A stretch of DNA of 64,000 nt, from positions 672,001 through 736,000 of the forward strand of contig CBDFLE010000006.1 in NCBI GenBank assembly GCA_965248925.1. The letters are read 5' to 3'. How positions within the stretch are numbered: the first letter of the stretch is position 1; each line of letters opens with the position of its first letter. This DNA is from Candidatus Multivoradales bacterium. Lineage in GTDB: Bacteria; Acidobacteriota; Thermoanaerobaculia; Multivoradales; J023. Of this stretch, positions 1-64,000 are shown piece after piece. The notes below the pieces were generated by a model. The model was not told the origin of the DNA. It ran no database searches and was given only the letters and a program-made list of their open reading frames with translations. A program made the position numbers and the translations under genes.

Positions 1-3
1 GCC

Positions 4-321
4 GTGGGCTCCAATCCACGCAGCCTTGCCAGCGACGGTGAGCGCCTGTTCTTTGCCGCCGACGATGCTGCCGCTGGACGGGAGGTCTGGCAATCCGACG
101 GCAGCGAGGCCGGGACTCACCGCTTGACCGATCTGTGGGCCGGAGCCGCGAACAGCGACCCCGAGCACCTGGCGGCATCCCCGGATGGCCGTTGGCTGTT
201 TTTCGCCGGCTGGACTGAGGCGACCTGGGAGGAGCCTTGGCGGCTGGACGTCGAAGTACCACTCTTCGCCGACGGCTTCGAATCTGGCGACACACTGGGC
301 TGGGATATTACTGGCCCTTAA
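4..321 (+). CDS. C-terminal part of an ELWxxDGT-repeat secreted protein (runs off the 5' edge of the window)
   Basis: Motifs LFFAADD..GREVWQSDGS and EEPW; C-terminal LFADGFESGD tail. Confidence 0.8.
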   Translation: MGSNPRSLASDGERLFFAADDAAAGREVWQSDGSEAGTHRLTDLWAGAANSDPEHLAASPDGRWLFFAGWTEATWEEPWRLDVEVPLFADGFESGDTLGWDITGP

Positions 322-3092
322 CTTTCGGCCCGCTTCGCGGCCTGGCGGCTTGCCTCCAACCACTGCGGGTCCGCCAAACCCCAGGTCGCGAGGGTGCTCA
401 GGCAGCCGCTAAACAACACGTCTGCTTCCGCCGTCAGGCCCTGAGCTTCCAAAGCCCGGGCGAGCCCGCAAGCCGCCTCTGCCACACGGGGATGGCCGGG
501 ATCGAGAAACGACTTGCGCAGCAGCAGGGCGTGGCGAAACAGCTCGGCTGCTTCCTCCAGCCGGCCTTGAGCCAACCGCGCTGCCGCCAGCAGGATCTCG
601 GTGTCGGCAAGGCGGTAGTCGCTCTCGGCTGGCCCTGCCAGAGTCGCAAGCACACCCGCCAGGGAATCTGCAGATTCGTCGACCCTCCCAAGGTGCAGCA
701 GAACTCCAGCTAGCTGAACGTCTAGGAAGGGATCGCGGTCTAGGTCTCCCCGAGCCCTGTCTGAGCTCTGCAGCAGCAAGAGAGCCTCTTCCAGCCGGCC
801 CTGGAGCTCGATCACCCGCGCCAAGTTGCGGTTGGTGCTGGCAATCTGCGGGTGCTGCTCGCTCACCAGACGCGACCACAGATCCAAAGCCTGGCGTAGC
901 ACCGACTCCGCTTCTTGTAGCTTTCCCTGAGTCGCCAATGTTGCCCCCAGGTTGTTGAGCGAATTAGCAGCCGCCGTCGACTCCTCGCCGTAGACCCCCT
1001 GCTTCTGGGCCAGCAGCCGTCGTTCCACCGCCTCCGCTTGATCCAACCGGTTCATCCGCAAGAGTGCCGAGCTGAGATTGCCTCGGAGGGTCAACAAGAA
1101 AGGATGTTGGTCACCCAACTCCTGTTCGACCAAGTCCCGCGCCTCGCCAAGCAGGTCCACCGCCTCTTGCGGACGGGACTGCTCCAGCCTAAGGATCGCC
1201 AAGGAATTGAGATTCGACGCGGTAGCCAAACCCGGCGTCGGCTCCAACTCGCGGCGCAGAGCAAGGGCATCCTCCAGAAGGACCGAAGTCTCCTCGGCCG
1301 TGGCTGGCAACACCATGGCCAGATCCTGCAGGCACTGCGCCACCGCTTCCCCCTGCATTCCCAGCAGCCGGCGATGGTTGGCCAAGGACTGCCGCAGCAA
1401 ATCCTCGGCAACCTCGGGGTCGCCCGCAGCAGCCTCCAACTTGGCCAAGTCGTGGGCAATAGAGAGGCCCTCGAGGTCATCGGCACCCCCGAGTTCCCGG
1501 CGCTGGGCTAGGGCCCGCCCCAACAACTGCCGGCTACTTTCGAATTGGCTGTGCGCCCGATGCGCGATGCCGAGCACATGCCGCAGCCGTGCCTGCACTG
1601 CCGGCTGGTCCGCCAACTCGTCGATCACTCGATCCGAGTAGCGCTCCAAAAGCTCGTCGACCCGCATCGACTTGCCGTCCGGGGTCTGGGTGGGATTCGC
1701 CAGCTCGAAGAGCTCTACCAGGACGCCGCTGACCTGCTCGGCAGAGTTGCGTTCCAGTCGGGCTTGGTCGCGTTCCTCGGCTAGCGCCCGGGACTGCAGC
1801 AAAGTCGTGATTGTGAACGCGAGGCCCAAAAGGACCAGAGCAGTGACCGCTACTACTCCCCACCGATGCCGCTGGACGAAACGCCCGGCGCGGTAGCGGA
1901 TCGTGTCCGGACGAGCACGCACCGGCTCTCCTTCCAGATGCCGCCGAATATCCTCCGACAGCTCTTCTGCCGTACCGTAGCGCCGTTCTGGGTCCTTGCG
2001 CAGGGCTTGGCCGACGATGGTGTCGAGATCACCGAGCAACAGCCGGCGCCAGCGCTCCGGCCGGAGGCGCCGAGCGGCGGCCAGCTCCGCACCGTCTGTC
2101 CCGCCACCGGCTGGGCGAACTACCGAGCTGGGTGCCGCGGGCTCGATCTCGCAAATCGCGGTCTCCAGCTGCGCGCTGCTCAGCTCGGCACCGGTGAATG
2201 GCCGGCGACCGGTCAACAACTCGTAGAGCAGGATTCCGAGACCATAGGTATCCGTGGCTAAGGTGATTGACTGGCCGCGAATCTGCTCTGGCGAAGCGTG
2301 CTCCGGAGTCATCAGGCGCTGCTGCGACCGAGTCAAGCCGAGCTCGGGTTCCTCCGAGCTGAGCAGCTTGGCGATGCCGAAATCCAGCAGGTGAACCTGG
2401 CCATCGGGGGAAACAAGAATATTCGACGGTTTGAGGTCGCGGTGCACCACCAGATTCTGGTGGGCGTATTGTACCGCTTGGCAAACCTCCCGGAAGAGCT
2501 TCAATCGGTCGCTGATCGGCAGAGCTTGTCGGTCGCAGTAGTCGGTGATCGGCAGGCCTTCGATCAATGGCATGACCAGAAAGGGACGACCATCGTCGGT
2601 CATGCCACCGTCGAGAAGCTGGGCGATATTGGGATGTCGCAGCCGCGCCAATATCTGCCGTTCGCGTCGAAAACGAGCCGCGATCTCGAAGGCCTGAAGC
2701 CCAGGACGGATGACCTTCAGCGCCACCAGATGGCGATAGTCATCGACTCGCTCGGCCCGGTAGACGGTGCCCATACCACCACGGCCGATCTCCTCGATCA
2801 CCTGGTAGGCCCCGATGCGCAGCCCCTCCACGACCGTTTCGCTTTCCGGGTGAGCTTGAAACAACTGTTCGATCTGCAGCCGGGGAGGATCGCCGTGGGC
2901 AGCCAGCATGGCCTCTACTTCGCTCCTCAACCCGGTGTCCACCGGGGTGCCAGGACCGTTACCTTGTTCGACCTCCAGCCACCACGCCAAACGCTCCTCG
3001 GGCGCAACTTCCAGCAGCTGCAAAAAGAGCTCCCGCACCCTGCGCCAACGGCCTTCGTCCACCGGTCCTACCCGCCGCTGCCGATCATCCAT
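318..3092 (-). CDS. Membrane Ser/Thr protein kinase with extracytoplasmic TPR repeats
   Basis: GRGGMGTVY, VALK, HRDLKPSN, DFG, ASPEQ; TM segment after RHRW; repeated SNLNSLA/NSLNNLG TPR units; start overlaps the ECF stop. Confidence 0.93.
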   Translation of the reverse strand: MDDRQRRVGPVDEGRWRRVRELFLQLLEVAPEERLAWWLEVEQGNGPGTPVDTGLRSEVEAMLAAHGDPPRLQIEQLFQAHPESETVVEGLRIGAYQVIEEIGRGGMGTVYRAERVDDYRHLVALKVIRPGLQAFEIAARFRRERQILARLRHPNIAQLLDGGMTDDGRPFLVMPLIEGLPITDYCDRQALPISDRLKLFREVCQAVQYAHQNLVVHRDLKPSNILVSPDGQVHLLDFGIAKLLSSEEPELGLTRSQQRLMTPEHASPEQIRGQSITLATDTYGLGILLYELLTGRRPFTGAELSSAQLETAICEIEPAAPSSVVRPAGGGTDGAELAAARRLRPERWRRLLLGDLDTIVGQALRKDPERRYGTAEELSEDIRRHLEGEPVRARPDTIRYRAGRFVQRHRWGVVAVTALVLLGLAFTITTLLQSRALAEERDQARLERNSAEQVSGVLVELFELANPTQTPDGKSMRVDELLERYSDRVIDELADQPAVQARLRHVLGIAHRAHSQFESSRQLLGRALAQRRELGGADDLEGLSIAHDLAKLEAAAGDPEVAEDLLRQSLANHRRLLGMQGEAVAQCLQDLAMVLPATAEETSVLLEDALALRRELEPTPGLATASNLNSLAILRLEQSRPQEAVDLLGEARDLVEQELGDQHPFLLTLRGNLSSALLRMNRLDQAEAVERRLLAQKQGVYGEESTAAANSLNNLGATLATQGKLQEAESVLRQALDLWSRLVSEQHPQIASTNRNLARVIELQGRLEEALLLLQSSDRARGDLDRDPFLDVQLAGVLLHLGRVDESADSLAGVLATLAGPAESDYRLADTEILLAAARLAQGRLEEAAELFRHALLLRKSFLDPGHPRVAEAACGLARALEAQGLTAEADVLFSGCLSTLATWGLADPQWLEASRQAAKRAES

Positions 3093-3705
3093 CGGCAGGT
3101 CCGATTTCACCCAAGCCAGCGATGAGGCCCTCGGCACCCAGGTCGCCAGTCACCTCCTTGCGCAACCAAGCCCGGGCGCAGATCCAATCCCGACGAACTG
3201 TGCGCACGGAAATCCCCAGAGCGGTCGCCACCTCTTGCATGTCGAGGCCGGTGAAGAACCGCAGCTGTACCACACTGGCCGCTCGATCGTCCACCGCAGC
3301 CAAGCGGGCCAGGGCGTCGTCCAAGGCCAAGATCTCGTCGGCCTGCCGGGTGGTGAGAAAAGCTTCGGCCTCGTCGAGCGGTACCGGGGTGGCACCGCCG
3401 CCACGCTTCAGCCGCTTGCGGGCTCGGGCATAGTCCACCAATACCCGACGCATGGTGCGGCTGGCGGCGCCAAAGAACTGTCCGCGATCCGCAACGCTGA
3501 CCTTGCCGCCGCCGAGCAATCGCAGATACGCCTCATGAACCAACGCCGTGGTCACCAGAGTGTGGTCCGGTCGCTCGCGACGTAGGTTCTCTCGGGCGAT
3601 TCGCCGCAACTCCCCATAGAGCAGCGGCATCAAATCGTCCAATGCCTCGCGCTCCCCTCGCCCCAGGCAGTGCAGCAGGCGGGTCACCTCGCCGGACTTC
3701 TCCAT
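3085..3705 (-). CDS. ECF sigma factor, kinase-associated type (TIGR02999/ECF43-like)
   Basis: VTRLL, LYGELRRIA, HTLVTTALVHEAYLRL, RRVLVDYAR..KRGG, LRFFTGL, RTVRRDW..ARAWL. Confidence 0.92.
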   Translation of the reverse strand: MEKSGEVTRLLHCLGRGEREALDDLMPLLYGELRRIARENLRRERPDHTLVTTALVHEAYLRLLGGGKVSVADRGQFFGAASRTMRRVLVDYARARKRLKRGGGATPVPLDEAEAFLTTRQADEILALDDALARLAAVDDRAASVVQLRFFTGLDMQEVATALGISVRTVRRDWICARAWLRKEVTGDLGAEGLIAGLGEIGPADG

Positions 3706-3901
3706 CACCCGACGAACCTATCACTGGCCTACCCGTCGCTCGCTCAGCAGGCCAGCATCAAGCGACAGTTCCTCTGGTTGATTGGCGCGGCCTGCCAGCG
3801 CCGAGCAGCGAGGCCCGAGCGGGCCGGGGACCAACGACTGCTCAGCGGCGTGCCGGATCGAGATGGAGCTCACCGCGAACCGGCTCCTGATCTCAGCAAG
3901 C

Positions 3902-5299
3902 CTACCGGCCGGTGAAGCGATCTCCGTCCAGAGATTCCGCGGGCTTAGCATCCTCCTGAGCGGCGATCTTGTAGAGATAGCGGCGGCCACGCAAGAAGAG
4001 CTCTTTTCCGGCGATCGCAGGAGAGGCATCGAAGTCATCGTCGAGCTGATTCTCGGCCAGCACCTCGAAGCTGTCGCCAGCGCGGAGTACCACCGCCGCA
4101 CCATCACGGCCAATGACATAGATCCTGCCGGCCGCTACCACCGGCGAGGCATAGACGTTGCTGATCCCCGGCAAACGCTGCTCGGTGAAACGCACCTCAC
4201 CGCTGGCGGCATCAAGACAGGTGTAGATGTTCTTGAATTGCTTGATGAAGCACAACCGCTCGCCATCGAGCACCGCAGAAGGTACGTAGGGAGTGTGTCG
4301 TTCGTGGGTCCAGAGGAGCGCTTCGCTATCTGCCAAATCACCCTTGGCCTTCGCCAAATCGATCGCCTGCACGACCTGGCCACGGTAGCCGCTCGCCAAG
4401 TAGACCACCGAGCCGAGCGCCAACGGCGTCGGAATGGTGTTGACGGTCATGCCGCCAAGAGTCCAAAGCTCTTCACCGGTAGCCAGGTCGTAGCCGCGGC
4501 TCTTACCGGTGGCGGGCACCACAACCTGGGCCCGACCCTCGACCTCGACCACCAACGGCGTGGCCCAGCTGGTCACCTCACTTGGCCTCTCGGCGCGCCA
4601 GCGCTCAGCACCGGTGGCGGCGTCGAGCGCCACCAGGAATGAGTCGCCTTCGTGATCTCAAGTCAAGACCAATGTATCGCCGAACAGGGCCGGCGAACTA
4701 CCCTCCCCAAAACCGTTGCGAGTGGTCATATCGCCGAGGTCGACTTGCCACAGCTGCTGACCGTCGAGATCGTAGGCGAACAAGCCGTTGGAACCAAAAT
4801 TAGCGAACAACCGTCGACCGTCGGTGAGCGGCGAGGCCGATGCCCAGGAGGCATCGATGTAGTGACTCTCGTGGGGCACTCGCTCAGCAGCCGTGCGCTG
4901 CCAAATCAGGCTGCCGTCGTGGCGCGAGTAGGCCAACACCAGAAAGCGCTGCCTAACCGGTTCGACAGCCGGCGGCCACTCCTTGCGCTGCTGCTTGTCG
5001 GCCGCCACCTGCTGCGAGACGGCATAAGCCGCCGGATCTACGGCCACGGCGCTCAACACGAAGACCCGATCGCCCCAGACCACCGGCGAGGCCAATCCGA
5101 GACCTGGCAGCTCGATCTTGAAAGCGACGTTGTTGTTCTCGCTCCAAGAGATCGGCGGATCACCGGCCGGACTCTGGCCGGTGTGGAGCGGACCGCGCCA
5201 CTGCGGCCAATAGCCGGCAGCCTCTTGGGCTGCCAAGGCTAGCGCGGCGAATTGTCCTACGATGACGACAGCTAGCAACACGATCCGATCTAAGCGCAT
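3902..5299 (-). pseudogene. PQQ-like beta-propeller (BamB-like) secreted protein interrupted by an in-frame TGA
   Basis: ORFs 4658..5332 and 3902..4633 are in the same frame; the junction reads LVLT-TGA-DHEGDSFLVALD; WPQWRGP, ASP and ALDAATG..W propeller repeats; GAGGAG RBS before 5299. Confidence 0.8.
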
Positions 5300-5454
5300 C
5301 AGCAGACTCCTCCTCTTGTTTAGTACATCCATCCTAACTTCCGTTGGGACAAGTACAGACCTTCGGCAGATGTTTCACGCCGCCGAGCAGGGCACACTAT
5401 AGATCGCCGGCCCGATGTCGAGCCGGCCTCCCTGATCGGAAGCCCTGCGTCTTC

Positions 5455-5485
5455 AAGGCCCGGCGTCGTTGCCGGGCCTTCTTTT
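5455..5485 (+). terminator. Intrinsic-terminator-like hairpin
   Basis: AAGGCCCGGC-gtcgtt-GCCGGGCCTT followed by CTTTT. Confidence 0.55.
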
Positions 5486-5681
5486 CGTGCACTCAGAACG
5501 TGCGTTCAGAACGTCGACCTCGCATGCAGATATCTCATACAGATATCTATAACTCTGCTCCAACCTTTGTTAGGACCAAATCCCAACGCGGGTCAGTGGT
5601 CCGACATCGCAGCCGCGGCCAGTATTGACTCGCGGCTGGCACTGCTTTTCCGATCAACATCGACACTCAGAGGATTCTGAC

Positions 5682-7553
5682 ATGCACGCAGAGACTGCCC
5701 TCGCGAACCCACTTCGTCCTACCACCCTCAACTCGGTCGAACGCTTGTTGAGTGTGCTCTTGATCGGCCTGGTGTTGAGCTTGGTCGGCGCCGCTTCAGG
5801 TCATGCCCAACCACAGGTGACCGCCTCGGCGGCGGAACAGATCAGCCTGGTGCAGCAAGTCAAGGCGAGCCGCAACCCGGCCCAACGCAAGATCTCCTCA
5901 CAGTTGCTCCAGGAACTCGACCAACAGCGCGGCGCCGCCTACTTGGCCCGGCTGCCGAAACTCCAGCCCAGTTCCTTGCTCAACGCTGACGGCACTTTCC
6001 TCATAGACATGACTGCAACCGTCGACAGCGACCTCTTGGCCCGCGCCGAGGCGCTCGGCGCAACCGTGATCAACGCTTTCCCACAATGGAATAGCGCCCG
6101 GCTACGGTTGCCTTTGGATGCACTCGAGGACCTGGCCGCTGAGAGTGCGGTCAAGAGTCTTCGCGCCGCCGACCTCTACATGCTGCAGATGACCAACACC
6201 ACCGAGGGCGATATCGCCCACGGCACCGCGGCGGTCCGCGCCGCCACCGGCGCCGATGGTAGCGGCGTCAAGGTGGGCTCGATGTCCGACAGCGTCGAGT
6301 CCCTGGCCGCCCTACAAGGCACCGGCGACCTGCCGGCGGGGGTCACTGTGTTGGCCGGTCAGGCCGGTACCGGCACCAGCGAGGGCACGGCACTGATGGA
6401 GATCGTCCACGACATGGCCCCCGGCTCCGAGCTGTTCTTCGCCACCGGCCAGGGTGGACAAGCGCAGATGGCGCAGAACATCATCGATCTCGCCGCCGCC
6501 GGCTGTCGGGTGATCAACGACGACATCCTCTATTTCGTCGAGTCGGTGTTTCAGGACGGAGTGATCGCCCAGGCGGTCGACCAAGTGGTGGCCGCTGGGG
6601 TGCAGTACTTCTCCGCCGCCAGCAACTCCGGCAACCTCGACGCCGGCACCGCCGGGGTCTGGGAAGGAGAGTTCGTCGCTACCTCCCTGCCCACACCGCT
6701 GGTCGGCGCCGCCGCTGCCGCCCATGACTTCGGTGGCGGGGTGAACAACAACCTGATCACCTTCGACGCACCGGTGCTAATCACCCTGCAATGGTCCAAC
6801 CCGCTCGGCGCTGCCAGCGATGACTTCGATCTGTTCGTACTCGACGCGGCGCTGGCCAATGTGGTGGCGTTCTCGACCAGCGTCCAGGACGGCGACGACG
6901 ATCCGCTAGAAGTCATCGATTCGACCGCTCGCGACGATGCTGGCAACCGCCTAGTCATCACTCAGTTCGGCGGCGGCCCGGCCTTCCTGCACGTCAACAC
7001 CCACCGCGGCATGCTGAGCACCGCCACCGACGGCCAGATCTTCGGCCATCCGGCGGCGGTAGGCGCCATGGCGGTGGCGGCAATCAACGTCGCCACTGCA
7101 GGTGGCGGCGAGTTCGTCGGGGGTCTAGGCGTGCCGGTCGAGGCGTTCAGCTCTGACGGTCCACGGCGGATCTTCTTCGACCCCACGGGCGCACCGATCG
7201 CAGCTGGCGACGATTTCGACCTGCGCGGCATTCCCACCGGTGTGGTGCGGCAGAAGCCAGACATTACCGCCGCCGACGGTGTCTCGACCGCCACACCAGG
7301 TTTTGACCCCTTTTTCGGCACTTCCGCTTCGGCCCCCCACGCCGCGGGTATCAGTGCCTTATACCAAGACCTATTCCCAGCGGTGCCAGCTGACGTCGCC
7401 AATGACCTCTTCAAATCGAGTGCCCTCGACATCGACCAAACCGGCTTCGACCGCAACTCCGGCGCCGGCATCGTCAACATGGGAGGGGCAGTCAACGAGA
7501 CGATCTTCTCTGACGGTTTCGAGTCCGGAGACACGGCTGCCTGGTCGAAATAG
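5682..7553 (+). CDS. Secreted subtilase-clan serine peptidase (S8/S53-like), Glu-type variant
   Basis: Signal-like N-terminus, pro-region, VKVGSMSDS, SEGTALMEIVHDMAPG, SAASN, KPDITAADG, FFGTSASAPHAAG; C-terminal IFSDGFESGD. Confidence 0.88.
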   Translation: MHAETALANPLRPTTLNSVERLLSVLLIGLVLSLVGAASGHAQPQVTASAAEQISLVQQVKASRNPAQRKISSQLLQELDQQRGAAYLARLPKLQPSSLLNADGTFLIDMTATVDSDLLARAEALGATVINAFPQWNSARLRLPLDALEDLAAESAVKSLRAADLYMLQMTNTTEGDIAHGTAAVRAATGADGSGVKVGSMSDSVESLAALQGTGDLPAGVTVLAGQAGTGTSEGTALMEIVHDMAPGSELFFATGQGGQAQMAQNIIDLAAAGCRVINDDILYFVESVFQDGVIAQAVDQVVAAGVQYFSAASNSGNLDAGTAGVWEGEFVATSLPTPLVGAAAAAHDFGGGVNNNLITFDAPVLITLQWSNPLGAASDDFDLFVLDAALANVVAFSTSVQDGDDDPLEVIDSTARDDAGNRLVITQFGGGPAFLHVNTHRGMLSTATDGQIFGHPAAVGAMAVAAINVATAGGGEFVGGLGVPVEAFSSDGPRRIFFDPTGAPIAAGDDFDLRGIPTGVVRQKPDITAADGVSTATPGFDPFFGTSASAPHAAGISALYQDLFPAVPADVANDLFKSSALDIDQTGFDRNSGAGIVNMGGAVNETIFSDGFESGDTAAWSK

Positions 7554-7675
7554 AACACCGCCCAGAGTCACCACTGGCGATGCAGAGCCGATCATCCTGC
7601 CCTTGGGATAGACTCCCCGCGCCATCTATACGCCTCCGAGTTCGTCGGGGGCGTTTCCCGTGAGGAGATATATCC

Positions 7676-8464
7676 ATGAAGCTCATCGACCTATCCCAGC
7701 CGCTCAATCAAGACTGCCCGCCCTGGCCCTACTATCCGCCCTTCGAGGTCAAGTACATCAAGCGCAAGGCCGAGCACGGGGTCAACGCCCAGTACATCCA
7801 GACCTCGAACCACATGGGCACCCATCTCGACGCGCCACGCCACTTCGTTACTGGCGGTATGACCATCGACGAGATCCCCATGGAGTGGCTCTGCGGCCCC
7901 GGCGTGATCGTCGACCTGAGCGACGCTATGGACGACTGCGCCGTCTACACCCCGAAGATGATCGAAGATCGGGTCGAGGTACGCGAAGGCGACATGCTGC
8001 TGCTACACACCGGCTGGCATCGCTACGCCCAATTCGGCAGCCAGCCCGACGAAGAGAAGTACATCCACCTACACCCCGGCGCTCACCCCGACATGGTGCA
8101 GTGGCTGCTAGACAAGAAAATCCACATCTGGGGAGTCGACTGCATCTCCACCGATCACCCGATGAACCTGCCCATCGGCCGCTTCCTGGGCAAAGGCATG
8201 CACGGCCACTGCGACCGGGTGCGGGCCCTGTGCGAAGAGAAATTCGGCGCCGAAGGGATGCAGGAGCTTTTCCCAGATTCGGCTTACCAGCTGACCCACA
8301 ACGCCCTCTTCCCCCACCACTGCATGCACATCGAGAATCTAGGCGGCGACCTCAGCCTGCCCGAATTGCAGAACCAGCGTCTCACCTTGGGCTGTTTCCC
8401 GTGGAAGTTCAAAGGCGGCGAAGCGGCCTTCTGCCGCACGGTGGCCTTTCTCGACTTGGTATGA
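7676..8464 (+). CDS. Cyclase family metal-dependent hydrolase (kynurenine formamidase-like)
   Basis: IDLSQPL, HMGTHLDAPRH, GVDCISTD, HIENL; GAGGAG RBS. Confidence 0.9.
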   Translation: MKLIDLSQPLNQDCPPWPYYPPFEVKYIKRKAEHGVNAQYIQTSNHMGTHLDAPRHFVTGGMTIDEIPMEWLCGPGVIVDLSDAMDDCAVYTPKMIEDRVEVREGDMLLLHTGWHRYAQFGSQPDEEKYIHLHPGAHPDMVQWLLDKKIHIWGVDCISTDHPMNLPIGRFLGKGMHGHCDRVRALCEEKFGAEGMQELFPDSAYQLTHNALFPHHCMHIENLGGDLSLPELQNQRLTLGCFPWKFKGGEAAFCRTVAFLDLV

Positions 8465-8557
8465 GTCCTACCATGGCTAAGGCCGTCGAAGAATTCGTTG
8501 CCAGGGCGGCCGCGGCCCAGCGAGTCACGATGGCCGAGTTACGGCAGTGAGCGGCCG

Positions 8558-8998
8558 ATGAGAAGAGCCCTCCTCGGTGCGCTGCTGATCGTCAGCGGCG
8601 TAATTCACTTGCTGCCGCTGACCGGGGTGCTCGGGGCGGACAGCTTGTCGAAGCTCTACGGCCTAAGCTTCGAGGATTCTGGCCTGTTGATCCTGATGCG
8701 TCACCGGTCGGTGCTCTTCGGCCTGCTCGGCGCGCTATTGGTCTACAGCGCGTTCCGGCGCCGTCTGCAAGGATTGGCCATCGCCGCCGGACTGGTCAGT
8801 GTGATTTCGTTCTTGATCCTCGCCGGGGCCGCGGACAGCTATGACCAACCCATCGGCCGGGTGGTGACCGCTGACTGGGTGGCTTTGGTCTGCCTGGTCC
8901 TCGCGACAGGTCTTCGGTTGAGCCAAGGCCGCCAAGCACCTGAGCCTCGACCAACTGCGCTCGCTGGCGGCGAAGATGCTCGGCCGAATCGCCGCTGA
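8558..8998 (+). CDS. Small multi-pass membrane protein of unknown function
   Basis: About four hydrophobic segments; IHLLP, LYG, LMRHR..LFG. Confidence 0.7.
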   Translation: MRRALLGALLIVSGVIHLLPLTGVLGADSLSKLYGLSFEDSGLLILMRHRSVLFGLLGALLVYSAFRRRLQGLAIAAGLVSVISFLILAGAADSYDQPIGRVVTADWVALVCLVLATGLRLSQGRQAPEPRPTALAGGEDARPNRR

Positions 8999-9016
8999 AA
9001 GCCCGGCGACCGACGC

Positions 9017-9132
9017 ATGAGAAAGGCGTTTCTGAGTACGCTACTGATCATCGCCGGGGTGATCCGCTGGCTGCCAACGGCAGGAGTCTTGGGGCGGACA
9101 AACTCACCAAGCTGCACGGAATTAGCTGCGAG
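9017..9132 (+). pseudogene. Degenerate partial duplicate of the 5' end of the 8558 membrane protein gene
   Basis: MRKAFLSTLLIIAGVIRWLPTAGVLG/DKLTKLHGISCE versus MRRALLGALLIVSGVIHLLPLTGVLGADSLSKLYGLSFE, with a frameshift at GGGGCGGAC. Confidence 0.7.
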
Positions 9133-9365
9133 CAAGACGAGTTGACCGGAGCGACCTTGGACACCAGGACACTGGAAGTCGTATCTACAAGTAGCTGTGC
9201 AAGACTCCACAGCATCAAAGGGCCCGCGAAGAAATAAGTTCCGAGTACCGAGACGTAGCCCGGTACGCCGCAGGGAGCGCAACGCCGTAAGAGGCGATGC
9301 ATGAGTGGCCGATAACCGGAAGTTATTCCTTCACGGGTCCCGACCCAACGAAGCTCAACTCAGCG

Positions 9366-10139
9366 ATGCTCGACACAAGACTAACGAAACGGCTTCTGCC
9401 AATGGTCTTCCTGATCTGCTGCGGCGGCAGCCCGCTAGGCGCTAGCACTGCCCCATTGACGCTGCCGGACCTCGAAACCCCTCGCTCAGTTCGCGAACAG
9501 CTTCCTGAGCGAGCTCTTGCCCTGGCTTGCTCCGACCTGGAATTCACTGATTGGCGAGCGCCAGCCGAGTCCGGAAAAACTGGCCTCCTGATCACCTTGC
9601 TGATGGATCTAGCTGAAGAGCACGCTCCACTGCTGCTCGATGCCGACTGCGACCAAGCGCGGTTCCTAGCTGCAGTTCTCTTGCAAGAAGCCGTCACCGC
9701 GGCCAACCCTGACGTACTCGCCAAGATCCGCCAAGCTTCGATCCAGATCAGCCGCGAAGACTCTGCGGCGGCGCGCGATCTTGCGGCCTACCTGCTCAGC
9801 ATGACCGGACCGCCGACCGCGGCGGTCCTGAGGGCCCTCGAGCAGATGCTGTGGGACCCAGATTTCGAGATCTGGGCGGCGGCGATGATCACGATCGGCA
9901 AGTTTGGTCCCGCTGCGAGCGAGCTCGAATCCGCGGTCGAGGTGACTTCCACAGCCCATGACTCCACCGACTGCAGCCAATCGGTGCTACGCGCCTTGAA
10001 CACTTCCGAGGCCTTTAAGGGGACCGCCTGCCAGCAGGCCCTCCGGCGAGTCCGCATGGAACGCCGGAGGGCCTCAAAGATGCGAACCTTGCCCCGCGGT
10101 TTGACCGGCTCCAGACCTACCACCAGTGCCCCAGACTGA
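9366..10139 (+). CDS. Hypothetical exported protein with a HEAT-like helical segment
   Basis: Long ORF, hydrophobic N-terminus, ALEQMLWDPD..IWAAAMITIGKFGPAA resembles a HEAT repeat; start uncertain. Confidence 0.45.
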   Translation: MLDTRLTKRLLPMVFLICCGGSPLGASTAPLTLPDLETPRSVREQLPERALALACSDLEFTDWRAPAESGKTGLLITLLMDLAEEHAPLLLDADCDQARFLAAVLLQEAVTAANPDVLAKIRQASIQISREDSAAARDLAAYLLSMTGPPTAAVLRALEQMLWDPDFEIWAAAMITIGKFGPAASELESAVEVTSTAHDSTDCSQSVLRALNTSEAFKGTACQQALRRVRMERRRASKMRTLPRGLTGSRPTTSAPD

Positions 10140-10359
10140 GCTGCAGCCCGCAAGAAGTACTTGGCACGGCCGGAACTGCACGGCCGGGGCTTTTCCGAGA
10201 TTTCGTAACGCCCGCAAGGGCTAGAGAGTCGCGCCCCTGATCTGAAGGCTGCAACCGCCCTAAAAACCGTAACGGCCAGGCCAAGTCCAACCCTGGGACT
10301 CGACCTGGCCGCACCTGCTAGTCGCCGCTTACTTAGCGCCAGCGGCAAGCTGTTGGCAG

Positions 10360-13300
10360 CTAGGGCTCTTGGTAGTAGTACGCGTTGGTGCCGGAGAGGT
10401 AGAACGCGTTCGTACCTGCCGGGGCGGAACCCAACCAGCAGCCACTACCGTCGAGGATACCCTCATCGCAGCTGCCGCTACCCTGGATGTAGACGGTGTA
10501 CTGACCGCCGCCGGTGTATTGCCCGTAGTAGTCCGAACCCGTGTAGCCCGCCGGCGGTGTGGTTTCGCACAGCCGGTAGACACCCGGTATGTAGGTGACC
10601 GTCGTCCAGCCGAAAGGGCAAGCCGGTATCGGGCCGCCGAGTCTTAGCAGTCTCAGCTGAGGCTTGGCTCCTGAAGTGATAAGCGTGACTGACGCGCCAA
10701 AGGGGTTGACGACGGTGTCGACACAGCCATTGCCGTCCCACGGATAGCCCGTCGGACAGCTGGACTCAGACTCGATGTAGTAGCCGTTGTTGGCAATGAA
10801 TGGTGTCGAGCCGGCCGGTGGGCTGGTAACCACACAGTTGGCATTGTCCCACCAGGCATCGATCGTCGAACCGTCCCACCACAGCACATCGGGCAGACAG
10901 TGCAGATCGGGATTGCTGCCGCAAACGGTCAGCAAGTTCCAGGCATCGGGGCTTAGATCGAAAGACCACAGGGTCCAGTGTGGGCGGGGGTCGGGATTCC
11001 AGCCAGACCAGAAGGTCCAGTACTGCGCCCAGGCATAGAGCTCCATGTCCGCCGCCACCAGCTGTGCATCGATCTTGAAGCAGACCGTCGGCGCATCCTG
11101 GAAGAACATCTCGGCGTCGGCGTAGATTGGGAAGTTGATGCCAACGACGGTGCCATCGATACCGATTCCACCACGCACAATCAACAAGCTCAAAGTCGCG
11201 TAGCCATCGACATAGAGATTCACTCCAGGAGTCAACCCGACCTGCAGATCGTCGTTGGCGGTACACCAACCACCGTCGCGGTAAAAGTTGACGTAGAACT
11301 CGAGCGCTCCTGTAACCGTGAAGCTCAAGGTCAGCGGACCGGCGATAGGAATCGGCGGCGAGCTGATGTCGAACAGGTCGACGGACTCTTCCCACAAGGT
11401 GTTCGCCGCATCGACGGTGCAGACCTCGGTGTCGTCAATGTTGGCGATCTCGTTACCGACCAGCATGATGAAGAAACGGAAGCGGCGTTCCTGAGCACTG
11501 ATCCGCTCGGTCAGCAGCTGCACTTCGGCGATGTCGAACTGGTTGCCGAACACCTGGGCCTCAGCCCCGGCCTGAAGGTCGATCAGGTACGGCTCGTCCT
11601 CGACCAAAGCGCTGGCGCTGAAGGTGGCGCTGGCGATGTTACCGCCGAAAGTGTCGGACCAGGACCAATCGATCAGCACGTCGCGGGCGTAGCCGACATC
11701 AGTGCTGAGGCCGGCCTCGGCGCGCTCGGCGATCACCTGCTGGATGGCTTTTCGCACCGACCGGGCCGGCTCATTTGGGTAGTGCCCGAGCAGCAGTTCC
11801 TCGATCCGCGGCGATTCGATCTTGCGCATCGCGACGACCGCCGACAGACGGCTCAACATGTCCTTGGATCCGAGGTAAGGCGTCAGCAACCCGAGAGAGC
11901 TGTTGAACCCGGCGTTGCCGAGAGCGCGCATATAGAGCACCGCCTCGTCAGCGTCGGCGGCGAATCGCAACCCGGCGTTCAGATCTTCGACCAAAGCGGC
12001 AGCCCGGCGCTTCGCGCCAGCGTCGCTCAAGGCATCGGCGTAGGCGCCAAGCGCCAGCGTCGCGGCCGGCCAGCTGGCCTGCTGGTGACGGCCGGCGATG
12101 GCGGCCACCGCCGCCACCAAAGCAGGACTCGGAGCATCGAGCAGAGTGCTGAGACCGAGGATCCGCTGGGCTGTGTCGGCGTCGATCGCGCCGCCGAGCA
12201 GGTGATCGACCAACGTCGCCTGAGCGGCGACGCTGCCCTCGCTGATCAACAGCGATGCCAGCGAGCGGGCGAAGCGGCCGGTGGGCCGAAGACGCTCGAT
12301 ATGTCGGCTCAGGTGGGAGATGCCGGCGGCGTCGCCGCGCACTGCCTGGGACAGTCCGCTGAGCAGCTCCCCATGACTCGGCTGCTCGTGCAGCCGCTCC
12401 ACTAGCTCAGCGATCTGCTCGCTATTGTCCTCGTCCACCGTCGACAGGCCGATCGCCGCCGCCACCGGCAGACGAAGCATGTCGCCACGGCGCAGACCCT
12501 GGCGCAACTTTCCAGTGTCATGCCTCATCGACATCGCGGTGAGCGTCATGTTGACCGCCGCACGCACCTTGACCGTCTCGTGGTGATAGTGGGCGCTGAC
12601 CACCGGATCGGAAGCGTCGGGCTGAGCAATGATCACCAGCTCGTCGATGTTGACCTGCGAGATGACGCAGCTCTCGAGACTAAAGTTGATGCTCGACGTA
12701 TGCGTCAAGGCAATGTTCTGTGCCAACTTGCGGCCGTTTTTGCCAGCCGTGTAGTCGGCCTCGCTCTTGGTGCGCGACAGGACCACCTCGCGTTCGCCAC
12801 GGCTCACCGAGTAGTTCGCCGAATAGCTGCCTGAGATATCGCTCTCGAACACCTCGTACTGGTCGTCTGCGCGCAACGTCAGATTTAGAGCATTGACCAA
12901 TCCGCGCTTGAATGTAATGACCTCCGGAATGTCCTCGCGACCCACCGTCACGTCGACGATCTGGCCATCGCTCGCCTGAGTAAAGTAAAAGACCTGGTTG
13001 ATGGTCTCGCCGATCTCTTGCTCACCGGCCGACTCCACCGTCTTGTCCTCGACCAGCTCGGCCACCGCCACCTCGCTCAGCTGGACGGCGTAAGTGCACA
13101 GATTGTCCTGGCTGGCCACCGCAGTTAGCGACACCGTCGCCTCGCCGGTCAGGGTCGCCGAGTTGTAGCCCGAGGTGGCCACCGTCTCGACATCCGCTTC
13201 ACTGGTGAAGATAGCGTCGTAGTCGTAGATCAGGCTCTGGCCGACACGGCAAGCCAGCGCCGTCTCACCGCAGGCTACGGCGGCCTGCGCCGCCGGCAGC

Positions 13301-13389
13301 GAGCCGAGCAGCATCGAGAGCGCCAGTCCTAGTACCAGCGACACCTTTCGCAAGTGTGACCGTTGCATGATTTCCCCTTTCTCAGTCAT
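10360..13389 (-). CDS. Secreted protein with vitellogenin/MTP-like N-terminal lipid-transfer domain, HEAT-like helices and Cys-rich C-terminus
   Basis: Signal peptide; YDY, FYFTQ..DGQI, FKRGLVNAL, ESDISG..Y, YMRALGNAG; C-terminal CPTGYPWDGNGC-type units. Confidence 0.7.
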   Translation of the reverse strand: MTEKGEIMQRSHLRKVSLVLGLALSMLLGSLPAAQAAVACGETALACRVGQSLIYDYDAIFTSEADVETVATSGYNSATLTGEATVSLTAVASQDNLCTYAVQLSEVAVAELVEDKTVESAGEQEIGETINQVFYFTQASDGQIVDVTVGREDIPEVITFKRGLVNALNLTLRADDQYEVFESDISGSYSANYSVSRGEREVVLSRTKSEADYTAGKNGRKLAQNIALTHTSSINFSLESCVISQVNIDELVIIAQPDASDPVVSAHYHHETVKVRAAVNMTLTAMSMRHDTGKLRQGLRRGDMLRLPVAAAIGLSTVDEDNSEQIAELVERLHEQPSHGELLSGLSQAVRGDAAGISHLSRHIERLRPTGRFARSLASLLISEGSVAAQATLVDHLLGGAIDADTAQRILGLSTLLDAPSPALVAAVAAIAGRHQQASWPAATLALGAYADALSDAGAKRRAAALVEDLNAGLRFAADADEAVLYMRALGNAGFNSSLGLLTPYLGSKDMLSRLSAVVAMRKIESPRIEELLLGHYPNEPARSVRKAIQQVIAERAEAGLSTDVGYARDVLIDWSWSDTFGGNIASATFSASALVEDEPYLIDLQAGAEAQVFGNQFDIAEVQLLTERISAQERRFRFFIMLVGNEIANIDDTEVCTVDAANTLWEESVDLFDISSPPIPIAGPLTLSFTVTGALEFYVNFYRDGGWCTANDDLQVGLTPGVNLYVDGYATLSLLIVRGGIGIDGTVVGINFPIYADAEMFFQDAPTVCFKIDAQLVAADMELYAWAQYWTFWSGWNPDPRPHWTLWSFDLSPDAWNLLTVCGSNPDLHCLPDVLWWDGSTIDAWWDNANCVVTSPPAGSTPFIANNGYYIESESSCPTGYPWDGNGCVDTVVNPFGASVTLITSGAKPQLRLLRLGGPIPACPFGWTTVTYIPGVYRLCETTPPAGYTGSDYYGQYTGGGQYTVYIQGSGSCDEGILDGSGCWLGSAPAGTNAFYLSGTNAYYYQEP

Positions 13390-13648
13390 GACTCCTCCTT
13401 CCGACTCTCGGTCTCGAAAGTCGCGTTGGGAGTCGGCCGAGGAGTCTCAAATTGAGCACTCGCGCCGACTCTGTTTCGGTTGTCGGGGATAGATTCGCCG
13501 CCAGCTCTTGCAATCTGACAGTCGCGGCTAAAGCACCAACGCCGCGCCCGCCTGCACTCGGGCCGGGATTATCTTGGTGGCCGAGCGGAGATTTGTGACC
13601 GACGGATGAATATCCCTACACCGGCGCTCGGCGCTACAATCGAATTCG

Positions 13649-15067
13649 ATGAATACTCAACACTCCGACTTCGAGTTCCTGCAGAAGCCCGCTAGCGAGT
13701 TGCGCCGGCGGCTAGAGACCGGCGAGTTGTCGGCCAGCGAGCTGACGGCGGCCAGCTTGCGTCAGATCGACCGCGCCAACCCGCGGCTCAACGCCATCTG
13801 CACGGTCTCGGATCAAGCCCTTGACGAGGCCCGCGAACTCGACCGACAAACCGCCGCCGGCCATCCTCGCGGGCTGCTGCACGGTTTGCCGATCGGCATC
13901 AAGGACATCACCGAGACCCAGGGCCTGCGCACCACCTACGGCTCACCCCTCTACGCCGACCATGTGCCTGAGGAAGACGCTGAGGTGGTGCGCCGCCTGC
14001 GAGCCGCCGGGGCGGTGATCCTGGGCAAGACCAATGTGCCGGAGTTCGCCGCCGGCGGCAACACCTTCAACGAAGTGTTCGGCGCCACCCGCAACCCGTG
14101 GAATCCAGCCCGCAGCGCCGGCGGCTCCACCGGCGGCGGCGCGGCGGCACTGGCCAGCTGCATGGTGGCGCTGGCCGAAGGCACCGACCTCGGCGGCTCG
14201 CTGCGCATGCCGGCCTCGTTCTGCGGTGTGGTGGGCATCCGCCCGTCGGTCGGCCTGGTGCCAAATTGGCCCACTCCATTCGCCTGGGACACTCTCAGCG
14301 TGCATGGACCGATGGCCCGTACCACCGAGGATGTCGCCCTCTTGCTCGAAGTGATGGCGGGGCCCAGCCGGCGCTCGCCGCTGTCCCAACCCAATGCTGG
14401 ACGGCGCTTCGTAGAGGCCGTGCGGCAGCGCCGCGGCAGCGGCCTGCGGCTGGCCTACTGTCCTGATATCGCTGGCATCGGCATCGATTCGCAGGTCGAG
14501 AGGGTGTGCCGCTCGGCAGCCTTGGAGTTGGCTCAAAGCGGTGCGCAAATTGAGGAGATCGAACTCGATCTGTCCGCGGCCCGCGAAGCCTTCCTCGCCC
14601 TGCGCGGACTGTGGATGGTGACCCATCACCGCCAGCACTTGCAGCAGCTCGACCGGCTCGGCGCCAATATCGCCGGCAACATCCGCGCCGGGCTCGAAGT
14701 CAGCACCCACCAGCTCGCCGCGGCCGAGGCGGTCCGCGGCCAGGTGCGCGACCAATTGCGACAGCTGTTCGAGAAATTCGACCACTTGCTGACCCCAACC
14801 ATGGCGGTGCCGCCATTCACCGTCGAGCAGAACTACCCGGCCCTTGTTGGCGGTCGCGAGATGGCGACCTACGTCGATTGGTTTGCCCCCACCTTCGTGC
14901 TTAGCATCACCGGGCTGCCGGTAGCGTCGGTGCCCTGCGGCCGCGACGACGGTGGCATGCCGGTGGGCTTGCAAGTCGTCGGCCGCAGCTTTGGCGAAGA
15001 GCAAGTTCTGGCCACCGCCGGATTGGTGCAAGACGCGCACCCAATTGGCCTACCGGACCTCCCCTAG
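13649..15067 (+). CDS. Amidase signature family enzyme
   Basis: LHGLPIGIKD, GKTNVPEF, GGSTGG, GTDLGGSLR. Confidence 0.93.
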   Translation: MNTQHSDFEFLQKPASELRRRLETGELSASELTAASLRQIDRANPRLNAICTVSDQALDEARELDRQTAAGHPRGLLHGLPIGIKDITETQGLRTTYGSPLYADHVPEEDAEVVRRLRAAGAVILGKTNVPEFAAGGNTFNEVFGATRNPWNPARSAGGSTGGGAAALASCMVALAEGTDLGGSLRMPASFCGVVGIRPSVGLVPNWPTPFAWDTLSVHGPMARTTEDVALLLEVMAGPSRRSPLSQPNAGRRFVEAVRQRRGSGLRLAYCPDIAGIGIDSQVERVCRSAALELAQSGAQIEEIELDLSAAREAFLALRGLWMVTHHRQHLQQLDRLGANIAGNIRAGLEVSTHQLAAAEAVRGQVRDQLRQLFEKFDHLLTPTMAVPPFTVEQNYPALVGGREMATYVDWFAPTFVLSITGLPVASVPCGRDDGGMPVGLQVVGRSFGEEQVLATAGLVQDAHPIGLPDLP

Positions 15068-15071
15068 CACC

Positions 15072-15265
15072 TTGGGCACAGAGCAACTCAGCCAGCCGCG
15101 CCAGCTGGCCGCCATCGCCCGTTCCACAGGGTGGCTGATGGACGCCCTTCGAGCCGCCCACGAAGTGGCTGCTCCCGACTGGCACATCGGCGGCGGCGCC
15201 ATTCGCGACGCCGTGTGGGACCACCTGCACGACCTCGAACCGAGGCTGCCCCGGGATATCGACGC
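15072..15265 (+). pseudogene. N-terminal fragment of a DUF925/nucleotidyltransferase-like protein
   Basis: WLMDALRAA..PDWHIGGGAIRDAVWDHLH..PRDID; similarity ends just before the convergent regulator gene. Confidence 0.6.
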
Positions 15266-15308
15266 GGCGAGCGCATCGAGCCGGTGCTCATCACGACCCT
15301 CCGAAACC

Positions 15309-15950
15309 TCAGAGCAACCCCATCTCCAATCCCCTGAGCACCGCCCGAGTCCTATCCCTCACCCCGAGCTTCGACAGGATGCTCGAGATGTGGTTCTTCG
15401 CCGTCCCCTCGGCCAGCGCCAGCGACTCGGCGATCTCGCGGTTGCTCAGACCGCCGGCGATCAGCCGCAGCACCTCGGTCTCGCGGCCGGTCAACGGGTC
15501 GGGCGGATCGAGCCCTCCGACGTCCACCTCGAGCTTGGCGAAGCGACGCTGCACTCCCTGGGTAACCGCCGGTTGGAAGTAGGTGCCGCCGGCAGCGACC
15601 GTGCGGATCGCCCGCCTTAGCTCGTCGAGTGACACGTCCTTGAGCAGGAAGCCGCGGGCGCCAGCGCGGACGGTCTCGATCATCAGCGCTTCGTCGTCGA
15701 AGGTGGTGAGCGCCACCGTCGGCGGCAGGGCGTTCCGACGGCTCAGCTCTTCGAGAACTTCGACGCCGCTGAGCTTCGGCAGCCGCAGGTCGAGCAGCAC
15801 CGCATCGGGCCGTTCGCGACAGATCGTCTCCACCGCTTCTTCCCCGTCCACTGCCTCGGCCACCACCTCGACCTCTGGGGTCAGCCGCAGCAAGCTGAGA
15901 ATCCCCTCGCGGACCAGCGCCTGATCCTCGACCAGGCAGAGACGGATCAC
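15309..15950 (-). CDS. NarL/LuxR-type response regulator
   Basis: VEDQ, LLDLRLP, LTTF, LLKD receiver motifs; LTGRETEVL..GLSNREIA HTH. Confidence 0.94.
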   Translation of the reverse strand: MIRLCLVEDQALVREGILSLLRLTPEVEVVAEAVDGEEAVETICRERPDAVLLDLRLPKLSGVEVLEELSRRNALPPTVALTTFDDEALMIETVRAGARGFLLKDVSLDELRRAIRTVAAGGTYFQPAVTQGVQRRFAKLEVDVGGLDPPDPLTGRETEVLRLIAGGLSNREIAESLALAEGTAKNHISSILSKLGVRDRTRAVLRGLEMGLL

Positions 15951-17131
15951 GCCGAGGCCTCCCACTCCGCCCGCGCCGAGGCCGAGAGCGGCAAGCGCAG
16001 CCGCGAGCGAAAGCCCTCGCCCGGGGCCGGGTCGATCTCGAGCGTCCCGCCCAATCCCTCGATGCGCTCGCGCATCCCCGCCAGCCCACTACCGGGCACG
16101 AAGCAGGCCGCCCCCGTGCCGTCGTCTCGTGCCGAGAGTTCCAGCCAACCGTCGCGCCGCTCCAGGTCAAGCCAAAAGTTGGCGCCGCCGGAGTGGCGTA
16201 CCGCGTTGGTGATCAGCTCCTGGACCGCGCGCACCAGAGCGTTGGCCCGCGCCGGGTCTTCGATCACCAGGCGGTCAGTGGCGGTGAGATGAACGCGCGG
16301 CCTTGGGATTCCGGTCGCCAAACCCCGGAGCGAAGCGGCGACATCCACTGACCGCCGATCGCGCAAGGTGCGCACAGTGCGACGCAGATCCTCGAGGATA
16401 CGGCCGGTGATCTCGCGCGCGCGGGCCACCGGCTCCGCTGCCGCGCCGTCGCCAACGTGGGCCGCGACCTCGAGCTGGAGACTCAGCGCGGTCAGGTGAT
16501 GGCCGAGCCCATCGTGCAACTCGCGCGAGATGCGCAGCCGCTCGGCTACCCGTGAACTCTCGGCCAAGAGTTCACGAGCCGCCTCGAGCTCAGCGTTGGT
16601 ATGCGCCAACTCGCGGCGCGCCGCCGCCTCTCGCTCGGCCATGGTCACCGCCAGAAACGCGAAGAGTTGGAAACCGACGAACGCCGCGGTGACCGCCAGC
16701 CCTGGCCCCACCGCGTTCTCGCGACTGAAGATCAGGGCGAGCAGCGCCGACTGCCCGACTATCCAGGCCGAAGCCTCCGCCACGCTGAACAGGACGGCGG
16801 TCTGGGTGGCGACGATCACCAGAAGAGCGGCTTGCAGCGGATCACCGGCGGCCGCCGTGGCGGCCAGAGCGCTGATCGCCTGCACTCCGAGCAGAAGAAC
16901 GCGAGGCCATCGCGGCCCCTCGATCAAGCCCAGCCAATAGCCGGCGAAGAGAGCGGCGAGAAAGGTCAAATGCGCGCTCCCCCAGAGTGCCAGCGATGGC
17001 CCCATATTTGCGCCCGCCGCGTTCGCGAGCTGCCGATTCCAGCCGGCCAACCAGTACGGCAGGCCCACCGCGGCCCAGGTTAGTAGCGCGGCACCGAGCA
17101 TCAAGCGTCCTCTCAAGGACCGTCCTTCCAT
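15947..17131 (-). CDS. Membrane sensor histidine kinase (HisKA_3)
   Basis: Multiple TM helices; ERLRISRELHDGLGH, QELITNAVRHS, DDGTG, GSGLAGMRER. Confidence 0.93.
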   Translation of the reverse strand: MEGRSLRGRLMLGAALLTWAAVGLPYWLAGWNRQLANAAGANMGPSLALWGSAHLTFLAALFAGYWLGLIEGPRWPRVLLLGVQAISALAATAAAGDPLQAALLVIVATQTAVLFSVAEASAWIVGQSALLALIFSRENAVGPGLAVTAAFVGFQLFAFLAVTMAEREAAARRELAHTNAELEAARELLAESSRVAERLRISRELHDGLGHHLTALSLQLEVAAHVGDGAAAEPVARAREITGRILEDLRRTVRTLRDRRSVDVAASLRGLATGIPRPRVHLTATDRLVIEDPARANALVRAVQELITNAVRHSGGANFWLDLERRDGWLELSARDDGTGAACFVPGSGLAGMRERIEGLGGTLEIDPAPGEGFRSRLRLPLSASARAEWEASA

Positions 17132-17167
17132 GCCTCCAGTATGCGGCATTCCCGGTCCGAGCGGGAG

Positions 17168-17205
17168 GTGCCGAAAGTCACCCTCGAGGCGATGACTTCT
17201 GGCAC
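17168..17205. promoter_or_regulatory. Inverted repeat, candidate response-regulator operator
   Basis: GTGCCGAAAGTCA-N12-TGACTTCTGGCAC (11 of 13 complementary) between the divergent kinase and secreted-protein genes. Confidence 0.6.
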
Positions 17206-17281
17206 ATGCGCGCGGCCGGGGCGTCCCCTAGGGTGATAGAGAACCGCCGGAACACCGGCTTGAACGAAAGGAACTGACACC

Positions 17282-18796
17282 ATGCGTACTATATCTTTGT
17301 CGCGGCTGAGATCGTTGTTCCAGCCCGCCGCCTGGCTGCTCGCCGCCGGCTTCGGCTCTGCGGTGCTGCTCGCGCCACCGGTATTGACCGCCCAGCAAGG
17401 CGGACCGGACCCCGGCCCAATCGCCTCGCAGCTGCCACCCTTACCGGTCGCCAACGGCGAGGTTGAGCTACCGCTCGGCGGCGACTCGCCCTTTGCCTGG
17501 GTGGCGATCGCCGACGGTCCGGCGACCGACCATCAGGAAGGCCAGCTGAGCGTCCACTACACCATCACCACCGGCCGACCCGCCGGCGCGGGCCTGATCT
17601 TCCGCGCCGGTACCCTCGACCGTCTCGACCGTCTGCAGATCGAGATCCGCGGCAACCGCTCCACCCAGCTGGTACCTACCTTGCGCGACACCGCCGGCGG
17701 TGTCTACCGCTTCCCGGTAATTCCTGTGCAGGTGGGCAGTCCGCGTTTCCACAGCTTGCGCGTAGAAGAAATGCAACACTTCCCCGGCCAAGCCGAGGGA
17801 CCGGATCCTGGGAGCTTCGATCCCGGCGAGGCGATCCTGCTCAGCCTGATCGACATCTCCGCCTTTACCGGCGCGGTTCCTGCCGGTACTGAGATCGAGT
17901 GGACCGTGTCCAGCTTGACCGCCGTGCTCGAGAAGGAGAGCAAGAAGACGGCCGCAGCGACCCGGACCACAGCCCGCAGAATCGCGCCAACCGCTCGTGC
18001 CCGCCGGGCCCAAGCAGAGCACGCCGAAACCCGTTTCTTCGAGGTCTTCAGCGACCCGCTCGGAGACCGGCCGCTGGACCGTTCAGCAGCGCTCAACGAC
18101 CTGAGGATCGCCTTTTTCTCCAATCCATCGGACCCGCGGACCGCGCTGTTGCTCGGTCTTAACTACCTCTGGCTGGTCGCCGAAAGAGACCCCACCGATC
18201 CACGGACGATTGACTTCTTGGTCCTCGCCGAGCACTTTCTAGAGCGCGCCCAGCGGCTGGCTCCTGACGACTATCGCATCCCGAGTTGGCTGGTCCCCAC
18301 GCAGCAGGGGTTGGCCAGCATCGACGGCGACGCCGTGCGCGCCGAAGAACTCGAAGCGGCGCTCCTGGCCGCCTACGCCGAGGACCCCGACTTCCATTCT
18401 TTCTCTGTCGCCTTGGCCGGCTTCGGCTCCCCCCGTGGCTCCGAGCAGTTCAGCCGCGGCCTCCGAGCCCTGCGCAGCTCCAACACGGCTTGCCCGGATG
18501 ACGACCCAACCTGCGACAACCGACCCCGCTGGCCGCACAACCTCGAGGGTTACTTGACCTTCGCCGCCGACTACGAACTCAAGGCCGGCAACCGCGACGC
18601 CGCCCGCCGTCTGCTCCGAGAGGTGCAGGCCACCCCCGATTACCCCAGCTGGCCCTACCGCGGGGAGGTAGAGGACCGCCGCGCCAACCTCGCTCTCTAC
18701 GCCGACCTCTACGCCAACACTGACCCCACCGACGACCCACCGGCGCTGGTGATCAACAGCCGGCATTCCTGCCAAGTCTGTCACCGAGCGGAGTGA
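17282..18796 (+). CDS. Secreted two-domain protein with C-terminal CxxCH motif
   Basis: Signal peptide; beta-rich N-domain, helical C-domain; ends SCQVCHRAE. Confidence 0.75.
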   Translation: MRTISLSRLRSLFQPAAWLLAAGFGSAVLLAPPVLTAQQGGPDPGPIASQLPPLPVANGEVELPLGGDSPFAWVAIADGPATDHQEGQLSVHYTITTGRPAGAGLIFRAGTLDRLDRLQIEIRGNRSTQLVPTLRDTAGGVYRFPVIPVQVGSPRFHSLRVEEMQHFPGQAEGPDPGSFDPGEAILLSLIDISAFTGAVPAGTEIEWTVSSLTAVLEKESKKTAAATRTTARRIAPTARARRAQAEHAETRFFEVFSDPLGDRPLDRSAALNDLRIAFFSNPSDPRTALLLGLNYLWLVAERDPTDPRTIDFLVLAEHFLERAQRLAPDDYRIPSWLVPTQQGLASIDGDAVRAEELEAALLAAYAEDPDFHSFSVALAGFGSPRGSEQFSRGLRALRSSNTACPDDDPTCDNRPRWPHNLEGYLTFAADYELKAGNRDAARRLLREVQATPDYPSWPYRGEVEDRRANLALYADLYANTDPTDDPPALVINSRHSCQVCHRAE

Positions 18797-18825
18797 GGCC
18801 CACCGGCGTCATTCGTCCGTTCTCG

Positions 18826-18853
18826 CGATCACCGCCAGAAGTCGCGGTGATCG
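18826..18853. terminator. Hairpin between convergent genes
   Basis: CGATCACCGC-N8-GCGGTGATCG; no U tract. Confidence 0.4.
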
Positions 18854-18859
18854 TCGCTG

Positions 18860-19675
18860 CTACGGTGATGCACTCGCCGAGCGTTGGCGCGGCAGCTCCC
18901 TTTCACCGTAAGCAATCGCCAGAGCAACCTCAGCGGCGACCTTCAACGGATCAACCATGACGGTGGCGGCACCCGAATCACCAAGGGAGACAGAGATCTC
19001 GGTACAGCCAGCGACCACACATCGGGCACCGGCAGCATGCGGTCTATCGACCGCTTCTTCCAGCGCGTCGCGGTGTAAACGACCGGTCTCGCTGTCGCCC
19101 GCGCTGCCAAACTTGATGCCGTCGCGAACTCGGCTGCCATCGCCGAGCAAATGGCCGTAGATGGGACCCATGGTCAACGCCTCCTGCAAGTGATGGCCAT
19201 CGTCGAGGCCTTGAAGACCGACCCACTCGAGCCCAGGCGCCAGGCGCTGGGCGACCTTGGGATAAAGCCGGCTCTCCAGCATCGCGCTGACGCCGAGAAC
19301 TCCCACCCGCGCATCCTCACCGACGAGCGCCACCAGCCGAGTAACGACTTCCGCGACCATGTGCACCAAGGGTAGAGGCGAGCGTGGCTCGATGTCGTCG
19401 AAAAAGATGTGGGCCGTGTTGCATGCGATCACCGCGAAGTCGGCCACCGGATGCAGACGTTCGAGACTGCGCAGCAGTGCGGGCACCGGCGACGGGCCGC
19501 TGGCGAAGATGGCCTGAGCGAAGCTCGGCGTAGCCGGGATCGACGAGAGCAACCAGGCTGGATAGTCCTGATCTCGCGCTGTTGCGCCCATCGCTTTCAA
19601 CAGGCAGCGCTCGAACTCCAGATGAGCGTAGGGGCCGACTCCGCCAACGATGCCGAGGATTCGTTCTTGTTTCAT
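18860..19675 (-). CDS. Aspartate/glutamate racemase family protein
   Basis: LGIVGGVGP, DQD, IACNTAH, AGCTEIS (both catalytic Cys); alternative start at 19750 overlaps the hsdR stop. Confidence 0.88.
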   Translation of the reverse strand: MKQERILGIVGGVGPYAHLEFERCLLKAMGATARDQDYPAWLLSSIPATPSFAQAIFASGPSPVPALLRSLERLHPVADFAVIACNTAHIFFDDIEPRSPLPLVHMVAEVVTRLVALVGEDARVGVLGVSAMLESRLYPKVAQRLAPGLEWVGLQGLDDGHHLQEALTMGPIYGHLLGDGSRVRDGIKFGSAGDSETGRLHRDALEEAVDRPHAAGARCVVAGCTEISVSLGDSGAATVMVDPLKVAAEVALAIAYGERELPRQRSASASP

Positions 19676-19746
19676 TGTTCTGGCACGGCGTGCGCTCACC
19701 GGCTCGGCGATCGAAACCGGGCGCATGCCATGCTCCCCTACACTCT

Positions 19747-22700
19747 TCATGGTGTCTCCCCGCCACCACTTTGGCCCAGATTATGTCCAGGGCTGGCCCC
19801 TTGCCCTTCTCTGCCGCGCACTGTCTCAAAGATCTCTCGCGCCAGAATAGGCAAGGCTGAACCGCGAAAGTCCCGGTCGGACATGTAGCGGGTGACGATC
19901 TGGTCGTTATCCGCCATGCGCTCAATCATCAACTCTTCGATCAGCTTGCGGATACCCAGCTCAAACTTGTCGAGCGGGTTGGCAAGGGCGGTTTGCACGA
20001 TTCGCTCGCTGTTGCAGGCTTTCTCTTTGATCTGCTGGAAGAAGAGCCGATCCTCTTCGGAGAACTGGGTGCCGAAGCGCTCGTTCAGCACTTCGATGAT
20101 CTCTGACAAGGGCGCCTTCTCCTCGTCGACCGCCCCGGTGCCGACCTCGGTGGGGCTCCTGACGTATTGCGACTCACCTTCTCTGATGTCGATGGCGCCG
20201 GAGAACACCCGTTCGAGGCGGTAGTACTGCAAAGCCACCTCGTCGCCCACCTGGACGATGGAGGCATCGCGATCGAGGGGCAGCTTGGTCAGCAGGAGGC
20301 GGCCGTAGCTGTAGAGCATCTCCAAGTCGGCATCGGCGTAGGGCACGATCTGACTCAGGAAGGCGTAGACCCGCACGTAGCTGGAGAGCTTCTGGCGGAA
20401 ATCCTCGCGCCTCTCCTCATCCTCGATCACCCGGAAACGGTCGATCGCCGGCTGCAGGTGGCTTTCCAGATGGGCATGGTCGGCGCTGTTCTGGCGCTGG
20501 GTGGGTTTGTAGAAGACCTGGGCGAAGGCTTCTACCTCGCTCCAATAGTAGACCTGCATGCCGTCGAGCTGGTGCTTGAGCTGTTCGAGCTTCGCCGGGT
20601 CAGAGGACTCATCCAGCTCGGTCTTGTCGTAGTAGGGCTTGAAGGCGCGGAAGATATTCTCTGCGTCGTTGACGAAGTCGAGCACGAAGGGGGCGTCCTT
20701 GCCCGGGATCTTGCGGTTGAGCCGCGACAGGGTCTGCACCGCCTGCACCCCATCGAGGCGTTTGTCGACGTACATCGCGCAGAGCAGGGGTTGGTCGAAG
20801 CCGGTCTGGTATTTGTTGGCGACCAGCAGAACCTGGTAGTCCATCGAGGCGAAGCGAGCGGCCAGCGCTGCCTCGCCGATCGCTTTGCCGGTGACCAGAT
20901 CGGGGTTCATGCCGGGCTCGGTGTACTCGATCCCCGAGTCGGGGTCTAGTACCGTGCCGCTGAAGGCCACCAGGGGGCGGATGTCGCGGTAGCCGTGCTC
21001 TTCGAGGTAGCGCTCGAAGGCGAGCTTGTAGCGCACCGCGTGCAGCCGCGAGGAGGTCACCACCATCGCTTTGGCCCGGCCACCCAGGCGCGGCAGCACG
21101 CTGCGGCGAAAGTGCTCGACGATGACTTCGGTCTTCTGCTCGATGTTGTGTGGGTGCAGGCTCATGAACTTGGCCAGCGCCCGCGCCGCCTTCTTCTTCG
21201 GCACTTCCGGGTCGTCTTCGGCCGCCTTGAGCAGCCGGTAGAAGACGGTGTAAGTGGTGTAGTTGGCGAGCACGTCGAGGATAAAGCCCTCTTCGATCGC
21301 CTGGCGCATGCTGTAGAGGTGGAAAGCCTCGGGGGTGCCATCGCCCGTCGCGCGACCGAATAGTTCCAGGGTCTTGCCCTTGGGGGTGGCGGTGAAGGCG
21401 AAGAAGCTCAGATTGGGCTGCCGGCCGCGGGAGGCCATAATCTGGTTCAACCGGTCCTCCCAATCGACCGAGCCCTCGGCGTCCTCTTCTCCGCCGGCAC
21501 CGAGAATCTCCTTCAGCTCTCGCGCCGTCTCCCCGGTTTGGCTGGAGTGGGCCTCGTCGACGATCACTGCGTAGCGGCGCTGGGCGATCTCCGCCTCCCA
21601 TTCTCTGGCCCGTGCCAGCTCCGCCGCGTTCGCCGAGCTGGCGCTGCCGGTGGTCGCCACCCGCAGCAGGCCGCGCAGCACCCAGGGGAATTTCTGCAGC
21701 GTGGTGATGACAATCTTGGTGCCATCGATCAACGCCTCGGCGAGCTGTTGGCTATCCCGGTCGATCGCCTTGACCACCCCTTGGGCATACTCGATCTGGT
21801 AGATCGCATCTTGCAGCTGGCGATCGAGCACCCGCCGGTCGGTGATCACCACCACGCAATCGAAGATCTTACGATCGGCGCCATCGTGCAAGCTGGCCAG
21901 GCGGTGCGACAGCCAGGAGATGCTGTTGGTCTTGCCGCTGCCCGCCGAATGCTGAATCAAGTAGTTGTGTCCCGGCCCTTCGTCACGGGCTGCCTCGACG
22001 ATTTTGCGCACCGCGGCAAGCTGGTGGTAGCGGGGGAAGATCAAGGTTTCTTGCTGGATCTGGCGCTGCCCACCGCGGCCGTCGTCGACCTTCTTGTCCT
22101 TGGTTTCGACGTAGAGGAAGTGGCCGAGGAGGTCGAGAAAGCTGTCCCGCTGCAGCACGTCTTGCCACAGGTAGCCGCTGCGATAGCCCGAGGGGTGCTG
22201 CGGGTTGCCGGCGCCGCAGTGGATCTGGCCGGGGTGGCTGCCGCGGTTGAAGGGCAGAAAGTAGGTCTCCTGACCCCGCAGGCGGGTGGTCATGTGGACC
22301 TCGCTGGGATCGACCGCAAAGTGCACCAGCGCCCGCGTCTTGAAGCCGAAGAGGGGCGCCCGCGGGTCGCGATCGGTCTTGTACTGCTGCACCGCATGGC
22401 GCCAGCTCTGGCCGGTGCCGGGATTCTTCAGCTCGCAGGTGGCCACCGGCAGGCCGTTCAGTGCCAACAGCAGGTCGACGGTGTCATGCTTGCCGGGGTG
22501 GCAAGGAACCTGGCGGGTGAGGGTGAGGTAGTTCTTCTCGTAGAGGGCGAGCACCTCGTCATTGAGCCGGTGGGCGGGCCGGAAGGTGGCCATGCGAAAG
22601 GTTTTGCCGTAGAACTTGAAGCCGTGGCGCAGCACATGCAAGGTGCCCTTGAGCTGGAGTTCTTTGACCAGCGCGGTGATCAGCATCTCCTCCAACCCGG

Positions 22701-22890
22701 CGCCGTGCAACTGACGCATGGTGGCCCAGAGCTTGGGCTGAGTGGCTTCCAGGTAGGCCCAGACGTGGGCCGGGAAGAGAGCGCTCCCCACCACCCAATC
22801 GGCGTTCGAACCCCGCCGCCAACCCCCCGCCCCGAGCAGCATCTGCTCGACCTGGCTCTCGAACGCGTGTTCGTCGGTTTGCTGACTCAT
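19747..22890 (-). CDS. hsdR: Type I restriction enzyme R subunit
   Basis: D..LNGLPVATCELK nuclease motif, HSAGSGKT, DEAH, FTATP, TGFDQP, QTLSRLNR. Confidence 0.95.
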   Translation of the reverse strand: MSQQTDEHAFESQVEQMLLGAGGWRRGSNADWVVGSALFPAHVWAYLEATQPKLWATMRQLHGAGLEEMLITALVKELQLKGTLHVLRHGFKFYGKTFRMATFRPAHRLNDEVLALYEKNYLTLTRQVPCHPGKHDTVDLLLALNGLPVATCELKNPGTGQSWRHAVQQYKTDRDPRAPLFGFKTRALVHFAVDPSEVHMTTRLRGQETYFLPFNRGSHPGQIHCGAGNPQHPSGYRSGYLWQDVLQRDSFLDLLGHFLYVETKDKKVDDGRGGQRQIQQETLIFPRYHQLAAVRKIVEAARDEGPGHNYLIQHSAGSGKTNSISWLSHRLASLHDGADRKIFDCVVVITDRRVLDRQLQDAIYQIEYAQGVVKAIDRDSQQLAEALIDGTKIVITTLQKFPWVLRGLLRVATTGSASSANAAELARAREWEAEIAQRRYAVIVDEAHSSQTGETARELKEILGAGGEEDAEGSVDWEDRLNQIMASRGRQPNLSFFAFTATPKGKTLELFGRATGDGTPEAFHLYSMRQAIEEGFILDVLANYTTYTVFYRLLKAAEDDPEVPKKKAARALAKFMSLHPHNIEQKTEVIVEHFRRSVLPRLGGRAKAMVVTSSRLHAVRYKLAFERYLEEHGYRDIRPLVAFSGTVLDPDSGIEYTEPGMNPDLVTGKAIGEAALAARFASMDYQVLLVANKYQTGFDQPLLCAMYVDKRLDGVQAVQTLSRLNRKIPGKDAPFVLDFVNDAENIFRAFKPYYDKTELDESSDPAKLEQLKHQLDGMQVYYWSEVEAFAQVFYKPTQRQNSADHAHLESHLQPAIDRFRVIEDEERREDFRQKLSSYVRVYAFLSQIVPYADADLEMLYSYGRLLLTKLPLDRDASIVQVGDEVALQYYRLERVFSGAIDIREGESQYVRSPTEVGTGAVDEEKAPLSEIIEVLNERFGTQFSEEDRLFFQQIKEKACNSERIVQTALANPLDKFELGIRKLIEELMIERMADNDQIVTRYMSDRDFRGSALPILAREIFETVRGREGQGASPGHNLGQSGGGETP

Positions 22891-24269
22891 GCGACTGCCT
22901 CTCGTACGTCGATCTTGCCGGTCACGGCGGCGGTGATGAGGGCGCTGCGATATTCGCGCAGGCGGTCGATAGCGGTTTCGACCTTGCTGAGGAGAGCATC
23001 GATCTTGGCGGTCTCGCGGTCGAGGTAGTCGGCGATGGCGCGTTGTTCAGCCGCCGGAGGGCACGGTATGGGCCAAGCACGGACGTGACCTTGACCCAAC
23101 TTCACCATGGAGCCGCTGGACCCCCTTGCATCGGCCTCGATCCGGGCTCGCGCATTCGTTGACAGGAGGAAAGAACACATAAATCTCGGCTCGGCAAGGT
23201 CCCGCCTTAACTCCACGCGGTAAAGAAGGTCGGGAATCAAAAGCCTAGGACAGTTCACATCGACAAGCGCAACATCGCCCACTCGGTCAGGGGTGTTCGC
23301 GCGCGAGATCAGCAGGTTGCCAGCGCGAGGAGTCGCCATGCCACTTGCTTCGAACTCATCGTAAAGTGCCTTGTTCTCGGAGGCATGGAAGTGACCATCT
23401 CGCGCCGCACTCAATTTCAGGACGCCCCATTCACCGTGGCCAGCGGGCCAGCTCGCTGCGACGGGGCTCCAGCCTTGATCCAATCGGCGAATTACATTGC
23501 GGAACTGCTTCATCTCCCAATGCTCCGGCACCTCCCCGATCCACTCGACACCAGAGGGTTTGAGCTTGGGGTGGGGGTCGAGGCCGGCCTGGCGGGCGGC
23601 GTCGGGGGGAAGGCCGCGGGTGACGGTGCGGGAGATGAGGGCGGTGCGCTTCTCCTTCATGCGTTCGATCAAGGCGCGTTTCTTCGCTACCAACGTGTCG
23701 ATCTTTGCGGTCTTGTGGTCGAGGAAGTTGGCGATGGCGCGTTGTTCCTTGAACATCGGAAGAACCACAGGCAATCTGGCCACCTTCTCGACTGAAATTC
23801 GACGTAGCGCAGCACCAGCAAGTTGGAGCAAGATGTTCTGCTGCAGCAAGCTGTCGTTGAGCCAGTACTCGAGAAACTGGGAGTCGAGCATTGCTACCCT
23901 GGGAGAAATGATAACAAGCGAACTCGCTACTACGAATTCTACTCCAGTACGGACAACAGCTGTCCTACCTACAGTCCCATCCTTGCTAAATAAAACATCA
24001 CCGTATTTGGGCTGGCAACCGGTGTGCGCAAGATATTCAAAACTCTCCTTCGCGGTCCAAAGACAACTCACCACATCGATGTTTCCATCCGAAATGTCGA
24101 CCGTAGACACAAACGGGTAATCGGCACTTGAGAGATCAGGCGAGATATGTGCGCCGTCGGTCACGCGCATGCTCATTCGTTTCAACCGGTCAACGCTCCA
24201 ACCCTCCGGCAGTTCACCCAACCACTCGATCCCACTCGGCTTGTATTTCGGATAGGGCGAGAGCTTCAC
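22887..24269 (-). CDS. hsdS: Type I restriction enzyme specificity subunit
   Basis: Duplicated PSG.EW.GE.P..W and EQRAIA..LD..TAKID conserved regions flanking two TRDs; ends AAVTGKIDV. Confidence 0.95.
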   Translation of the reverse strand: MKLSPYPKYKPSGIEWLGELPEGWSVDRLKRMSMRVTDGAHISPDLSSADYPFVSTVDISDGNIDVVSCLWTAKESFEYLAHTGCQPKYGDVLFSKDGTVGRTAVVRTGVEFVVASSLVIISPRVAMLDSQFLEYWLNDSLLQQNILLQLAGAALRRISVEKVARLPVVLPMFKEQRAIANFLDHKTAKIDTLVAKKRALIERMKEKRTALISRTVTRGLPPDAARQAGLDPHPKLKPSGVEWIGEVPEHWEMKQFRNVIRRLDQGWSPVAASWPAGHGEWGVLKLSAARDGHFHASENKALYDEFEASGMATPRAGNLLISRANTPDRVGDVALVDVNCPRLLIPDLLYRVELRRDLAEPRFMCSFLLSTNARARIEADARGSSGSMVKLGQGHVRAWPIPCPPAAEQRAIADYLDRETAKIDALLSKVETAIDRLREYRSALITAAVTGKIDVREAVA

Positions 24270-26407
24270 GACGCTGCCTTATCGCTACCGGTCACTTCGG
24301 CAAGCAGCTCGATGATCTCCTTTTCGAGGGTCTTGATGTCGGCCTCGATCACCTCCAGCGGGCGTGGCGGCTCATATTCATAGAAGTGCCGGTTGAGGGG
24401 GATCTCGTAGCCCACCTTGGTCTTGCTCTCGTCGATCCAGGCATCGGCGACGTGGGGGCGGACTTCGCGCTCGAAGTATTCTTCGATGCTCTCTTTGAGG
24501 GGCACGGTCTCGGTGTCGCGCAGGCTCGGGTCGGGCTCGGGGTCGCCGTGCCGGTCGCGGCAGATCTCGGCGGACTCGTCGCGCTTGCCCAGGGCGGCGA
24601 GCACCGCCTTGAGTTCGGGGGCCTTGAGCCGCACCCTGGCGGCTCGGTCGAGATCGCGCAGATCGGTGAGGAAGGCGAGGCGGTCGCGGTAGAGCCGCTC
24701 GCCATACTCCTCGGCGAAGCCCTCCAGCAGCAGGCGGATGGCCTCTTGCCGCTGTTGACCAGCCTCGATCTCCTCCAGCCGGGCCTTCTCGTTCTTCTTC
24801 CTGCTGCTGGCCAGGCGGATGAAAGCGCGCTCATCTTCGAGCAGCGCCAGCCGCTCCGGCGTCGCCTGGAAGCTCAGCCGCAGGGGTCGCTCGACGGTGA
24901 TCTTGTGGAAGCCAAAATCGGTGTTGTCGAAGATCTTGCTCAACACCCGGACCTTCTCCACCGGCTGCCGGGTGATCGCATCCAGCTCGCTGAAGGTGCG
25001 GGTCGCACCGTCCTTGAACTTGCCGAAGAGGCGGGTGATCTCGCCGAGCTGGTCGGGCTCGCTCGCCCGGTCATTCGGGTCGCCGATCTTGTGCCGCTTG
25101 TTGCCCAGGCTCTTGGCCATCTTGACGAACAGCCGCCGGGCGTCGATCAGCTGCACCTTGCCCTTGCGGCGCCGCTGCTTGCGGTTGCTCAGCACCCAGA
25201 TGTAGGTCGAGATGCCGGTGTTGTAGAACAGCTGATCGGGCAGGGCGACGATGGCTTCGAGCCAGTCGTTCTCGAGTATCCACTGGCGGATGTTGCTCTC
25301 GCCGCTGCCGGCGTCGCCGGTGAAGAGAGGCGAGCCGTTGAAAACGATGGCGATGCGACTGCCCCCCTCCTTGGGAGCACGCATCTTGGCCAGCATATGC
25401 TGCAAAAAGAGCAGCGAGCCATCGTTGATGCGCGGCAAGCCGGCGCCGAAGCGACCGCTGTAGCCGAACTCGCCGGCCTCGCGCTGAATGTACTTCTGCT
25501 GCTGCTTCCACTCGACGCCGAAGGGGGGATTGGCCAGCATGTAGTCGAAAGTGTGGCGCTGGCCGCTGGCGTCGCGGTCGAAACCGTCCTTGGTGAAAGT
25601 GTCGCCGAGGACGATGTTGTCGGCGTCCTCTCCCTTGATCAACATGTCGGCCTTGCACACCGCCCAGGACTCGTCGTTCCAATCCTGACCAAAGAGGTGG
25701 GGGTCGGCCTCGGCATTGAGATCGTGGATGTACTGCTCGGCCACCGACAGCATGCCACCGGTGCCGCAAGCCGGGTCGTAGATGGTCTTGACGATGTGGC
25801 TCTGGCGCAGATCCCGCTCGGGAGCGAGCAGCAGATTGACCATCAGCCGGATGACCTCGCGGGGGGTGAAATGCTCCCCCGCTTCCTCGTTCGACTGCTC
25901 GGCGCCGATGCGGATCAGCTCCTCGAAGACGTAGCCCATCTGGGCGTTGTCGACCCGCTCGGGAGATAGGTCTACCACGGCGAACTTCTTGATCACCTCG
26001 TAGAGCAAGTTCTTCTCCGCCAGCCGGGTGATCTGCTGGTCGAAAGCGAAGCGCTCCATGATCTCGCGCACGTTCTTCGAGAAGCCGTTGATGTAGGCGT
26101 TGAGATTGGGTGCCAGCTGGTTCGGATCGTCGAGCAGCTTGGGCAAGTCGAGCTTGGAGAGGTTGTAGAACGGCCGGCCGGTGATCTTCTCCAGCAAGCT
26201 GCGCACCACCGTCTGGGGCTTGGCTTTGATCTTCGAATGCTTGGCCAGCACCCGTGCCTTGGTCGGCGCCAGCAAGCAGTCGAAACGGCGCAGAACGGTC
26301 AGCGGCAAGATGACCTTGCGATACTCGTTGCGTTTGTAGGGTCCGCGCAGCAGATTGCACAGACTCCAGATGAAGTTGGCCAGTTGTGAGTGGGTTTCGG
26401 CGGTCAT
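24266..26407 (-). CDS. hsdM: Type I restriction-modification DNA methyltransferase
   Basis: GEHFTPREV, YDPACGTGGML, NPPF, LFYNTGISTY. Confidence 0.95.
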   Translation of the reverse strand: MTAETHSQLANFIWSLCNLLRGPYKRNEYRKVILPLTVLRRFDCLLAPTKARVLAKHSKIKAKPQTVVRSLLEKITGRPFYNLSKLDLPKLLDDPNQLAPNLNAYINGFSKNVREIMERFAFDQQITRLAEKNLLYEVIKKFAVVDLSPERVDNAQMGYVFEELIRIGAEQSNEEAGEHFTPREVIRLMVNLLLAPERDLRQSHIVKTIYDPACGTGGMLSVAEQYIHDLNAEADPHLFGQDWNDESWAVCKADMLIKGEDADNIVLGDTFTKDGFDRDASGQRHTFDYMLANPPFGVEWKQQQKYIQREAGEFGYSGRFGAGLPRINDGSLLFLQHMLAKMRAPKEGGSRIAIVFNGSPLFTGDAGSGESNIRQWILENDWLEAIVALPDQLFYNTGISTYIWVLSNRKQRRRKGKVQLIDARRLFVKMAKSLGNKRHKIGDPNDRASEPDQLGEITRLFGKFKDGATRTFSELDAITRQPVEKVRVLSKIFDNTDFGFHKITVERPLRLSFQATPERLALLEDERAFIRLASSRKKNEKARLEEIEAGQQRQEAIRLLLEGFAEEYGERLYRDRLAFLTDLRDLDRAARVRLKAPELKAVLAALGKRDESAEICRDRHGDPEPDPSLRDTETVPLKESIEEYFEREVRPHVADAWIDESKTKVGYEIPLNRHFYEYEPPRPLEVIEADIKTLEKEIIELLAEVTGSDKAAS

Positions 26408-26517
26408 GCAAGGTCCTCGATTTATGCGACAAGGGCTAGGAGAGACCGCGGCCACGTCCGGCCATCGGCCGCCGCCTGTCAGGACCGATGGTAGCCTCGA
26501 CTCAAGGAGGAACACCA

Positions 26518-26853
26518 ATGGACGACTCTCACCCGAACCCCCTTCAACCCGATACCGAGTACACGAAAGTATTGGCAATCATCGCCGGACTGATGCTGCT
26601 GATGGCTCTCAGCTTCTCTAGCTTGATTCTGACCGGCGCCGACGAACCTATTTTCTTGCTCATGTTCTGCGCTGCAGTGTTGTGGACTCTTACCGCCGGT
26701 GTGGCGGTACTTTATCGTCTTCGCCGCCTTCGCGGCTGGCGCTTCGCCACCAGCATCGCCAACGTCATGCTGATCTTCCAGTTCCCCCTGGGCATGGGAG
26801 CCGTCGGCTACTGGCTCTTTGTCACCCGTAAAAGAGAGATGGGAAGCGGCTAG
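26518..26853 (+). CDS. Small membrane protein
   Basis: AAGGAGG RBS before ATG 26518; three to four hydrophobic segments. Confidence 0.65.
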   Translation: MDDSHPNPLQPDTEYTKVLAIIAGLMLLMALSFSSLILTGADEPIFLLMFCAAVLWTLTAGVAVLYRLRRLRGWRFATSIANVMLIFQFPLGMGAVGYWLFVTRKREMGSG

Positions 26854-26994
26854 CTCTCATCGATCCAGGTGAGCAGACCTCCACCGCAGCCGGCTCCACA
26901 ACTTCTCGCGCAGGTGGTCTTGCCCACCTGGCGGGCCCCGAGCAGGGCGGTGACCGGGGATTATCGCAGCCGCAACTCGATATCATGGAGCAGG

Positions 26995-27060
26995 GAATCG
27001 CGTGGTATTTGTTGTTTATCCATAGGTATACCAACGAAATACGACAATTATACGCGATTC
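26995..27060. repeat. AT-rich imperfect inverted repeat
   Basis: GAATCGCGT/ACGCGATTC outer arms; GTATTT/AAATAC and GTTG/CAAC inner arms. Confidence 0.6.
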
Positions 27061-27183
27061 TGGGCGGTGTCTAGAGTTCCAACTCCCACAACGCCCGCAG
27101 TGGCACCGCAAGCTGTCGGTCGTCGAAACCACCTTGGGGAGACGCGGCTCAGCAAGACGCAAGCGTGAGACGGGGTCGGACAC

Positions 27184-27289
27184 CGGCCAATCGTCAGTCC
27201 AGAGTCCGGCTGATCGCAAGCCTTCTACTCGGCTGATTGCAAGGTTCAAGGTCGGCTGATTGCAAGTTTCTTTGTCGGCTGATTGAAAC
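27184..27289. repeat. Five-copy direct-repeat array with exact 23-bp period
   Basis: Core CGGCTGATTGCAAG (variants) starting at 27184, 27207, 27230, 27253 and 27276 with different 9-bp spacers; the first copy is the most degenerate. Confidence 0.85.
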
Positions 27290-27311
27290 TCACCCGTGCA
27301 GCACGGATCGG

Positions 27312-28673
27312 CTAGTTCTCGCCACCCGGCAGCAGGACATTCAGCAGCAGATTGAGTCCCACCCCGAGCAGCACCGCCAGCACCACGGTGTTGGTGAGCA
27401 GCAGGCCGAGCACTGGCGGCAGGCCGGCGAGCCACTCGGGGCCGAGGCTCGACTTAACGTAGATCGGCACGGCGATGGCCGCGATCAAGGTGCTGCCGAC
27501 CAACAGCTGATTGGCGGTGGTGGGTGGGGCCGCCGACAGCAGCTTGAGGCCGGAGACGGCGATCATGCCGCACACCACCAGGAAGACGCCGCCGAGCACC
27601 GGTCGCGGCAAAGCCACCAGCAGAGCACCGAATTTGGGGCACAGGCCGTAGAGCACCAGGATGCACGCGGCCACCTGCACCACGAAACGGCTGGCGACCC
27701 GAGTGGTGGCGATGATGCCGATGTTCTGGGTGTAGCTGGTGCAAGGCAGGCCGCCGAGCGCCGCCGCCAACATGCTGCCCAAGCCCTCGGCCAGGATGCC
27801 TCGGTTCATGTGCTTCTCGGTGTAGGGCTCGCCGGCCACTTCGCAGGTGGCGGCATAGTCGCCCAGGGACTCGACCATCGAACCAAAGTAGCCGGCCAAC
27901 ACCGCCAGCACCGCCGCCGTGCTCCACTGCCAACCACTTATCGGTCCACCGAAAGGAAACAGCGAGGGCAGCTCCAGCCACGGTTTCGCCGCCACCAAGG
28001 CCCAATCCACCGCACCCAAAGCCGAGCCAACCCCCAATCCGACGATCCAGATGGCAAAGAAGATAGCGCCGCGAGCCAACAAGCCCCCCAACACTCCCCG
28101 CAGCAGGGTTTGGAAAAGAAAAATCACCCCGATCACCAGCCCCGCCAAGGCGAAGTTGCGCGCCGAGCCATCACCGATCGATAGGCGCACGGCGAGCTGG
28201 CCCAAGGCCAAGCCAATCGACAGGATTACCACTCCCGAGACCGCCGGCGGCAGGAAACGCCGCAGAATTCCCGGCAGGCGGGTGGCGCCGACCAAAGTCT
28301 CGATCATCCCGCCAACCATCACCCCGCCCCACATCGCGCCGGCGCCGAGCTGGCCCGCCACCGGCGCCAAGGTGCCGGTGAGGGTGGCCGACGGCCCTTG
28401 GATGATCGGCAAGCGATTGCCGAAAGTGGTCTGCAACAGGGTGGCCAGGCCCATCGCCACCAAGCCGTAGTTGATCAGCCGCGCTTCGTCGCCAGCCGAC
28501 AAGCCGAGGGCGCCCGCCACCGCCAACGGCAACACGAAGGGAGAAATATCGACCAACGTGTGCTGCCAGCCATAGAGCAGGCACTCCCACCAAGTCGCCG
28601 GCCGCTCATCGATACGGTAGAGCGGGGGACGGGTTGGCTCGGTCGCTGGCGCGGCGGGTTCGGAACTCGGCAT
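27312..28673 (-). CDS. Nucleobase:cation symporter-2 (xanthine/uracil permease)
   Basis: QH motif, GNRLPIIQGPS, ESLGD, TSYTQNIGIIATTRVASR. Confidence 0.93.
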   Translation of the reverse strand: MPSSEPAAPATEPTRPPLYRIDERPATWWECLLYGWQHTLVDISPFVLPLAVAGALGLSAGDEARLINYGLVAMGLATLLQTTFGNRLPIIQGPSATLTGTLAPVAGQLGAGAMWGGVMVGGMIETLVGATRLPGILRRFLPPAVSGVVILSIGLALGQLAVRLSIGDGSARNFALAGLVIGVIFLFQTLLRGVLGGLLARGAIFFAIWIVGLGVGSALGAVDWALVAAKPWLELPSLFPFGGPISGWQWSTAAVLAVLAGYFGSMVESLGDYAATCEVAGEPYTEKHMNRGILAEGLGSMLAAALGGLPCTSYTQNIGIIATTRVASRFVVQVAACILVLYGLCPKFGALLVALPRPVLGGVFLVVCGMIAVSGLKLLSAAPPTTANQLLVGSTLIAAIAVPIYVKSSLGPEWLAGLPPVLGLLLTNTVVLAVLLGVGLNLLLNVLLPGGEN

Positions 28674-28767
28674 GGGCGCTCCTCGGTTTACCTCGGTCGA
28701 TCATCGAATCACGATAGCAGCAGAGCGTTGACCGAGGCGCGAGCCGCTCAGCAACTGCCAACGTGCC

Positions 28768-29055
28768 TCAGAACATGCTGCCTCCAGGCCGTTTGCCGAC
28801 CACCATCACACAGTCCCCGAAGTTGGTGGTGCCCATTTTCTGCGAATCGATACAGCAGTATGTGCCGTTGTGAACATCACCCGGCGAATACCACTCGGCG
28901 CAGATCCGGCTAGCACAATCGAAGACCAACGAGGCGTTGATCCAGGTACCACCGCCACCGCCACCGCTACCGCCGCCCCGTGCGGCCTCGGTGGGCAAAT
29001 CCAGCGCCAGGACGGTCAGCCCGATCAAGGCAACAACCCACAGAATCCTCTTCAT
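28768..29055 (-). CDS. Small secreted Gly-linker, Cys-rich peptide (95 aa)
   Basis: GAGGAGG RBS; MKRILWVVALIGLTVLAL signal; GGGSGGGGGG; five Cys. Confidence 0.75.
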   Translation of the reverse strand: MKRILWVVALIGLTVLALDLPTEAARGGGSGGGGGGTWINASLVFDCASRICAEWYSPGDVHNGTYCCIDSQKMGTTNFGDCVMVVGKRPGGSMF

Positions 29056-29117
29056 CTCGACCTCCTCTGGTCTGCTGTGCACCGCAACCGTGTCGGCGGC
29101 GGTGCTTTCGTTAGATC

Positions 29118-29148
29118 TACGCGTAGATCGTCGGTCATTCGTATCAGG
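29118..29148 (-). promoter_or_regulatory. Candidate ECF promoter (TGATAC ... CGCGTA)
   Basis: Minus strand CCTGATACGAA-N10-TCTACGCGTA; near-identical motif at 32288. Confidence 0.65.
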
Positions 29149-29224
29149 TCGGCGCAGAATCTCTGGCCGACCTGCTTCTGCTAATCTGGCCCCCAAGATC
29201 AAACTAAACCCTGTCGGACAAGCG

Positions 29225-29809
29225 ATGCAAAGCTCAGAGCCAGAGGACATTACCCGGCTGCTGCTGGCCTGGAGCCAAGGCGACAGCGCCGCCTTCGAGC
29301 AGCTGTCGGCAGAGGTCTACAAGCGCCTCTCGAATCTGGCCGCCAGCTATCTGCGGGGGGAACGCCCGGATCACACTTTGGAAACCGCCGCCTTGGTTAA
29401 CGAAGCATTCCTGCGCTTGGTCGACCAGCATAGTGTGCGCTGGCGCGACCGCTCACACTTTTTCGCCATCGCCGCCAAACTGATGCGCCGCATCTTGGTC
29501 GACCACGCTCGCCGCCACGCGGCCAGCAAACGGGGCGGTGGGGCACAGAAGATTCTCTTCGAAGACCTGGCCCAGCTCAGTCCACGCCAGCACCCCGATC
29601 TGCTGGCCCTCGACGATGCCCTGCAAGACCTGGAACGGCGTGACGGCGAACTCGCCGAAGTGGTCGTCTTACGTTACTTTGGCGGCTTGACCAAAGAGGA
29701 GGTGGCGGAGGTCATGGGCCGCTCGACGGCGACCATCGCCCGCCGCTGGCGAACCGCTCGCGCCTGGCTCTATGCCTACCTGGTAGAAGGCGAGGTCGAT
29801 GAGTTCTGA
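29225..29809 (+). CDS. ECF sigma factor, kinase-associated type
   Basis: ITRLLLAW, HTLETAALVNEAFLRL, MRRILVDHARR..KRGG, LRYFGGL, WRTARAWL. Confidence 0.92.
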   Translation: MQSSEPEDITRLLLAWSQGDSAAFEQLSAEVYKRLSNLAASYLRGERPDHTLETAALVNEAFLRLVDQHSVRWRDRSHFFAIAAKLMRRILVDHARRHAASKRGGGAQKILFEDLAQLSPRQHPDLLALDDALQDLERRDGELAEVVVLRYFGGLTKEEVAEVMGRSTATIARRWRTARAWLYAYLVEGEVDEF

Positions 29810-32255
29810 AGGCTGGCGGCAAGCCAATCGGATCTTCGAGCTGCTGGTGGAGCGACCGCCAGCAGAGTGGGCAGCCCTGCTTGATCGCGAGTGCGGTAGC
29901 GATCGACCACTGCGCACCGCCGTTGAACGTTGGCTAAACGCCGACCGCGCCGCCGAGGATTTTCTGGAGACCCCTCTGGTCCACCCAGCCACCATCCCAG
30001 CCGCGGCCGACGACAACCCGCCGACCCATGTGGGCCCCTACCGCCTGCTCGAGAGGATCGGTCAGGGCGGCATGGGCACCGTCTATCTGGCCCTCCGCGA
30101 CGATGACACTTTTCGCCGCCAGGTCGCGGTGAAAATCATCTCCCAAAGCGCTTCAAGTGCCGCCGCCCGCCAACGCTTCAGCAGCGAGCGACGCATCCTC
30201 GCCACCCTGGAGCATCCATGGATCGGGCGCATCTACGATGGCGGCGAGACCGACGACGGCACTCAATACCTGGTGATGGAGCATATTCGCGGCCTGCCCA
30301 TCGACCAATTCTGCGACAGGCGACAGGTCGCCTTCAGCGACCGCCTCGAATTGTTGGTCAAGGTCTGTTCAGCCGTTCACTACTCGCATCAAAAACTGGT
30401 CGTCCACCGCGACCTCAAGCCGTCCAACATCCTGGTCACCGAAGACAGTGAGCCCAAGCTGCTCGACTTTGGTGTCGCCAAGTTGCTACAGCCCCTGGCC
30501 GGGACGGCAGAGACCGCACCCACCGCCACTTGGATGCGCCCGCTGACACCACACTACGCCAGCCCGGAGCAGGTTCGAGGTGAGGCGGTGTCGACCGCCA
30601 GCGACGTCTACTCCCTCGGCGTGTTGCTGTTCAAATTGCTCACCGGCGAACTGCCTTTCGGCCTCGCCGGCAAGTCGCTGCGGGAAATCGAAGAGATCGT
30701 CACTGACCACGACCCTCCTCCCCCCAGTTCACTGGCCACTGCCGGCGAGGTGGGCCGAACCGCCTGGCGAGACCTCGACTGCATCGTCCTCAAGGCCCTG
30801 CGCGGCGAGCCGGCCGAGCGCTACAGCTCGGCCGAACGGCTGGGCGAAGATCTACGCCGCTTTCTCGATGGCTTTCCAGTCACCGCCAGGCGTGGCAACT
30901 TCGCTTATCGCAGCCGCAAGCTGCTGCGCCGCCATCGGTTGGCGGCTACTTTCGCCGCCCTGCTGGCTGGCTTGCTGACCGCCTACACCGTCAACGTCGC
31001 CGTCTTGGCCCAGCGCCTGGAGCGAGAACGGGCCGCTCTGGAAGAGGTGGTGGACTTCTTTGTCGACATCTTCCAAAGCGCCGGACCGATGGTCGCCGCC
31101 GGCCGTGCCGTCACCGTCCGCCAGGCGATCGACGACAGCGCCGAGAGGCTCGCCAATGAACTGACCGACCAACCGCAGGTCAGAGCCGAGATCCTAGGCG
31201 CGCTGGCCGACATCTATCTCGATTTCGGCGACGCCGAACCAGCCCTGCTGCACTCGCGCCAAGCCCTCGAACTATACCGCGGCCTGGCTGGCGATCACGG
31301 CGACCGAGTAGCTGCCGGGCTCGACCGGGTCGGCGCCGCCTTGCGTGAGGTTTGGCAACCGGAGGAAGCCGAACGGCTCGGCCAACAAGCCCTGGCCTGG
31401 TTTCGAGCCCATCCCGACCACAATCCGCGCGATCTGGTGCGCGCTCTGAACAACCTGAGCACCCTCTATTGCTATCGCGGCGACTATGCCGGCGCCGCGC
31501 CCTATGCCCACGAAGCCTTGGAGCTGGCCCGTTCGCAACTCGGCGAAAGCGTTCACGAAACCGCCGTAGCGACGGTCCAACAAGGCCAAGTGCTATTCAA
31601 TCTGGGCCACCGGGAACGTGCCGAGCAGATGTACCAGCGCGGTCTCGAACTCTACCGCCTACGCTTTGGTGAACCTCACCCCCTGCTAGCTACCCTGCAC
31701 CAGAACTTGGCACGCATCCACGCCGAACGAGGTGATGTCGAACGTGCCCGCGAGAGCTTCCGTCAGGCCGACAGCCAATATCTGCGGATCTTCGGCGCCA
31801 ACTACCACGAGCGGGTCAAATCCCTATCCGCGCTGGGCCGTCTGGCGAGTGAAAACGCCCACCCCGAGGAAGCCGCGGAGTTGTTTCAGCAGGCTCTCGA
31901 AATCGGCCTCGCAAACGGTTCTCCACCCTACATTCTGCGTCCGGCCATTGGCCTGGCCGCCACCGCCCTCGAAAGCGACAGCTGCGCCAACGTCATCCCT
32001 TGGCTGCGCCGCGGCCTCGCCGCCTTTGCAGCCGACAGCGCAACCCTGGCACCTGTCCCTGAACCGCCTTGGCAGTACTTCGAGTTGCAAAGTCTGCTTG
32101 GCGAATGTTTGGCCCGAGACGGCTCGCGGCGTGAGGCCCGCGAGCTAATGCGGCGCAGCCTGGCACGGCTCGAACAATTGCGTCCCGCCGATCTGCCGCT
32201 GCTAGCGCGAGCGCGGCAACGGCTGGCGATGACGCAGCCAGACGAGGGAATCTGA
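29799..32255 (+). CDS. Membrane Ser/Thr protein kinase with TPR repeats
   Basis: GQGGMGTVY, VAVK, HRDLKPSN, DFG, YASPEQ; TM; TPR units. Confidence 0.93.
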   Translation: MSSEGWRQANRIFELLVERPPAEWAALLDRECGSDRPLRTAVERWLNADRAAEDFLETPLVHPATIPAAADDNPPTHVGPYRLLERIGQGGMGTVYLALRDDDTFRRQVAVKIISQSASSAAARQRFSSERRILATLEHPWIGRIYDGGETDDGTQYLVMEHIRGLPIDQFCDRRQVAFSDRLELLVKVCSAVHYSHQKLVVHRDLKPSNILVTEDSEPKLLDFGVAKLLQPLAGTAETAPTATWMRPLTPHYASPEQVRGEAVSTASDVYSLGVLLFKLLTGELPFGLAGKSLREIEEIVTDHDPPPPSSLATAGEVGRTAWRDLDCIVLKALRGEPAERYSSAERLGEDLRRFLDGFPVTARRGNFAYRSRKLLRRHRLAATFAALLAGLLTAYTVNVAVLAQRLERERAALEEVVDFFVDIFQSAGPMVAAGRAVTVRQAIDDSAERLANELTDQPQVRAEILGALADIYLDFGDAEPALLHSRQALELYRGLAGDHGDRVAAGLDRVGAALREVWQPEEAERLGQQALAWFRAHPDHNPRDLVRALNNLSTLYCYRGDYAGAAPYAHEALELARSQLGESVHETAVATVQQGQVLFNLGHRERAEQMYQRGLELYRLRFGEPHPLLATLHQNLARIHAERGDVERARESFRQADSQYLRIFGANYHERVKSLSALGRLASENAHPEEAAELFQQALEIGLANGSPPYILRPAIGLAATALESDSCANVIPWLRRGLAAFAADSATLAPVPEPPWQYFELQSLLGECLARDGSRREARELMRRSLARLEQLRPADLPLLARARQRLAMTQPDEGI

Positions 32256-32287
32256 GCTGCTCGTCGAGCGTAAACCACCGCCCGGGG

Positions 32288-32319
32288 CCTGATACGAAAC
32301 GCAAGGGTTTCTGCGCGTA
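32288..32319 (+). promoter_or_regulatory. Candidate ECF promoter, possibly giving a leaderless mRNA
   Basis: CCTGATACGAA-N11-TCTGCGCGTA ending 7 nt before ATG 32327; no SD visible. Confidence 0.65.
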
Positions 32320-32326
32320 AACGGGC

Positions 32327-32869
32327 ATGAGCGCATCAAAAAACCCCGTCTATTCCATCGCCCTCCACTTTCTGCTCATCGCCCTGGCCACCGGCACCGT
32401 TCTGCTGGCACGCCAGAACAGCGAACTTAACCGCCGACTCAACCCGCCACCACCTCCACCGGCCTTCACCGAGGGGGAAGTGGTCGAGCCCTTCCAGGTA
32501 GTCGACCTTGAAGGCATGGCATCACAGATCGAACCCGCCTCGGCTGAGCGTCGACAGCGGGTCTTGGCCTTCTTCACCACCACCTGCGCGGTCTGCCGTG
32601 AGAACCAAGAGAGATGGCGCCAACTGTATGAGCAGGCGAGCCAACGGGTCGAGATCACCGGCATCAGCTTCGATCCTCCCGAGGTGACCCGCGCCTACGC
32701 CGAGGAAATAGCCATCCCTTTTCCGGTGGTCACGCTGCGCAACCCGGACGATTTTTCGTCCCGCTACCCGGTCGACCGCGTGCCACTGACGGTCAATATC
32801 GATGCCGCGGGCAAGGTGCGAAACTCGTGGCTCGGCCTACTTCCCGACGAGGCCTTGGCAAGCATCTGA
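32327..32869 (+). CDS. Membrane-anchored TlpA-like thioredoxin-fold protein
   Basis: N-terminal TM; FFTTTCAVC (CxxC); VP cis-Pro motif; ID..GKV. Confidence 0.85.
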   Translation: MSASKNPVYSIALHFLLIALATGTVLLARQNSELNRRLNPPPPPPAFTEGEVVEPFQVVDLEGMASQIEPASAERRQRVLAFFTTTCAVCRENQERWRQLYEQASQRVEITGISFDPPEVTRAYAEEIAIPFPVVTLRNPDDFSSRYPVDRVPLTVNIDAAGKVRNSWLGLLPDEALASI

Positions 32870-33380
32870 CCCGCCACGCGGCACCGCCACCCGGCTTTGC
32901 CCCACTACTCCACCACACTTCGGGGCCGGTCACCCGCCGGCTCCCCAGCCCCGGTTCGCAGCCCCACTAGTTCCTCCCTCTAGCAGCTGGTTCGCGCGAC
33001 GACGGAGTCACGGTTAAATCTCATATCGACCCGGGACAAAATCGACTCGCATGAATATCCACAATGTAAAAATGTTGAATAGAGAATGCACCTAAGATTG
33101 CGTTTTGCATGTTAAGTTCGAACCGTTCACAGGCGGAATCTTTAGACAATTGGCCCTCGCCGTAAGACTGGATGTAACACTATCCGTGCCACAATCCGAT
33201 CCTGTGGACCTCGTATCAGAACATAGCTTGGGAGAGCCAGTGGAAATATCAGCGGATTTTCGTCCGTCACCCTCGGCGGCAGTCTTGCCGTCGACGAGCG
33301 ACTGCGCTAGGCCGCAATCGCCTCTAGGCGGCGATTTTCCGACCCGGCGACCTCCCTGCATCAAGCTGGGAAGCCGAGAA

Positions 33381-35060
33381 GTGAGCGTTGTTGCGCTATC
33401 CAGCTGGGCTGCCGCCAGACTGCCAACCGGTGGCAGGCTTGATTTCGTCGGCCGGCTCGACAATCGCGAGGCACTTTTGCGTTCGCTACCCGCTCCGCCC
33501 CCCTTAGCCAACGTTGAGGATGCTGACCTCCTAGCCCACGCCTATGGGGCGTGGGGCATCGACTTTCTACGCCGCCTGCTGGGCTCTTTCGCCTTGCTTA
33601 TCTGGGATCCGTCGCGGGGGGTGGTAATTCTCGCTCGCGACCCCCTCGGCGGACGGACTCTCAACTACTCGCTGAGCGCCGACCTGCTGGTCCTCGGCAG
33701 GGACCCGACCGACGTCCTGGATCATCCAAAGATCAGCGACGAGCTAGACCCGGCCTGGTTGGCCGCTTATTTCGCATTGCAAGAGCCAGCCGACGGACGC
33801 ACGACGTTTGCCCGTGTCCGTGAACTGCCGCCAGGCCATTGGCTCGAAGTAGGGGCTCGACACAGCAAGCTGCACTGCTATTGGTCCACGGCGGATTGGG
33901 CCAGACCGCTAGCCAGCGCGCTACCCAGCTCCCCGGGCGAGGTCGACGAAGAGCTTCGACACCTCTTGCGAGCAGCGGTTCGCTGCCGCCTGCAAGGGGT
34001 CGAGAGTCCCGCGCTGCTGATGAGTGGCGGTCTCGATTCTGTTCCAATCGCGGCGGCTGCCAGGGAAATTCTCGGCCCGGCGAAGCGACTCCTGGCGGTG
34101 TCCTGGGTGTTCCCCAACTACCCTCGAGCCGACGAGAGCGAACTCATCGCCAGCGCTGCCGCATGGTGCCAGCTCGATTCGATTTGCTTACCTTGCGACG
34201 ATCAGCTACCGCTCGGCGATTTCGGCAGCTGGCCCCTGCACCCGGCAACACCTGAGCAAAACCCCTACCGACGTTTTCATCAACGGGCCTATGCCGCCGC
34301 CGCCAAAGGTGGCGCGCGGGTAATGCTGTCGGGAATGTGTGGCGATCAGCTGTGGAGTGGCGCCGAGACCTGGCTTGGCGACGCGCTGCGCCGCGGTCAC
34401 CTCAGTGAGGCTCTGCGGGAAATCACCTGGCAGCTACGGCACGGCCGGCTGCTCAGGCCCGAGTTGCCTCGCTGGCTACGAGCGGCTCGCCAACTCTTGC
34501 GCCCGGCTAGTCAATTCCCCTGGCTGACCGCGACGGCCCGACAGCTGGTACCGCCGCAGCGGCAGAACTGCTACCAGCAGTTTCCTCGCCCGCAGCAGGC
34601 AAGGTTGCTGCTCGGCAGCGCCAACGGCCACGGATTCGCGGTCGAAGCAGCCTTCACCCGCCGCGCCGGCATCGAACTGCGCTATCCACTGCGCGATCGG
34701 CGCTTGATTCAGTTGGCATTGGCCCTGCCAACCTCTGCCCTATATGCCCGCGGCATCGAGCGGGTAGCCTGGCGGCGGGCAGTGGCGGACAGCATTCCCG
34801 AGCGCATCGTCCAGCGCCAGGGGAAGGCCACTTTCGTCGACTTGTTCGCCCGCGGCATCTATCAGCGAGACCGGCCGCGAATCGCCGGGCTGCTCTTCAG
34901 CGCCGACGCGATGTGGCCAGCCTATGTCCGCTCGCACATCGTCCGCCGGGCTTGGGAAAATCGCGACACCGGCTTCGCTGGCCTCCAGCTGTGGCTAGCA
35001 CTGTCGTTAGAGCTGTGGTTGAGAAACCGGGCCAGACCGTTTGGAGGACCCACCTTATGA
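33381..35060 (+). CDS. Asparagine-synthetase-like lasso peptide cyclase (C protein)
   Basis: GRLDNR, GSFALLIWD, LARDPLG, LMSGGLDS, GDQL, RYPLRDRRL; no N-terminal catalytic Cys seen; directly upstream of the precursor; start uncertain. Confidence 0.82.
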   Translation: MSVVALSSWAAARLPTGGRLDFVGRLDNREALLRSLPAPPPLANVEDADLLAHAYGAWGIDFLRRLLGSFALLIWDPSRGVVILARDPLGGRTLNYSLSADLLVLGRDPTDVLDHPKISDELDPAWLAAYFALQEPADGRTTFARVRELPPGHWLEVGARHSKLHCYWSTADWARPLASALPSSPGEVDEELRHLLRAAVRCRLQGVESPALLMSGGLDSVPIAAAAREILGPAKRLLAVSWVFPNYPRADESELIASAAAWCQLDSICLPCDDQLPLGDFGSWPLHPATPEQNPYRRFHQRAYAAAAKGGARVMLSGMCGDQLWSGAETWLGDALRRGHLSEALREITWQLRHGRLLRPELPRWLRAARQLLRPASQFPWLTATARQLVPPQRQNCYQQFPRPQQARLLLGSANGHGFAVEAAFTRRAGIELRYPLRDRRLIQLALALPTSALYARGIERVAWRRAVADSIPERIVQRQGKATFVDLFARGIYQRDRPRIAGLLFSADAMWPAYVRSHIVRRAWENRDTGFAGLQLWLALSLELWLRNRARPFGGPTL

Positions 35061-35263
35061 GCTCAATGAGAGCCACCCCGAAACCCTCTGCTGCGGCAGC
35101 AGCCACCGGCGATGGGAGTTCCAAGAAACTGCGCAAGAGAGCCTACAAGTCGCCTCGGCTGAACGAGTTGGGCGAACTTCTCGACGTCACCATGGGCCCC
35201 TCTCCGGGGCTCGGTGAAAGCGGCAATCCAGCAGTCTTTAGATCCGGCACGAGGAGTCCGTGA
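35057..35263 (+). CDS. Lasso peptide precursor (68 aa)
   Basis: Leader YKSPRLNELG (YxxPxLxxxG), Thr at -2, core GPSPGLGESGNPAVFRSGTRSP with Gly1 and Glu8; GGAGG upstream of the ATG. Confidence 0.85.
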   Translation: MSSMRATPKPSAAAAATGDGSSKKLRKRAYKSPRLNELGELLDVTMGPSPGLGESGNPAVFRSGTRSP

Positions 35264-38200
35264 TAATCAAGAAATCCCTGAATGGAGGTAGCCAATGGCT
35301 GTTGCTGATGGCCATGCCGGCGGCTCTGCATGCGATCAGCGAGCCTGTCGAAGGCTTGATCTACACCTATGAGAACACCACCTCCGGAGCGGTCGATGAC
35401 GTCGCGACTCCCTGTGTCAGCCCCTTGGTGCGCAGTTTCTCGGTCAGCGACAGCTTCACGGTCAGCGGCATCGCCGTCGGCCTGAACATCGATCACACTT
35501 ACCGCGGCGACCTGGTCGTCACGCTGATCGCCCCCGACGCGACCAGCTTGCAGTTGTTCGCCCAGAACGGCGGTGACGGCGACGACAACCACGATATCTG
35601 GATGTCGACCAACACCGAGGGCGCGCTCGACGATGGAGATGTCGACCCCACCGCCGAACCTTTCTACTCACGGTTGGTCTCGATCGCCGGCCTCGGCGGC
35701 TTCTACACCGGCAACGCATCAGGGACCTGGAGTCTACAAGTCTGCGATTTCTTTGCTGTCGACTCAGGCACCTTCAACCGCGCCCGCCTGGTGCTCTCGA
35801 GCAGCACTGCGGCGACCACCGTCGGCACCTCCTCGGTCACCTACGATTGGGGGGCCAACGGTAACAACGCGGCCTTTGTCGGCGCCACCATCAGCGGTGT
35901 CACCCTGAGTCAGACCAGCACCACGGATTTCGGCGGCGCCGGCACCAACGTGCCGGCCAGCTCGTTCTTCAATCTGCGCACCACCACCACGTCGCTGAGC
36001 GGCGAGTCCGGCTACTACAGCCTCTACATGGATGCTCTGAACATCGTTGGCGCCGGCACCGAGAGCGAGACGGTCGGCGAGCAGACCACCTTCGGCTTCA
36101 GTCCGGAAGTCCGGGATCTCACTTTCGCCCTCAAGGACATTGATTTTCTGAGCACTGACTTCGAAGATCTAATGTGCGTTTTGGGTCTCGACGCTGCCGG
36201 CAACTCGGTACCCTTCACTATCGCCCTCGGCACGGCCCATCAGCTGGCTGGCAATACCATCGAGGGCGATACCGCGACCCCCAACACCCAGACCGAGGCC
36301 TCCGCAACGGTGGTCTTCGATGGGCCGGTGGCCAGTGTGCGAATTGACCATATGCAGAGCGACGACGCGGCGGTCGGCCCAGGTGATCAGCTGGTCGGCA
36401 TCTCCGACTTCACCTTCACCGCTTTTGACTTCGGCGACGCCCCCAGCACTTTCAGCACTCAGCTCGGCGGCGGCGCCCGCCATGTGCTGAGCGACCGCTC
36501 GTTATTCCTCGGAGCAAATCCTCCCGACGGCGAGTCCGACGGTCAGCCCGGCAGCGCCGCGACCAGCGACGACACCACCGCCGTCGGCGGCGTCGATGAT
36601 GAGGATGGCGTCGCCAGCTTCCCGAACTACGACGGCACCAGCTCGACCTACACGGTGAGCGTCACCGCCACCAACCTGTCGACCACCACCGCCGCCAATC
36701 TGGTGGGCTACATCGATTGGAATCGAGATGGCGACTTCGCCGACGCTGACGAGCGCTCGGCGACGGTCTCGATACCGGCCAACACCGCCAGCGCCACCGC
36801 GTTCAATGTCACTTGGTCCTCAGTACCCGCCAACGCGGGCGGCACCACTGCCACTTACGCCCGCTTCCGCATCGCCACCTTGGCCAGCGAAGTCGAATCG
36901 CCCAGCGGCTTGGCGGCCAATGGCGAGGTCGAGGACTACCCGATCATCATCGACACCCTACCGGTCGCGCTGTCCTATTTCCTTGCCGAGCGGCAAGGCA
37001 GCGAACTGATCGTCAACTGGGCCACCGAGACCGAAACCTCGACCGTCGGCTACGCCATCCTCGGACGGGGCAAGAGTGGTTGGCAGCGCCTGCAAGCCAA
37101 GCTGATCCCAGCCCGTGCCCTCGACTCGCTGAAGCCTCAGCACTACCGAATCGAACTGGACGCCGGTGGTTTGGAGACCGGCAGTGACTTGGCGACCGTG
37201 CTGCTCGAAGACTGGGATGTCGAAGGTCGCGCCATACAGTGGGGGCCGTTCGAGATTGGCACCGCCTACGGCCGCCAAAACACCTTGCGGCCGATCGGTT
37301 GGACGAAGATCCGCCACGACGCGGAATCCGCGGTGGTCAGCTCGCGAGCGGCCGCCAAGGCGGTTCCGCGACTCGACAATGGCGCCGTACTGGCCGAACT
37401 GCGAGTCGACCGCGAGGGCCTGCAACGAGTTCTCTTCGAAGATCTGCTCAACGCCGGGGTGGACCTCGAAGGAGTCTCCATCGACCGGCTGCGCTTGCGC
37501 CAGGCCCGCGATCAGCAGCCGATACCGATCACCGTCGCAGGGTCTGCCGGCCGGCCAGAATCCATGGGTCCCGGCGGCTGGATTGAGTTCCGCGGCCTAC
37601 CTCGCGGTGACAACCTCTACACACGCCAACGGGTCTACCAACTGGTGCTGGGCAAGCCAAGGCGGGTGCGCTTGCACGACTCACGGCCCAGGCGCGGCGC
37701 CCTCGAGAGTTACCAGGCGAGCGTGCAGATCGAGCGCGATCTGGTCTACAGCTTGGGCTCCCCCAATGGCGACCCCTGGTTCGAGGCCGCCGTGCTGGCC
37801 CAGGCCAGCCCCGCGGAGCGTCGCTTCACCTTGAACATCGATCAGTTGGCGTCTACCTCCGGCCGCTTGCAAGTCGGCCTTTGGGGAGTCACCAACTGGC
37901 CCGGCGCGGCTCCTGACCACTCGATCGAGATCTACTTCAACGGCACCCTGCTGGCCGCCGAGCGCTTCGACGGCCTGACCCAGCGCGACTTCGATCTGGA
38001 GGTGCCCACAGGAGTGCTGTTGGCAGGAGCCAACGAGCTGACCGTGCGCTTGCCCGGCGATACCGGCTACGCCTTTGACCTGGTCCACATCGATCGCTAC
38101 GAACTGAGTTTCGCCCGCCACTTCGTTGCTCGCGACGGCCGGCTGAGCTTCACCGCCGAGCGGGGCTCGATCACCGTCGAGGGATTGTCTACCCCGGAGG

Positions 38201-39438
38201 TGGTGGTTTACAGCAGTTCGGGAAGAGTGCGTCTGACCGGTGTCGTCGTCGAACCCTCCGGCAGCGGCTGGCGTGCGCGGTTTAGTCTGCCGCGCCTGCG
38301 TCCGGGGGTCGATAGCGAACAGACCTGGGTCGACGTGGTCGAGACCCGGACCTTGGCGACACCTGAGGTCCGCGCGCCCCGCGCGACGGCCGAGGACTTG
38401 CTCACCGGCCCCGCCGACTACGTGATGATCAGCCACCCAGCCTTCACCAACGACCTCGGAGCGCTGATCGCCGCCCGCCTAGCCGAGGGTTTGACGGTGA
38501 AGGTGGTCGACATCTTCGACCTCTACCAAACCTACTCGGGAGGTGAGATCGATCCCGAGGCGATCCGTTCGTACCTGCGCCACGCCGCCCGGCGACTGAG
38601 TACACGCTACGTGCTGTTGGTCGGCGGTGACACCTACGACTATCTGGATCACCTGCGGCTCGGCTCGGTCAGCTTCGTACCCACCTTGTACGCTCAGACC
38701 GACTCGATCGTGCGCTTCTCACCAGCCGATTCCCTACTTGCCGACATCGATGGCGACGGCTTGCAAGACTTGGCGATCGGCCGCCTACCGGCTCGCAGCC
38801 AGTCGGAGCTGCGACTGCTGATCGACAAAACCCTGCGCTATCCCTCGACTCCAGCCGCCGCGGTGCTAGCCGCCGACAGCAGTGACGACCGCCACTTCTC
38901 GACGCTCAGCGAAGAACTAGCGAGCTTCGTGCCGAACGGCTGGCCAGTGACCTCGGCCTACATCGACAGGGATGGGGTCGAGCAGGCCCACGACATCCTG
39001 CTCGAAGCTATCGCCCAAGGGGCCGCGTTGGTCAACTTCGTCGGTCACTCGGGACCCAGCGTATGGTCCTTCCAGGGCTTGTTCTCGACTACCGACAGTG
39101 CCGCCCTGAGCAACACTAGAGCGCCAACGGCGGTGATTCAATGGGGCTGTTGGAACACCTACCACGTCGCCCCCGAATACGACACTCTGGCGCATAGCCT
39201 GCTGCTCTCCGGCAGCCAGGGCGCCGCCGCCGTGGTGGGTTCGGCAACTCTGTCGCAGGAGATCTCGGACCGCCTACTCGGCCCGGCGCTGCTGTCACGA
39301 GCCTTGCAAACCGGCACCCGCCTGGGCGACGCCATCTTGGAGGCCAAGCGGGAAGTAGCGAGCGGTGGCGGAGATCTACGCGACGTGATCGTCGGCTGGA
39401 CCTTGCTCGGCGACCCGGCATTGGTCATCAACCCTTGA
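35260..39438 (+). CDS. Large secreted multidomain C25 (gingipain-family) cysteine peptidase with proprotein-convertase P-like and GEVED domains
   Basis: IDHTYRGDL..L..P and GTWSLQV.D (P domain); DFGDAP, DDEDGV, IDWNRDGDF, GEVEDY; YVLLVGG, AIGRLP, FVGHSG (His), WGCWN (Cys), LLGDP. Confidence 0.88.
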   Translation: MIIKKSLNGGSQWLLLMAMPAALHAISEPVEGLIYTYENTTSGAVDDVATPCVSPLVRSFSVSDSFTVSGIAVGLNIDHTYRGDLVVTLIAPDATSLQLFAQNGGDGDDNHDIWMSTNTEGALDDGDVDPTAEPFYSRLVSIAGLGGFYTGNASGTWSLQVCDFFAVDSGTFNRARLVLSSSTAATTVGTSSVTYDWGANGNNAAFVGATISGVTLSQTSTTDFGGAGTNVPASSFFNLRTTTTSLSGESGYYSLYMDALNIVGAGTESETVGEQTTFGFSPEVRDLTFALKDIDFLSTDFEDLMCVLGLDAAGNSVPFTIALGTAHQLAGNTIEGDTATPNTQTEASATVVFDGPVASVRIDHMQSDDAAVGPGDQLVGISDFTFTAFDFGDAPSTFSTQLGGGARHVLSDRSLFLGANPPDGESDGQPGSAATSDDTTAVGGVDDEDGVASFPNYDGTSSTYTVSVTATNLSTTTAANLVGYIDWNRDGDFADADERSATVSIPANTASATAFNVTWSSVPANAGGTTATYARFRIATLASEVESPSGLAANGEVEDYPIIIDTLPVALSYFLAERQGSELIVNWATETETSTVGYAILGRGKSGWQRLQAKLIPARALDSLKPQHYRIELDAGGLETGSDLATVLLEDWDVEGRAIQWGPFEIGTAYGRQNTLRPIGWTKIRHDAESAVVSSRAAAKAVPRLDNGAVLAELRVDREGLQRVLFEDLLNAGVDLEGVSIDRLRLRQARDQQPIPITVAGSAGRPESMGPGGWIEFRGLPRGDNLYTRQRVYQLVLGKPRRVRLHDSRPRRGALESYQASVQIERDLVYSLGSPNGDPWFEAAVLAQASPAERRFTLNIDQLASTSGRLQVGLWGVTNWPGAAPDHSIEIYFNGTLLAAERFDGLTQRDFDLEVPTGVLLAGANELTVRLPGDTGYAFDLVHIDRYELSFARHFVARDGRLSFTAERGSITVEGLSTPEVVVYSSSGRVRLTGVVVEPSGSGWRARFSLPRLRPGVDSEQTWVDVVETRTLATPEVRAPRATAEDLLTGPADYVMISHPAFTNDLGALIAARLAEGLTVKVVDIFDLYQTYSGGEIDPEAIRSYLRHAARRLSTRYVLLVGGDTYDYLDHLRLGSVSFVPTLYAQTDSIVRFSPADSLLADIDGDGLQDLAIGRLPARSQSELRLLIDKTLRYPSTPAAAVLAADSSDDRHFSTLSEELASFVPNGWPVTSAYIDRDGVEQAHDILLEAIAQGAALVNFVGHSGPSVWSFQGLFSTTDSAALSNTRAPTAVIQWGCWNTYHVAPEYDTLAHSLLLSGSQGAAAVVGSATLSQEISDRLLGPALLSRALQTGTRLGDAILEAKREVASGGGDLRDVIVGWTLLGDPALVINP

Positions 39439-40397
39439 GCGAGGCCGCTGCCTCGGCCACCAACATCACCAGCGCCAGCGCCGGCGACATCGCCAACCCG
39501 GCACCGGTGCTGACCCTGTGTTTGCACCGCCGGGCGCAACTTGGCTGGCGCTACCGCCTAGCCGGTTTAGACCTGCTCTGCGATCACCCGCTGAGCGAGC
39601 TGGAGACCGTGACCGCGGTCCGTCAGGCTGCCCCCGCGCCAACCGTCTTCGAACCTCGAGCCGGCCACCGCGTTTTCCACGACCAGGCTTGGGTGGGCGG
39701 TAGCCAGCTGCGCCTAGCTACCTGGTGGGATGGTGATCGCTGCTGGATCGAGCTCGCCGATCAGGCCGCCATCGGCATTGATCGCTCGACCGGCAACCTC
39801 TGGGTTTTTCGCCGCCACCCCCATCCTGATCCACGCTGGCTGGAGCATTGCTTGCTGGGGCCGCCCCTGCTACTCGGCCTGGCCAGCCGAGGCACCTTCG
39901 CCTTGCACGCTTCGGCGATCGATGTCGAGGGCCAGCTGGCCCTCGTCGTCGGCCCCTCGGGGGCCGGCAAGTCGACCCTCGCCGCCGCCGCCCGCGACGG
40001 CTGCAAGCGTTGGGCGGACGATCTGGTGCCGGTAGCACTCGGCGACCGAGAACTCGTCGCCTGGGCCGGCTTTCCCCAGCTCAAGCTATCCCGGTCACAG
40101 CGCCGCCGATTGCTGCTGGGGCCGGGTCAACGACCGGTGGCGGCGGTCTTCATCTTGCAGCCAGCCCGAGCCACAGATCCGCCCCGCTGCACTCGCTGGA
40201 CGGGAATCGAGGCGGCTGCCGCTTGGCTGCGCCACACCATGGTGAGCCGGCTCTTCGACTCCACCCTGCTGGAGAGCCATCTCGACTTCGTCGCCGAGGC
40301 CAGCCGCAGAGTGCCGACCTTCGGCTTGCGGGTACCCCGCGACCGCCGCCGCCTGGGTGAGGTTCAGCGGCTCCTAGAGCAAACTCTAGCCGCTTGA
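39435..40397 (+). CDS. HPr kinase-like P-loop kinase
   Basis: LHASA, GPSGAGKST, ADD; start uncertain. Confidence 0.8.
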   Translation: MSEAAASATNITSASAGDIANPAPVLTLCLHRRAQLGWRYRLAGLDLLCDHPLSELETVTAVRQAAPAPTVFEPRAGHRVFHDQAWVGGSQLRLATWWDGDRCWIELADQAAIGIDRSTGNLWVFRRHPHPDPRWLEHCLLGPPLLLGLASRGTFALHASAIDVEGQLALVVGPSGAGKSTLAAAARDGCKRWADDLVPVALGDRELVAWAGFPQLKLSRSQRRRLLLGPGQRPVAAVFILQPARATDPPRCTRWTGIEAAAAWLRHTMVSRLFDSTLLESHLDFVAEASRRVPTFGLRVPRDRRRLGEVQRLLEQTLAA

Positions 40398-40507
40398 GAG
40401 TCTTTCTGAATAAGCCGCTCAAGGCGGCTTCCCGAGCGCCGCGGGCTTCGGGATCGCCTCCACATGTAGTATCTTCGTCCGCCAAGAGCACTACATCTTG
40501 AGGCCCA

Positions 40508-41191
40508 GTGGGGAAGGAAGCCACCTTGACTCAGATCCAGACCACCCAGTTCGAGAATCTCTTCATCGGCATCGCCGGCATGATCGGCGCTGGTAAATCG
40601 ACTCTCGCCACGCTGCTCGCAGAGCATCTCGAGATCGATGTCTACTACGAGCCGGTGAAAGAGAACGAGTACCTGGAAGACTTCTACCGCGACACGCCGC
40701 GCTACGCCTTCGCCACCCAGATCTACTTGCTCAACCGCCGCTTCCAGCAGCACCAGGAGATCATTTGGCGCGGCCGCTCGGCGGTCCAGGACCGCACCAT
40801 TTACGAAGACTCGATCTTCGCCAAGATGCTCGCCACCTCGGGTTTGATGGACGAGCGCGACTACCGCACCTACACCCAGCTGTTTCGCCACATGTCGAAT
40901 TTCATGTGCAAGCCGAACGTCATCGTCTACCTTGATGTCGATCCCCAGAAGTCGCTCGAACGAATCCGTTCGCGCGGTCGTAAGATGGAGAACAGCATCT
41001 CCTTGGAGTACCTCACCGCCCTCTACCAGGGCTACGAAGAGTTCATCGAGGACATCTCACGGATCATCCCGGTCATCCGCGTCGACTACGAACGCTTCGC
41101 CACCGCCGAAGAGATGGCCGAGGTGATTCAGCGCGACTACCTGGATCAGAGCTTCTTGCGCCAAGCGACGCGGTTTGACGTGACCCGTTGA
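40508..41191 (+). CDS. Deoxynucleoside kinase family protein
   Basis: GMIGAGKST, YEPV, QIYLLNRRFQQ, DRTIYED, RIRSRGRKME. Confidence 0.92.
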   Translation: MGKEATLTQIQTTQFENLFIGIAGMIGAGKSTLATLLAEHLEIDVYYEPVKENEYLEDFYRDTPRYAFATQIYLLNRRFQQHQEIIWRGRSAVQDRTIYEDSIFAKMLATSGLMDERDYRTYTQLFRHMSNFMCKPNVIVYLDVDPQKSLERIRSRGRKMENSISLEYLTALYQGYEEFIEDISRIIPVIRVDYERFATAEEMAEVIQRDYLDQSFLRQATRFDVTR

Positions 41192-41209
41192 AGGAACTCG
41201 CTCCCTGAG

Positions 41210-42505
41210 TCAAAAACCTGCACGCCCCGCGATTCGCCAGGCTAGAAGGACCACGTAGCTCACCGATGCGGCTGCCAGCAGCGACCCGAAGTACCTATCG
41301 GCCCGCTCGCTGAGTCGGTGCAAGCCAAAGATCCCACCGTAGACCAGTGGGACCATTCCGAAGTAGTGGCGGGATGCACTCCAATGTACGCCGAGATTTG
41401 CGTGATTGAGAAAACCCGCTGACAGGAATAGCAAGACAGTCAAGACGGCGGAGCCCAAGGAGACTACGGCGAAGGGCCCTTTTTTCGCCCGCAGCTCGAG
41501 CAGCGACCAAGCCAAGTTGCACAGTGCTAGGGCCAGCAATAGCACAGCGTACTCACGCGGAATGACCTTCCACACATGCCGCACATTCACCAGGTCGACC
41601 GCGAGAATCTTCAGGAACTCCGCCGATGATTGAACTGGAAGCACAAAACTCCCAAACCACTCAGCGACTTCTGGCGACCCAACAACACCCCCAAGACGCC
41701 GCCAATTCAACAGCAACAGAAGCGGGATACCGCCAAGCGGCGCCAAGAGCGCGATATGTTGCCAAGCTAGGAGGCGCGCGGACGCGCGGCGAGCGCTTAC
41801 TAGAGCTGCTACTACAGGCACGATGACCACCGGCAGATTCGTCAGCTTCACCCAAACAGCAGCACAAGCACCGAACGCACAGGCGACGACTAAGTATCTC
41901 CGAGGCATCGTGAGGTGCGACACCAAAAGCATCAATGTCAAGTTGACACTCAACAGCGAGAATGAGTCGTTTCCCAGCGTGCTGTAATAGTGAGTATTGG
42001 TTGCAAGTGCGAGCAAGGCAAACAGGTAACCATAAACCGCACTGCCACCGACCAGGCTCGTCAGCCGAGAAACCAACGGGATAAAAAGAAGAGCCCCCGC
42101 TAGCTGAGCGAGGACGCCAACGATCCGCAGTAGGCGTATTCGCATCTCAGCATTGATACCAAGAACCCGAATAAGGACGTTCGGCACAGCTAGAATCGCA
42201 TAATAAAGCGGCGGCTGCTGTGCCTCGTAAGAACGGCCAGCCAGCCCCATGGAACGCCTGGTTCCATCGTACGACCTAGGCTGTCTCGACGAGAGGTCTT
42301 GTGAGATCTCGAAGGTGTGATCTGCTATCGCATCATTCGGCCGCGGCAAAGAAAGCTCACCAACGCGCTCGATATAGTCATAGTGTGCAATCTCGTCACG
42401 GGGGCTCCAGATCCCGGACTGGATCGAGTAGACACAGTTGAGCGCTCCTATCATCAGCAAGGAAGCAAGTAGTATTCTCCGCAAATACGATTGTAAGTCT
42501 GACAT
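41210..42505 (-). CDS. GT-C fold membrane glycosyltransferase-like protein (DUF2142/PMT-like)
   Basis: PRDEIAHYDY, YEAQQPPLYY, ND, K motif after TM; many TM helices. Confidence 0.7.
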   Translation of the reverse strand: MSDLQSYLRRILLASLLMIGALNCVYSIQSGIWSPRDEIAHYDYIERVGELSLPRPNDAIADHTFEISQDLSSRQPRSYDGTRRSMGLAGRSYEAQQPPLYYAILAVPNVLIRVLGINAEMRIRLLRIVGVLAQLAGALLFIPLVSRLTSLVGGSAVYGYLFALLALATNTHYYSTLGNDSFSLLSVNLTLMLLVSHLTMPRRYLVVACAFGACAAVWVKLTNLPVVIVPVVAALVSARRASARLLAWQHIALLAPLGGIPLLLLLNWRRLGGVVGSPEVAEWFGSFVLPVQSSAEFLKILAVDLVNVRHVWKVIPREYAVLLLALALCNLAWSLLELRAKKGPFAVVSLGSAVLTVLLFLSAGFLNHANLGVHWSASRHYFGMVPLVYGGIFGLHRLSERADRYFGSLLAAASVSYVVLLAWRIAGRAGF

Positions 42506-42620
42506 CGTAAGAATGACCTTCAGTGACCGGAAAATAGCAGCGGTTTTCATTAAGCAAATCGGCGTCGATAGTAGCGCCTGGGCGGCCACGGAAGGTCTCC
42601 GCCAACGAGATCGCACTCCT

Positions 42621-45179
42621 TCAAGGGTAGTAACCGTGCAGCGTCCGTGCCTGGTGGCCCGCTCGACTGACCTCGACACGGATCTGCCGAAAGTCATCGC
42701 CGCCCTGCCGCGCTGGCGGTTCGTAGACCAGCAAATACTGCGCCCGCAGCTCGCGCTCGATCCGCCGGTAGGTCGAGTTCAAGTCTTCGACCCCATCGAT
42801 CGAGAACGACCGGCCGCCGCTGGCGGCGGCCAAGCTGCGCAGGCCGGCACGAGTCTCCTGGTCGGCCAAATCGAGCAGGATCGGGTAGACCGCCACCCCC
42901 GAACGCAAGGCCCGCTCCACTACTTGCTTGAGTTGAAAGTCGCTATCGGTGTCTTTGCCGTCTGACAGCAGCACCAAGGCGCGCCTGCCATCGAGACCAC
43001 CGAAGGCGTGTAGGGCCCACACCAAGCCGTCGTAGAGCCGCGTTGTGCCGCGGGCGCGGGCACCGGCAGCGGCATAGCGTAGGCGCTCGACTTCGGTGGT
43101 CCACGGTACTCGCAGGTGCAGGTCGTGATCGAAAGTCATCAGCGAAGCCCGATCACCCTCTGCCAACACCTGGGCGAAGAACCGCTGCGCCGCCTCGCTG
43201 GCCAAGTGCACCCGGCCGCGCATCGAACCTGAAACATCCATCAGCAGAGCTACATCAATCTCGAGTTCGGCGACCGCAGCGAAACTCCGCACCTTCTGCT
43301 CGGCACCATTCTCTAGCACTAGCAGTTCACCGAGCCGTAGATCGGTCACCGGACGACCGCGGCCATCGCTAACCGTGACATAGAGTTGCACCAGCTGAAC
43401 TTCGACCTGCTCTACCGGCGCCGAGCTTTGAATCACCACCAGATCCTCGACTTGGACACCGCTGTCGAGTACCGCGACCGCGCGGACGAAGCTAGTCGCG
43501 CCGGGCGCCGACTCGGGCAGCGAGTGAACAAAGGGGGGAGCGAGCCGGGTGGCGAGCAACCGGTCGTTGAAGTACAGCTCCACCCGCGCTAGCCGCTCGC
43601 CGCTCGGCACGTCAATCTCAGCCCGAAGTTGCTCTCCGATCAGGCCCCGCCGAGGTTTCACAATGCGCACCGCAAAGCGTGGCGGATCCTCGTTCAACCA
43701 CACCTGGTGGCGGGCGATCTCGGCTCCCGCCGGGTCGAACGCCAGCGCCTGCAAGAGCCGCCGCCGAGGGCGCTCCCCAAGCTCCAGCCGCGCCCGGTAG
43801 GGGGGCTCGCTATCACTACCAACCGCCAGTCCGTCGAGCAGGAAGTTCACTCGCTCGATCGGCCCTCCGGCAGTGGCCACCGGCACCTCTACCGAACCAG
43901 CCAGCAAATCGGCTGGAGGTGGGCGTAGCTCAACGCTGGGGAACGTCGTCATCACCCCGACCTCAGCCCGAGTCAGGCCGGTGAAGCCGAGACGAAAGCC
44001 GCCTGGGGCCACCGCCTCCTGCTCGCTTCTCGGCACCGCGAGTTCCAGGTCTTGGCGCAGCAAGACGCGGTCCAGGCGATCGGCAGCACGCAGGCGCAGC
44101 TGATAGGTGGCTGGACGCAGACGGCGATAGAAATCTAGCTCGACAGTGCTCGCTTCGGCGGGCTCCGCGCCAGCAATGTGGTGGATCACTCGGAAGGCAT
44201 CGACCAAGCGGTCGCCAAGGTAGATATCACCTTCGATCTCCACCCGATCAAAAAGCTCACCCGCCGCGTTGCGCTGCAACACCGCCACCGGCACTTCTAA
44301 GCGACCGCGAACGACGGTCTTTTGCTGATAAGCGCCAAGGAAGCTCAACTCGGCTGGGTGCGCCGACAATTGGGAAGCGGTAGTGCCAGCTGCCAGCTGG
44401 CGGCGAAAGTCATCCAGCCAGGACTGCTTCGCCGGTCCCGCAACTCGGCCCACCAATGCGTCCCGACCCAGCGCGCTGGCGAGCGCGGCGGTCAACCGAG
44501 CGGCGGCGCCAGCGCCAGCGAGGCAGCGGCGTTGACGCCGAGCCCCATCGACCAACTGTTCAATATTCCACGGGCCACCTTTGGGCTCGCCGTACATCAG
44601 CGCTACCGTGCTCTCTGCCGGGGACCACAGCCGGTAGTGCCCCCCATCTCGATTGCCGGAGAGATAGAACACCAAAAAGAAACCCTCGCTGGCTTTGGCA
44701 CCTGCCATGCGAGCCGCCCGCCAGGGGTCGTAGGACCAAATCTCCAGCCGGCGGAGCAGGGAGCCACAATTTTCCAGCCGCATCACCTGCTCTGGTTTAC
44801 CGGCGATTTGTACGGCTCGCGCTCGCGCATCGTCGAGGTTGCGGAACCGCAACCTGGCCTCGCGGCGATTGTCGTGCCAATGCTCGATCAGCGCCGGCAT
44901 CGCTGACCGACTGTGCCAAAACCGACGGATGAAGAGCTCGCGCTCGAGATCGCTCGTCAGCCCGGCAAAGACCTCGAACTCGGCGGCGGTGCTCAAATGC
45001 TCGACACTGGCCTGCCACCCGGAATAGAAGCTGGCGAGGCGCGGTTGGCGCTCCGCGGCGCCGATCGACGAAAGTGCACAGAGCCATAACAAACCGCAAG
45101 CCAAAGCAGGGAAATGCCCTAGCCGGGCAAGATCGTGGAGTGACAACGTGGCAGAAAGCGTTCTAACGAGTAACTTCAT
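42621..45179 (-). CDS. GWxTD-like domain + Ig-like + VWA domain protein
   Basis: RELFIRRFW, D.RAR....GKP, EIWSY; MIDAS DVSGS, T, LSDGKD; ELRAQYLLVY; start uncertain. Confidence 0.85.
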   Translation of the reverse strand: MKLLVRTLSATLSLHDLARLGHFPALACGLLWLCALSSIGAAERQPRLASFYSGWQASVEHLSTAAEFEVFAGLTSDLERELFIRRFWHSRSAMPALIEHWHDNRREARLRFRNLDDARARAVQIAGKPEQVMRLENCGSLLRRLEIWSYDPWRAARMAGAKASEGFFLVFYLSGNRDGGHYRLWSPAESTVALMYGEPKGGPWNIEQLVDGARRQRRCLAGAGAAARLTAALASALGRDALVGRVAGPAKQSWLDDFRRQLAAGTTASQLSAHPAELSFLGAYQQKTVVRGRLEVPVAVLQRNAAGELFDRVEIEGDIYLGDRLVDAFRVIHHIAGAEPAEASTVELDFYRRLRPATYQLRLRAADRLDRVLLRQDLELAVPRSEQEAVAPGGFRLGFTGLTRAEVGVMTTFPSVELRPPPADLLAGSVEVPVATAGGPIERVNFLLDGLAVGSDSEPPYRARLELGERPRRRLLQALAFDPAGAEIARHQVWLNEDPPRFAVRIVKPRRGLIGEQLRAEIDVPSGERLARVELYFNDRLLATRLAPPFVHSLPESAPGATSFVRAVAVLDSGVQVEDLVVIQSSAPVEQVEVQLVQLYVTVSDGRGRPVTDLRLGELLVLENGAEQKVRSFAAVAELEIDVALLMDVSGSMRGRVHLASEAAQRFFAQVLAEGDRASLMTFDHDLHLRVPWTTEVERLRYAAAGARARGTTRLYDGLVWALHAFGGLDGRRALVLLSDGKDTDSDFQLKQVVERALRSGVAVYPILLDLADQETRAGLRSLAAASGGRSFSIDGVEDLNSTYRRIERELRAQYLLVYEPPARQGGDDFRQIRVEVSRAGHQARTLHGYYP

Positions 45180-45318
45180 CGGTGTTCGCAACAGAGTTCC
45201 CAACGGTGGTATCGACACCAGCAGGACCCATGGTAGCGCGAACCCAAGTGCGGCATCCGCGTTCCAACGGGATATAATGGCCGCGATTCACTTGCAAACT
45301 CGCGAGGGGCCGGCCATC

Positions 45319-46122
45319 ATGTTACGCCGCAAATACACCATCGACGACCTTGATCGACTGATCGCCAAGGGCAAACACACCCGAGCCATCAAAGTGTTGC
45401 GGCTCCTGCTCGACAAAGATCCCGAGAACTTTCGCCTCCGTCGGCAGATGGCCGATCTGCTGATCCTCAACAACGACACCGAGGCGGCGATCGACCTGCT
45501 GAGCAAGATTGCCAAGGAGTTTGCCGAAGACGGTTTTGAAGGCAAGGCCATCGCCATGCTCAAACGGATCGTGCGCCTTGATCCGAGCAACGTTGCCGCC
45601 GCCGAGAAGATCCTCGCCCTGTTGCAGCAACCCGGCAGCCCCTACTCCGCAGTCGTCGTGCAGCCGGCTGCCGAAGAGCCAGAGACGCCACCAGCCTTCT
45701 ACAAGACGGCATTGTTCACCAACTTCTCCAAAGCAGAGCTGCACGACCTCGTCGGCGCCTTCGAGGTGCGCTCCCTGGAACCGGGTGAGATCGTGGTCAC
45801 CGAAGGAGAACCTGGCGATAGCGTTTTCTTGATCGTCAACGGCTCGGTGCGGGTCTACGTCTCCAATCCGCAGCGGCGCAGCGTGCAGGTGCGGGTACTC
45901 GAAGAAGGAGATTTCTTTGGCGAGATCTCCGCCCACACTGGCCAAGCGCGCACCGCGACCATCACCACGATCGGTCTCTGCGAGCTACTCGAACTCGATC
46001 GCAAAGCGCTACAGCGGCTCGGCACCAAGCACCCCTCCCTGCCGATGACCCTCGCCGAACTATCGCTCGAACGTAGCGGTAGCGACGAAGAACAGCAAGC
46101 CCGCTCTTTGGGCCCAGGCTGA
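45319..46122 (+). CDS. TPR + cyclic-nucleotide-binding domain protein
   Basis: EGEPGDSVFLI, GDFFGEIS, RTATI; alternative start at 45277. Confidence 0.85.
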   Translation: MLRRKYTIDDLDRLIAKGKHTRAIKVLRLLLDKDPENFRLRRQMADLLILNNDTEAAIDLLSKIAKEFAEDGFEGKAIAMLKRIVRLDPSNVAAAEKILALLQQPGSPYSAVVVQPAAEEPETPPAFYKTALFTNFSKAELHDLVGAFEVRSLEPGEIVVTEGEPGDSVFLIVNGSVRVYVSNPQRRSVQVRVLEEGDFFGEISAHTGQARTATITTIGLCELLELDRKALQRLGTKHPSLPMTLAELSLERSGSDEEQQARSLGPG

Positions 46123-46180
46123 GTGTCCTATAGACTTGTTCTTTGATCTATCCTATTGGCCAACGATCCAGAGGTCTCCG

Positions 46181-47197
46181 ATGCAACACATCTCCAGCTT
46201 CCTGCCTTGCTCGACCCGGCTCTGCCTCGCCTTCTTGGCGAGCCTCCTCGCCACCAGCGTGGCCTTCGCCGCCAAACCCTTGCCGGCCCCCACCGACGTG
46301 ATGTTGCGTGGCCACAACCAACTGGCACTGGTGCAGGTGCAAGCCAAGCCTGCCGCCGACAAGCTGCGGGTAACGGCCCTGGAGCAACTTCACGGCGAGA
46401 CCCCGGCCGAGCTGGAAGTCCGCGGCGATGCGCAGGTTTTTGCCAATCTGAAGATCGGCCAAAAAGTAATCCTGTCCTACAGCACTCTGCGCAAGAACCC
46501 CTTGCTGCGCGACGTTCGCGAAATCGACCCCGAGGGCGCCAAGGCGACCACCCTCGTGCTGCTCCGCTCGGTGGTCCTGGGCGACAGCCCAGACCTGCGC
46601 ATCCTGCTCGAACGCCCCGGCAAAGAGGCTAAAGAAGGTGCCCACCAAGAGCTAGCCCGCCGCCACCTCAAAGCCCTGCTGCGCGAGTTAAATCACCCTA
46701 CCGCGGCCAATCGGCGGCTGGCGGTGGCCGAGTTCTTCACCCGTTCCGATTTGCGAGAGCTGATCGAATCGCGCCACCATCGTCAACTAGCCCAGGCGCT
46801 CGACAACCAGGACTTGGCGCTCGACGCCAAAGACTTCCTGCTCCGCGGCGTGCTGCTGCTACCCGTTGCCAAGCGCGGCAGCTGGCTGGCCAAAGCAAGC
46901 CGGCGAATCATCGACACCACCGAACCCCAACTCGACCTGACCACCTCAGCTCCGGCGCTGGCTCAAGCCGCCGCCTGGGCTCTCCGCGACGGCGGCAAGC
47001 GCCGCGACGCACAACGACTCGACAAGCTGCTCTACTCGAACAATCCAGGAGTTGCCAAAGCGGCCCTCGAAGCCATGGATCAGCTCGACCCGGAGCGGGC
47101 ACTCGAAGGCGTCCAGCGGGCGCTCAAGAGCGACGATCTGCAAGCAGAAGCCCGGCGAGTACTAGGGATCTACGCCGAACAGTCGAGCGGTGAGTGA
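46181..47197 (+). CDS. Secreted hypothetical protein with helical (HEAT-like) C-terminal half
   Basis: Signal peptide ending AFA; long ORF; GAGG RBS. Confidence 0.65.
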
Positions 47198-47199
47198 GC

Positions 47200-47570
47200 C
47201 TGCCCACAGCGTGCCACCCGCCTCGGCAACAGAGCCAATCGATCACCAGCGCCTCGAACAGCGCCGTGAAGCGAGAGCCGGGCTCACTCCACGGGACACG
47301 GACCTGGAGCACACTATGATCCGGGCACTCGATCCGAGGCGGTTGGGCCACAAGCACCGTCCGGTACTGGCAGGTATCCAGGTGCCGCAGCGACGAGAAC
47401 GGGTGTCGTAGCCGCTGCACGGCTTGCCGCATTCAGGACCAGGTGGGCGCTTCTCGCCGTTGATCATATGCACCAAGACCTCACCCTCACCCAAGGCCAG
47501 GTCTAATTCAGTGACACGCCACGGCAATTCGACGCCCAGGATCTTCGCGTAGAGGTCTTTAGGATCGGGT
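47200..47570 (-). mobile_element. ISL3-family transposase remnant (N-terminal zinc-finger part, frameshifted)
   Basis: [32 protein letters not shown]....PRIECPDH...VPW.EPGSRFT.LFE. Confidence 0.85.
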
Positions 47571-47610
47571 GACAGGCGTTTCTAGCTACCGAGTGAACCG
47601 GCTCTCACTC

Positions 47611-48963
47611 CTAACAACCCCGCGGTCCCGGCAGCAGCGGCCGGGTGAGATCTTCAGGACCGTCCCCGGTGCAGAGCACATCGTCCTCGATGCGGATACC
47701 GCCCATCGGCACCAGGCGGTCGACCAACTGCCAGTCGATCAACCCCGCCGTGGGTCCTTGGCGCAGGGGGTCGAGCAGCATCGGTATGAAGTAGATACCC
47801 GGCTCAACGGTGAGGTAGTGGCCGGGCTCGATCAGCCGCGTGTTGCGCAGGTAGGAATGCGCGGCCGGCGGCGGTACGCTGCCACCGTCGGGTCCAGCTT
47901 GATGGCCCCCGACATCGTGAACTTGCAGCCCCAGCTGGTGGCCAACGCCATGGGGAAAGAAAGCGCTGGTGAGCCCCTGCCCTACCGCTTGCTCCACGTC
48001 GCAACGCAGCACCCCGACCTCGGCCAGCAGGCCGCCGATGCGGCGGTGCGCATCGAGGTGTATCTCCAGGTATGGCTTGCCCGGACTCACCTGCTGCACC
48101 AGTTTCTGCTCGATGGCATCTAGCCCCTCGACCAAGGCGACGAACTCGGGCTCCGCGCCCTCCCGTACCCAAGTGCGGGTGACGTCGGCGGCCCAGCCGT
48201 TGGCGCTGGCGCCAGCGTCGACCAGCAGCACCCGCGCGCCGGTGAACTCGGCGCCGCGTTTGTGCTGATAGTGCAGGATGGCCGATCTGTCGTCGGCGGC
48301 GATGATCGAATCGAAAGGCAGCTCGCTCTCTAGCTGATCACAGCCCTCCAAGTAGGCCCGGTAGATCTCGCGCTCGTTGGACGAGCCTGCTTGGAAACAA
48401 CGCCGCCCGGCGTCGTGCCCGGCGGCCGCTCGCTGGGCGGCCAGGCGGCAAAAAGCCACCTCGTAGTCGGTTTTGTAGGCCCGGTACCAGTCGAGCGGCG
48501 CCATCAACTCGGCCGGCTCGACCCGCTCTTCTGGCACTCCGGCCAACGCCGCTGCGGCCGGCGAATTGCCGAGATAGGCGACATGGCCGAGGTCTCCCAA
48601 AGCCGTCACCGCCGAGTCGTAGGACTCGACCTCTAGCAACTCCACCGCTTCCTCCCAGAAGGACACCGTCGGCGGCGAAGTGTCGTACCAGTAGTCTCGC
48701 GGGCGGACCCGCGCCACCCGCGGTCGGCGTCCGGGGCGGACCAGCAACAAGTGCTCGGGCCCGGCGAGCGGCAGCCAACGTTGGAAGTGCGGCGCCGGAC
48801 GGAAGATCGTCTCGCGATCGTCGGCATGGAAATGCCCCGGTCGGCCAGCGTGTAACAACACGCCCTCTAGCTCACAGCCACTGCTCGCAGCGATTTCTAG
48901 CGCGCGCTGCAGGTACTGATCGAGGGTCGCGAGGTGTTGGCGATAGAGCTGCGTATCGGTCAT
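47611..48963 (-). CDS. pepQ: Xaa-Pro dipeptidase (prolidase)
   Basis: AILHY, DAGA, ADVTRT, FFPHGVGHQLGLQVHDVGG, TVEPG, GGIRIEDD. Confidence 0.93.
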   Translation of the reverse strand: MTDTQLYRQHLATLDQYLQRALEIAASSGCELEGVLLHAGRPGHFHADDRETIFRPAPHFQRWLPLAGPEHLLLVRPGRRPRVARVRPRDYWYDTSPPTVSFWEEAVELLEVESYDSAVTALGDLGHVAYLGNSPAAAALAGVPEERVEPAELMAPLDWYRAYKTDYEVAFCRLAAQRAAAGHDAGRRCFQAGSSNEREIYRAYLEGCDQLESELPFDSIIAADDRSAILHYQHKRGAEFTGARVLLVDAGASANGWAADVTRTWVREGAEPEFVALVEGLDAIEQKLVQQVSPGKPYLEIHLDAHRRIGGLLAEVGVLRCDVEQAVGQGLTSAFFPHGVGHQLGLQVHDVGGHQAGPDGGSVPPPAAHSYLRNTRLIEPGHYLTVEPGIYFIPMLLDPLRQGPTAGLIDWQLVDRLVPMGGIRIEDDVLCTGDGPEDLTRPLLPGPRGC

Positions 48964-48979
48964 CGAGAGCCTCCCCAAT

Positions 48980-49963
48980 TCAGTCTTCGATGCCGTCGAA
49001 GAGGGCGGTGGTCAAGTACCGTTCGGCGAACGAGGGCACGATGGTGACGATCATCTTGCCCTCCATCTCCGGTCGTTGGGCGACCTGCACCGCGGCTTGC
49101 AGCATGGCGCCAGAGGAAATCCCCACCGGCATCCCTTCGAGCGGTGCTACCCGCCGCGCCATGGCAAGAGCAGCGTCGTTGTCGATCTGGATAACTTCAT
49201 CGATCAGATCGGTATCAAGGACCCCGGGCACGAATCCGGCGCCGATACCCTGAATCTTGTGCGGTCCCGGATCGCCTCCCGACAGCACCGGGCTGCCAGC
49301 CGGTTCGACCGCCACCATGCGCAGGCTTGGCTTGCGCGCCTTGAGCACTGAGCCGGTGCCGGTCAAGGTGCCGCCAGTGCCGACACCACAAACCATCACG
49401 TCGACACCACCAGCGGTATCGACCCAGATCTCCTCGGCGGTGGTGTGGCGGTGGATCTCGGGATTGGCCGGGTTGTCGAATTGTTGCGGCATCACCGAAT
49501 TGGGGGTTTCTTTGATCAACTCGGCGGCTTTGGCGATCGCTCCTTTCATGCCCTTGGCGCCGTCGGTGAGGACCACCTTGGCACCGAGCAGACGGAGCAT
49601 CTTGCGGCGCTCGATCGACATCGTATCGGGCATGGTGAGAATCAGCCGATAGCCCTTGGCGGCGGCGGCAAATGCCAGGCCGATGCCGGTATTGCCCGAG
49701 GTAGGCTCGATCAACACGGTCTTCTCAGGGTGCATGTCGTGCTCCTCTTCCAGCTGCTCGATCATCGCCTTGCCAATGCGATCCTTGACTGAGGCCAGCG
49801 GGTTGAAGAACTCCAGCTTGGCCAGCAAATCGCCCCGACACCCCTCTTCCGCGGCCAACCTGCCGAGCCGTACTAGCGGGGTATTGCCGATGGTGTCGAG
49901 AAAAGAGTCGTAGATCTTGCCGCGGCAATCCGCGGTTGTCGAACTTGTTTCTGGGGTAGCCAT
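48980..49963 (-). CDS. cysK: Cysteine synthase A
   Basis: [46 protein letters not shown]. Confidence 0.96.
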
Positions 49964-50019
49964 GTCGCCTCTCCTTGAAATTGCGGTCTAACGGGCTAAG
50001 AAATCGCTTGCACTCTAGT

Positions 50020-50649
50020 CTAGCGCTGCACGCTCGGCAGAATTTCCAAACCTCCGAAGAATTGGTCAATCATCTCCTCAACCAGCTGATCCTCGGAAAT
50101 CTCTCCATCCGACCGGAACCACTTGTAGGTCCACAACACGGTTCCGAGCAGCGAGAACGCCGCCACCTTGGGGTTCACCGGTCGGATCTGGTGGCGCTCC
50201 ATGGCTTGGGAGAAGGCCTGCACTAGGAATTGCACATAGCTCTTCTTGCGCCGATTGATTTCCGCCCGGCCGGCCCCGGTGAGCGTATTGTGCTCGTGCA
50301 GAATGATCGTGACTTCTTTGGTTCGCGAATCGGTAACCAGGCGGATATTGCACTCCATCGTGGCCCGCAAGCGTTGCAGGGGATCGGTGATCGAGGCCGT
50401 GCGCAGGGTCACCCGCTCCTCGAACATGTCCATGCCGTAACGCATGATCTCGACCAGCAGGTGCTCTTTGCTACGAATGTGGTGATAGAGCCCCCCTTTG
50501 GTCAGCCCGCAAGCCTTGGAGATGTCGTGGATAGATGCCCCTTCGTAGCTCTTCTCGCAGATCACTCGAGCGGCGATCTCGAGAATCTGTCGATGCCGAT
50601 CAAGGGGCCTCTGGACGACTTTCGAATTCAACATTACAGATGTGCTCAT
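50020..50649 (-). CDS. TetR family regulator (KstR2-like C-terminus)
   Basis: QILEIAA..ASIHDI..GLTKGGLYHHIRSKE; WTYKWFR.DG. Confidence 0.9.
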   Translation of the reverse strand: MSTSVMLNSKVVQRPLDRHRQILEIAARVICEKSYEGASIHDISKACGLTKGGLYHHIRSKEHLLVEIMRYGMDMFEERVTLRTASITDPLQRLRATMECNIRLVTDSRTKEVTIILHEHNTLTGAGRAEINRRKKSYVQFLVQAFSQAMERHQIRPVNPKVAAFSLLGTVLWTYKWFRSDGEISEDQLVEEMIDQFFGGLEILPSVQR

Positions 50650-50936
50650 CAGGTCTCCGGCTTCCACTCCGCGCTCTAGCGATCCGTCCACGGCGGCTCC
50701 CGCCCCAAGCCCCGCCAGAGGCCACTGAACGACTCGGGAAGGACCGTCCAACCTTTTCGATCAGCAGCGCCGCGGCCGCTAGCAAGCACCTGGAAAGGGC
50801 TGTCGGTCAGTATAACCGCATCGCCGCGGGACCTCGTGAAGTCCTCCGCAACCCATGATCTGCTAGAATAGAGAGTCAGTTCCGTTCTCAGTGAAGTTTC
50901 TTGCGCGCCGACGCTAAGGTCGTGCCTGGGAGAGTA

Positions 50937-52748
50937 ATGAGTGGTGAGCATGACCTCGAAGTTGTGGCCCTCCGTCAGCTATTGGCGCAGACCACGCAGG
51001 ACTATGAGGAACAGATCTCTGAGCTGCTGGCCGAAAAGGAGCTAGCTCAGATTACTCTAGCCTCGATCGGTGACGCGGTGGTGACCACCGACGCCGAGGC
51101 TCGGGTGAGCTACCTCAATCCAGTGGCCGAAGAACTCAGCGGCTGGAGCAACCAAGAGGGTACCGGTCGCCAGCTGAGCGAGGTACTGGCCTTTGTCGAC
51201 GAGCGCGACGGCTCGCCGATGGAACTCGACCTCTCCTCCTGCCTGATCGAAGGCCGCAAGCTCTTCTTGACCGACCAGATCAGCCTGCTGCGTCGTGGTG
51301 GCAAACGCTTTGCCATCGAATCCAGTGCTTCGGCGATTCGCGACCGCGACGATGAAATCATCGGCCTAGTGTTGGTATTTCAGGATGTCAGCGAAAAGCG
51401 TTTACTCTCCCTGCAACTAACCCGCGCCGCCAACTACGACGGGCTCACCGGACTGCTCAATCGCGAGGCCTTCGAGCAGCACCTCTACACCGCCTTGCAG
51501 GAAAGTCGCGAAACCGACTGCTGCCAGGCTCTGTGCTACATCGACTTGGATCAGTTCAAAGTGGTCAACGACACCTGCGGCCACCCAGCGGGTGACCAGC
51601 TGCTGCAGTGGATCGCCAGCCTGATTCGCGAGCGAGTGCGCGACTCCGATGTCTTCGCCCGCCTCGGCGGCGACGAGTTCGGTCTGTTGCTGCACAACTG
51701 CCCGGTGGACGCCGCGCGGCGGATCGCCGAGCAGATTCATCAGGCGCTGCGCGAATTCCGCTTCATCTGGGACGGCAACAGCTTCGCCATCGGCCTATCG
51801 GTCGGGTTAGTTCCGGTAGATGCCAGCTTCAAAGATCTCGCCGAACTACTCGGCGCCGCTGACCAGGCTTGCTACATGGCCAAGCAAAAGGGCCGCAGAC
51901 GGACTCAAGTCTATGAGCGCGGCGACCTTGAGATCCGCCGCCATCAGGGGCAGATGAATTGGGTGGTGCGTCTGCAGAGAGCGCTCGACGAGAATCATTT
52001 CCAACTTTATTGGCAACGCATTCTGCCCCTCGCCGACGATCCCAAGAAGTTGTTCTTCGAGGTGTTGCTGCGGCTCGAGGATGCCGAGGGTCGGCTGCAA
52101 ACACCGAGCGAGTTTCTGCCGGCGGCTGAGCGCTACGGCTTGATGCAGACCATCGATCGCTGGGTGGTAGAACACACCATGGAGCTACTAGTCAGCCAGC
52201 CGCCCAACTTTCTGCGCTCTCTAGATTGCTGCGCGATCAATCTCTCCGGTGCTTCCCTCGGCGATGACAGCATGCTGGAGTTCATCGAAGACTGCTTGCA
52301 GCGGACCGGCGTCGCCGCGGAGAAACTCTGCTTCGAGATCACCGAAACGGCCGCGGTGAGCAATCTCGAACGCGCCATCGTGATGATCGAACGACTGACG
52401 GAGCAATCTTGCCGCTGGGCTCTCGACGATTTCGGCAGCGGCATGTCGTCCTACAGTTATCTACGCGAGCTGCCGGTGCATTTTCTGAAAATCGACGGCG
52501 GCATCGTCGGCGACCTGCTGTCCAGCCCGCTAAATCGAGAGATGGTCAAGTCGATCAATCAGATCGGTCATGTCATGGATGTCCGCACCATCGCCGAATC
52601 GGTGACCAGCGAGTCGATTCTCGAAGTGCTACGCGAGATCGGCGTCGACTATGCTCAAGGGTTCGGCATCGAGCGACCACGACCGATTGCGGCCCGCGAG
52701 AAAGCTGAGCAGCCGGTGTCAATCGGCGGTGCTCTTAACGCTCCCTGA
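50937..52748 (+). CDS. PAS-GGDEF-EAL diguanylate cyclase/phosphodiesterase
   Basis: SIGDAVVTTD..YLNPVAE, DGLTGLLNR, RLGGDEF, EVLLR, EITE, DDFGSG. Confidence 0.95.
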   Translation: MSGEHDLEVVALRQLLAQTTQDYEEQISELLAEKELAQITLASIGDAVVTTDAEARVSYLNPVAEELSGWSNQEGTGRQLSEVLAFVDERDGSPMELDLSSCLIEGRKLFLTDQISLLRRGGKRFAIESSASAIRDRDDEIIGLVLVFQDVSEKRLLSLQLTRAANYDGLTGLLNREAFEQHLYTALQESRETDCCQALCYIDLDQFKVVNDTCGHPAGDQLLQWIASLIRERVRDSDVFARLGGDEFGLLLHNCPVDAARRIAEQIHQALREFRFIWDGNSFAIGLSVGLVPVDASFKDLAELLGAADQACYMAKQKGRRRTQVYERGDLEIRRHQGQMNWVVRLQRALDENHFQLYWQRILPLADDPKKLFFEVLLRLEDAEGRLQTPSEFLPAAERYGLMQTIDRWVVEHTMELLVSQPPNFLRSLDCCAINLSGASLGDDSMLEFIEDCLQRTGVAAEKLCFEITETAAVSNLERAIVMIERLTEQSCRWALDDFGSGMSSYSYLRELPVHFLKIDGGIVGDLLSSPLNREMVKSINQIGHVMDVRTIAESVTSESILEVLREIGVDYAQGFGIERPRPIAAREKAEQPVSIGGALNAP

Positions 52749-53296
52749 CTGCCGCCGGATCTCCTTCCGTGGCCTGCTGTTGCAACGTCAGGTCCCGCCG
52801 TAGCAATTCGGCCTGCTCCTCGAAGCGTTCTGCGGCGCCATAGAGATACGCCAACTGCAATCGCGCTACGTGCGGCCATGGGTGCCCTGCCCATAAGCCC
52901 CCTCCCACACCACCAGCCCCCTCGACCAACTCCATAGCGACGAAAGGCTGACCATGGTCCGTCTCACCCCTTTCGAAAAGCACCGCGACATTGGGATGGG
53001 CGAGTCGCGCCAGGGCCCGGCACTCACCGAGGAAGCGTAGCTGGCGCAGCTCGTCCCGCAGGTTGTCGAGCACCTTGATCGCTACCCGTCGATAGAGCGG
53101 TTCGTGTTGCTCACCGAGATAGACCCGACCCATCAAGCCGTCGCCGAGCAACTTCACGCCCTGGAAGCGGCCGAGATGCGCGGGCAGTTCCGTCGGCGCA
53201 TTCACGGTCGAGCAACTGCTGGCGGGCGGCACCTTCGCACCCCAAGGCCTCGGTCAACAGCTCGACCAGACGCCGCTGACCAGCAGTGTCATTCAC
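52735..53296 (-). pseudogene. Internally deleted Ser/Thr kinase pseudogene
   Basis: N-terminus (53296 frame) shifts frame to the kinase N-lobe G.GLMGRVY..VAIK..LAHPNV..MELVEG, then jumps to TPR-like text with no HRD/DFG. Confidence 0.8.
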
Positions 53297-54740
53297 CGTC
53301 GGTACCGCTTGAGTTGGCCGAGAGTAGATCCTGCACCGGCAGCTGCTGCCGGCAGGTCGCTAGTTCCTCCTCGAGCAAAGCCTTGGCCTGAGTGGCACGG
53401 TGGGCGGTGAGCGCCACTCCCATGACCCCACCGAGCAACGATAGGGCGATCAAGATAGCCCCGACCACGGCGACTCGATGACGCCTGGCAAATCGGCTGG
53501 CCAAGTAGAGGGTCGAAGGGGGCCGAGCACCGACCGGCCGATGCTCCATGTAGCGTCGCAGATCCGTGGCCAAGCCAGCGGGCGAGCTGTAGCGCTGCTC
53601 ACGATCCTTGGCCATGGCCTTGCGCACGATGGCATCGAGATCACCTCGCAGAGCTCGCCTTAGACCCCGCGCCGAGGACCAGCGATTCTTTGCCAGACGG
53701 CGTTGTCGATCAGCATCCAAGCCATCCCAGCGTGAACTCAGCGAAGGTCTCGGCTGCTCACCGACACGCTTGAGGAAGAGTTGCATCGACTCGTCCTGGC
53801 GGCTCTCAATCGGTCGCACGCCGACTAGCAACTCGAATAGGAGCACCCCGAGCGAATAGACATCTGCCCGAGTGTCGAGATCGCTGGGACCAAAACCAAC
53901 GGCTTCTGGGCTCATGTAAGCCGGCGAGCCGATCACAAAATGGTCCAGGGTGAGATGGGCGCTGGTGAGCAAGTTTCCATCGAGGGCACTGGCTATACCG
54001 AAGTCGATCAACTTGGCCATCGACCGATTGTCGACCTCGGTCACCAACACGTTGGCCGGCTTGATATCGCGATGTAAGAGGCCCTTCTCATGGGCGTGCC
54101 GCACTCCCGCGCAGACCCCGCAGAAGAGTTCGATCCGACGGCTGAAACCCAACTCGCGCTGGTCGCACCATGCGGTGATCGGCGCGCCTTCTACCGGCTC
54201 CATGGCAACAAAAGGATGACCGTCCTCGGTAGTGCCCACCTCGTACAGGGCCGCCACATTGGGATGGCTAAGCCTCGCCAGCGCCTGACACTCGGCGGCG
54301 AAGCGCTCGTGTTGCCGGCCACGGTCGTGAATCGAGTCGATAACTTTGAGCGCCGCGCGCCGACGTACCGGCTGGGTCTGCTCGCCGAGATAGACCGCCC
54401 CCATGCCGCCCTTGCCGAGTCGTTCGATAATCCGGTACCGACCCAACCACTCGGGCACCGGCAGCGGTACGGACTGCCGCGATTCAGTGCGCGACGGCGG
54501 ACTGGCTGGCGGCTGCCACGAATCGCCCAAGTCCAAGGCGTCTGGTAACGCGGCCCCGCTGGGACGCAGAAAATCATCGTCCAGCACCGCAGCCTCGCTG
54601 AGCAACGCTTCGAGCTCGCTGAGCAGCTGGCTGTCTCTAGCGCAGTGGAGAGTGAGAAACTGCTGTAACTCGGCGCCGCTAAGGTCGAGGGCCTCGGGCA
54701 ACAGCTCGACGACCCGCTGTCGCCGCTCTGCATCCTTCAC
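53289..54740 (-). CDS. Membrane Ser/Thr protein kinase with a very short extracytoplasmic tail
   Basis: GKGGMGAVY, AALK, HRDIKPAN, DFG, YMSPE; TM then about 35 aa; GTGA overlap with the ECF stop. Confidence 0.88.
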   Translation of the reverse strand: MKDAERRQRVVELLPEALDLSGAELQQFLTLHCARDSQLLSELEALLSEAAVLDDDFLRPSGAALPDALDLGDSWQPPASPPSRTESRQSVPLPVPEWLGRYRIIERLGKGGMGAVYLGEQTQPVRRRAALKVIDSIHDRGRQHERFAAECQALARLSHPNVAALYEVGTTEDGHPFVAMEPVEGAPITAWCDQRELGFSRRIELFCGVCAGVRHAHEKGLLHRDIKPANVLVTEVDNRSMAKLIDFGIASALDGNLLTSAHLTLDHFVIGSPAYMSPEAVGFGPSDLDTRADVYSLGVLLFELLVGVRPIESRQDESMQLFLKRVGEQPRPSLSSRWDGLDADRQRRLAKNRWSSARGLRRALRGDLDAIVRKAMAKDREQRYSSPAGLATDLRRYMEHRPVGARPPSTLYLASRFARRHRVAVVGAILIALSLLGGVMGVALTAHRATQAKALLEEELATCRQQLPVQDLLSANSSGTDGE

Positions 54741-55300
54741 CCTTTCATCTCGGTCTTCAACCACACGCGCGCCGCCCGCCAAGTTCTGGTGACCGTCGGC
54801 CGCGACACCTCTAGCACCGCGGCCACTTCCGCTTCGGTAAGGCCGGCGAAGAAACGCAGCTCGACAACCTGCGCCATCCGCGCATTGATCTCGCCCAACT
54901 GGGTCAAGGCTTGATCCAAGGCCAGCACATCGAGCCCCTCGGCGGTCGCCGGCTCTGGAGCGTTGTCCAGCGGCACCAAGGCTTCAGCGGGAATCCGCTT
55001 ACCGGCCCGCTTGCGCCGCGCATGCTCGACCAGAATGCGGCGCATGGCGATCGCCGCGGTGGAAAAGAAGTGACGGCGATCGTTGTAGCGCGGCTGCTCA
55101 CCACTGAACAGCCGCAGGTAAGCCTCGTGAATCAGCTCGGTGGCGGCGAGTGAATTCTTGGCACCGTCCTGCTTGAGAAAGAACCCAGCGTGGCGGCGCA
55201 GCTCGTCGTAAACGAACGGCAGAATCTCCTCAACCGCGTCTTGGCTGTATGCGGCACCGCGGAGGATCCGGGTAATTGTCTGACCACCTTCTATGGGCAT
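54737..55300 (-). CDS. ECF sigma factor, kinase-associated type
   Basis: ITRIL, VYDELRR, SLAATELIHEAYLRL, MRRILVEHAR, LRFFAGL, WRAARVWL. Confidence 0.92.
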   Translation of the reverse strand: MPIEGGQTITRILRGAAYSQDAVEEILPFVYDELRRHAGFFLKQDGAKNSLAATELIHEAYLRLFSGEQPRYNDRRHFFSTAAIAMRRILVEHARRKRAGKRIPAEALVPLDNAPEPATAEGLDVLALDQALTQLGEINARMAQVVELRFFAGLTEAEVAAVLEVSRPTVTRTWRAARVWLKTEMKG

Positions 55301-55349
55301 CCCCTGGCAGCTTAGCAGGCACGACTCTAGTTCCAAGCCTGCCCAGAGA

Positions 55350-55574
55350 CTAACTGTCGAGGATCGACGTGCGCCGCCCCTTGCTCGCGGACTTATCGAG
55401 CCCGAAGCACCCTCCGGTCGAGTTGGCACCAAAGACGGATTCGCTAGATGCACTCTGAGTGTGGTCGCGGAGCCAACGGACATCGACCAGCTGCTCGTCG
55501 AAAGCTGGACCTTCGATGTCCCAATCCACGATTGAGAACCCACCCACCACCGAGGCTGAAGTGCTGCTGTTCAT
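55350..55574 (-). CDS. Possible small protein (74 aa)
   Basis: GAGGTG SD upstream of the ATG; no recognisable family. Confidence 0.35.
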   Translation of the reverse strand: MNSSTSASVVGGFSIVDWDIEGPAFDEQLVDVRWLRDHTQSASSESVFGANSTGGCFGLDKSASKGRRTSILDS

Positions 55575-55711
55575 CGGTCACCTCTTGAGACGAAATGTCC
55601 TCTCACTTCCCCAATGCGCGAGAAGCTGGCCAGGTGAATCGACGCTGAATACGGCTCGGGCCGCCGAGCAGGTGCCGGCGGCCCGCTAGAAAAACCTGGA
55701 GGGCGGTAGAA

Positions 55712-58700
55712 CTAGCCAGCTGAGATCCGCCGCAGCGCTCCCCAACCCAGGCCCAGAGCGAGCAGCAGCAGTCCCCAACCCCCGAGGGTCGGAATCTCCA
55801 GCACTAGGCCGCGCACCTCGACCACCGCCACCGCCACGTCGCCAGGACCGCCCACCACCGTAACTCCGCCCACCGAGGCTTCGAGCGGGCTGGTCTGATT
55901 GGTGACCGTGCCGTCAGTAGCATCGCCCGGTACGGTGAAATCGACGGTGAAGACACAGCTGCCGAGAGGCGCCAAGCTGCCGCCGGTCAGAGTCAGCACC
56001 GAGGTACCCGCGACTAACGAGCCCACCCCACAGACATCGCTCTGCGGTAGACCGAAGGTCTGCATTCCGGCCAGCACCGCATCGAGATCATCGCTGAACG
56101 TCAAGTCAGTGGCGGCGTTCGCCGGATCCGGGTTGCTGAGGGTGAAAATCAGCGTCGAGATGCTGCCGGCAGTGACCGACGCATCCTGGAATGCCTTGCT
56201 GAAGCCAAAGAACTCGATCACCAGGTCGGCCGCCGCGCCGCTGACGCTGAGCGCCCCGCCACCCGCGGTGCCGGTGAGCTGACTGGTGACGCTCGGGTAG
56301 GTCCCGGCGATGGCTGTTGGCGGTACCTGCAAAATGGCGGAGAAGGTACACGAACCGCTCGCCGGCAGCATGCCGCCGCTCAGAGTCAGTAGCGAAGTGC
56401 CACCGAAGGTCGATCCGACGCCGCAAGGGTCGGTGCCGGCAAGGCCCACCGCTACCAAGCCAGGTATCACCGCGTCAAGATCGTCGGTGAACGCCAGGCC
56501 CATCACCGCCGTATCCGGCGACGGATTGGTGATCGTGTACGCCAACTCCACCATGCCCCCTGGCAGCACCGGGCTGAGCACGAACTGCTTGCTGAAGCCC
56601 AGCTCTCCAACCACCGTCAACGTGGCGCTGGCGCTGCCGGCGTTGCCCGCATCCGAGGTCAGATCGCCGGTGGTGTTGAGGTAAACCCCCTGGGTGTCGC
56701 TGCTCACCTCGACCGTCACCGTGCAGGTCGCCATCGCCGCCACCGAGCCACCGTTGTAGGTGATCGTCGCGGCGCCGTCGGCGGCGGTCAGGGTGCCGCC
56801 CACACAGCTGGTCGCGGCGCTCGACGGCGTCGCCACCACCATGCCAGCCGGCAGGTTGTCGGTGAAGTCCAGGGCCGTAGCGGCCGTTGTTGAAGCACTG
56901 TTATCGATCGTCAGAGTGAGGGTCGAAACACCGCCGACCAGGATCGGATCCGGCGCGAAGCTCTTGCTGAATCCTGGCTGCGGGTCGACCGTCAGCGCGG
57001 CGCTGGCGGTGCCGCTGTTGCCCGCACTCGACATCAAGTCGCCGGTGGTGTTGACCAACATGCCGAGAGCCGAAGTCACCACGTCGACCTGCACCTGGCA
57101 GGTAATTCCCGCCGCCACCGAGCCACCGTTGTAGCTCACCACCGCTGTGCCGGCAATCGCCGTCAAGGCGCCGCCGGTGCAAGTGGTCGAGGCGGTGGGC
57201 ACCACCGCCACCAGCATCCCTGCCGGCAGGCTGTCGGTGAAGTCCAGGCTCGATGCGCTGAGTGCGCTGGCGGAGTTGTCGATCGTCAAGGTCAGAGTTG
57301 ACTGCTGACCCAGGCCCACCGCCAGCGGAGCGAAGCCCTTGGCGAAGACCGGCGGCGGCTCGATCGTGAGGTCCGCGGTCGCCGGCTCGGCCACTTCCAG
57401 GCCGTCGCGGAAGAGGTCACTAGTGGTGTTGGGGAAAGTGCCGGCGCTCGCACTCGCTGGCACCAGCACCTCCACATCGAATGAACACATGCCACCCAGA
57501 GGCGGCAGCTCACCACCGGTGAAGCTGAGGAACGACACCCCGGTGAGCGAAGACCCCAGACCACAAGGCAGGGCCGGCAGACTGATCGCAATCAGCCCCG
57601 ATATCACCGCATCAAGATCGTCCGAAAACGCGATGCCGGTGACCATGTCGGCACCCGGGTTAGTGATGGTGAAGGTCAGGATCGCCGTACCGGTCGCGGT
57701 GGTGGGGCCATCGAAAGATTTGCTAAAAGTCAGCAGCTGGATGATTTCCAGAGCGTCGCTGGCCGCATCGCCAACCACCGAGAAACCGCCGAGGGTGCCG
57801 GTCACACCACTAGTGGTGTTGGTGTAAATGCCGGCGGCACTGCCTCCGGGAACCGTCAGAGAAACCCGCAGAGTACAGGTCCCACCCGCAGAGAGACCCG
57901 CGCCGGTCACCGTGATCATGTCGGACCCGGTGCCGGATACCGTGCCGCCACAAGTATCGAGCAGCACGCTGTCGAAAGTCAGACCGCTCAAGGTAGCGCC
58001 CAGGTCGTCGGTGAAATCAATGCTCGAAGCCGCTTGGCTGGCATCGGCATTGGTCAGGGTGAATTCCAGAGTGACGCTATCGCCCGGAGCCACCGGATCG
58101 TCGGTAAACGCCTTGGTGAACAGCAGTAAGTTAGAGTTGATGGTCAGATTATCGGTCGCGGGATCGATGGTGACCGCGCCGCCTTGAGTGGCCGTAAGGC
58201 TGCTGGTGACGTTGGAGTAGTCCCCATCCGCAGCCCCGGCCGGAACCAGAACATCGAACTCGATGGTGCAGGTCGATCCGATCGTCAGACTGCCACCCAC
58301 ATAGCTCAGAGAGCCGGTGCCTAGAAGTCCTGGAGTTCCGCCACAGGTGTCCGCTGACGGCGGCAAGCTGGTGGTGAGATCCGGGATGCCTGGCAGAACG
58401 GCATCCAAGGAGTCGGTGAAAAAGATGGCAGTGGCATCGTCGGTCGGGCTGATGTTCCCGAGGGTGAAGCGTAGGGTCACCATCTCGCCAGCGATCACCG
58501 GATCGCCAAGGAACTCTTTGGTGAAGGTCAGGCCGGCGACCTTGAGATCGTCGCTAGCCGGCGCCGAAGTCGCCACCAGGCCCTCTACCGTAGCGGCGAC
58601 GCCACTGGTGGTGTTGGCGTGGCTGCCAGGAGCCGCCCCGATCGGTACATCGAGGGTAACGCTGAAGGTGCAGCTGCCACCCGGCACCAAGGTGCCACCC

Positions 58701-60670
58701 AGCAGAGTCAGCAGGGTGTCTCCCGCCGAGCCGGTCAGCATAGAGCCCGCACCGCAGGGCGGGTCGGGGGTCGAGGGCAGGTTGGCGGTCAAGCCAGCCA
58801 GGAAAGTCAGGTCGTCGGTGAAGGTAATACCAGTGGCGTCGGTGGTGGCGTTCGAAGAGTGCGTCAGGGTGAATTCGAGGGTGGCGGTACCCCCTGGGGC
58901 CACCGGATCGTTAGTAAAGCTCTTGCTCAAGCTGGGGGCGGCAATGACCGTGAAGTCGTCGCTAGCAGGATCCCCGGTACGCGTCGCGCCATCCACGGTA
59001 GCAGTGATTTCGCTGGTGACGTTGGGGTAGATGCCAGGAGACGCACCAGCATTGACATCGAGGGTGATGGAGAAGGTACAAGAGTCTCCCGCCATCCCCG
59101 CCGGTGCCAAAATACCGCCCGAGATGGCCACCTGGGCTGGAATAACACTGTCCAGCGGAGGATTGAAGAGCGGAGTGAAGGTGCAAATCGACCCGGCCCC
59201 ACAGCAGCCGTTTCCCGGCGTTGCGGACGCCGTCGCCAGCACGGAGTCGAACATGTCCACAAAAGCGATTTCGGTGGCGCTCGACGTGGTGCTGGTGTTG
59301 CTGACGGTGAACTCGAGCACGATCGTATCGCCGGGGTTCACCGGATCACCCATGAACACCTTGGTCAGCACCGGCGCGGGCTCGACGAATAGGTCGTCCG
59401 AAGCCATGTTGCCAACCACCGGCGAACCGTCGACGGTGGCGGTGATCGCAGTCGTGGTGTTGGTGTAGCTGCCGGGGGTGGCAGCGACTGGAACCGACAG
59501 ACTCACGCTGATCGTGCAAGAGGCCTCCGGCGCCAAAGTGCCGCCGGTAAAGCTGATGCTGGTGCCGCCAGCTCCCGCAACCGAGCCGCCGCAGTCGTTC
59601 GCCAGCAGACTGTCAAAGGTCAGACCGGCAAGAGCAGGCACCAAGGTGGTGAGGTCGTCGGTGAAGGCGAGGCCGGTGGCCGAGAATAGGCGATTGAAAT
59701 TGTCGAGGGTGAAGTCCAGGGTCACCGAACCACCGGGCGGAACCGGGTCGTCGGTGAAAGATTTCTGTAGGGCCAGGGGAGCCACCGTCACCTCGAGGGT
59801 GGCGCTCGCCTTGCCGGCGGAGAAGATGGAGAAGGAGAAACCGCTACGGTAGGTCAGCTCGCCGCTCAGGTTGTCGAGCGAGCCGGCGCCAACACCTACC
59901 ACGTCGAGAGTGATGGTACAGCTGCCGCCGACCGGTACCACTTCGAATCCCGGAACCGCCGAACCTACGGCAAACAATGTGACCACATCAGTGCCAGGGA
60001 CCGCGGTAAGGGTGAAATCGAAGGTGCCACAGGTGGTCGCGGTGTTAGCGGGATCAGCAACCTCAATCCCGGCCGGGAAATTGTCGGTAAAGGCCAAGAA
60101 GGTCAACGCCAACGCACCGAGAGAGTTGTCAAAAGTGAAAGTCAGCGTACTGCGGTCGCCGAGTGGGATCGAACTCGGCGCGAAGCTCTTGGAAAAACCG
60201 GGTCGGGTGATATCGACGGTGAGATCGACCGGCAGACTCATACTGCTGCCGGCGCTCGAACTCAGAGTGACGGCCGCGTTGGTGTGCGCACCCGGGGTGC
60301 TGGCGGTCACATCCACGGTGACGGTGCAAGACAGAAAGGCCCCGAGCCGCGCGTCGCTCAGAGTGATGGTCGAGCCACCGTCCGGTGCGCTGAGGCTGCC
60401 GCTGATTCCAAGATCACAGTCGGTCGAGGCGTTGGCCGGATCGGCGATGCTCAGCGGTCCGGGCAACACCGGCAGAGTGTCGGAAAACGCCAGGCCGGTG
60501 ATCAGCGAGGCGCTGCCGTTGGTGATGGTGAAGGTCGCTGTCGAGACACTGCCGGGACCGATGGTGCTCGGAGTGAACACCTTGGTCAAGGTCGGCTGCG
60601 CCAACGCCGCACCGGTCAACGATAAGAAGAGACAAAATTGCCCGAGGGTTACGCCAATAGTCCGCCGCAT
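55712..60670 (-). CDS. Large surface protein with 12 Ig-like (DUF11-like) repeats and IPTL-CTERM sorting signal
   Basis: Signal peptide; 12 units starting [LF]xKxF with FTDxL, paired Cys and NxT; ends EIPTLGGWGLLLL...RR. Confidence 0.9.
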   Translation of the reverse strand: MRRTIGVTLGQFCLFLSLTGAALAQPTLTKVFTPSTIGPGSVSTATFTITNGSASLITGLAFSDTLPVLPGPLSIADPANASTDCDLGISGSLSAPDGGSTITLSDARLGAFLSCTVTVDVTASTPGAHTNAAVTLSSSAGSSMSLPVDLTVDITRPGFSKSFAPSSIPLGDRSTLTFTFDNSLGALALTFLAFTDNFPAGIEVADPANTATTCGTFDFTLTAVPGTDVVTLFAVGSAVPGFEVVPVGGSCTITLDVVGVGAGSLDNLSGELTYRSGFSFSIFSAGKASATLEVTVAPLALQKSFTDDPVPPGGSVTLDFTLDNFNRLFSATGLAFTDDLTTLVPALAGLTFDSLLANDCGGSVAGAGGTSISFTGGTLAPEASCTISVSLSVPVAATPGSYTNTTTAITATVDGSPVVGNMASDDLFVEPAPVLTKVFMGDPVNPGDTIVLEFTVSNTSTTSSATEIAFVDMFDSVLATASATPGNGCCGAGSICTFTPLFNPPLDSVIPAQVAISGGILAPAGMAGDSCTFSITLDVNAGASPGIYPNVTSEITATVDGATRTGDPASDDFTVIAAPSLSKSFTNDPVAPGGTATLEFTLTHSSNATTDATGITFTDDLTFLAGLTANLPSTPDPPCGAGSMLTGSAGDTLLTLLGGTLVPGGSCTFSVTLDVPIGAAPGSHANTTSGVAATVEGLVATSAPASDDLKVAGLTFTKEFLGDPVIAGEMVTLRFTLGNISPTDDATAIFFTDSLDAVLPGIPDLTTSLPPSADTCGGTPGLLGTGSLSYVGGSLTIGSTCTIEFDVLVPAGAADGDYSNVTSSLTATQGGAVTIDPATDNLTINSNLLLFTKAFTDDPVAPGDSVTLEFTLTNADASQAASSIDFTDDLGATLSGLTFDSVLLDTCGGTVSGTGSDMITVTGAGLSAGGTCTLRVSLTVPGGSAAGIYTNTTSGVTGTLGGFSVVGDAASDALEIIQLLTFSKSFDGPTTATGTAILTFTITNPGADMVTGIAFSDDLDAVISGLIAISLPALPCGLGSSLTGVSFLSFTGGELPPLGGMCSFDVEVLVPASASAGTFPNTTSDLFRDGLEVAEPATADLTIEPPPVFAKGFAPLAVGLGQQSTLTLTIDNSASALSASSLDFTDSLPAGMLVAVVPTASTTCTGGALTAIAGTAVVSYNGGSVAAGITCQVQVDVVTSALGMLVNTTGDLMSSAGNSGTASAALTVDPQPGFSKSFAPDPILVGGVSTLTLTIDNSASTTAATALDFTDNLPAGMVVATPSSAATSCVGGTLTAADGAATITYNGGSVAAMATCTVTVEVSSDTQGVYLNTTGDLTSDAGNAGSASATLTVVGELGFSKQFVLSPVLPGGMVELAYTITNPSPDTAVMGLAFTDDLDAVIPGLVAVGLAGTDPCGVGSTFGGTSLLTLSGGMLPASGSCTFSAILQVPPTAIAGTYPSVTSQLTGTAGGGALSVSGAAADLVIEFFGFSKAFQDASVTAGSISTLIFTLSNPDPANAATDLTFSDDLDAVLAGMQTFGLPQSDVCGVGSLVAGTSVLTLTGGSLAPLGSCVFTVDFTVPGDATDGTVTNQTSPLEASVGGVTVVGGPGDVAVAVVEVRGLVLEIPTLGGWGLLLLALGLGWGALRRISAG

Positions 60671-60831
60671 GATCCCACTCCCCCTGAGTTTGAAAGAGGG
60701 TCCATTAGATCATGGGTCGACCAGACGGTGACTCAACTTGACCGGCCAATGTCTCTGAAGCGGACTTTCTAGCCGCCGCTCCAGCCCTGGTCGGCTTCGG
60801 CACCGACCGGAGTTGAGTCCGGGCACAGCGC

Positions 60832-61704
60832 TCAGCCGCAGTTGTTGCCAGTCGGCGAACCGGAGTACCAGCCACCAACCGTGGCCTGTTCGTAGAAGGC
60901 GTCCCAGTAGGTGTAGCGAGCCCGCCGGCAGCGGGTCACCGAGCTGATCGCCACGTAGGCGTAGTTGCCATTGCTGACGTCGCGGCGCATGCTGTTGGGG
61001 TAGTTGAAGCTGTTCGAGCTGCAGGTGTGCTTGTAACCCAGCTCCATGCGAATGGCACCCCAATTGCTTTTGTTGCAAATCCGCGCCTTGAGGTAATTCG
61101 ACTTGCCGTCGACATTGCAACCAGACTCGCGATAGACCGGCCCCCAATCGTAGGGGCCGCTACCAATACCGGTGCAATGGGACTTGGCTGCCGAGGCGTT
61201 CAGGTGGTCGCCAATATCGATGACACCCGGTACCGCGTCGACCAGCCGCCGGCCGCGGATCAGCTCTTCGCTGCGCGCCGCCCCGATCTTCTGGCTATAG
61301 CGCACCAGATCCGCGGGTACCGGAAAATCGACAGGCACCAACTGCAGATAGGCTTCGAGCATCGACCAACGGTCGAGTTCGTCGTCAGCAAATACCGGAC
61401 CGCCACGATCAGCCGGGCCGGTCTCCCACAGAATCAACTCTCTGAGGGATGGATTGGACAGGAACTCGATCACGTTGCCATTGTCCTGCTGGATCGTTGC
61501 CAAGGCGATCGCCCGATCGTCGTAGAAGTGGTCCTCTTCTTTCTCGGACCTGCCCTTGCCAGTGTCCACTTGCGCCGCGACCGGGAGTGCGACGGCGAAG
61601 ATCAAGGCGGCTGTCGCCAAACGGAGCGGGCCGTTCCAACCCCGCTTTGGATTGTGGATCGGTGGATCGTGGGTCAGGTGGGTGCTGCTTTGGCTCTGCG
61701 ACAT
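60832..61704 (-). CDS. Secreted protein with acidic N-region and Cys-rich basic/aromatic C-terminal domain
   Basis: GGAGA upstream of the ATG; hydrophobic LATAALIFAVALPVAA signal; six Cys in the last ~115 aa. Confidence 0.65.
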   Translation of the reverse strand: MSQSQSSTHLTHDPPIHNPKRGWNGPLRLATAALIFAVALPVAAQVDTGKGRSEKEEDHFYDDRAIALATIQQDNGNVIEFLSNPSLRELILWETGPADRGGPVFADDELDRWSMLEAYLQLVPVDFPVPADLVRYSQKIGAARSEELIRGRRLVDAVPGVIDIGDHLNASAAKSHCTGIGSGPYDWGPVYRESGCNVDGKSNYLKARICNKSNWGAIRMELGYKHTCSSNSFNYPNSMRRDVSNGNYAYVAISSVTRCRRARYTYWDAFYEQATVGGWYSGSPTGNNCG

Positions 61705-61888
61705 TATGCTTTTTCTCCATTGCGGAATTGAGGTGGAAGCGACCCATGTCCCCGACATCGGGGAAGAGCCATGGGGAAGGCCCCTTGGGCTGCTCATGGA
61801 CGCCTCTCGCGTCTTACCGAACGGATAAGCAACGAACGACACTGGGTGATCTCCTCACCCGGCGGTAAAAAATTTCAGGGCAGGGATC

Positions 61889-63673
61889 TCACTCCGGGTT
61901 GGCGGCCAACCAGGCGCGGGTATCGCGAATCTGCGGCAGTTCGGGATCGGCCTCGCTCCAGGTTTCGAGCAGCTGCTGCATGGCCTGGCGAGAGGCGGTT
62001 TCGTCGCCCTCCAGCACCCAGCTGCGAGCGATGCCGAACCAGGCGTGGCCACTGCCTGGACGCAGCTCTAGTACGCCTTCAAAAGCCCGCCTAGCCGCTG
62101 CGGGCCGGCCGGCCCGCAAATGCGCTTCGCCCAGGCTCTCGAGCACTGGTCGTGAGTAATGTGGCGGCTCCCAATAGCCCAACTGGCGCTCCATTTCGAC
62201 CGCCCTCTCGAGTGCTTCTACAGCCTGCTCATGACGTCCCAAGAGACTCAAGATATTGCCGTTGAGTTCGAAGGTGGCGAGGACCAGCAAACGCTTGGCG
62301 GCACCGAAATACCAATCGCCACCGGGTTCGGCCTGGCGGTTGCGGAGGTCCGTGGATCGGGTGGTGAGCTGCTGGAAGGCCAGCCCAGCGGCTTCGCCAT
62401 CGCCCTGGCGAACGGCTTCCATACCGCGGCAATACTCCACCAAGCCACGCAGGTAGGCCACCGCCAGATCACTGGGGGGCGAGCGCTCGGCAAGTGTCCG
62501 TTCAAGACTGTCAGCAGCGGCACCAAAGGCGCCATAGCGCATGTGCAGCCGCGCCGCCGCGGTCTCGGCGGCGTAGAGCAGGAATCCTTGCCCGGCCGCC
62601 TTATGTCGGTGCGGCTGGGCCTTCATGCCGCCTACCTCCTCGGCCCAACGCAATCCTTCCCGGTAGCGCCCGTCCTCAGAGCAGGTGGCAACCAGGTAGT
62701 CGAGGTTGTGAATGTAGTTCCAATGATCGGCCGGCTCCACTCCGGATTCCTCCAGGTAGCGCCGATCGTATTCGTAGGCGTCGAGAAATGAGGCGCGGGC
62801 ACGGCGGTGGTCTCCGAGCAGGAAATAGACATGCCCAGGCATGTGGCGGATGTGCCCCATACCCGGCGCCAGCGCAGCGATTTTCTCCGCGGAGCGCAAG
62901 GCCAGCGATGGATCTCCATACTCATGGGCGTGGATCCAATAGTGATGCACGGCAAAGTTGTCCGAGTGGGCCGCCACCAACGGGGTGAGAATCTCTACCG
63001 ACCGAGTTGCGGCCGAGACCAGGCCATCCTCGGCGCTTCTGCTCGGGTCGATGAAATAGCCGCCGGTGTCGGTGAGCAGAAACTTGACCAAGAAGAGGTG
63101 GCCGTCGACATCCTCGGGATAGGCTTCGAGAAGGGCGTGCATTGCTTCGAGAAAGCCATCCTGGCCATCACCTGCGAGGCGCCCATTGAGCCGAAGCAGA
63201 GCATCCAGGTAGTACCGCTCTTGGATGCTACAGCGGGTCCGCAACTGCTCCATGTGGTCCAAGGCCAGGGTGCGTTCGCCGGGATGTTCATGCTGGTTGT
63301 AGTTCAGCGACATATACAACCCCCACCAAGCCATCGCCGCCTCAGAATCGTGCCGCAGGGCGGCGAGAAAAGCTCGGCGAGCCTCGAAGTCCCAAAACCC
63401 GTGCAGCAAGGCCAAGCCTTGGTCAAAGAACCGCTGGCTAGTTGCCGAGGTGGTGGAGATCTTCATCGATAAGCCACCGAGCCCTTCCAGCCAGGTAGGC
63501 TCACCGAGCGACTCGGCGGCCAGCAGAGCGCTCAGCCTGGAATCTTGACTAGTGCCGGCAGCAGCCGGGGCGCCCCCTCCATCTGCCGACGGAATGCAGC
63601 CGAGAACCAGCAAGGCGACACACAACCCGCAGCAGAGGGTGGCGAGGAGATGGGAGGAGAGCGGCGATCTCAT
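61889..63673 (-). CDS. TPR-like exported protein/lipoprotein with conserved His motifs
   Basis: LLVLGC lipobox-like; FFDQGL.LLHGF, AMAWWG, HHYWIH, HIRHMPGH. Confidence 0.8.
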   Translation of the reverse strand: MRSPLSSHLLATLCCGLCVALLVLGCIPSADGGGAPAAAGTSQDSRLSALLAAESLGEPTWLEGLGGLSMKISTTSATSQRFFDQGLALLHGFWDFEARRAFLAALRHDSEAAMAWWGLYMSLNYNQHEHPGERTLALDHMEQLRTRCSIQERYYLDALLRLNGRLAGDGQDGFLEAMHALLEAYPEDVDGHLFLVKFLLTDTGGYFIDPSRSAEDGLVSAATRSVEILTPLVAAHSDNFAVHHYWIHAHEYGDPSLALRSAEKIAALAPGMGHIRHMPGHVYFLLGDHRRARASFLDAYEYDRRYLEESGVEPADHWNYIHNLDYLVATCSEDGRYREGLRWAEEVGGMKAQPHRHKAAGQGFLLYAAETAAARLHMRYGAFGAAADSLERTLAERSPPSDLAVAYLRGLVEYCRGMEAVRQGDGEAAGLAFQQLTTRSTDLRNRQAEPGGDWYFGAAKRLLVLATFELNGNILSLLGRHEQAVEALERAVEMERQLGYWEPPHYSRPVLESLGEAHLRAGRPAAARRAFEGVLELRPGSGHAWFGIARSWVLEGDETASRQAMQQLLETWSEADPELPQIRDTRAWLAANPE

Positions 63674-63961
63674 TCAGGATAGTCCTTGTCCGTGGCTCAA
63701 CATTGGTGAGAAGTCGATCAGACTCTCTCAGCAGTGTAGGAAGGGCCGTCGAGAGGTGTCAACCACCGCCGTCATATCTGCCGTAATCGGTGCCTGGCAG
63801 AAGTATTCTCCAGCTCCATCCATCAGCATCCTTCGGCTAGAATAGGTGGATCGGCTTGATCACCGATCACCGCGCTGCTCCCTTGCCGCCCCGATCGCAG
63901 CCCTGTTCCACGGTGCTCGCCCATAGCCGAGTGACGACCCCCAACTGGAGACTAGCCACCG

Positions 63962-64000
63962 ATGACCGCTACCACCACTCTGCCGGTTGCCGAGAACCGC
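63962..64000 (+). CDS. Probable start of a gene running off the window
   Basis: GGAG upstream of an ATG, open to the window end (MTATTTLPVAENR). Confidence 0.3.
   Translation, partial: MTATTTLPVAENR

Follow-up and report, generated by a model that had tools for sequence, protein, structure and literature searches.

B1, a PqqD-type RRE protein, and B2, a transglutaminase-like protein, are the usual maturation genes of lasso-peptide operons. In the astexin-type clusters of proteobacteria, a dedicated lasso isopeptidase, which is a serine prolyl-oligopeptidase-like enzyme, probably has the finished peptide as its substrate and no part in biosynthesis, and these clusters keep a B gene. The operon described here likewise has a dedicated non-B protease, but the protease is a C25 cysteine peptidase and there is no B gene. 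Closer in content is the paeninodin type, including the bsf cluster of Bradymonas sediminis, which shares with our locus a YxxPxL motif at leader positions -17 to -12, an Asn-synthetase-like cyclase, an HPr-kinase-like protein, and a conserved core Ser3; in the bsf cluster, the HPr-kinase-like BsfK phosphorylates Ser3 of the lasso precursor together with B1 (PMC10368454). Compared with that type, our operon is without B1, B2, an ABC transporter, and a nucleotidyltransferase; it has a cyclase of a separate clade, a 1392-aa, apparently secreted C25 protein encoded between precursor and kinase, and a core that is strongly conserved between families and phyla. The linear polyphosphorylated peptide (LPP) clusters of Bacillota also have a YxxP-type leader, an HPr-kinase-like enzyme, and a coexisting canonical lasso cluster. 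They employ a discrete RRE and a non-B2 (SipW-like) leader peptidase and have no cyclase (PMC13381572), whereas our locus has a cyclase and a C25 peptidase but no RRE of its own. Lastly, PorU, the C-terminal signal peptidase/sortase of the type IX secretion system (T9SS; PDB 6za2), matches the C25 protein over ~700 residues, comprising the catalytic domain with its His/Cys dyad and the preceding region. By contrast to PorU, the module here is C-terminal to a P-domain and a GEVED domain, or to SdrD_B repeats in paralogues, and is found in Acidobacteriota, linked to a RiPP operon. In the literature outside subscription journals we found no published description of a link between a lasso peptide and a C25, gingipain, or PorU protein, and a 2026 review of interlocked peptides makes no mention of C25, gingipain, PorU, Acidobacteri, or HPr.

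The locus lies in a 64-kb stretch of DNA that was analyzed as a whole (hereafter the window). Four genes follow one another on its + strand: cyc', encoding an Asn-synthetase-like, lasso-type macrolactam cyclase (33381..35060; Pfam, NCBIfam, orthologues, and tree); A', encoding a 68-aa precursor peptide (35057..35263; ORF and an alignment of 26 homologues); a gene for a PorU-like C25 cysteine peptidase of 1392 aa with a predicted signal peptide (35260..39438; Pfam, NCBIfam, and profile comparisons); and K', encoding the 320-aa HPrK', an HPr-kinase-fold P-loop protein and putative precursor Ser kinase (39435..40397; motifs and fold match). Each gene overlaps the next by 4 bp of stop and start codons (ATGA at 35057, GTGA at 35260, TTGA at 39435). 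These overlaps and the four ORFs can be read directly in the sequence, as the preliminary description had proposed. Its GTG start for cyc' at 33381 is also retained; the open frame permits starts back to 33105.

The absence of B1, B2, and an ABC exporter from the 64 kb, which the same description had reported, was borne out by both ORF and six-frame scans. No PqqD or Transglut_core3 match was obtained for any of the 41 ORFs that are 110 aa or longer (8 ORFs scanned against Pfam at E ≤ 0.01 and 33 at E ≤ 1e-6), every PF13471 and PF05402 match in six-frame searches of the whole genome falls outside the window, and the sole ABC-transporter match in the window is a P-loop-only one (E 0.006) in the kinase-like protein. 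The operon therefore contains neither the PqqD-type RRE nor the B2 that typify a lasso cluster. No Pfam match at E ≤ 1 was obtained for the 495-aa membrane protein of the window or for membrane protein X of the gammaproteobacterial loci described below. A promoter/terminator scan of 32200-41300 yielded 0 promoter-like sites and five terminator-like sites against 4.6 expected, and is uninformative.

The product of cyc' matches Pfam Asn_synthase (E 9e-33), with GATase_7 also matched, and its gene adjoins that of the precursor, as expected of a lasso cyclase. Its best NCBIfam match is the lasso cyclase model NF033535 (E 4.6e-59) at 200.6 bits, below the cut-off of 525; the canonical cyclase C of the same genome, at 328.2 bits, is below this cut-off as well. 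Orthologues that are 39-50% identical were found in 21 loci, and a branch with an SH-aLRT of 99 splits them from seven canonical lasso cyclases. Judged by this tree, cyc' is a clade of its own, apart from the canonical lasso cyclases.

The precursor, MSSMRATPKPSAAAAATGDGSSKKLRKRAYKSPRLNELGELLDVTMGPSPGLGESGNPAVFRSGTRSP, starts at an ATG with GGAGGA (35044-35049) 8 nt ahead of it, and divides into a leader (residues 1-46, 35057-35194) and a predicted core (residues 47-68, 35195-35260). It is not a chance ORF, since homologues adjoin the cyclase in 34 of 36 related loci. The leader contains Y30-K-S-P-R-L35, that is, YxxPxL at -17 to -12, and T45 at -2; the core starts with Gly1, where lasso cores have Gly or else Ala, Ser, or Cys, and has Glu8, within the positions (7-9) at which lasso precursors have Glu or Asp. 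Y-17, P-14, G-8, T-2, G1, and S9 are kept in all 26 aligned homologues, Leu at -12 in 25, and Ser or Thr at core position 3 in 24, while position 8 is Glu in 20 and Asp in six. Candidate phosphorylation sites are thus Ser9 (26/26) and Ser/Thr3 (24/26). With determinants for both a leader-binding protein and a leader peptidase, the peptide looks like a standard lasso precursor; this motif conservation and the Asn_synthase match uphold the initial assignment of the first two genes. We also observed that conservation of the core, across families and phyla, is unusually strong for a RiPP.

For HPrK', matches to HMMs are weak (TIGR04352, E 1e-3), and a search with exact peptide words, using the kinase only as query, found no relative. 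Its AlphaFold2 model (pLDDT 84.7) nevertheless matches HprK/P (1kkl) in Foldseek with E 6e-6 and a TM-score of 0.56 on the target, which confirms the earlier designation as HPr-kinase-like; PEP carboxykinases are matched too. H158 and S160 (H-x-S-A), the Walker A motif G-x-S-G-x-G-K-S-T (G173-T181, 39951-39977, + strand), and D195-D196 are invariant in 16 of 16 kinases. An HPr-kinase-like kinase within the cluster is a hallmark of the paeninodin/bsf type. We considered whether residues 25-126, the N-terminal domain, might hide an RRE, and rejected this because the domain is all-beta in the model and not RRE-like.

The C25 protein matches Peptidase_C25 (PF01364) over residues 1054-1389 with E 5e-61 and 207.4 bits against a cut-off of 23, covering profile positions 1-373 of 374. 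Its catalytic residues, His1263 in GHSGP (39046-39048, + strand) and Cys1297 in WGCW (39148-39150, + strand), show no variation among 11 orthologues. In a profile alignment with gingipain R (RgpB, 1cvr; E 3.6e-9) they fall on His211 and Cys244, in agreement with the peptidase assignment made initially. N-terminal to the PorU-like module (residues 693-1389) are a P-domain (P_proprotein, residues 70-177) and GEVED (residues 481-562). In a profile comparison, residues 693-1389 align with residues 23-786 of PorU (6za2; E 1.7e-21), and the PorU model NF033707 gives 138.5 bits, short of its cut-off of 420; by these measures the protein is homologous to PorU, and not an equivalog. The T9SS cargo model TIGR04183 had no match in this genome (G000), but none in 14 control genomes either. 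Residues ~1-25, with two lysines, a hydrophobic stretch, and an AxA-like site, resemble a signal peptide when read by eye, as do the N-termini of all 11 orthologues. The protein thus appears to be exported via the Sec pathway, which supports the secretion suggested previously. Prediction of a complex between residues 780-1392 and the precursor scored 0.01 and has no weight either way.

A whole-genome search for PqqD and Transglut_core3, as the preliminary description had recommended, revealed one canonical B1/B2 pair. It belongs to a complete canonical kinase-type lasso cluster (B1, B2, C, precursor, and kinase) ~77 kb downstream on the same contig (C6). B1 (C6:790096-790296) is next to B2 (C6:789687-789953), the only B2-type gene of the genome (NF033537, 71.5 bits, above the cut-off of 33); PF05402 matches start at C6:790096, C6:786275, and C5:2143258. 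The precursor leader of the canonical cluster has the same 17-residue spacing from Y(-17) to the cleavage site and the same T(-2). A ~506-aa ORF with a marginal Transglut_core3 match (28.5 bits here, 26.1 bits in G026) was not accepted as a B2; it belongs to no NCBIfam family and is far from either lasso cluster. Canonical lasso clusters of these lineages also adjoin giant SdrD_B-repeat proteins, and the one at the canonical cluster was rejected as a relative of the C25 protein (BLASTP E 0.085).

B genes also accompany cyc' in relatives. In G033, a single operon contains C25, cyc', A', K', and a 269-aa ORF that reads as a fused B, being B1-like in its N-terminal part and Transglut_core3 in its C-terminal part (E 5e-20). 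G025 and G036 have a PqqD-like domain fused to the precursor, and YxxP is lost; the AlphaFold2 model of the G025 fusion (two-row alignment) has a mean pLDDT of 39.6, too low to use, and its three strands followed by three helices are merely in the order expected of an RRE. At gammaproteobacterial cyc' loci, B1 lies ~6 kb upstream in five of eight, beside a canonical cyclase and kinase, and B2 is also present in four of these five. Overall, searches for a B2-type gene succeeded for 14 of 18 cyc'-bearing relatives and for 14 of 14 further cyc'-bearing genomes. On the other hand, the same four-gene operon is present, with YxxPxL and T-2, in G026 (98% complete), where Pfam and NCBIfam models detect neither PqqD nor B2; in G034 (97% complete) the operon includes a PqqD gene, but no B2 occurs anywhere in the assembly; and no B2 was found in G015 (81% complete). 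B2 in trans can be universal only if the gene has been missed in these assemblies, and the two near-complete genomes argue, at the level of gene content, against strict B2 dependence.

The preliminary description had allowed that C25 homologues might not co-occur with these genes in other genomes. Our survey of their neighbourhoods found that they do co-occur with cyc', precursor, and HPrK' genes: of 36 cyc' loci, 25 have a C25 module next to cyc' and 11 have no C25, and the adjacent genes come in at least four different orders. We found the core C25 subfamily (best E ≤ 1e-143) in 19 of 41 related genomes and cyc' (E ≤ 1e-43) in 17 of these 19; G034 adds a divergent cyc' copy adjacent to C25, and none of the 22 genomes without the subfamily has cyc'. 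In this set, cyc' occurs only where the core C25 subfamily occurs. One could still view the C25 gene as merely a neighbour, a copy of a hugely expanded family that landed in the operon by chance and shares no function with it. The family at large matches 38 of the 41 genomes, with up to 18 matches in each, the cyc'-adjacent copies are not monophyletic but interspersed among non-adjacent paralogues (eight changes on a 46-row tree), and there are the C25-less loci. We consider this improbable, because adjacency survives the changes in gene order, often with 4-bp overlaps, the deep branches of the cyc' clade all have C25 next to the cyclase gene, and the phyletic profiles match almost perfectly. 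Moreover, adjacency is more clustered than in any label shuffle, both per group label on the cyclase and C25 trees (0/500) and for three groups together on the cyclase tree (0/200). It is harder still to credit that the locus is a decayed canonical lasso cluster that lost B1 and B2 and makes nothing, a possibility also raised in the preliminary description. This would account for the missing B genes of the window, but the locus is intact: none of the four frames is interrupted, the peptide core and the catalytic motifs are preserved in 26 precursors, 11 C25 orthologues, and 16 kinases, and dozens of genomes from two phyla show the same arrangement without B genes.

Alternatively, the C25 peptidase might replace B2 by removing the leader or otherwise processing the precursor, in which case the operon would be self-sufficient and B1/B2 elsewhere irrelevant. 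The three B2-less genomes with cyc' (G026, G034, and G015) all have C25 in the operon, and nine C25-less cyc' loci (seven gammaproteobacterial, L036, and L030) are all in genomes with a B-type gene, this being B2 for eight and, for L039 at the edge of the sequence examined, B1 only. The precursor and C25 genes overlap, and a sister kinase/RRE pathway uses a non-B2, RRE-dependent leader peptidase, the SipW-like LppS (PMC13381572). We nonetheless deem such a replacement distinctly unlikely. Because the cyclase depends on ATP and on a free amine at Gly1, it is placed in the cytoplasm, whereas the C25 protein is apparently secreted, with extracellular-type domains (P-domain, GEVED) as well as a signal-peptide-like start in 11 of 11 orthologues. 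In G033, B and C25 share an operon and so are not alternatives there. The apparent complementarity comes from few, related genomes; no examined genome with an informative assembly is without both C25 and a B-type gene, but only about one would be expected by chance. In a further alternative, the peptide would serve the PorU-like modules, either as an acceptor or anchor for sortase-like transpeptidation of giant surface proteins or as a shared activator or inhibitor of the cell's C25 paralogues. The homology of the C-terminal 700 residues to PorU, the presence of several C25 paralogues but usually one cyc' cluster per genome, and the restriction of cyc' to genomes with the C25 subfamily (17/19 plus G034 vs 0/22) are consistent with this. 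So are the interspersed adjacent and non-adjacent copies, a core conserved as if for a fixed cellular partner, and the SdrD_B-repeat neighbours of the canonical clusters. It is unlikely all the same: a Gly1-Glu8 lactam leaves no free alpha-amine for transpeptidation, and at E ≤ 1e-20 no C25 module turns up in six of the eight gammaproteobacterial genomes that carry cyc'-A'-K', so C25 is not needed for the module.

Our preferred reading, to which we assign a probability of roughly 0.5, is a working B-less, kinase-associated lasso module that is matured by B1 and B2 in trans and has the secreted C25 protein as a partner, not as its leader peptidase. The preliminary description had left a choice between B proteins in trans and a distinct C25-linked system. 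The former is now better supported, by the canonical pair ~77 kb away, the identical leader spacing, the fused B of G033, and the C25-less relatives beside B1/B2. Of the latter, the C25 link stands as real and conserved; a role as leader peptidase is unlikely. In such a module, B1, a PqqD-type RRE, would bind the leader and the transglutaminase-like B2 would cut it, both being encoded elsewhere, most likely in the canonical kinase-type cluster downstream. The cyc' enzyme would then adenylate Glu8 and close an eight-residue macrolactam from Gly1 to Glu8, through which the tail is threaded and for which Phe15/Arg16 would probably serve as plugs. K' would phosphorylate a conserved Ser, either the invariant Ser9 or Ser3, and the product is probably phosphorylated. 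The C25 protein would act outside the cytoplasm, on the exported peptide or as a target of it. Comparative genomics marks it as a conserved partner of the peptide module, inherited together with it and coupled to it in translation.

Collectively, these results outline a B-less clade with members in Acidobacteriota and in some Gammaproteobacteria, whose core peptide varies unusually little. It is likely to have been missed or discarded by lasso mining because the tools require B and C side by side. One B1/B2 pair may serve two sets of cyclase, kinase, and precursor, which is relevant to the ways in which RiPP pathways pool their machinery for leader recognition or keep it apart. Common use of B1 is not assured, since the RREs of co-resident pathways can tell very similar YxxP leaders apart (PMC13381572). 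More tentatively, the peptide might be a dedicated small-molecule partner (an acceptor, an anchor, or an on/off switch) of T9SS-independent PorU-like modules that mature giant surface proteins, which we think unlikely. If true, the module would be a new kind of system for sorting surface proteins, having at its centre a lasso-type RiPP that is not an antibiotic. The near-perfect co-occurrence with C25 ties a RiPP to secreted cysteine peptidases/sortases outside type IX secretion, and offers a way to test what the peptide and the expanded C25 giant proteins each do in abundant uncultured soil and sediment bacteria.

Four genes on the + strand of the window are coupled to one another by 4-bp stop/start overlaps. 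The first (33381–35060, with a possible earlier start back to 33105) encodes an Asn-synthetase homologue, cyc'; the second (35057–35263, with GGAGGA upstream) a 68-residue precursor, A'; the third (35260–39438) a 1392-residue C25 peptidase; and the fourth (39435–40397) an HPr-kinase-like protein, K'. The top NCBIfam model for cyc' was the lasso cyclase NF033535 (E 4.6e-59); its score of 200.6 bits lies below the curated cut-off of 525, as does the 328 bits of the undoubted canonical lasso cyclase of the same genome. The C25 protein has a signal-peptide-like segment at its N-terminus, then P- and GEVED domains, and at its C-terminus a Peptidase_C25 domain. When 11 orthologues were combined into a profile, it matched the T9SS sortase PorU (6za2) over residues 693–1389 (E 1.7e-21) and gingipain R (E 3.6e-9), with His1263 and Cys1297, both invariant, aligned to His211 and Cys244 of RgpB; the protein counts as a PorU homologue, but not as an equivalog. 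K' gave weak HMM matches only, and its AlphaFold2 model (16 homologues, pLDDT 84.7) has the P-loop fold of HprK/P and PEP-carboxykinase after an all-beta N-terminal domain. No gene for PqqD (the RRE, B1), for Transglut_core3 (the leader peptidase, B2) or for an ABC exporter was found in the 64-kb window, where the sole ABC_tran match (E 0.006) is P-loop-only and lies inside K'. The preliminary description had reported these overlaps and gene identities and the lack of B1, B2 and an ABC exporter, and was therefore correct on every point that could be tested.

Elsewhere in the window, an ECF sigma factor gene is followed by a Ser/Thr protein kinase gene three times (318–3708, –; 28937–32255, +; 53289–55543, –), with TPR repeats in the kinases of the first two pairs. 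The second pair, together with a thioredoxin-like gene (32327–32869), lies directly upstream of the operon. We also noted a Type I restriction-modification system, HsdR, HsdS and HsdM (19747–26578, –), and a 1652-aa protein of 12 DUF7933 repeats plus DUF11 (55712–60670, –).

With the C25 protein and then the cyclase alignment as probes, related loci were gathered both within the same order and among named MAG records, the latter belonging to Thermoanaerobaculia, Holophagales, other Acidobacteriota and a gammaproteobacterial group including Arenicellales. Of 36 non-redundant loci, 34 have a small ORF homologous to A' adjoining the cyclase; in L030 and L046 a motif scan recovered no such ORF. 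These loci yielded 35 precursors, because L048 carries two. Twenty-six were aligned together, two fusion forms were aligned separately, and seven (from L039, L041, L042, L044, L051, L052 and L057) stand outside both alignments. Counting leader positions negatively from the cleavage site, Y-17, P-14, G-8, T-2, G1 and S9 are present in 26/26 aligned precursors and L-12 in 25/26, while core position 8 is E in 20 and D in 6. Among the unaligned precursors, that of L039 (about 11661–11843, +) has Ile at -2, a kind of lasso leader described in PMC10368454, and that of L051 (about 7383, –), judged by spacing, has Cys at -2 and a core that begins with Ala. The family shares the layout of class II lasso precursors, and its YxxPxL stands at the position that the same paper reports for RRE binding. 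Judged by sequence, the small ORF encodes a genuine and conserved precursor of lasso type, with a predicted product of a Gly1–Glu8 lactam and a 9–20-residue tail. Conservation in the core equals or exceeds that in the leader, which is unusual among RiPPs.

In a maximum-likelihood tree of 43 cyclases (duplicates L033, L034 and L045 excluded), a branch with SH-aLRT 99 parts the 36 cyc' proteins from seven canonical cyclases. A C25 module was found within the available sequence of 25/36 cyc' loci, all deep cyc' branches included. The other 11 are L057 (a 5-kb contig), L054, L030, L036 and seven gammaproteobacterial loci that are nested together as a single clade; L030 and L036 come from genomes with a window-type C25 orthologue (52% and 48% identical, respectively) at another position. 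At least four gene orders occur: cyc'-A'-C25-K' (the window and about 10 others), K'-A'-C25-cyc' (G025 and G036), giant C25-cyc'-A'-K' and cyc'-A'-K'-giant C25, with 4-bp overlaps retained in several of these orders. Across the window's genome and 40 relatives, C25 match strength is bimodal (best E <= 1e-143 in 19, >= 1e-59 or absent in 22); cyc' (E <= 1e-43) occurs in 17/19 genomes with strong C25 and in 0/22 of the rest. As the relatives are not independent, this co-occurrence is offered as a description rather than a statistical test. Both exceptions are among the 19: in G034 the adjacent cyc' copy is divergent, and G017 (86% complete) has none. The cyc'-adjacent C25 modules are not monophyletic, being interleaved with non-adjacent paralogues in a 46-row tree (8 changes, against a shuffle mean of 15.8); the window C25 belongs to a 9-row clade with support 100, all of whose members are cyc'-adjacent. 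The pairing of cyc' and C25 is real and widespread. A conserved secreted protein of about 1210–1290 aa, absent after K' in the window, comes next to K' in four acidobacterial loci, downstream of it (L020:534-4400, –; L028:17096-20812; L029:17040-20672; L032:17020-20730).

The window's genome has only one B2-type gene (C6:789687-789953; NF033537 71.5 bits, above cut-off), adjoined by B1 (C6:790096-790296). The pair lies about 77 kb from the operon, inside a complete canonical kinase-type lasso cluster (L006, G000:C6:780001-799000; 2239–16517 within it, minus strand) that encodes, in order, a giant 1951-aa SdrD_B/CarboxypepD_reg/DUF7467 protein, B1, B2, the cyclase, its own precursor (about 7602 in L006), a 442-aa protein with C-terminal PqqD, an HPrK-like kinase, a methyltransferase and an AMP-binding enzyme. 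The spacing from Tyr to the cleavage site is 17 residues in both the canonical leader and that of A'. The core-fitting parts (cyclase and kinase) are duplicated and the leader-reading parts (B1 and B2) single, as sharing in trans predicts. The LPP study (PMC13381572) shows that co-resident RREs can discriminate between similar leaders, a point against such sharing. A second PqqD and HPrK-like pair lies on contig C5 (L089 about 9040–10380, +; G000:C5:2143.0-2144.4 kb), with no cyclase nearby. A small ORF in this cassette has a YxxPxL-like motif and is accompanied by genes for a lasso-type PqqD (NF033536 E 6e-16) and an HPrK-like protein of 287 aa; the cassette may represent a system of the linear phosphopeptide type or a spare RRE.

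Among the relatives, a B2-type gene is present in 14/18 that bear cyc' (12 by PF13471, E <= 1e-10; G004 and G027 by NF033537), compared with 11/23 relatives without cyc' by PF13471 at the same threshold, and in 14/14 further cyc' genomes (E <= 7e-18), one of them the same assembly as G011. The operon of G033 runs C25, cyc', A', K' and, directly after K', a 269-aa ORF (L049:7745-8554, –) that resembles B1 at its N-terminal end and has Transglut_core3 (E 5e-20) at its C-terminal end; by its domains it is a fused B protein within a C25-type cluster. The precursors of G025 and G036 (L021:9203-9652, –; L022:9205-9633, –) have lost YxxP and carry an N-terminal PqqD-like domain (Pfam E 5e-4 over the whole profile; hhalign against three B1 proteins 88.5%, E 2.7e-6), a fusion found only in these two proteins within a set of 5.8 billion. 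A PqqD gene adjoins the giant C25 gene in G034 and G031. In five of the eight gammaproteobacterial loci, a giant SdrD_B gene stands between cyc'-A'-K' and a canonical set of B1, kinase, precursor and cyclase that faces it; four of the five also have B2, and none was seen in the available L039 stretch. The giant SdrD_B protein of the canonical cluster has further homologues beside the canonical clusters of G025, G036, G029 and G035, and others between the two clusters in L037–L043; giant secreted repeat proteins therefore accompany both kinds of lasso cluster. In 8/8 gammaproteobacterial loci, K' is followed by a polytopic membrane protein of about 440–550 aa (L040:12759-14159, +; same position in L037–L039 and L041–L044). 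This protein has no Pfam match and no homologue in the window's genome or the acidobacterial loci, and is possibly an exporter or ligase.

Four genomes speak, by their gene content, against B1 and B2 acting in trans. In G026 (98% complete, 30 contigs) the window's four-gene arrangement recurs with YxxPxL and T-2 intact, yet neither Pfam nor NCBIfam models detected PqqD or B2 in that genome, and the 17 kb on each side of the operon contain nothing relevant; B2 was likewise not found in G034 (97% complete) or G015 (81% complete), nor by PF13471 search in G019 (85% complete). All B2-less genomes carry C25 in the operon, and the genomes of cyc' loci without C25 show a B-type gene (B2, or for L039 only B1, at the locus edge), as would be expected if C25 could stand in for B2. 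PMC13381572 shows that a non-B2 peptidase can serve as an RRE-dependent leader peptidase. At these numbers, however, about one genome lacking both B2 and C25 is expected by chance, and the apparent Sec export of C25 is at odds with a role preceding ATP-dependent cyclisation. Among the gammaproteobacterial genomes, 6/8 keep the module without C25 anywhere, and C25 is therefore not part of core biosynthesis.

From its genes, the module is predicted to work like paeninodin/bsf-type phosphorylated lasso clusters, from which it differs in having no B1 and B2 in cis and a cyclase of a separate clade. We found no description of lasso peptides linked to C25, gingipain or PorU in the literature searched. 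On the likeliest reading, in which B1 and B2 act in trans on A', cyc' would close the Gly1–Glu8 ring, K' would phosphorylate Ser9 or Ser3, and the peptide would leave the cell and there meet the secreted PorU-like protein. In Acidobacteriota, the peptide may be trimmed or degraded by the C25 protein encoded beside the module, may serve that protein as an acceptor, or may regulate it.
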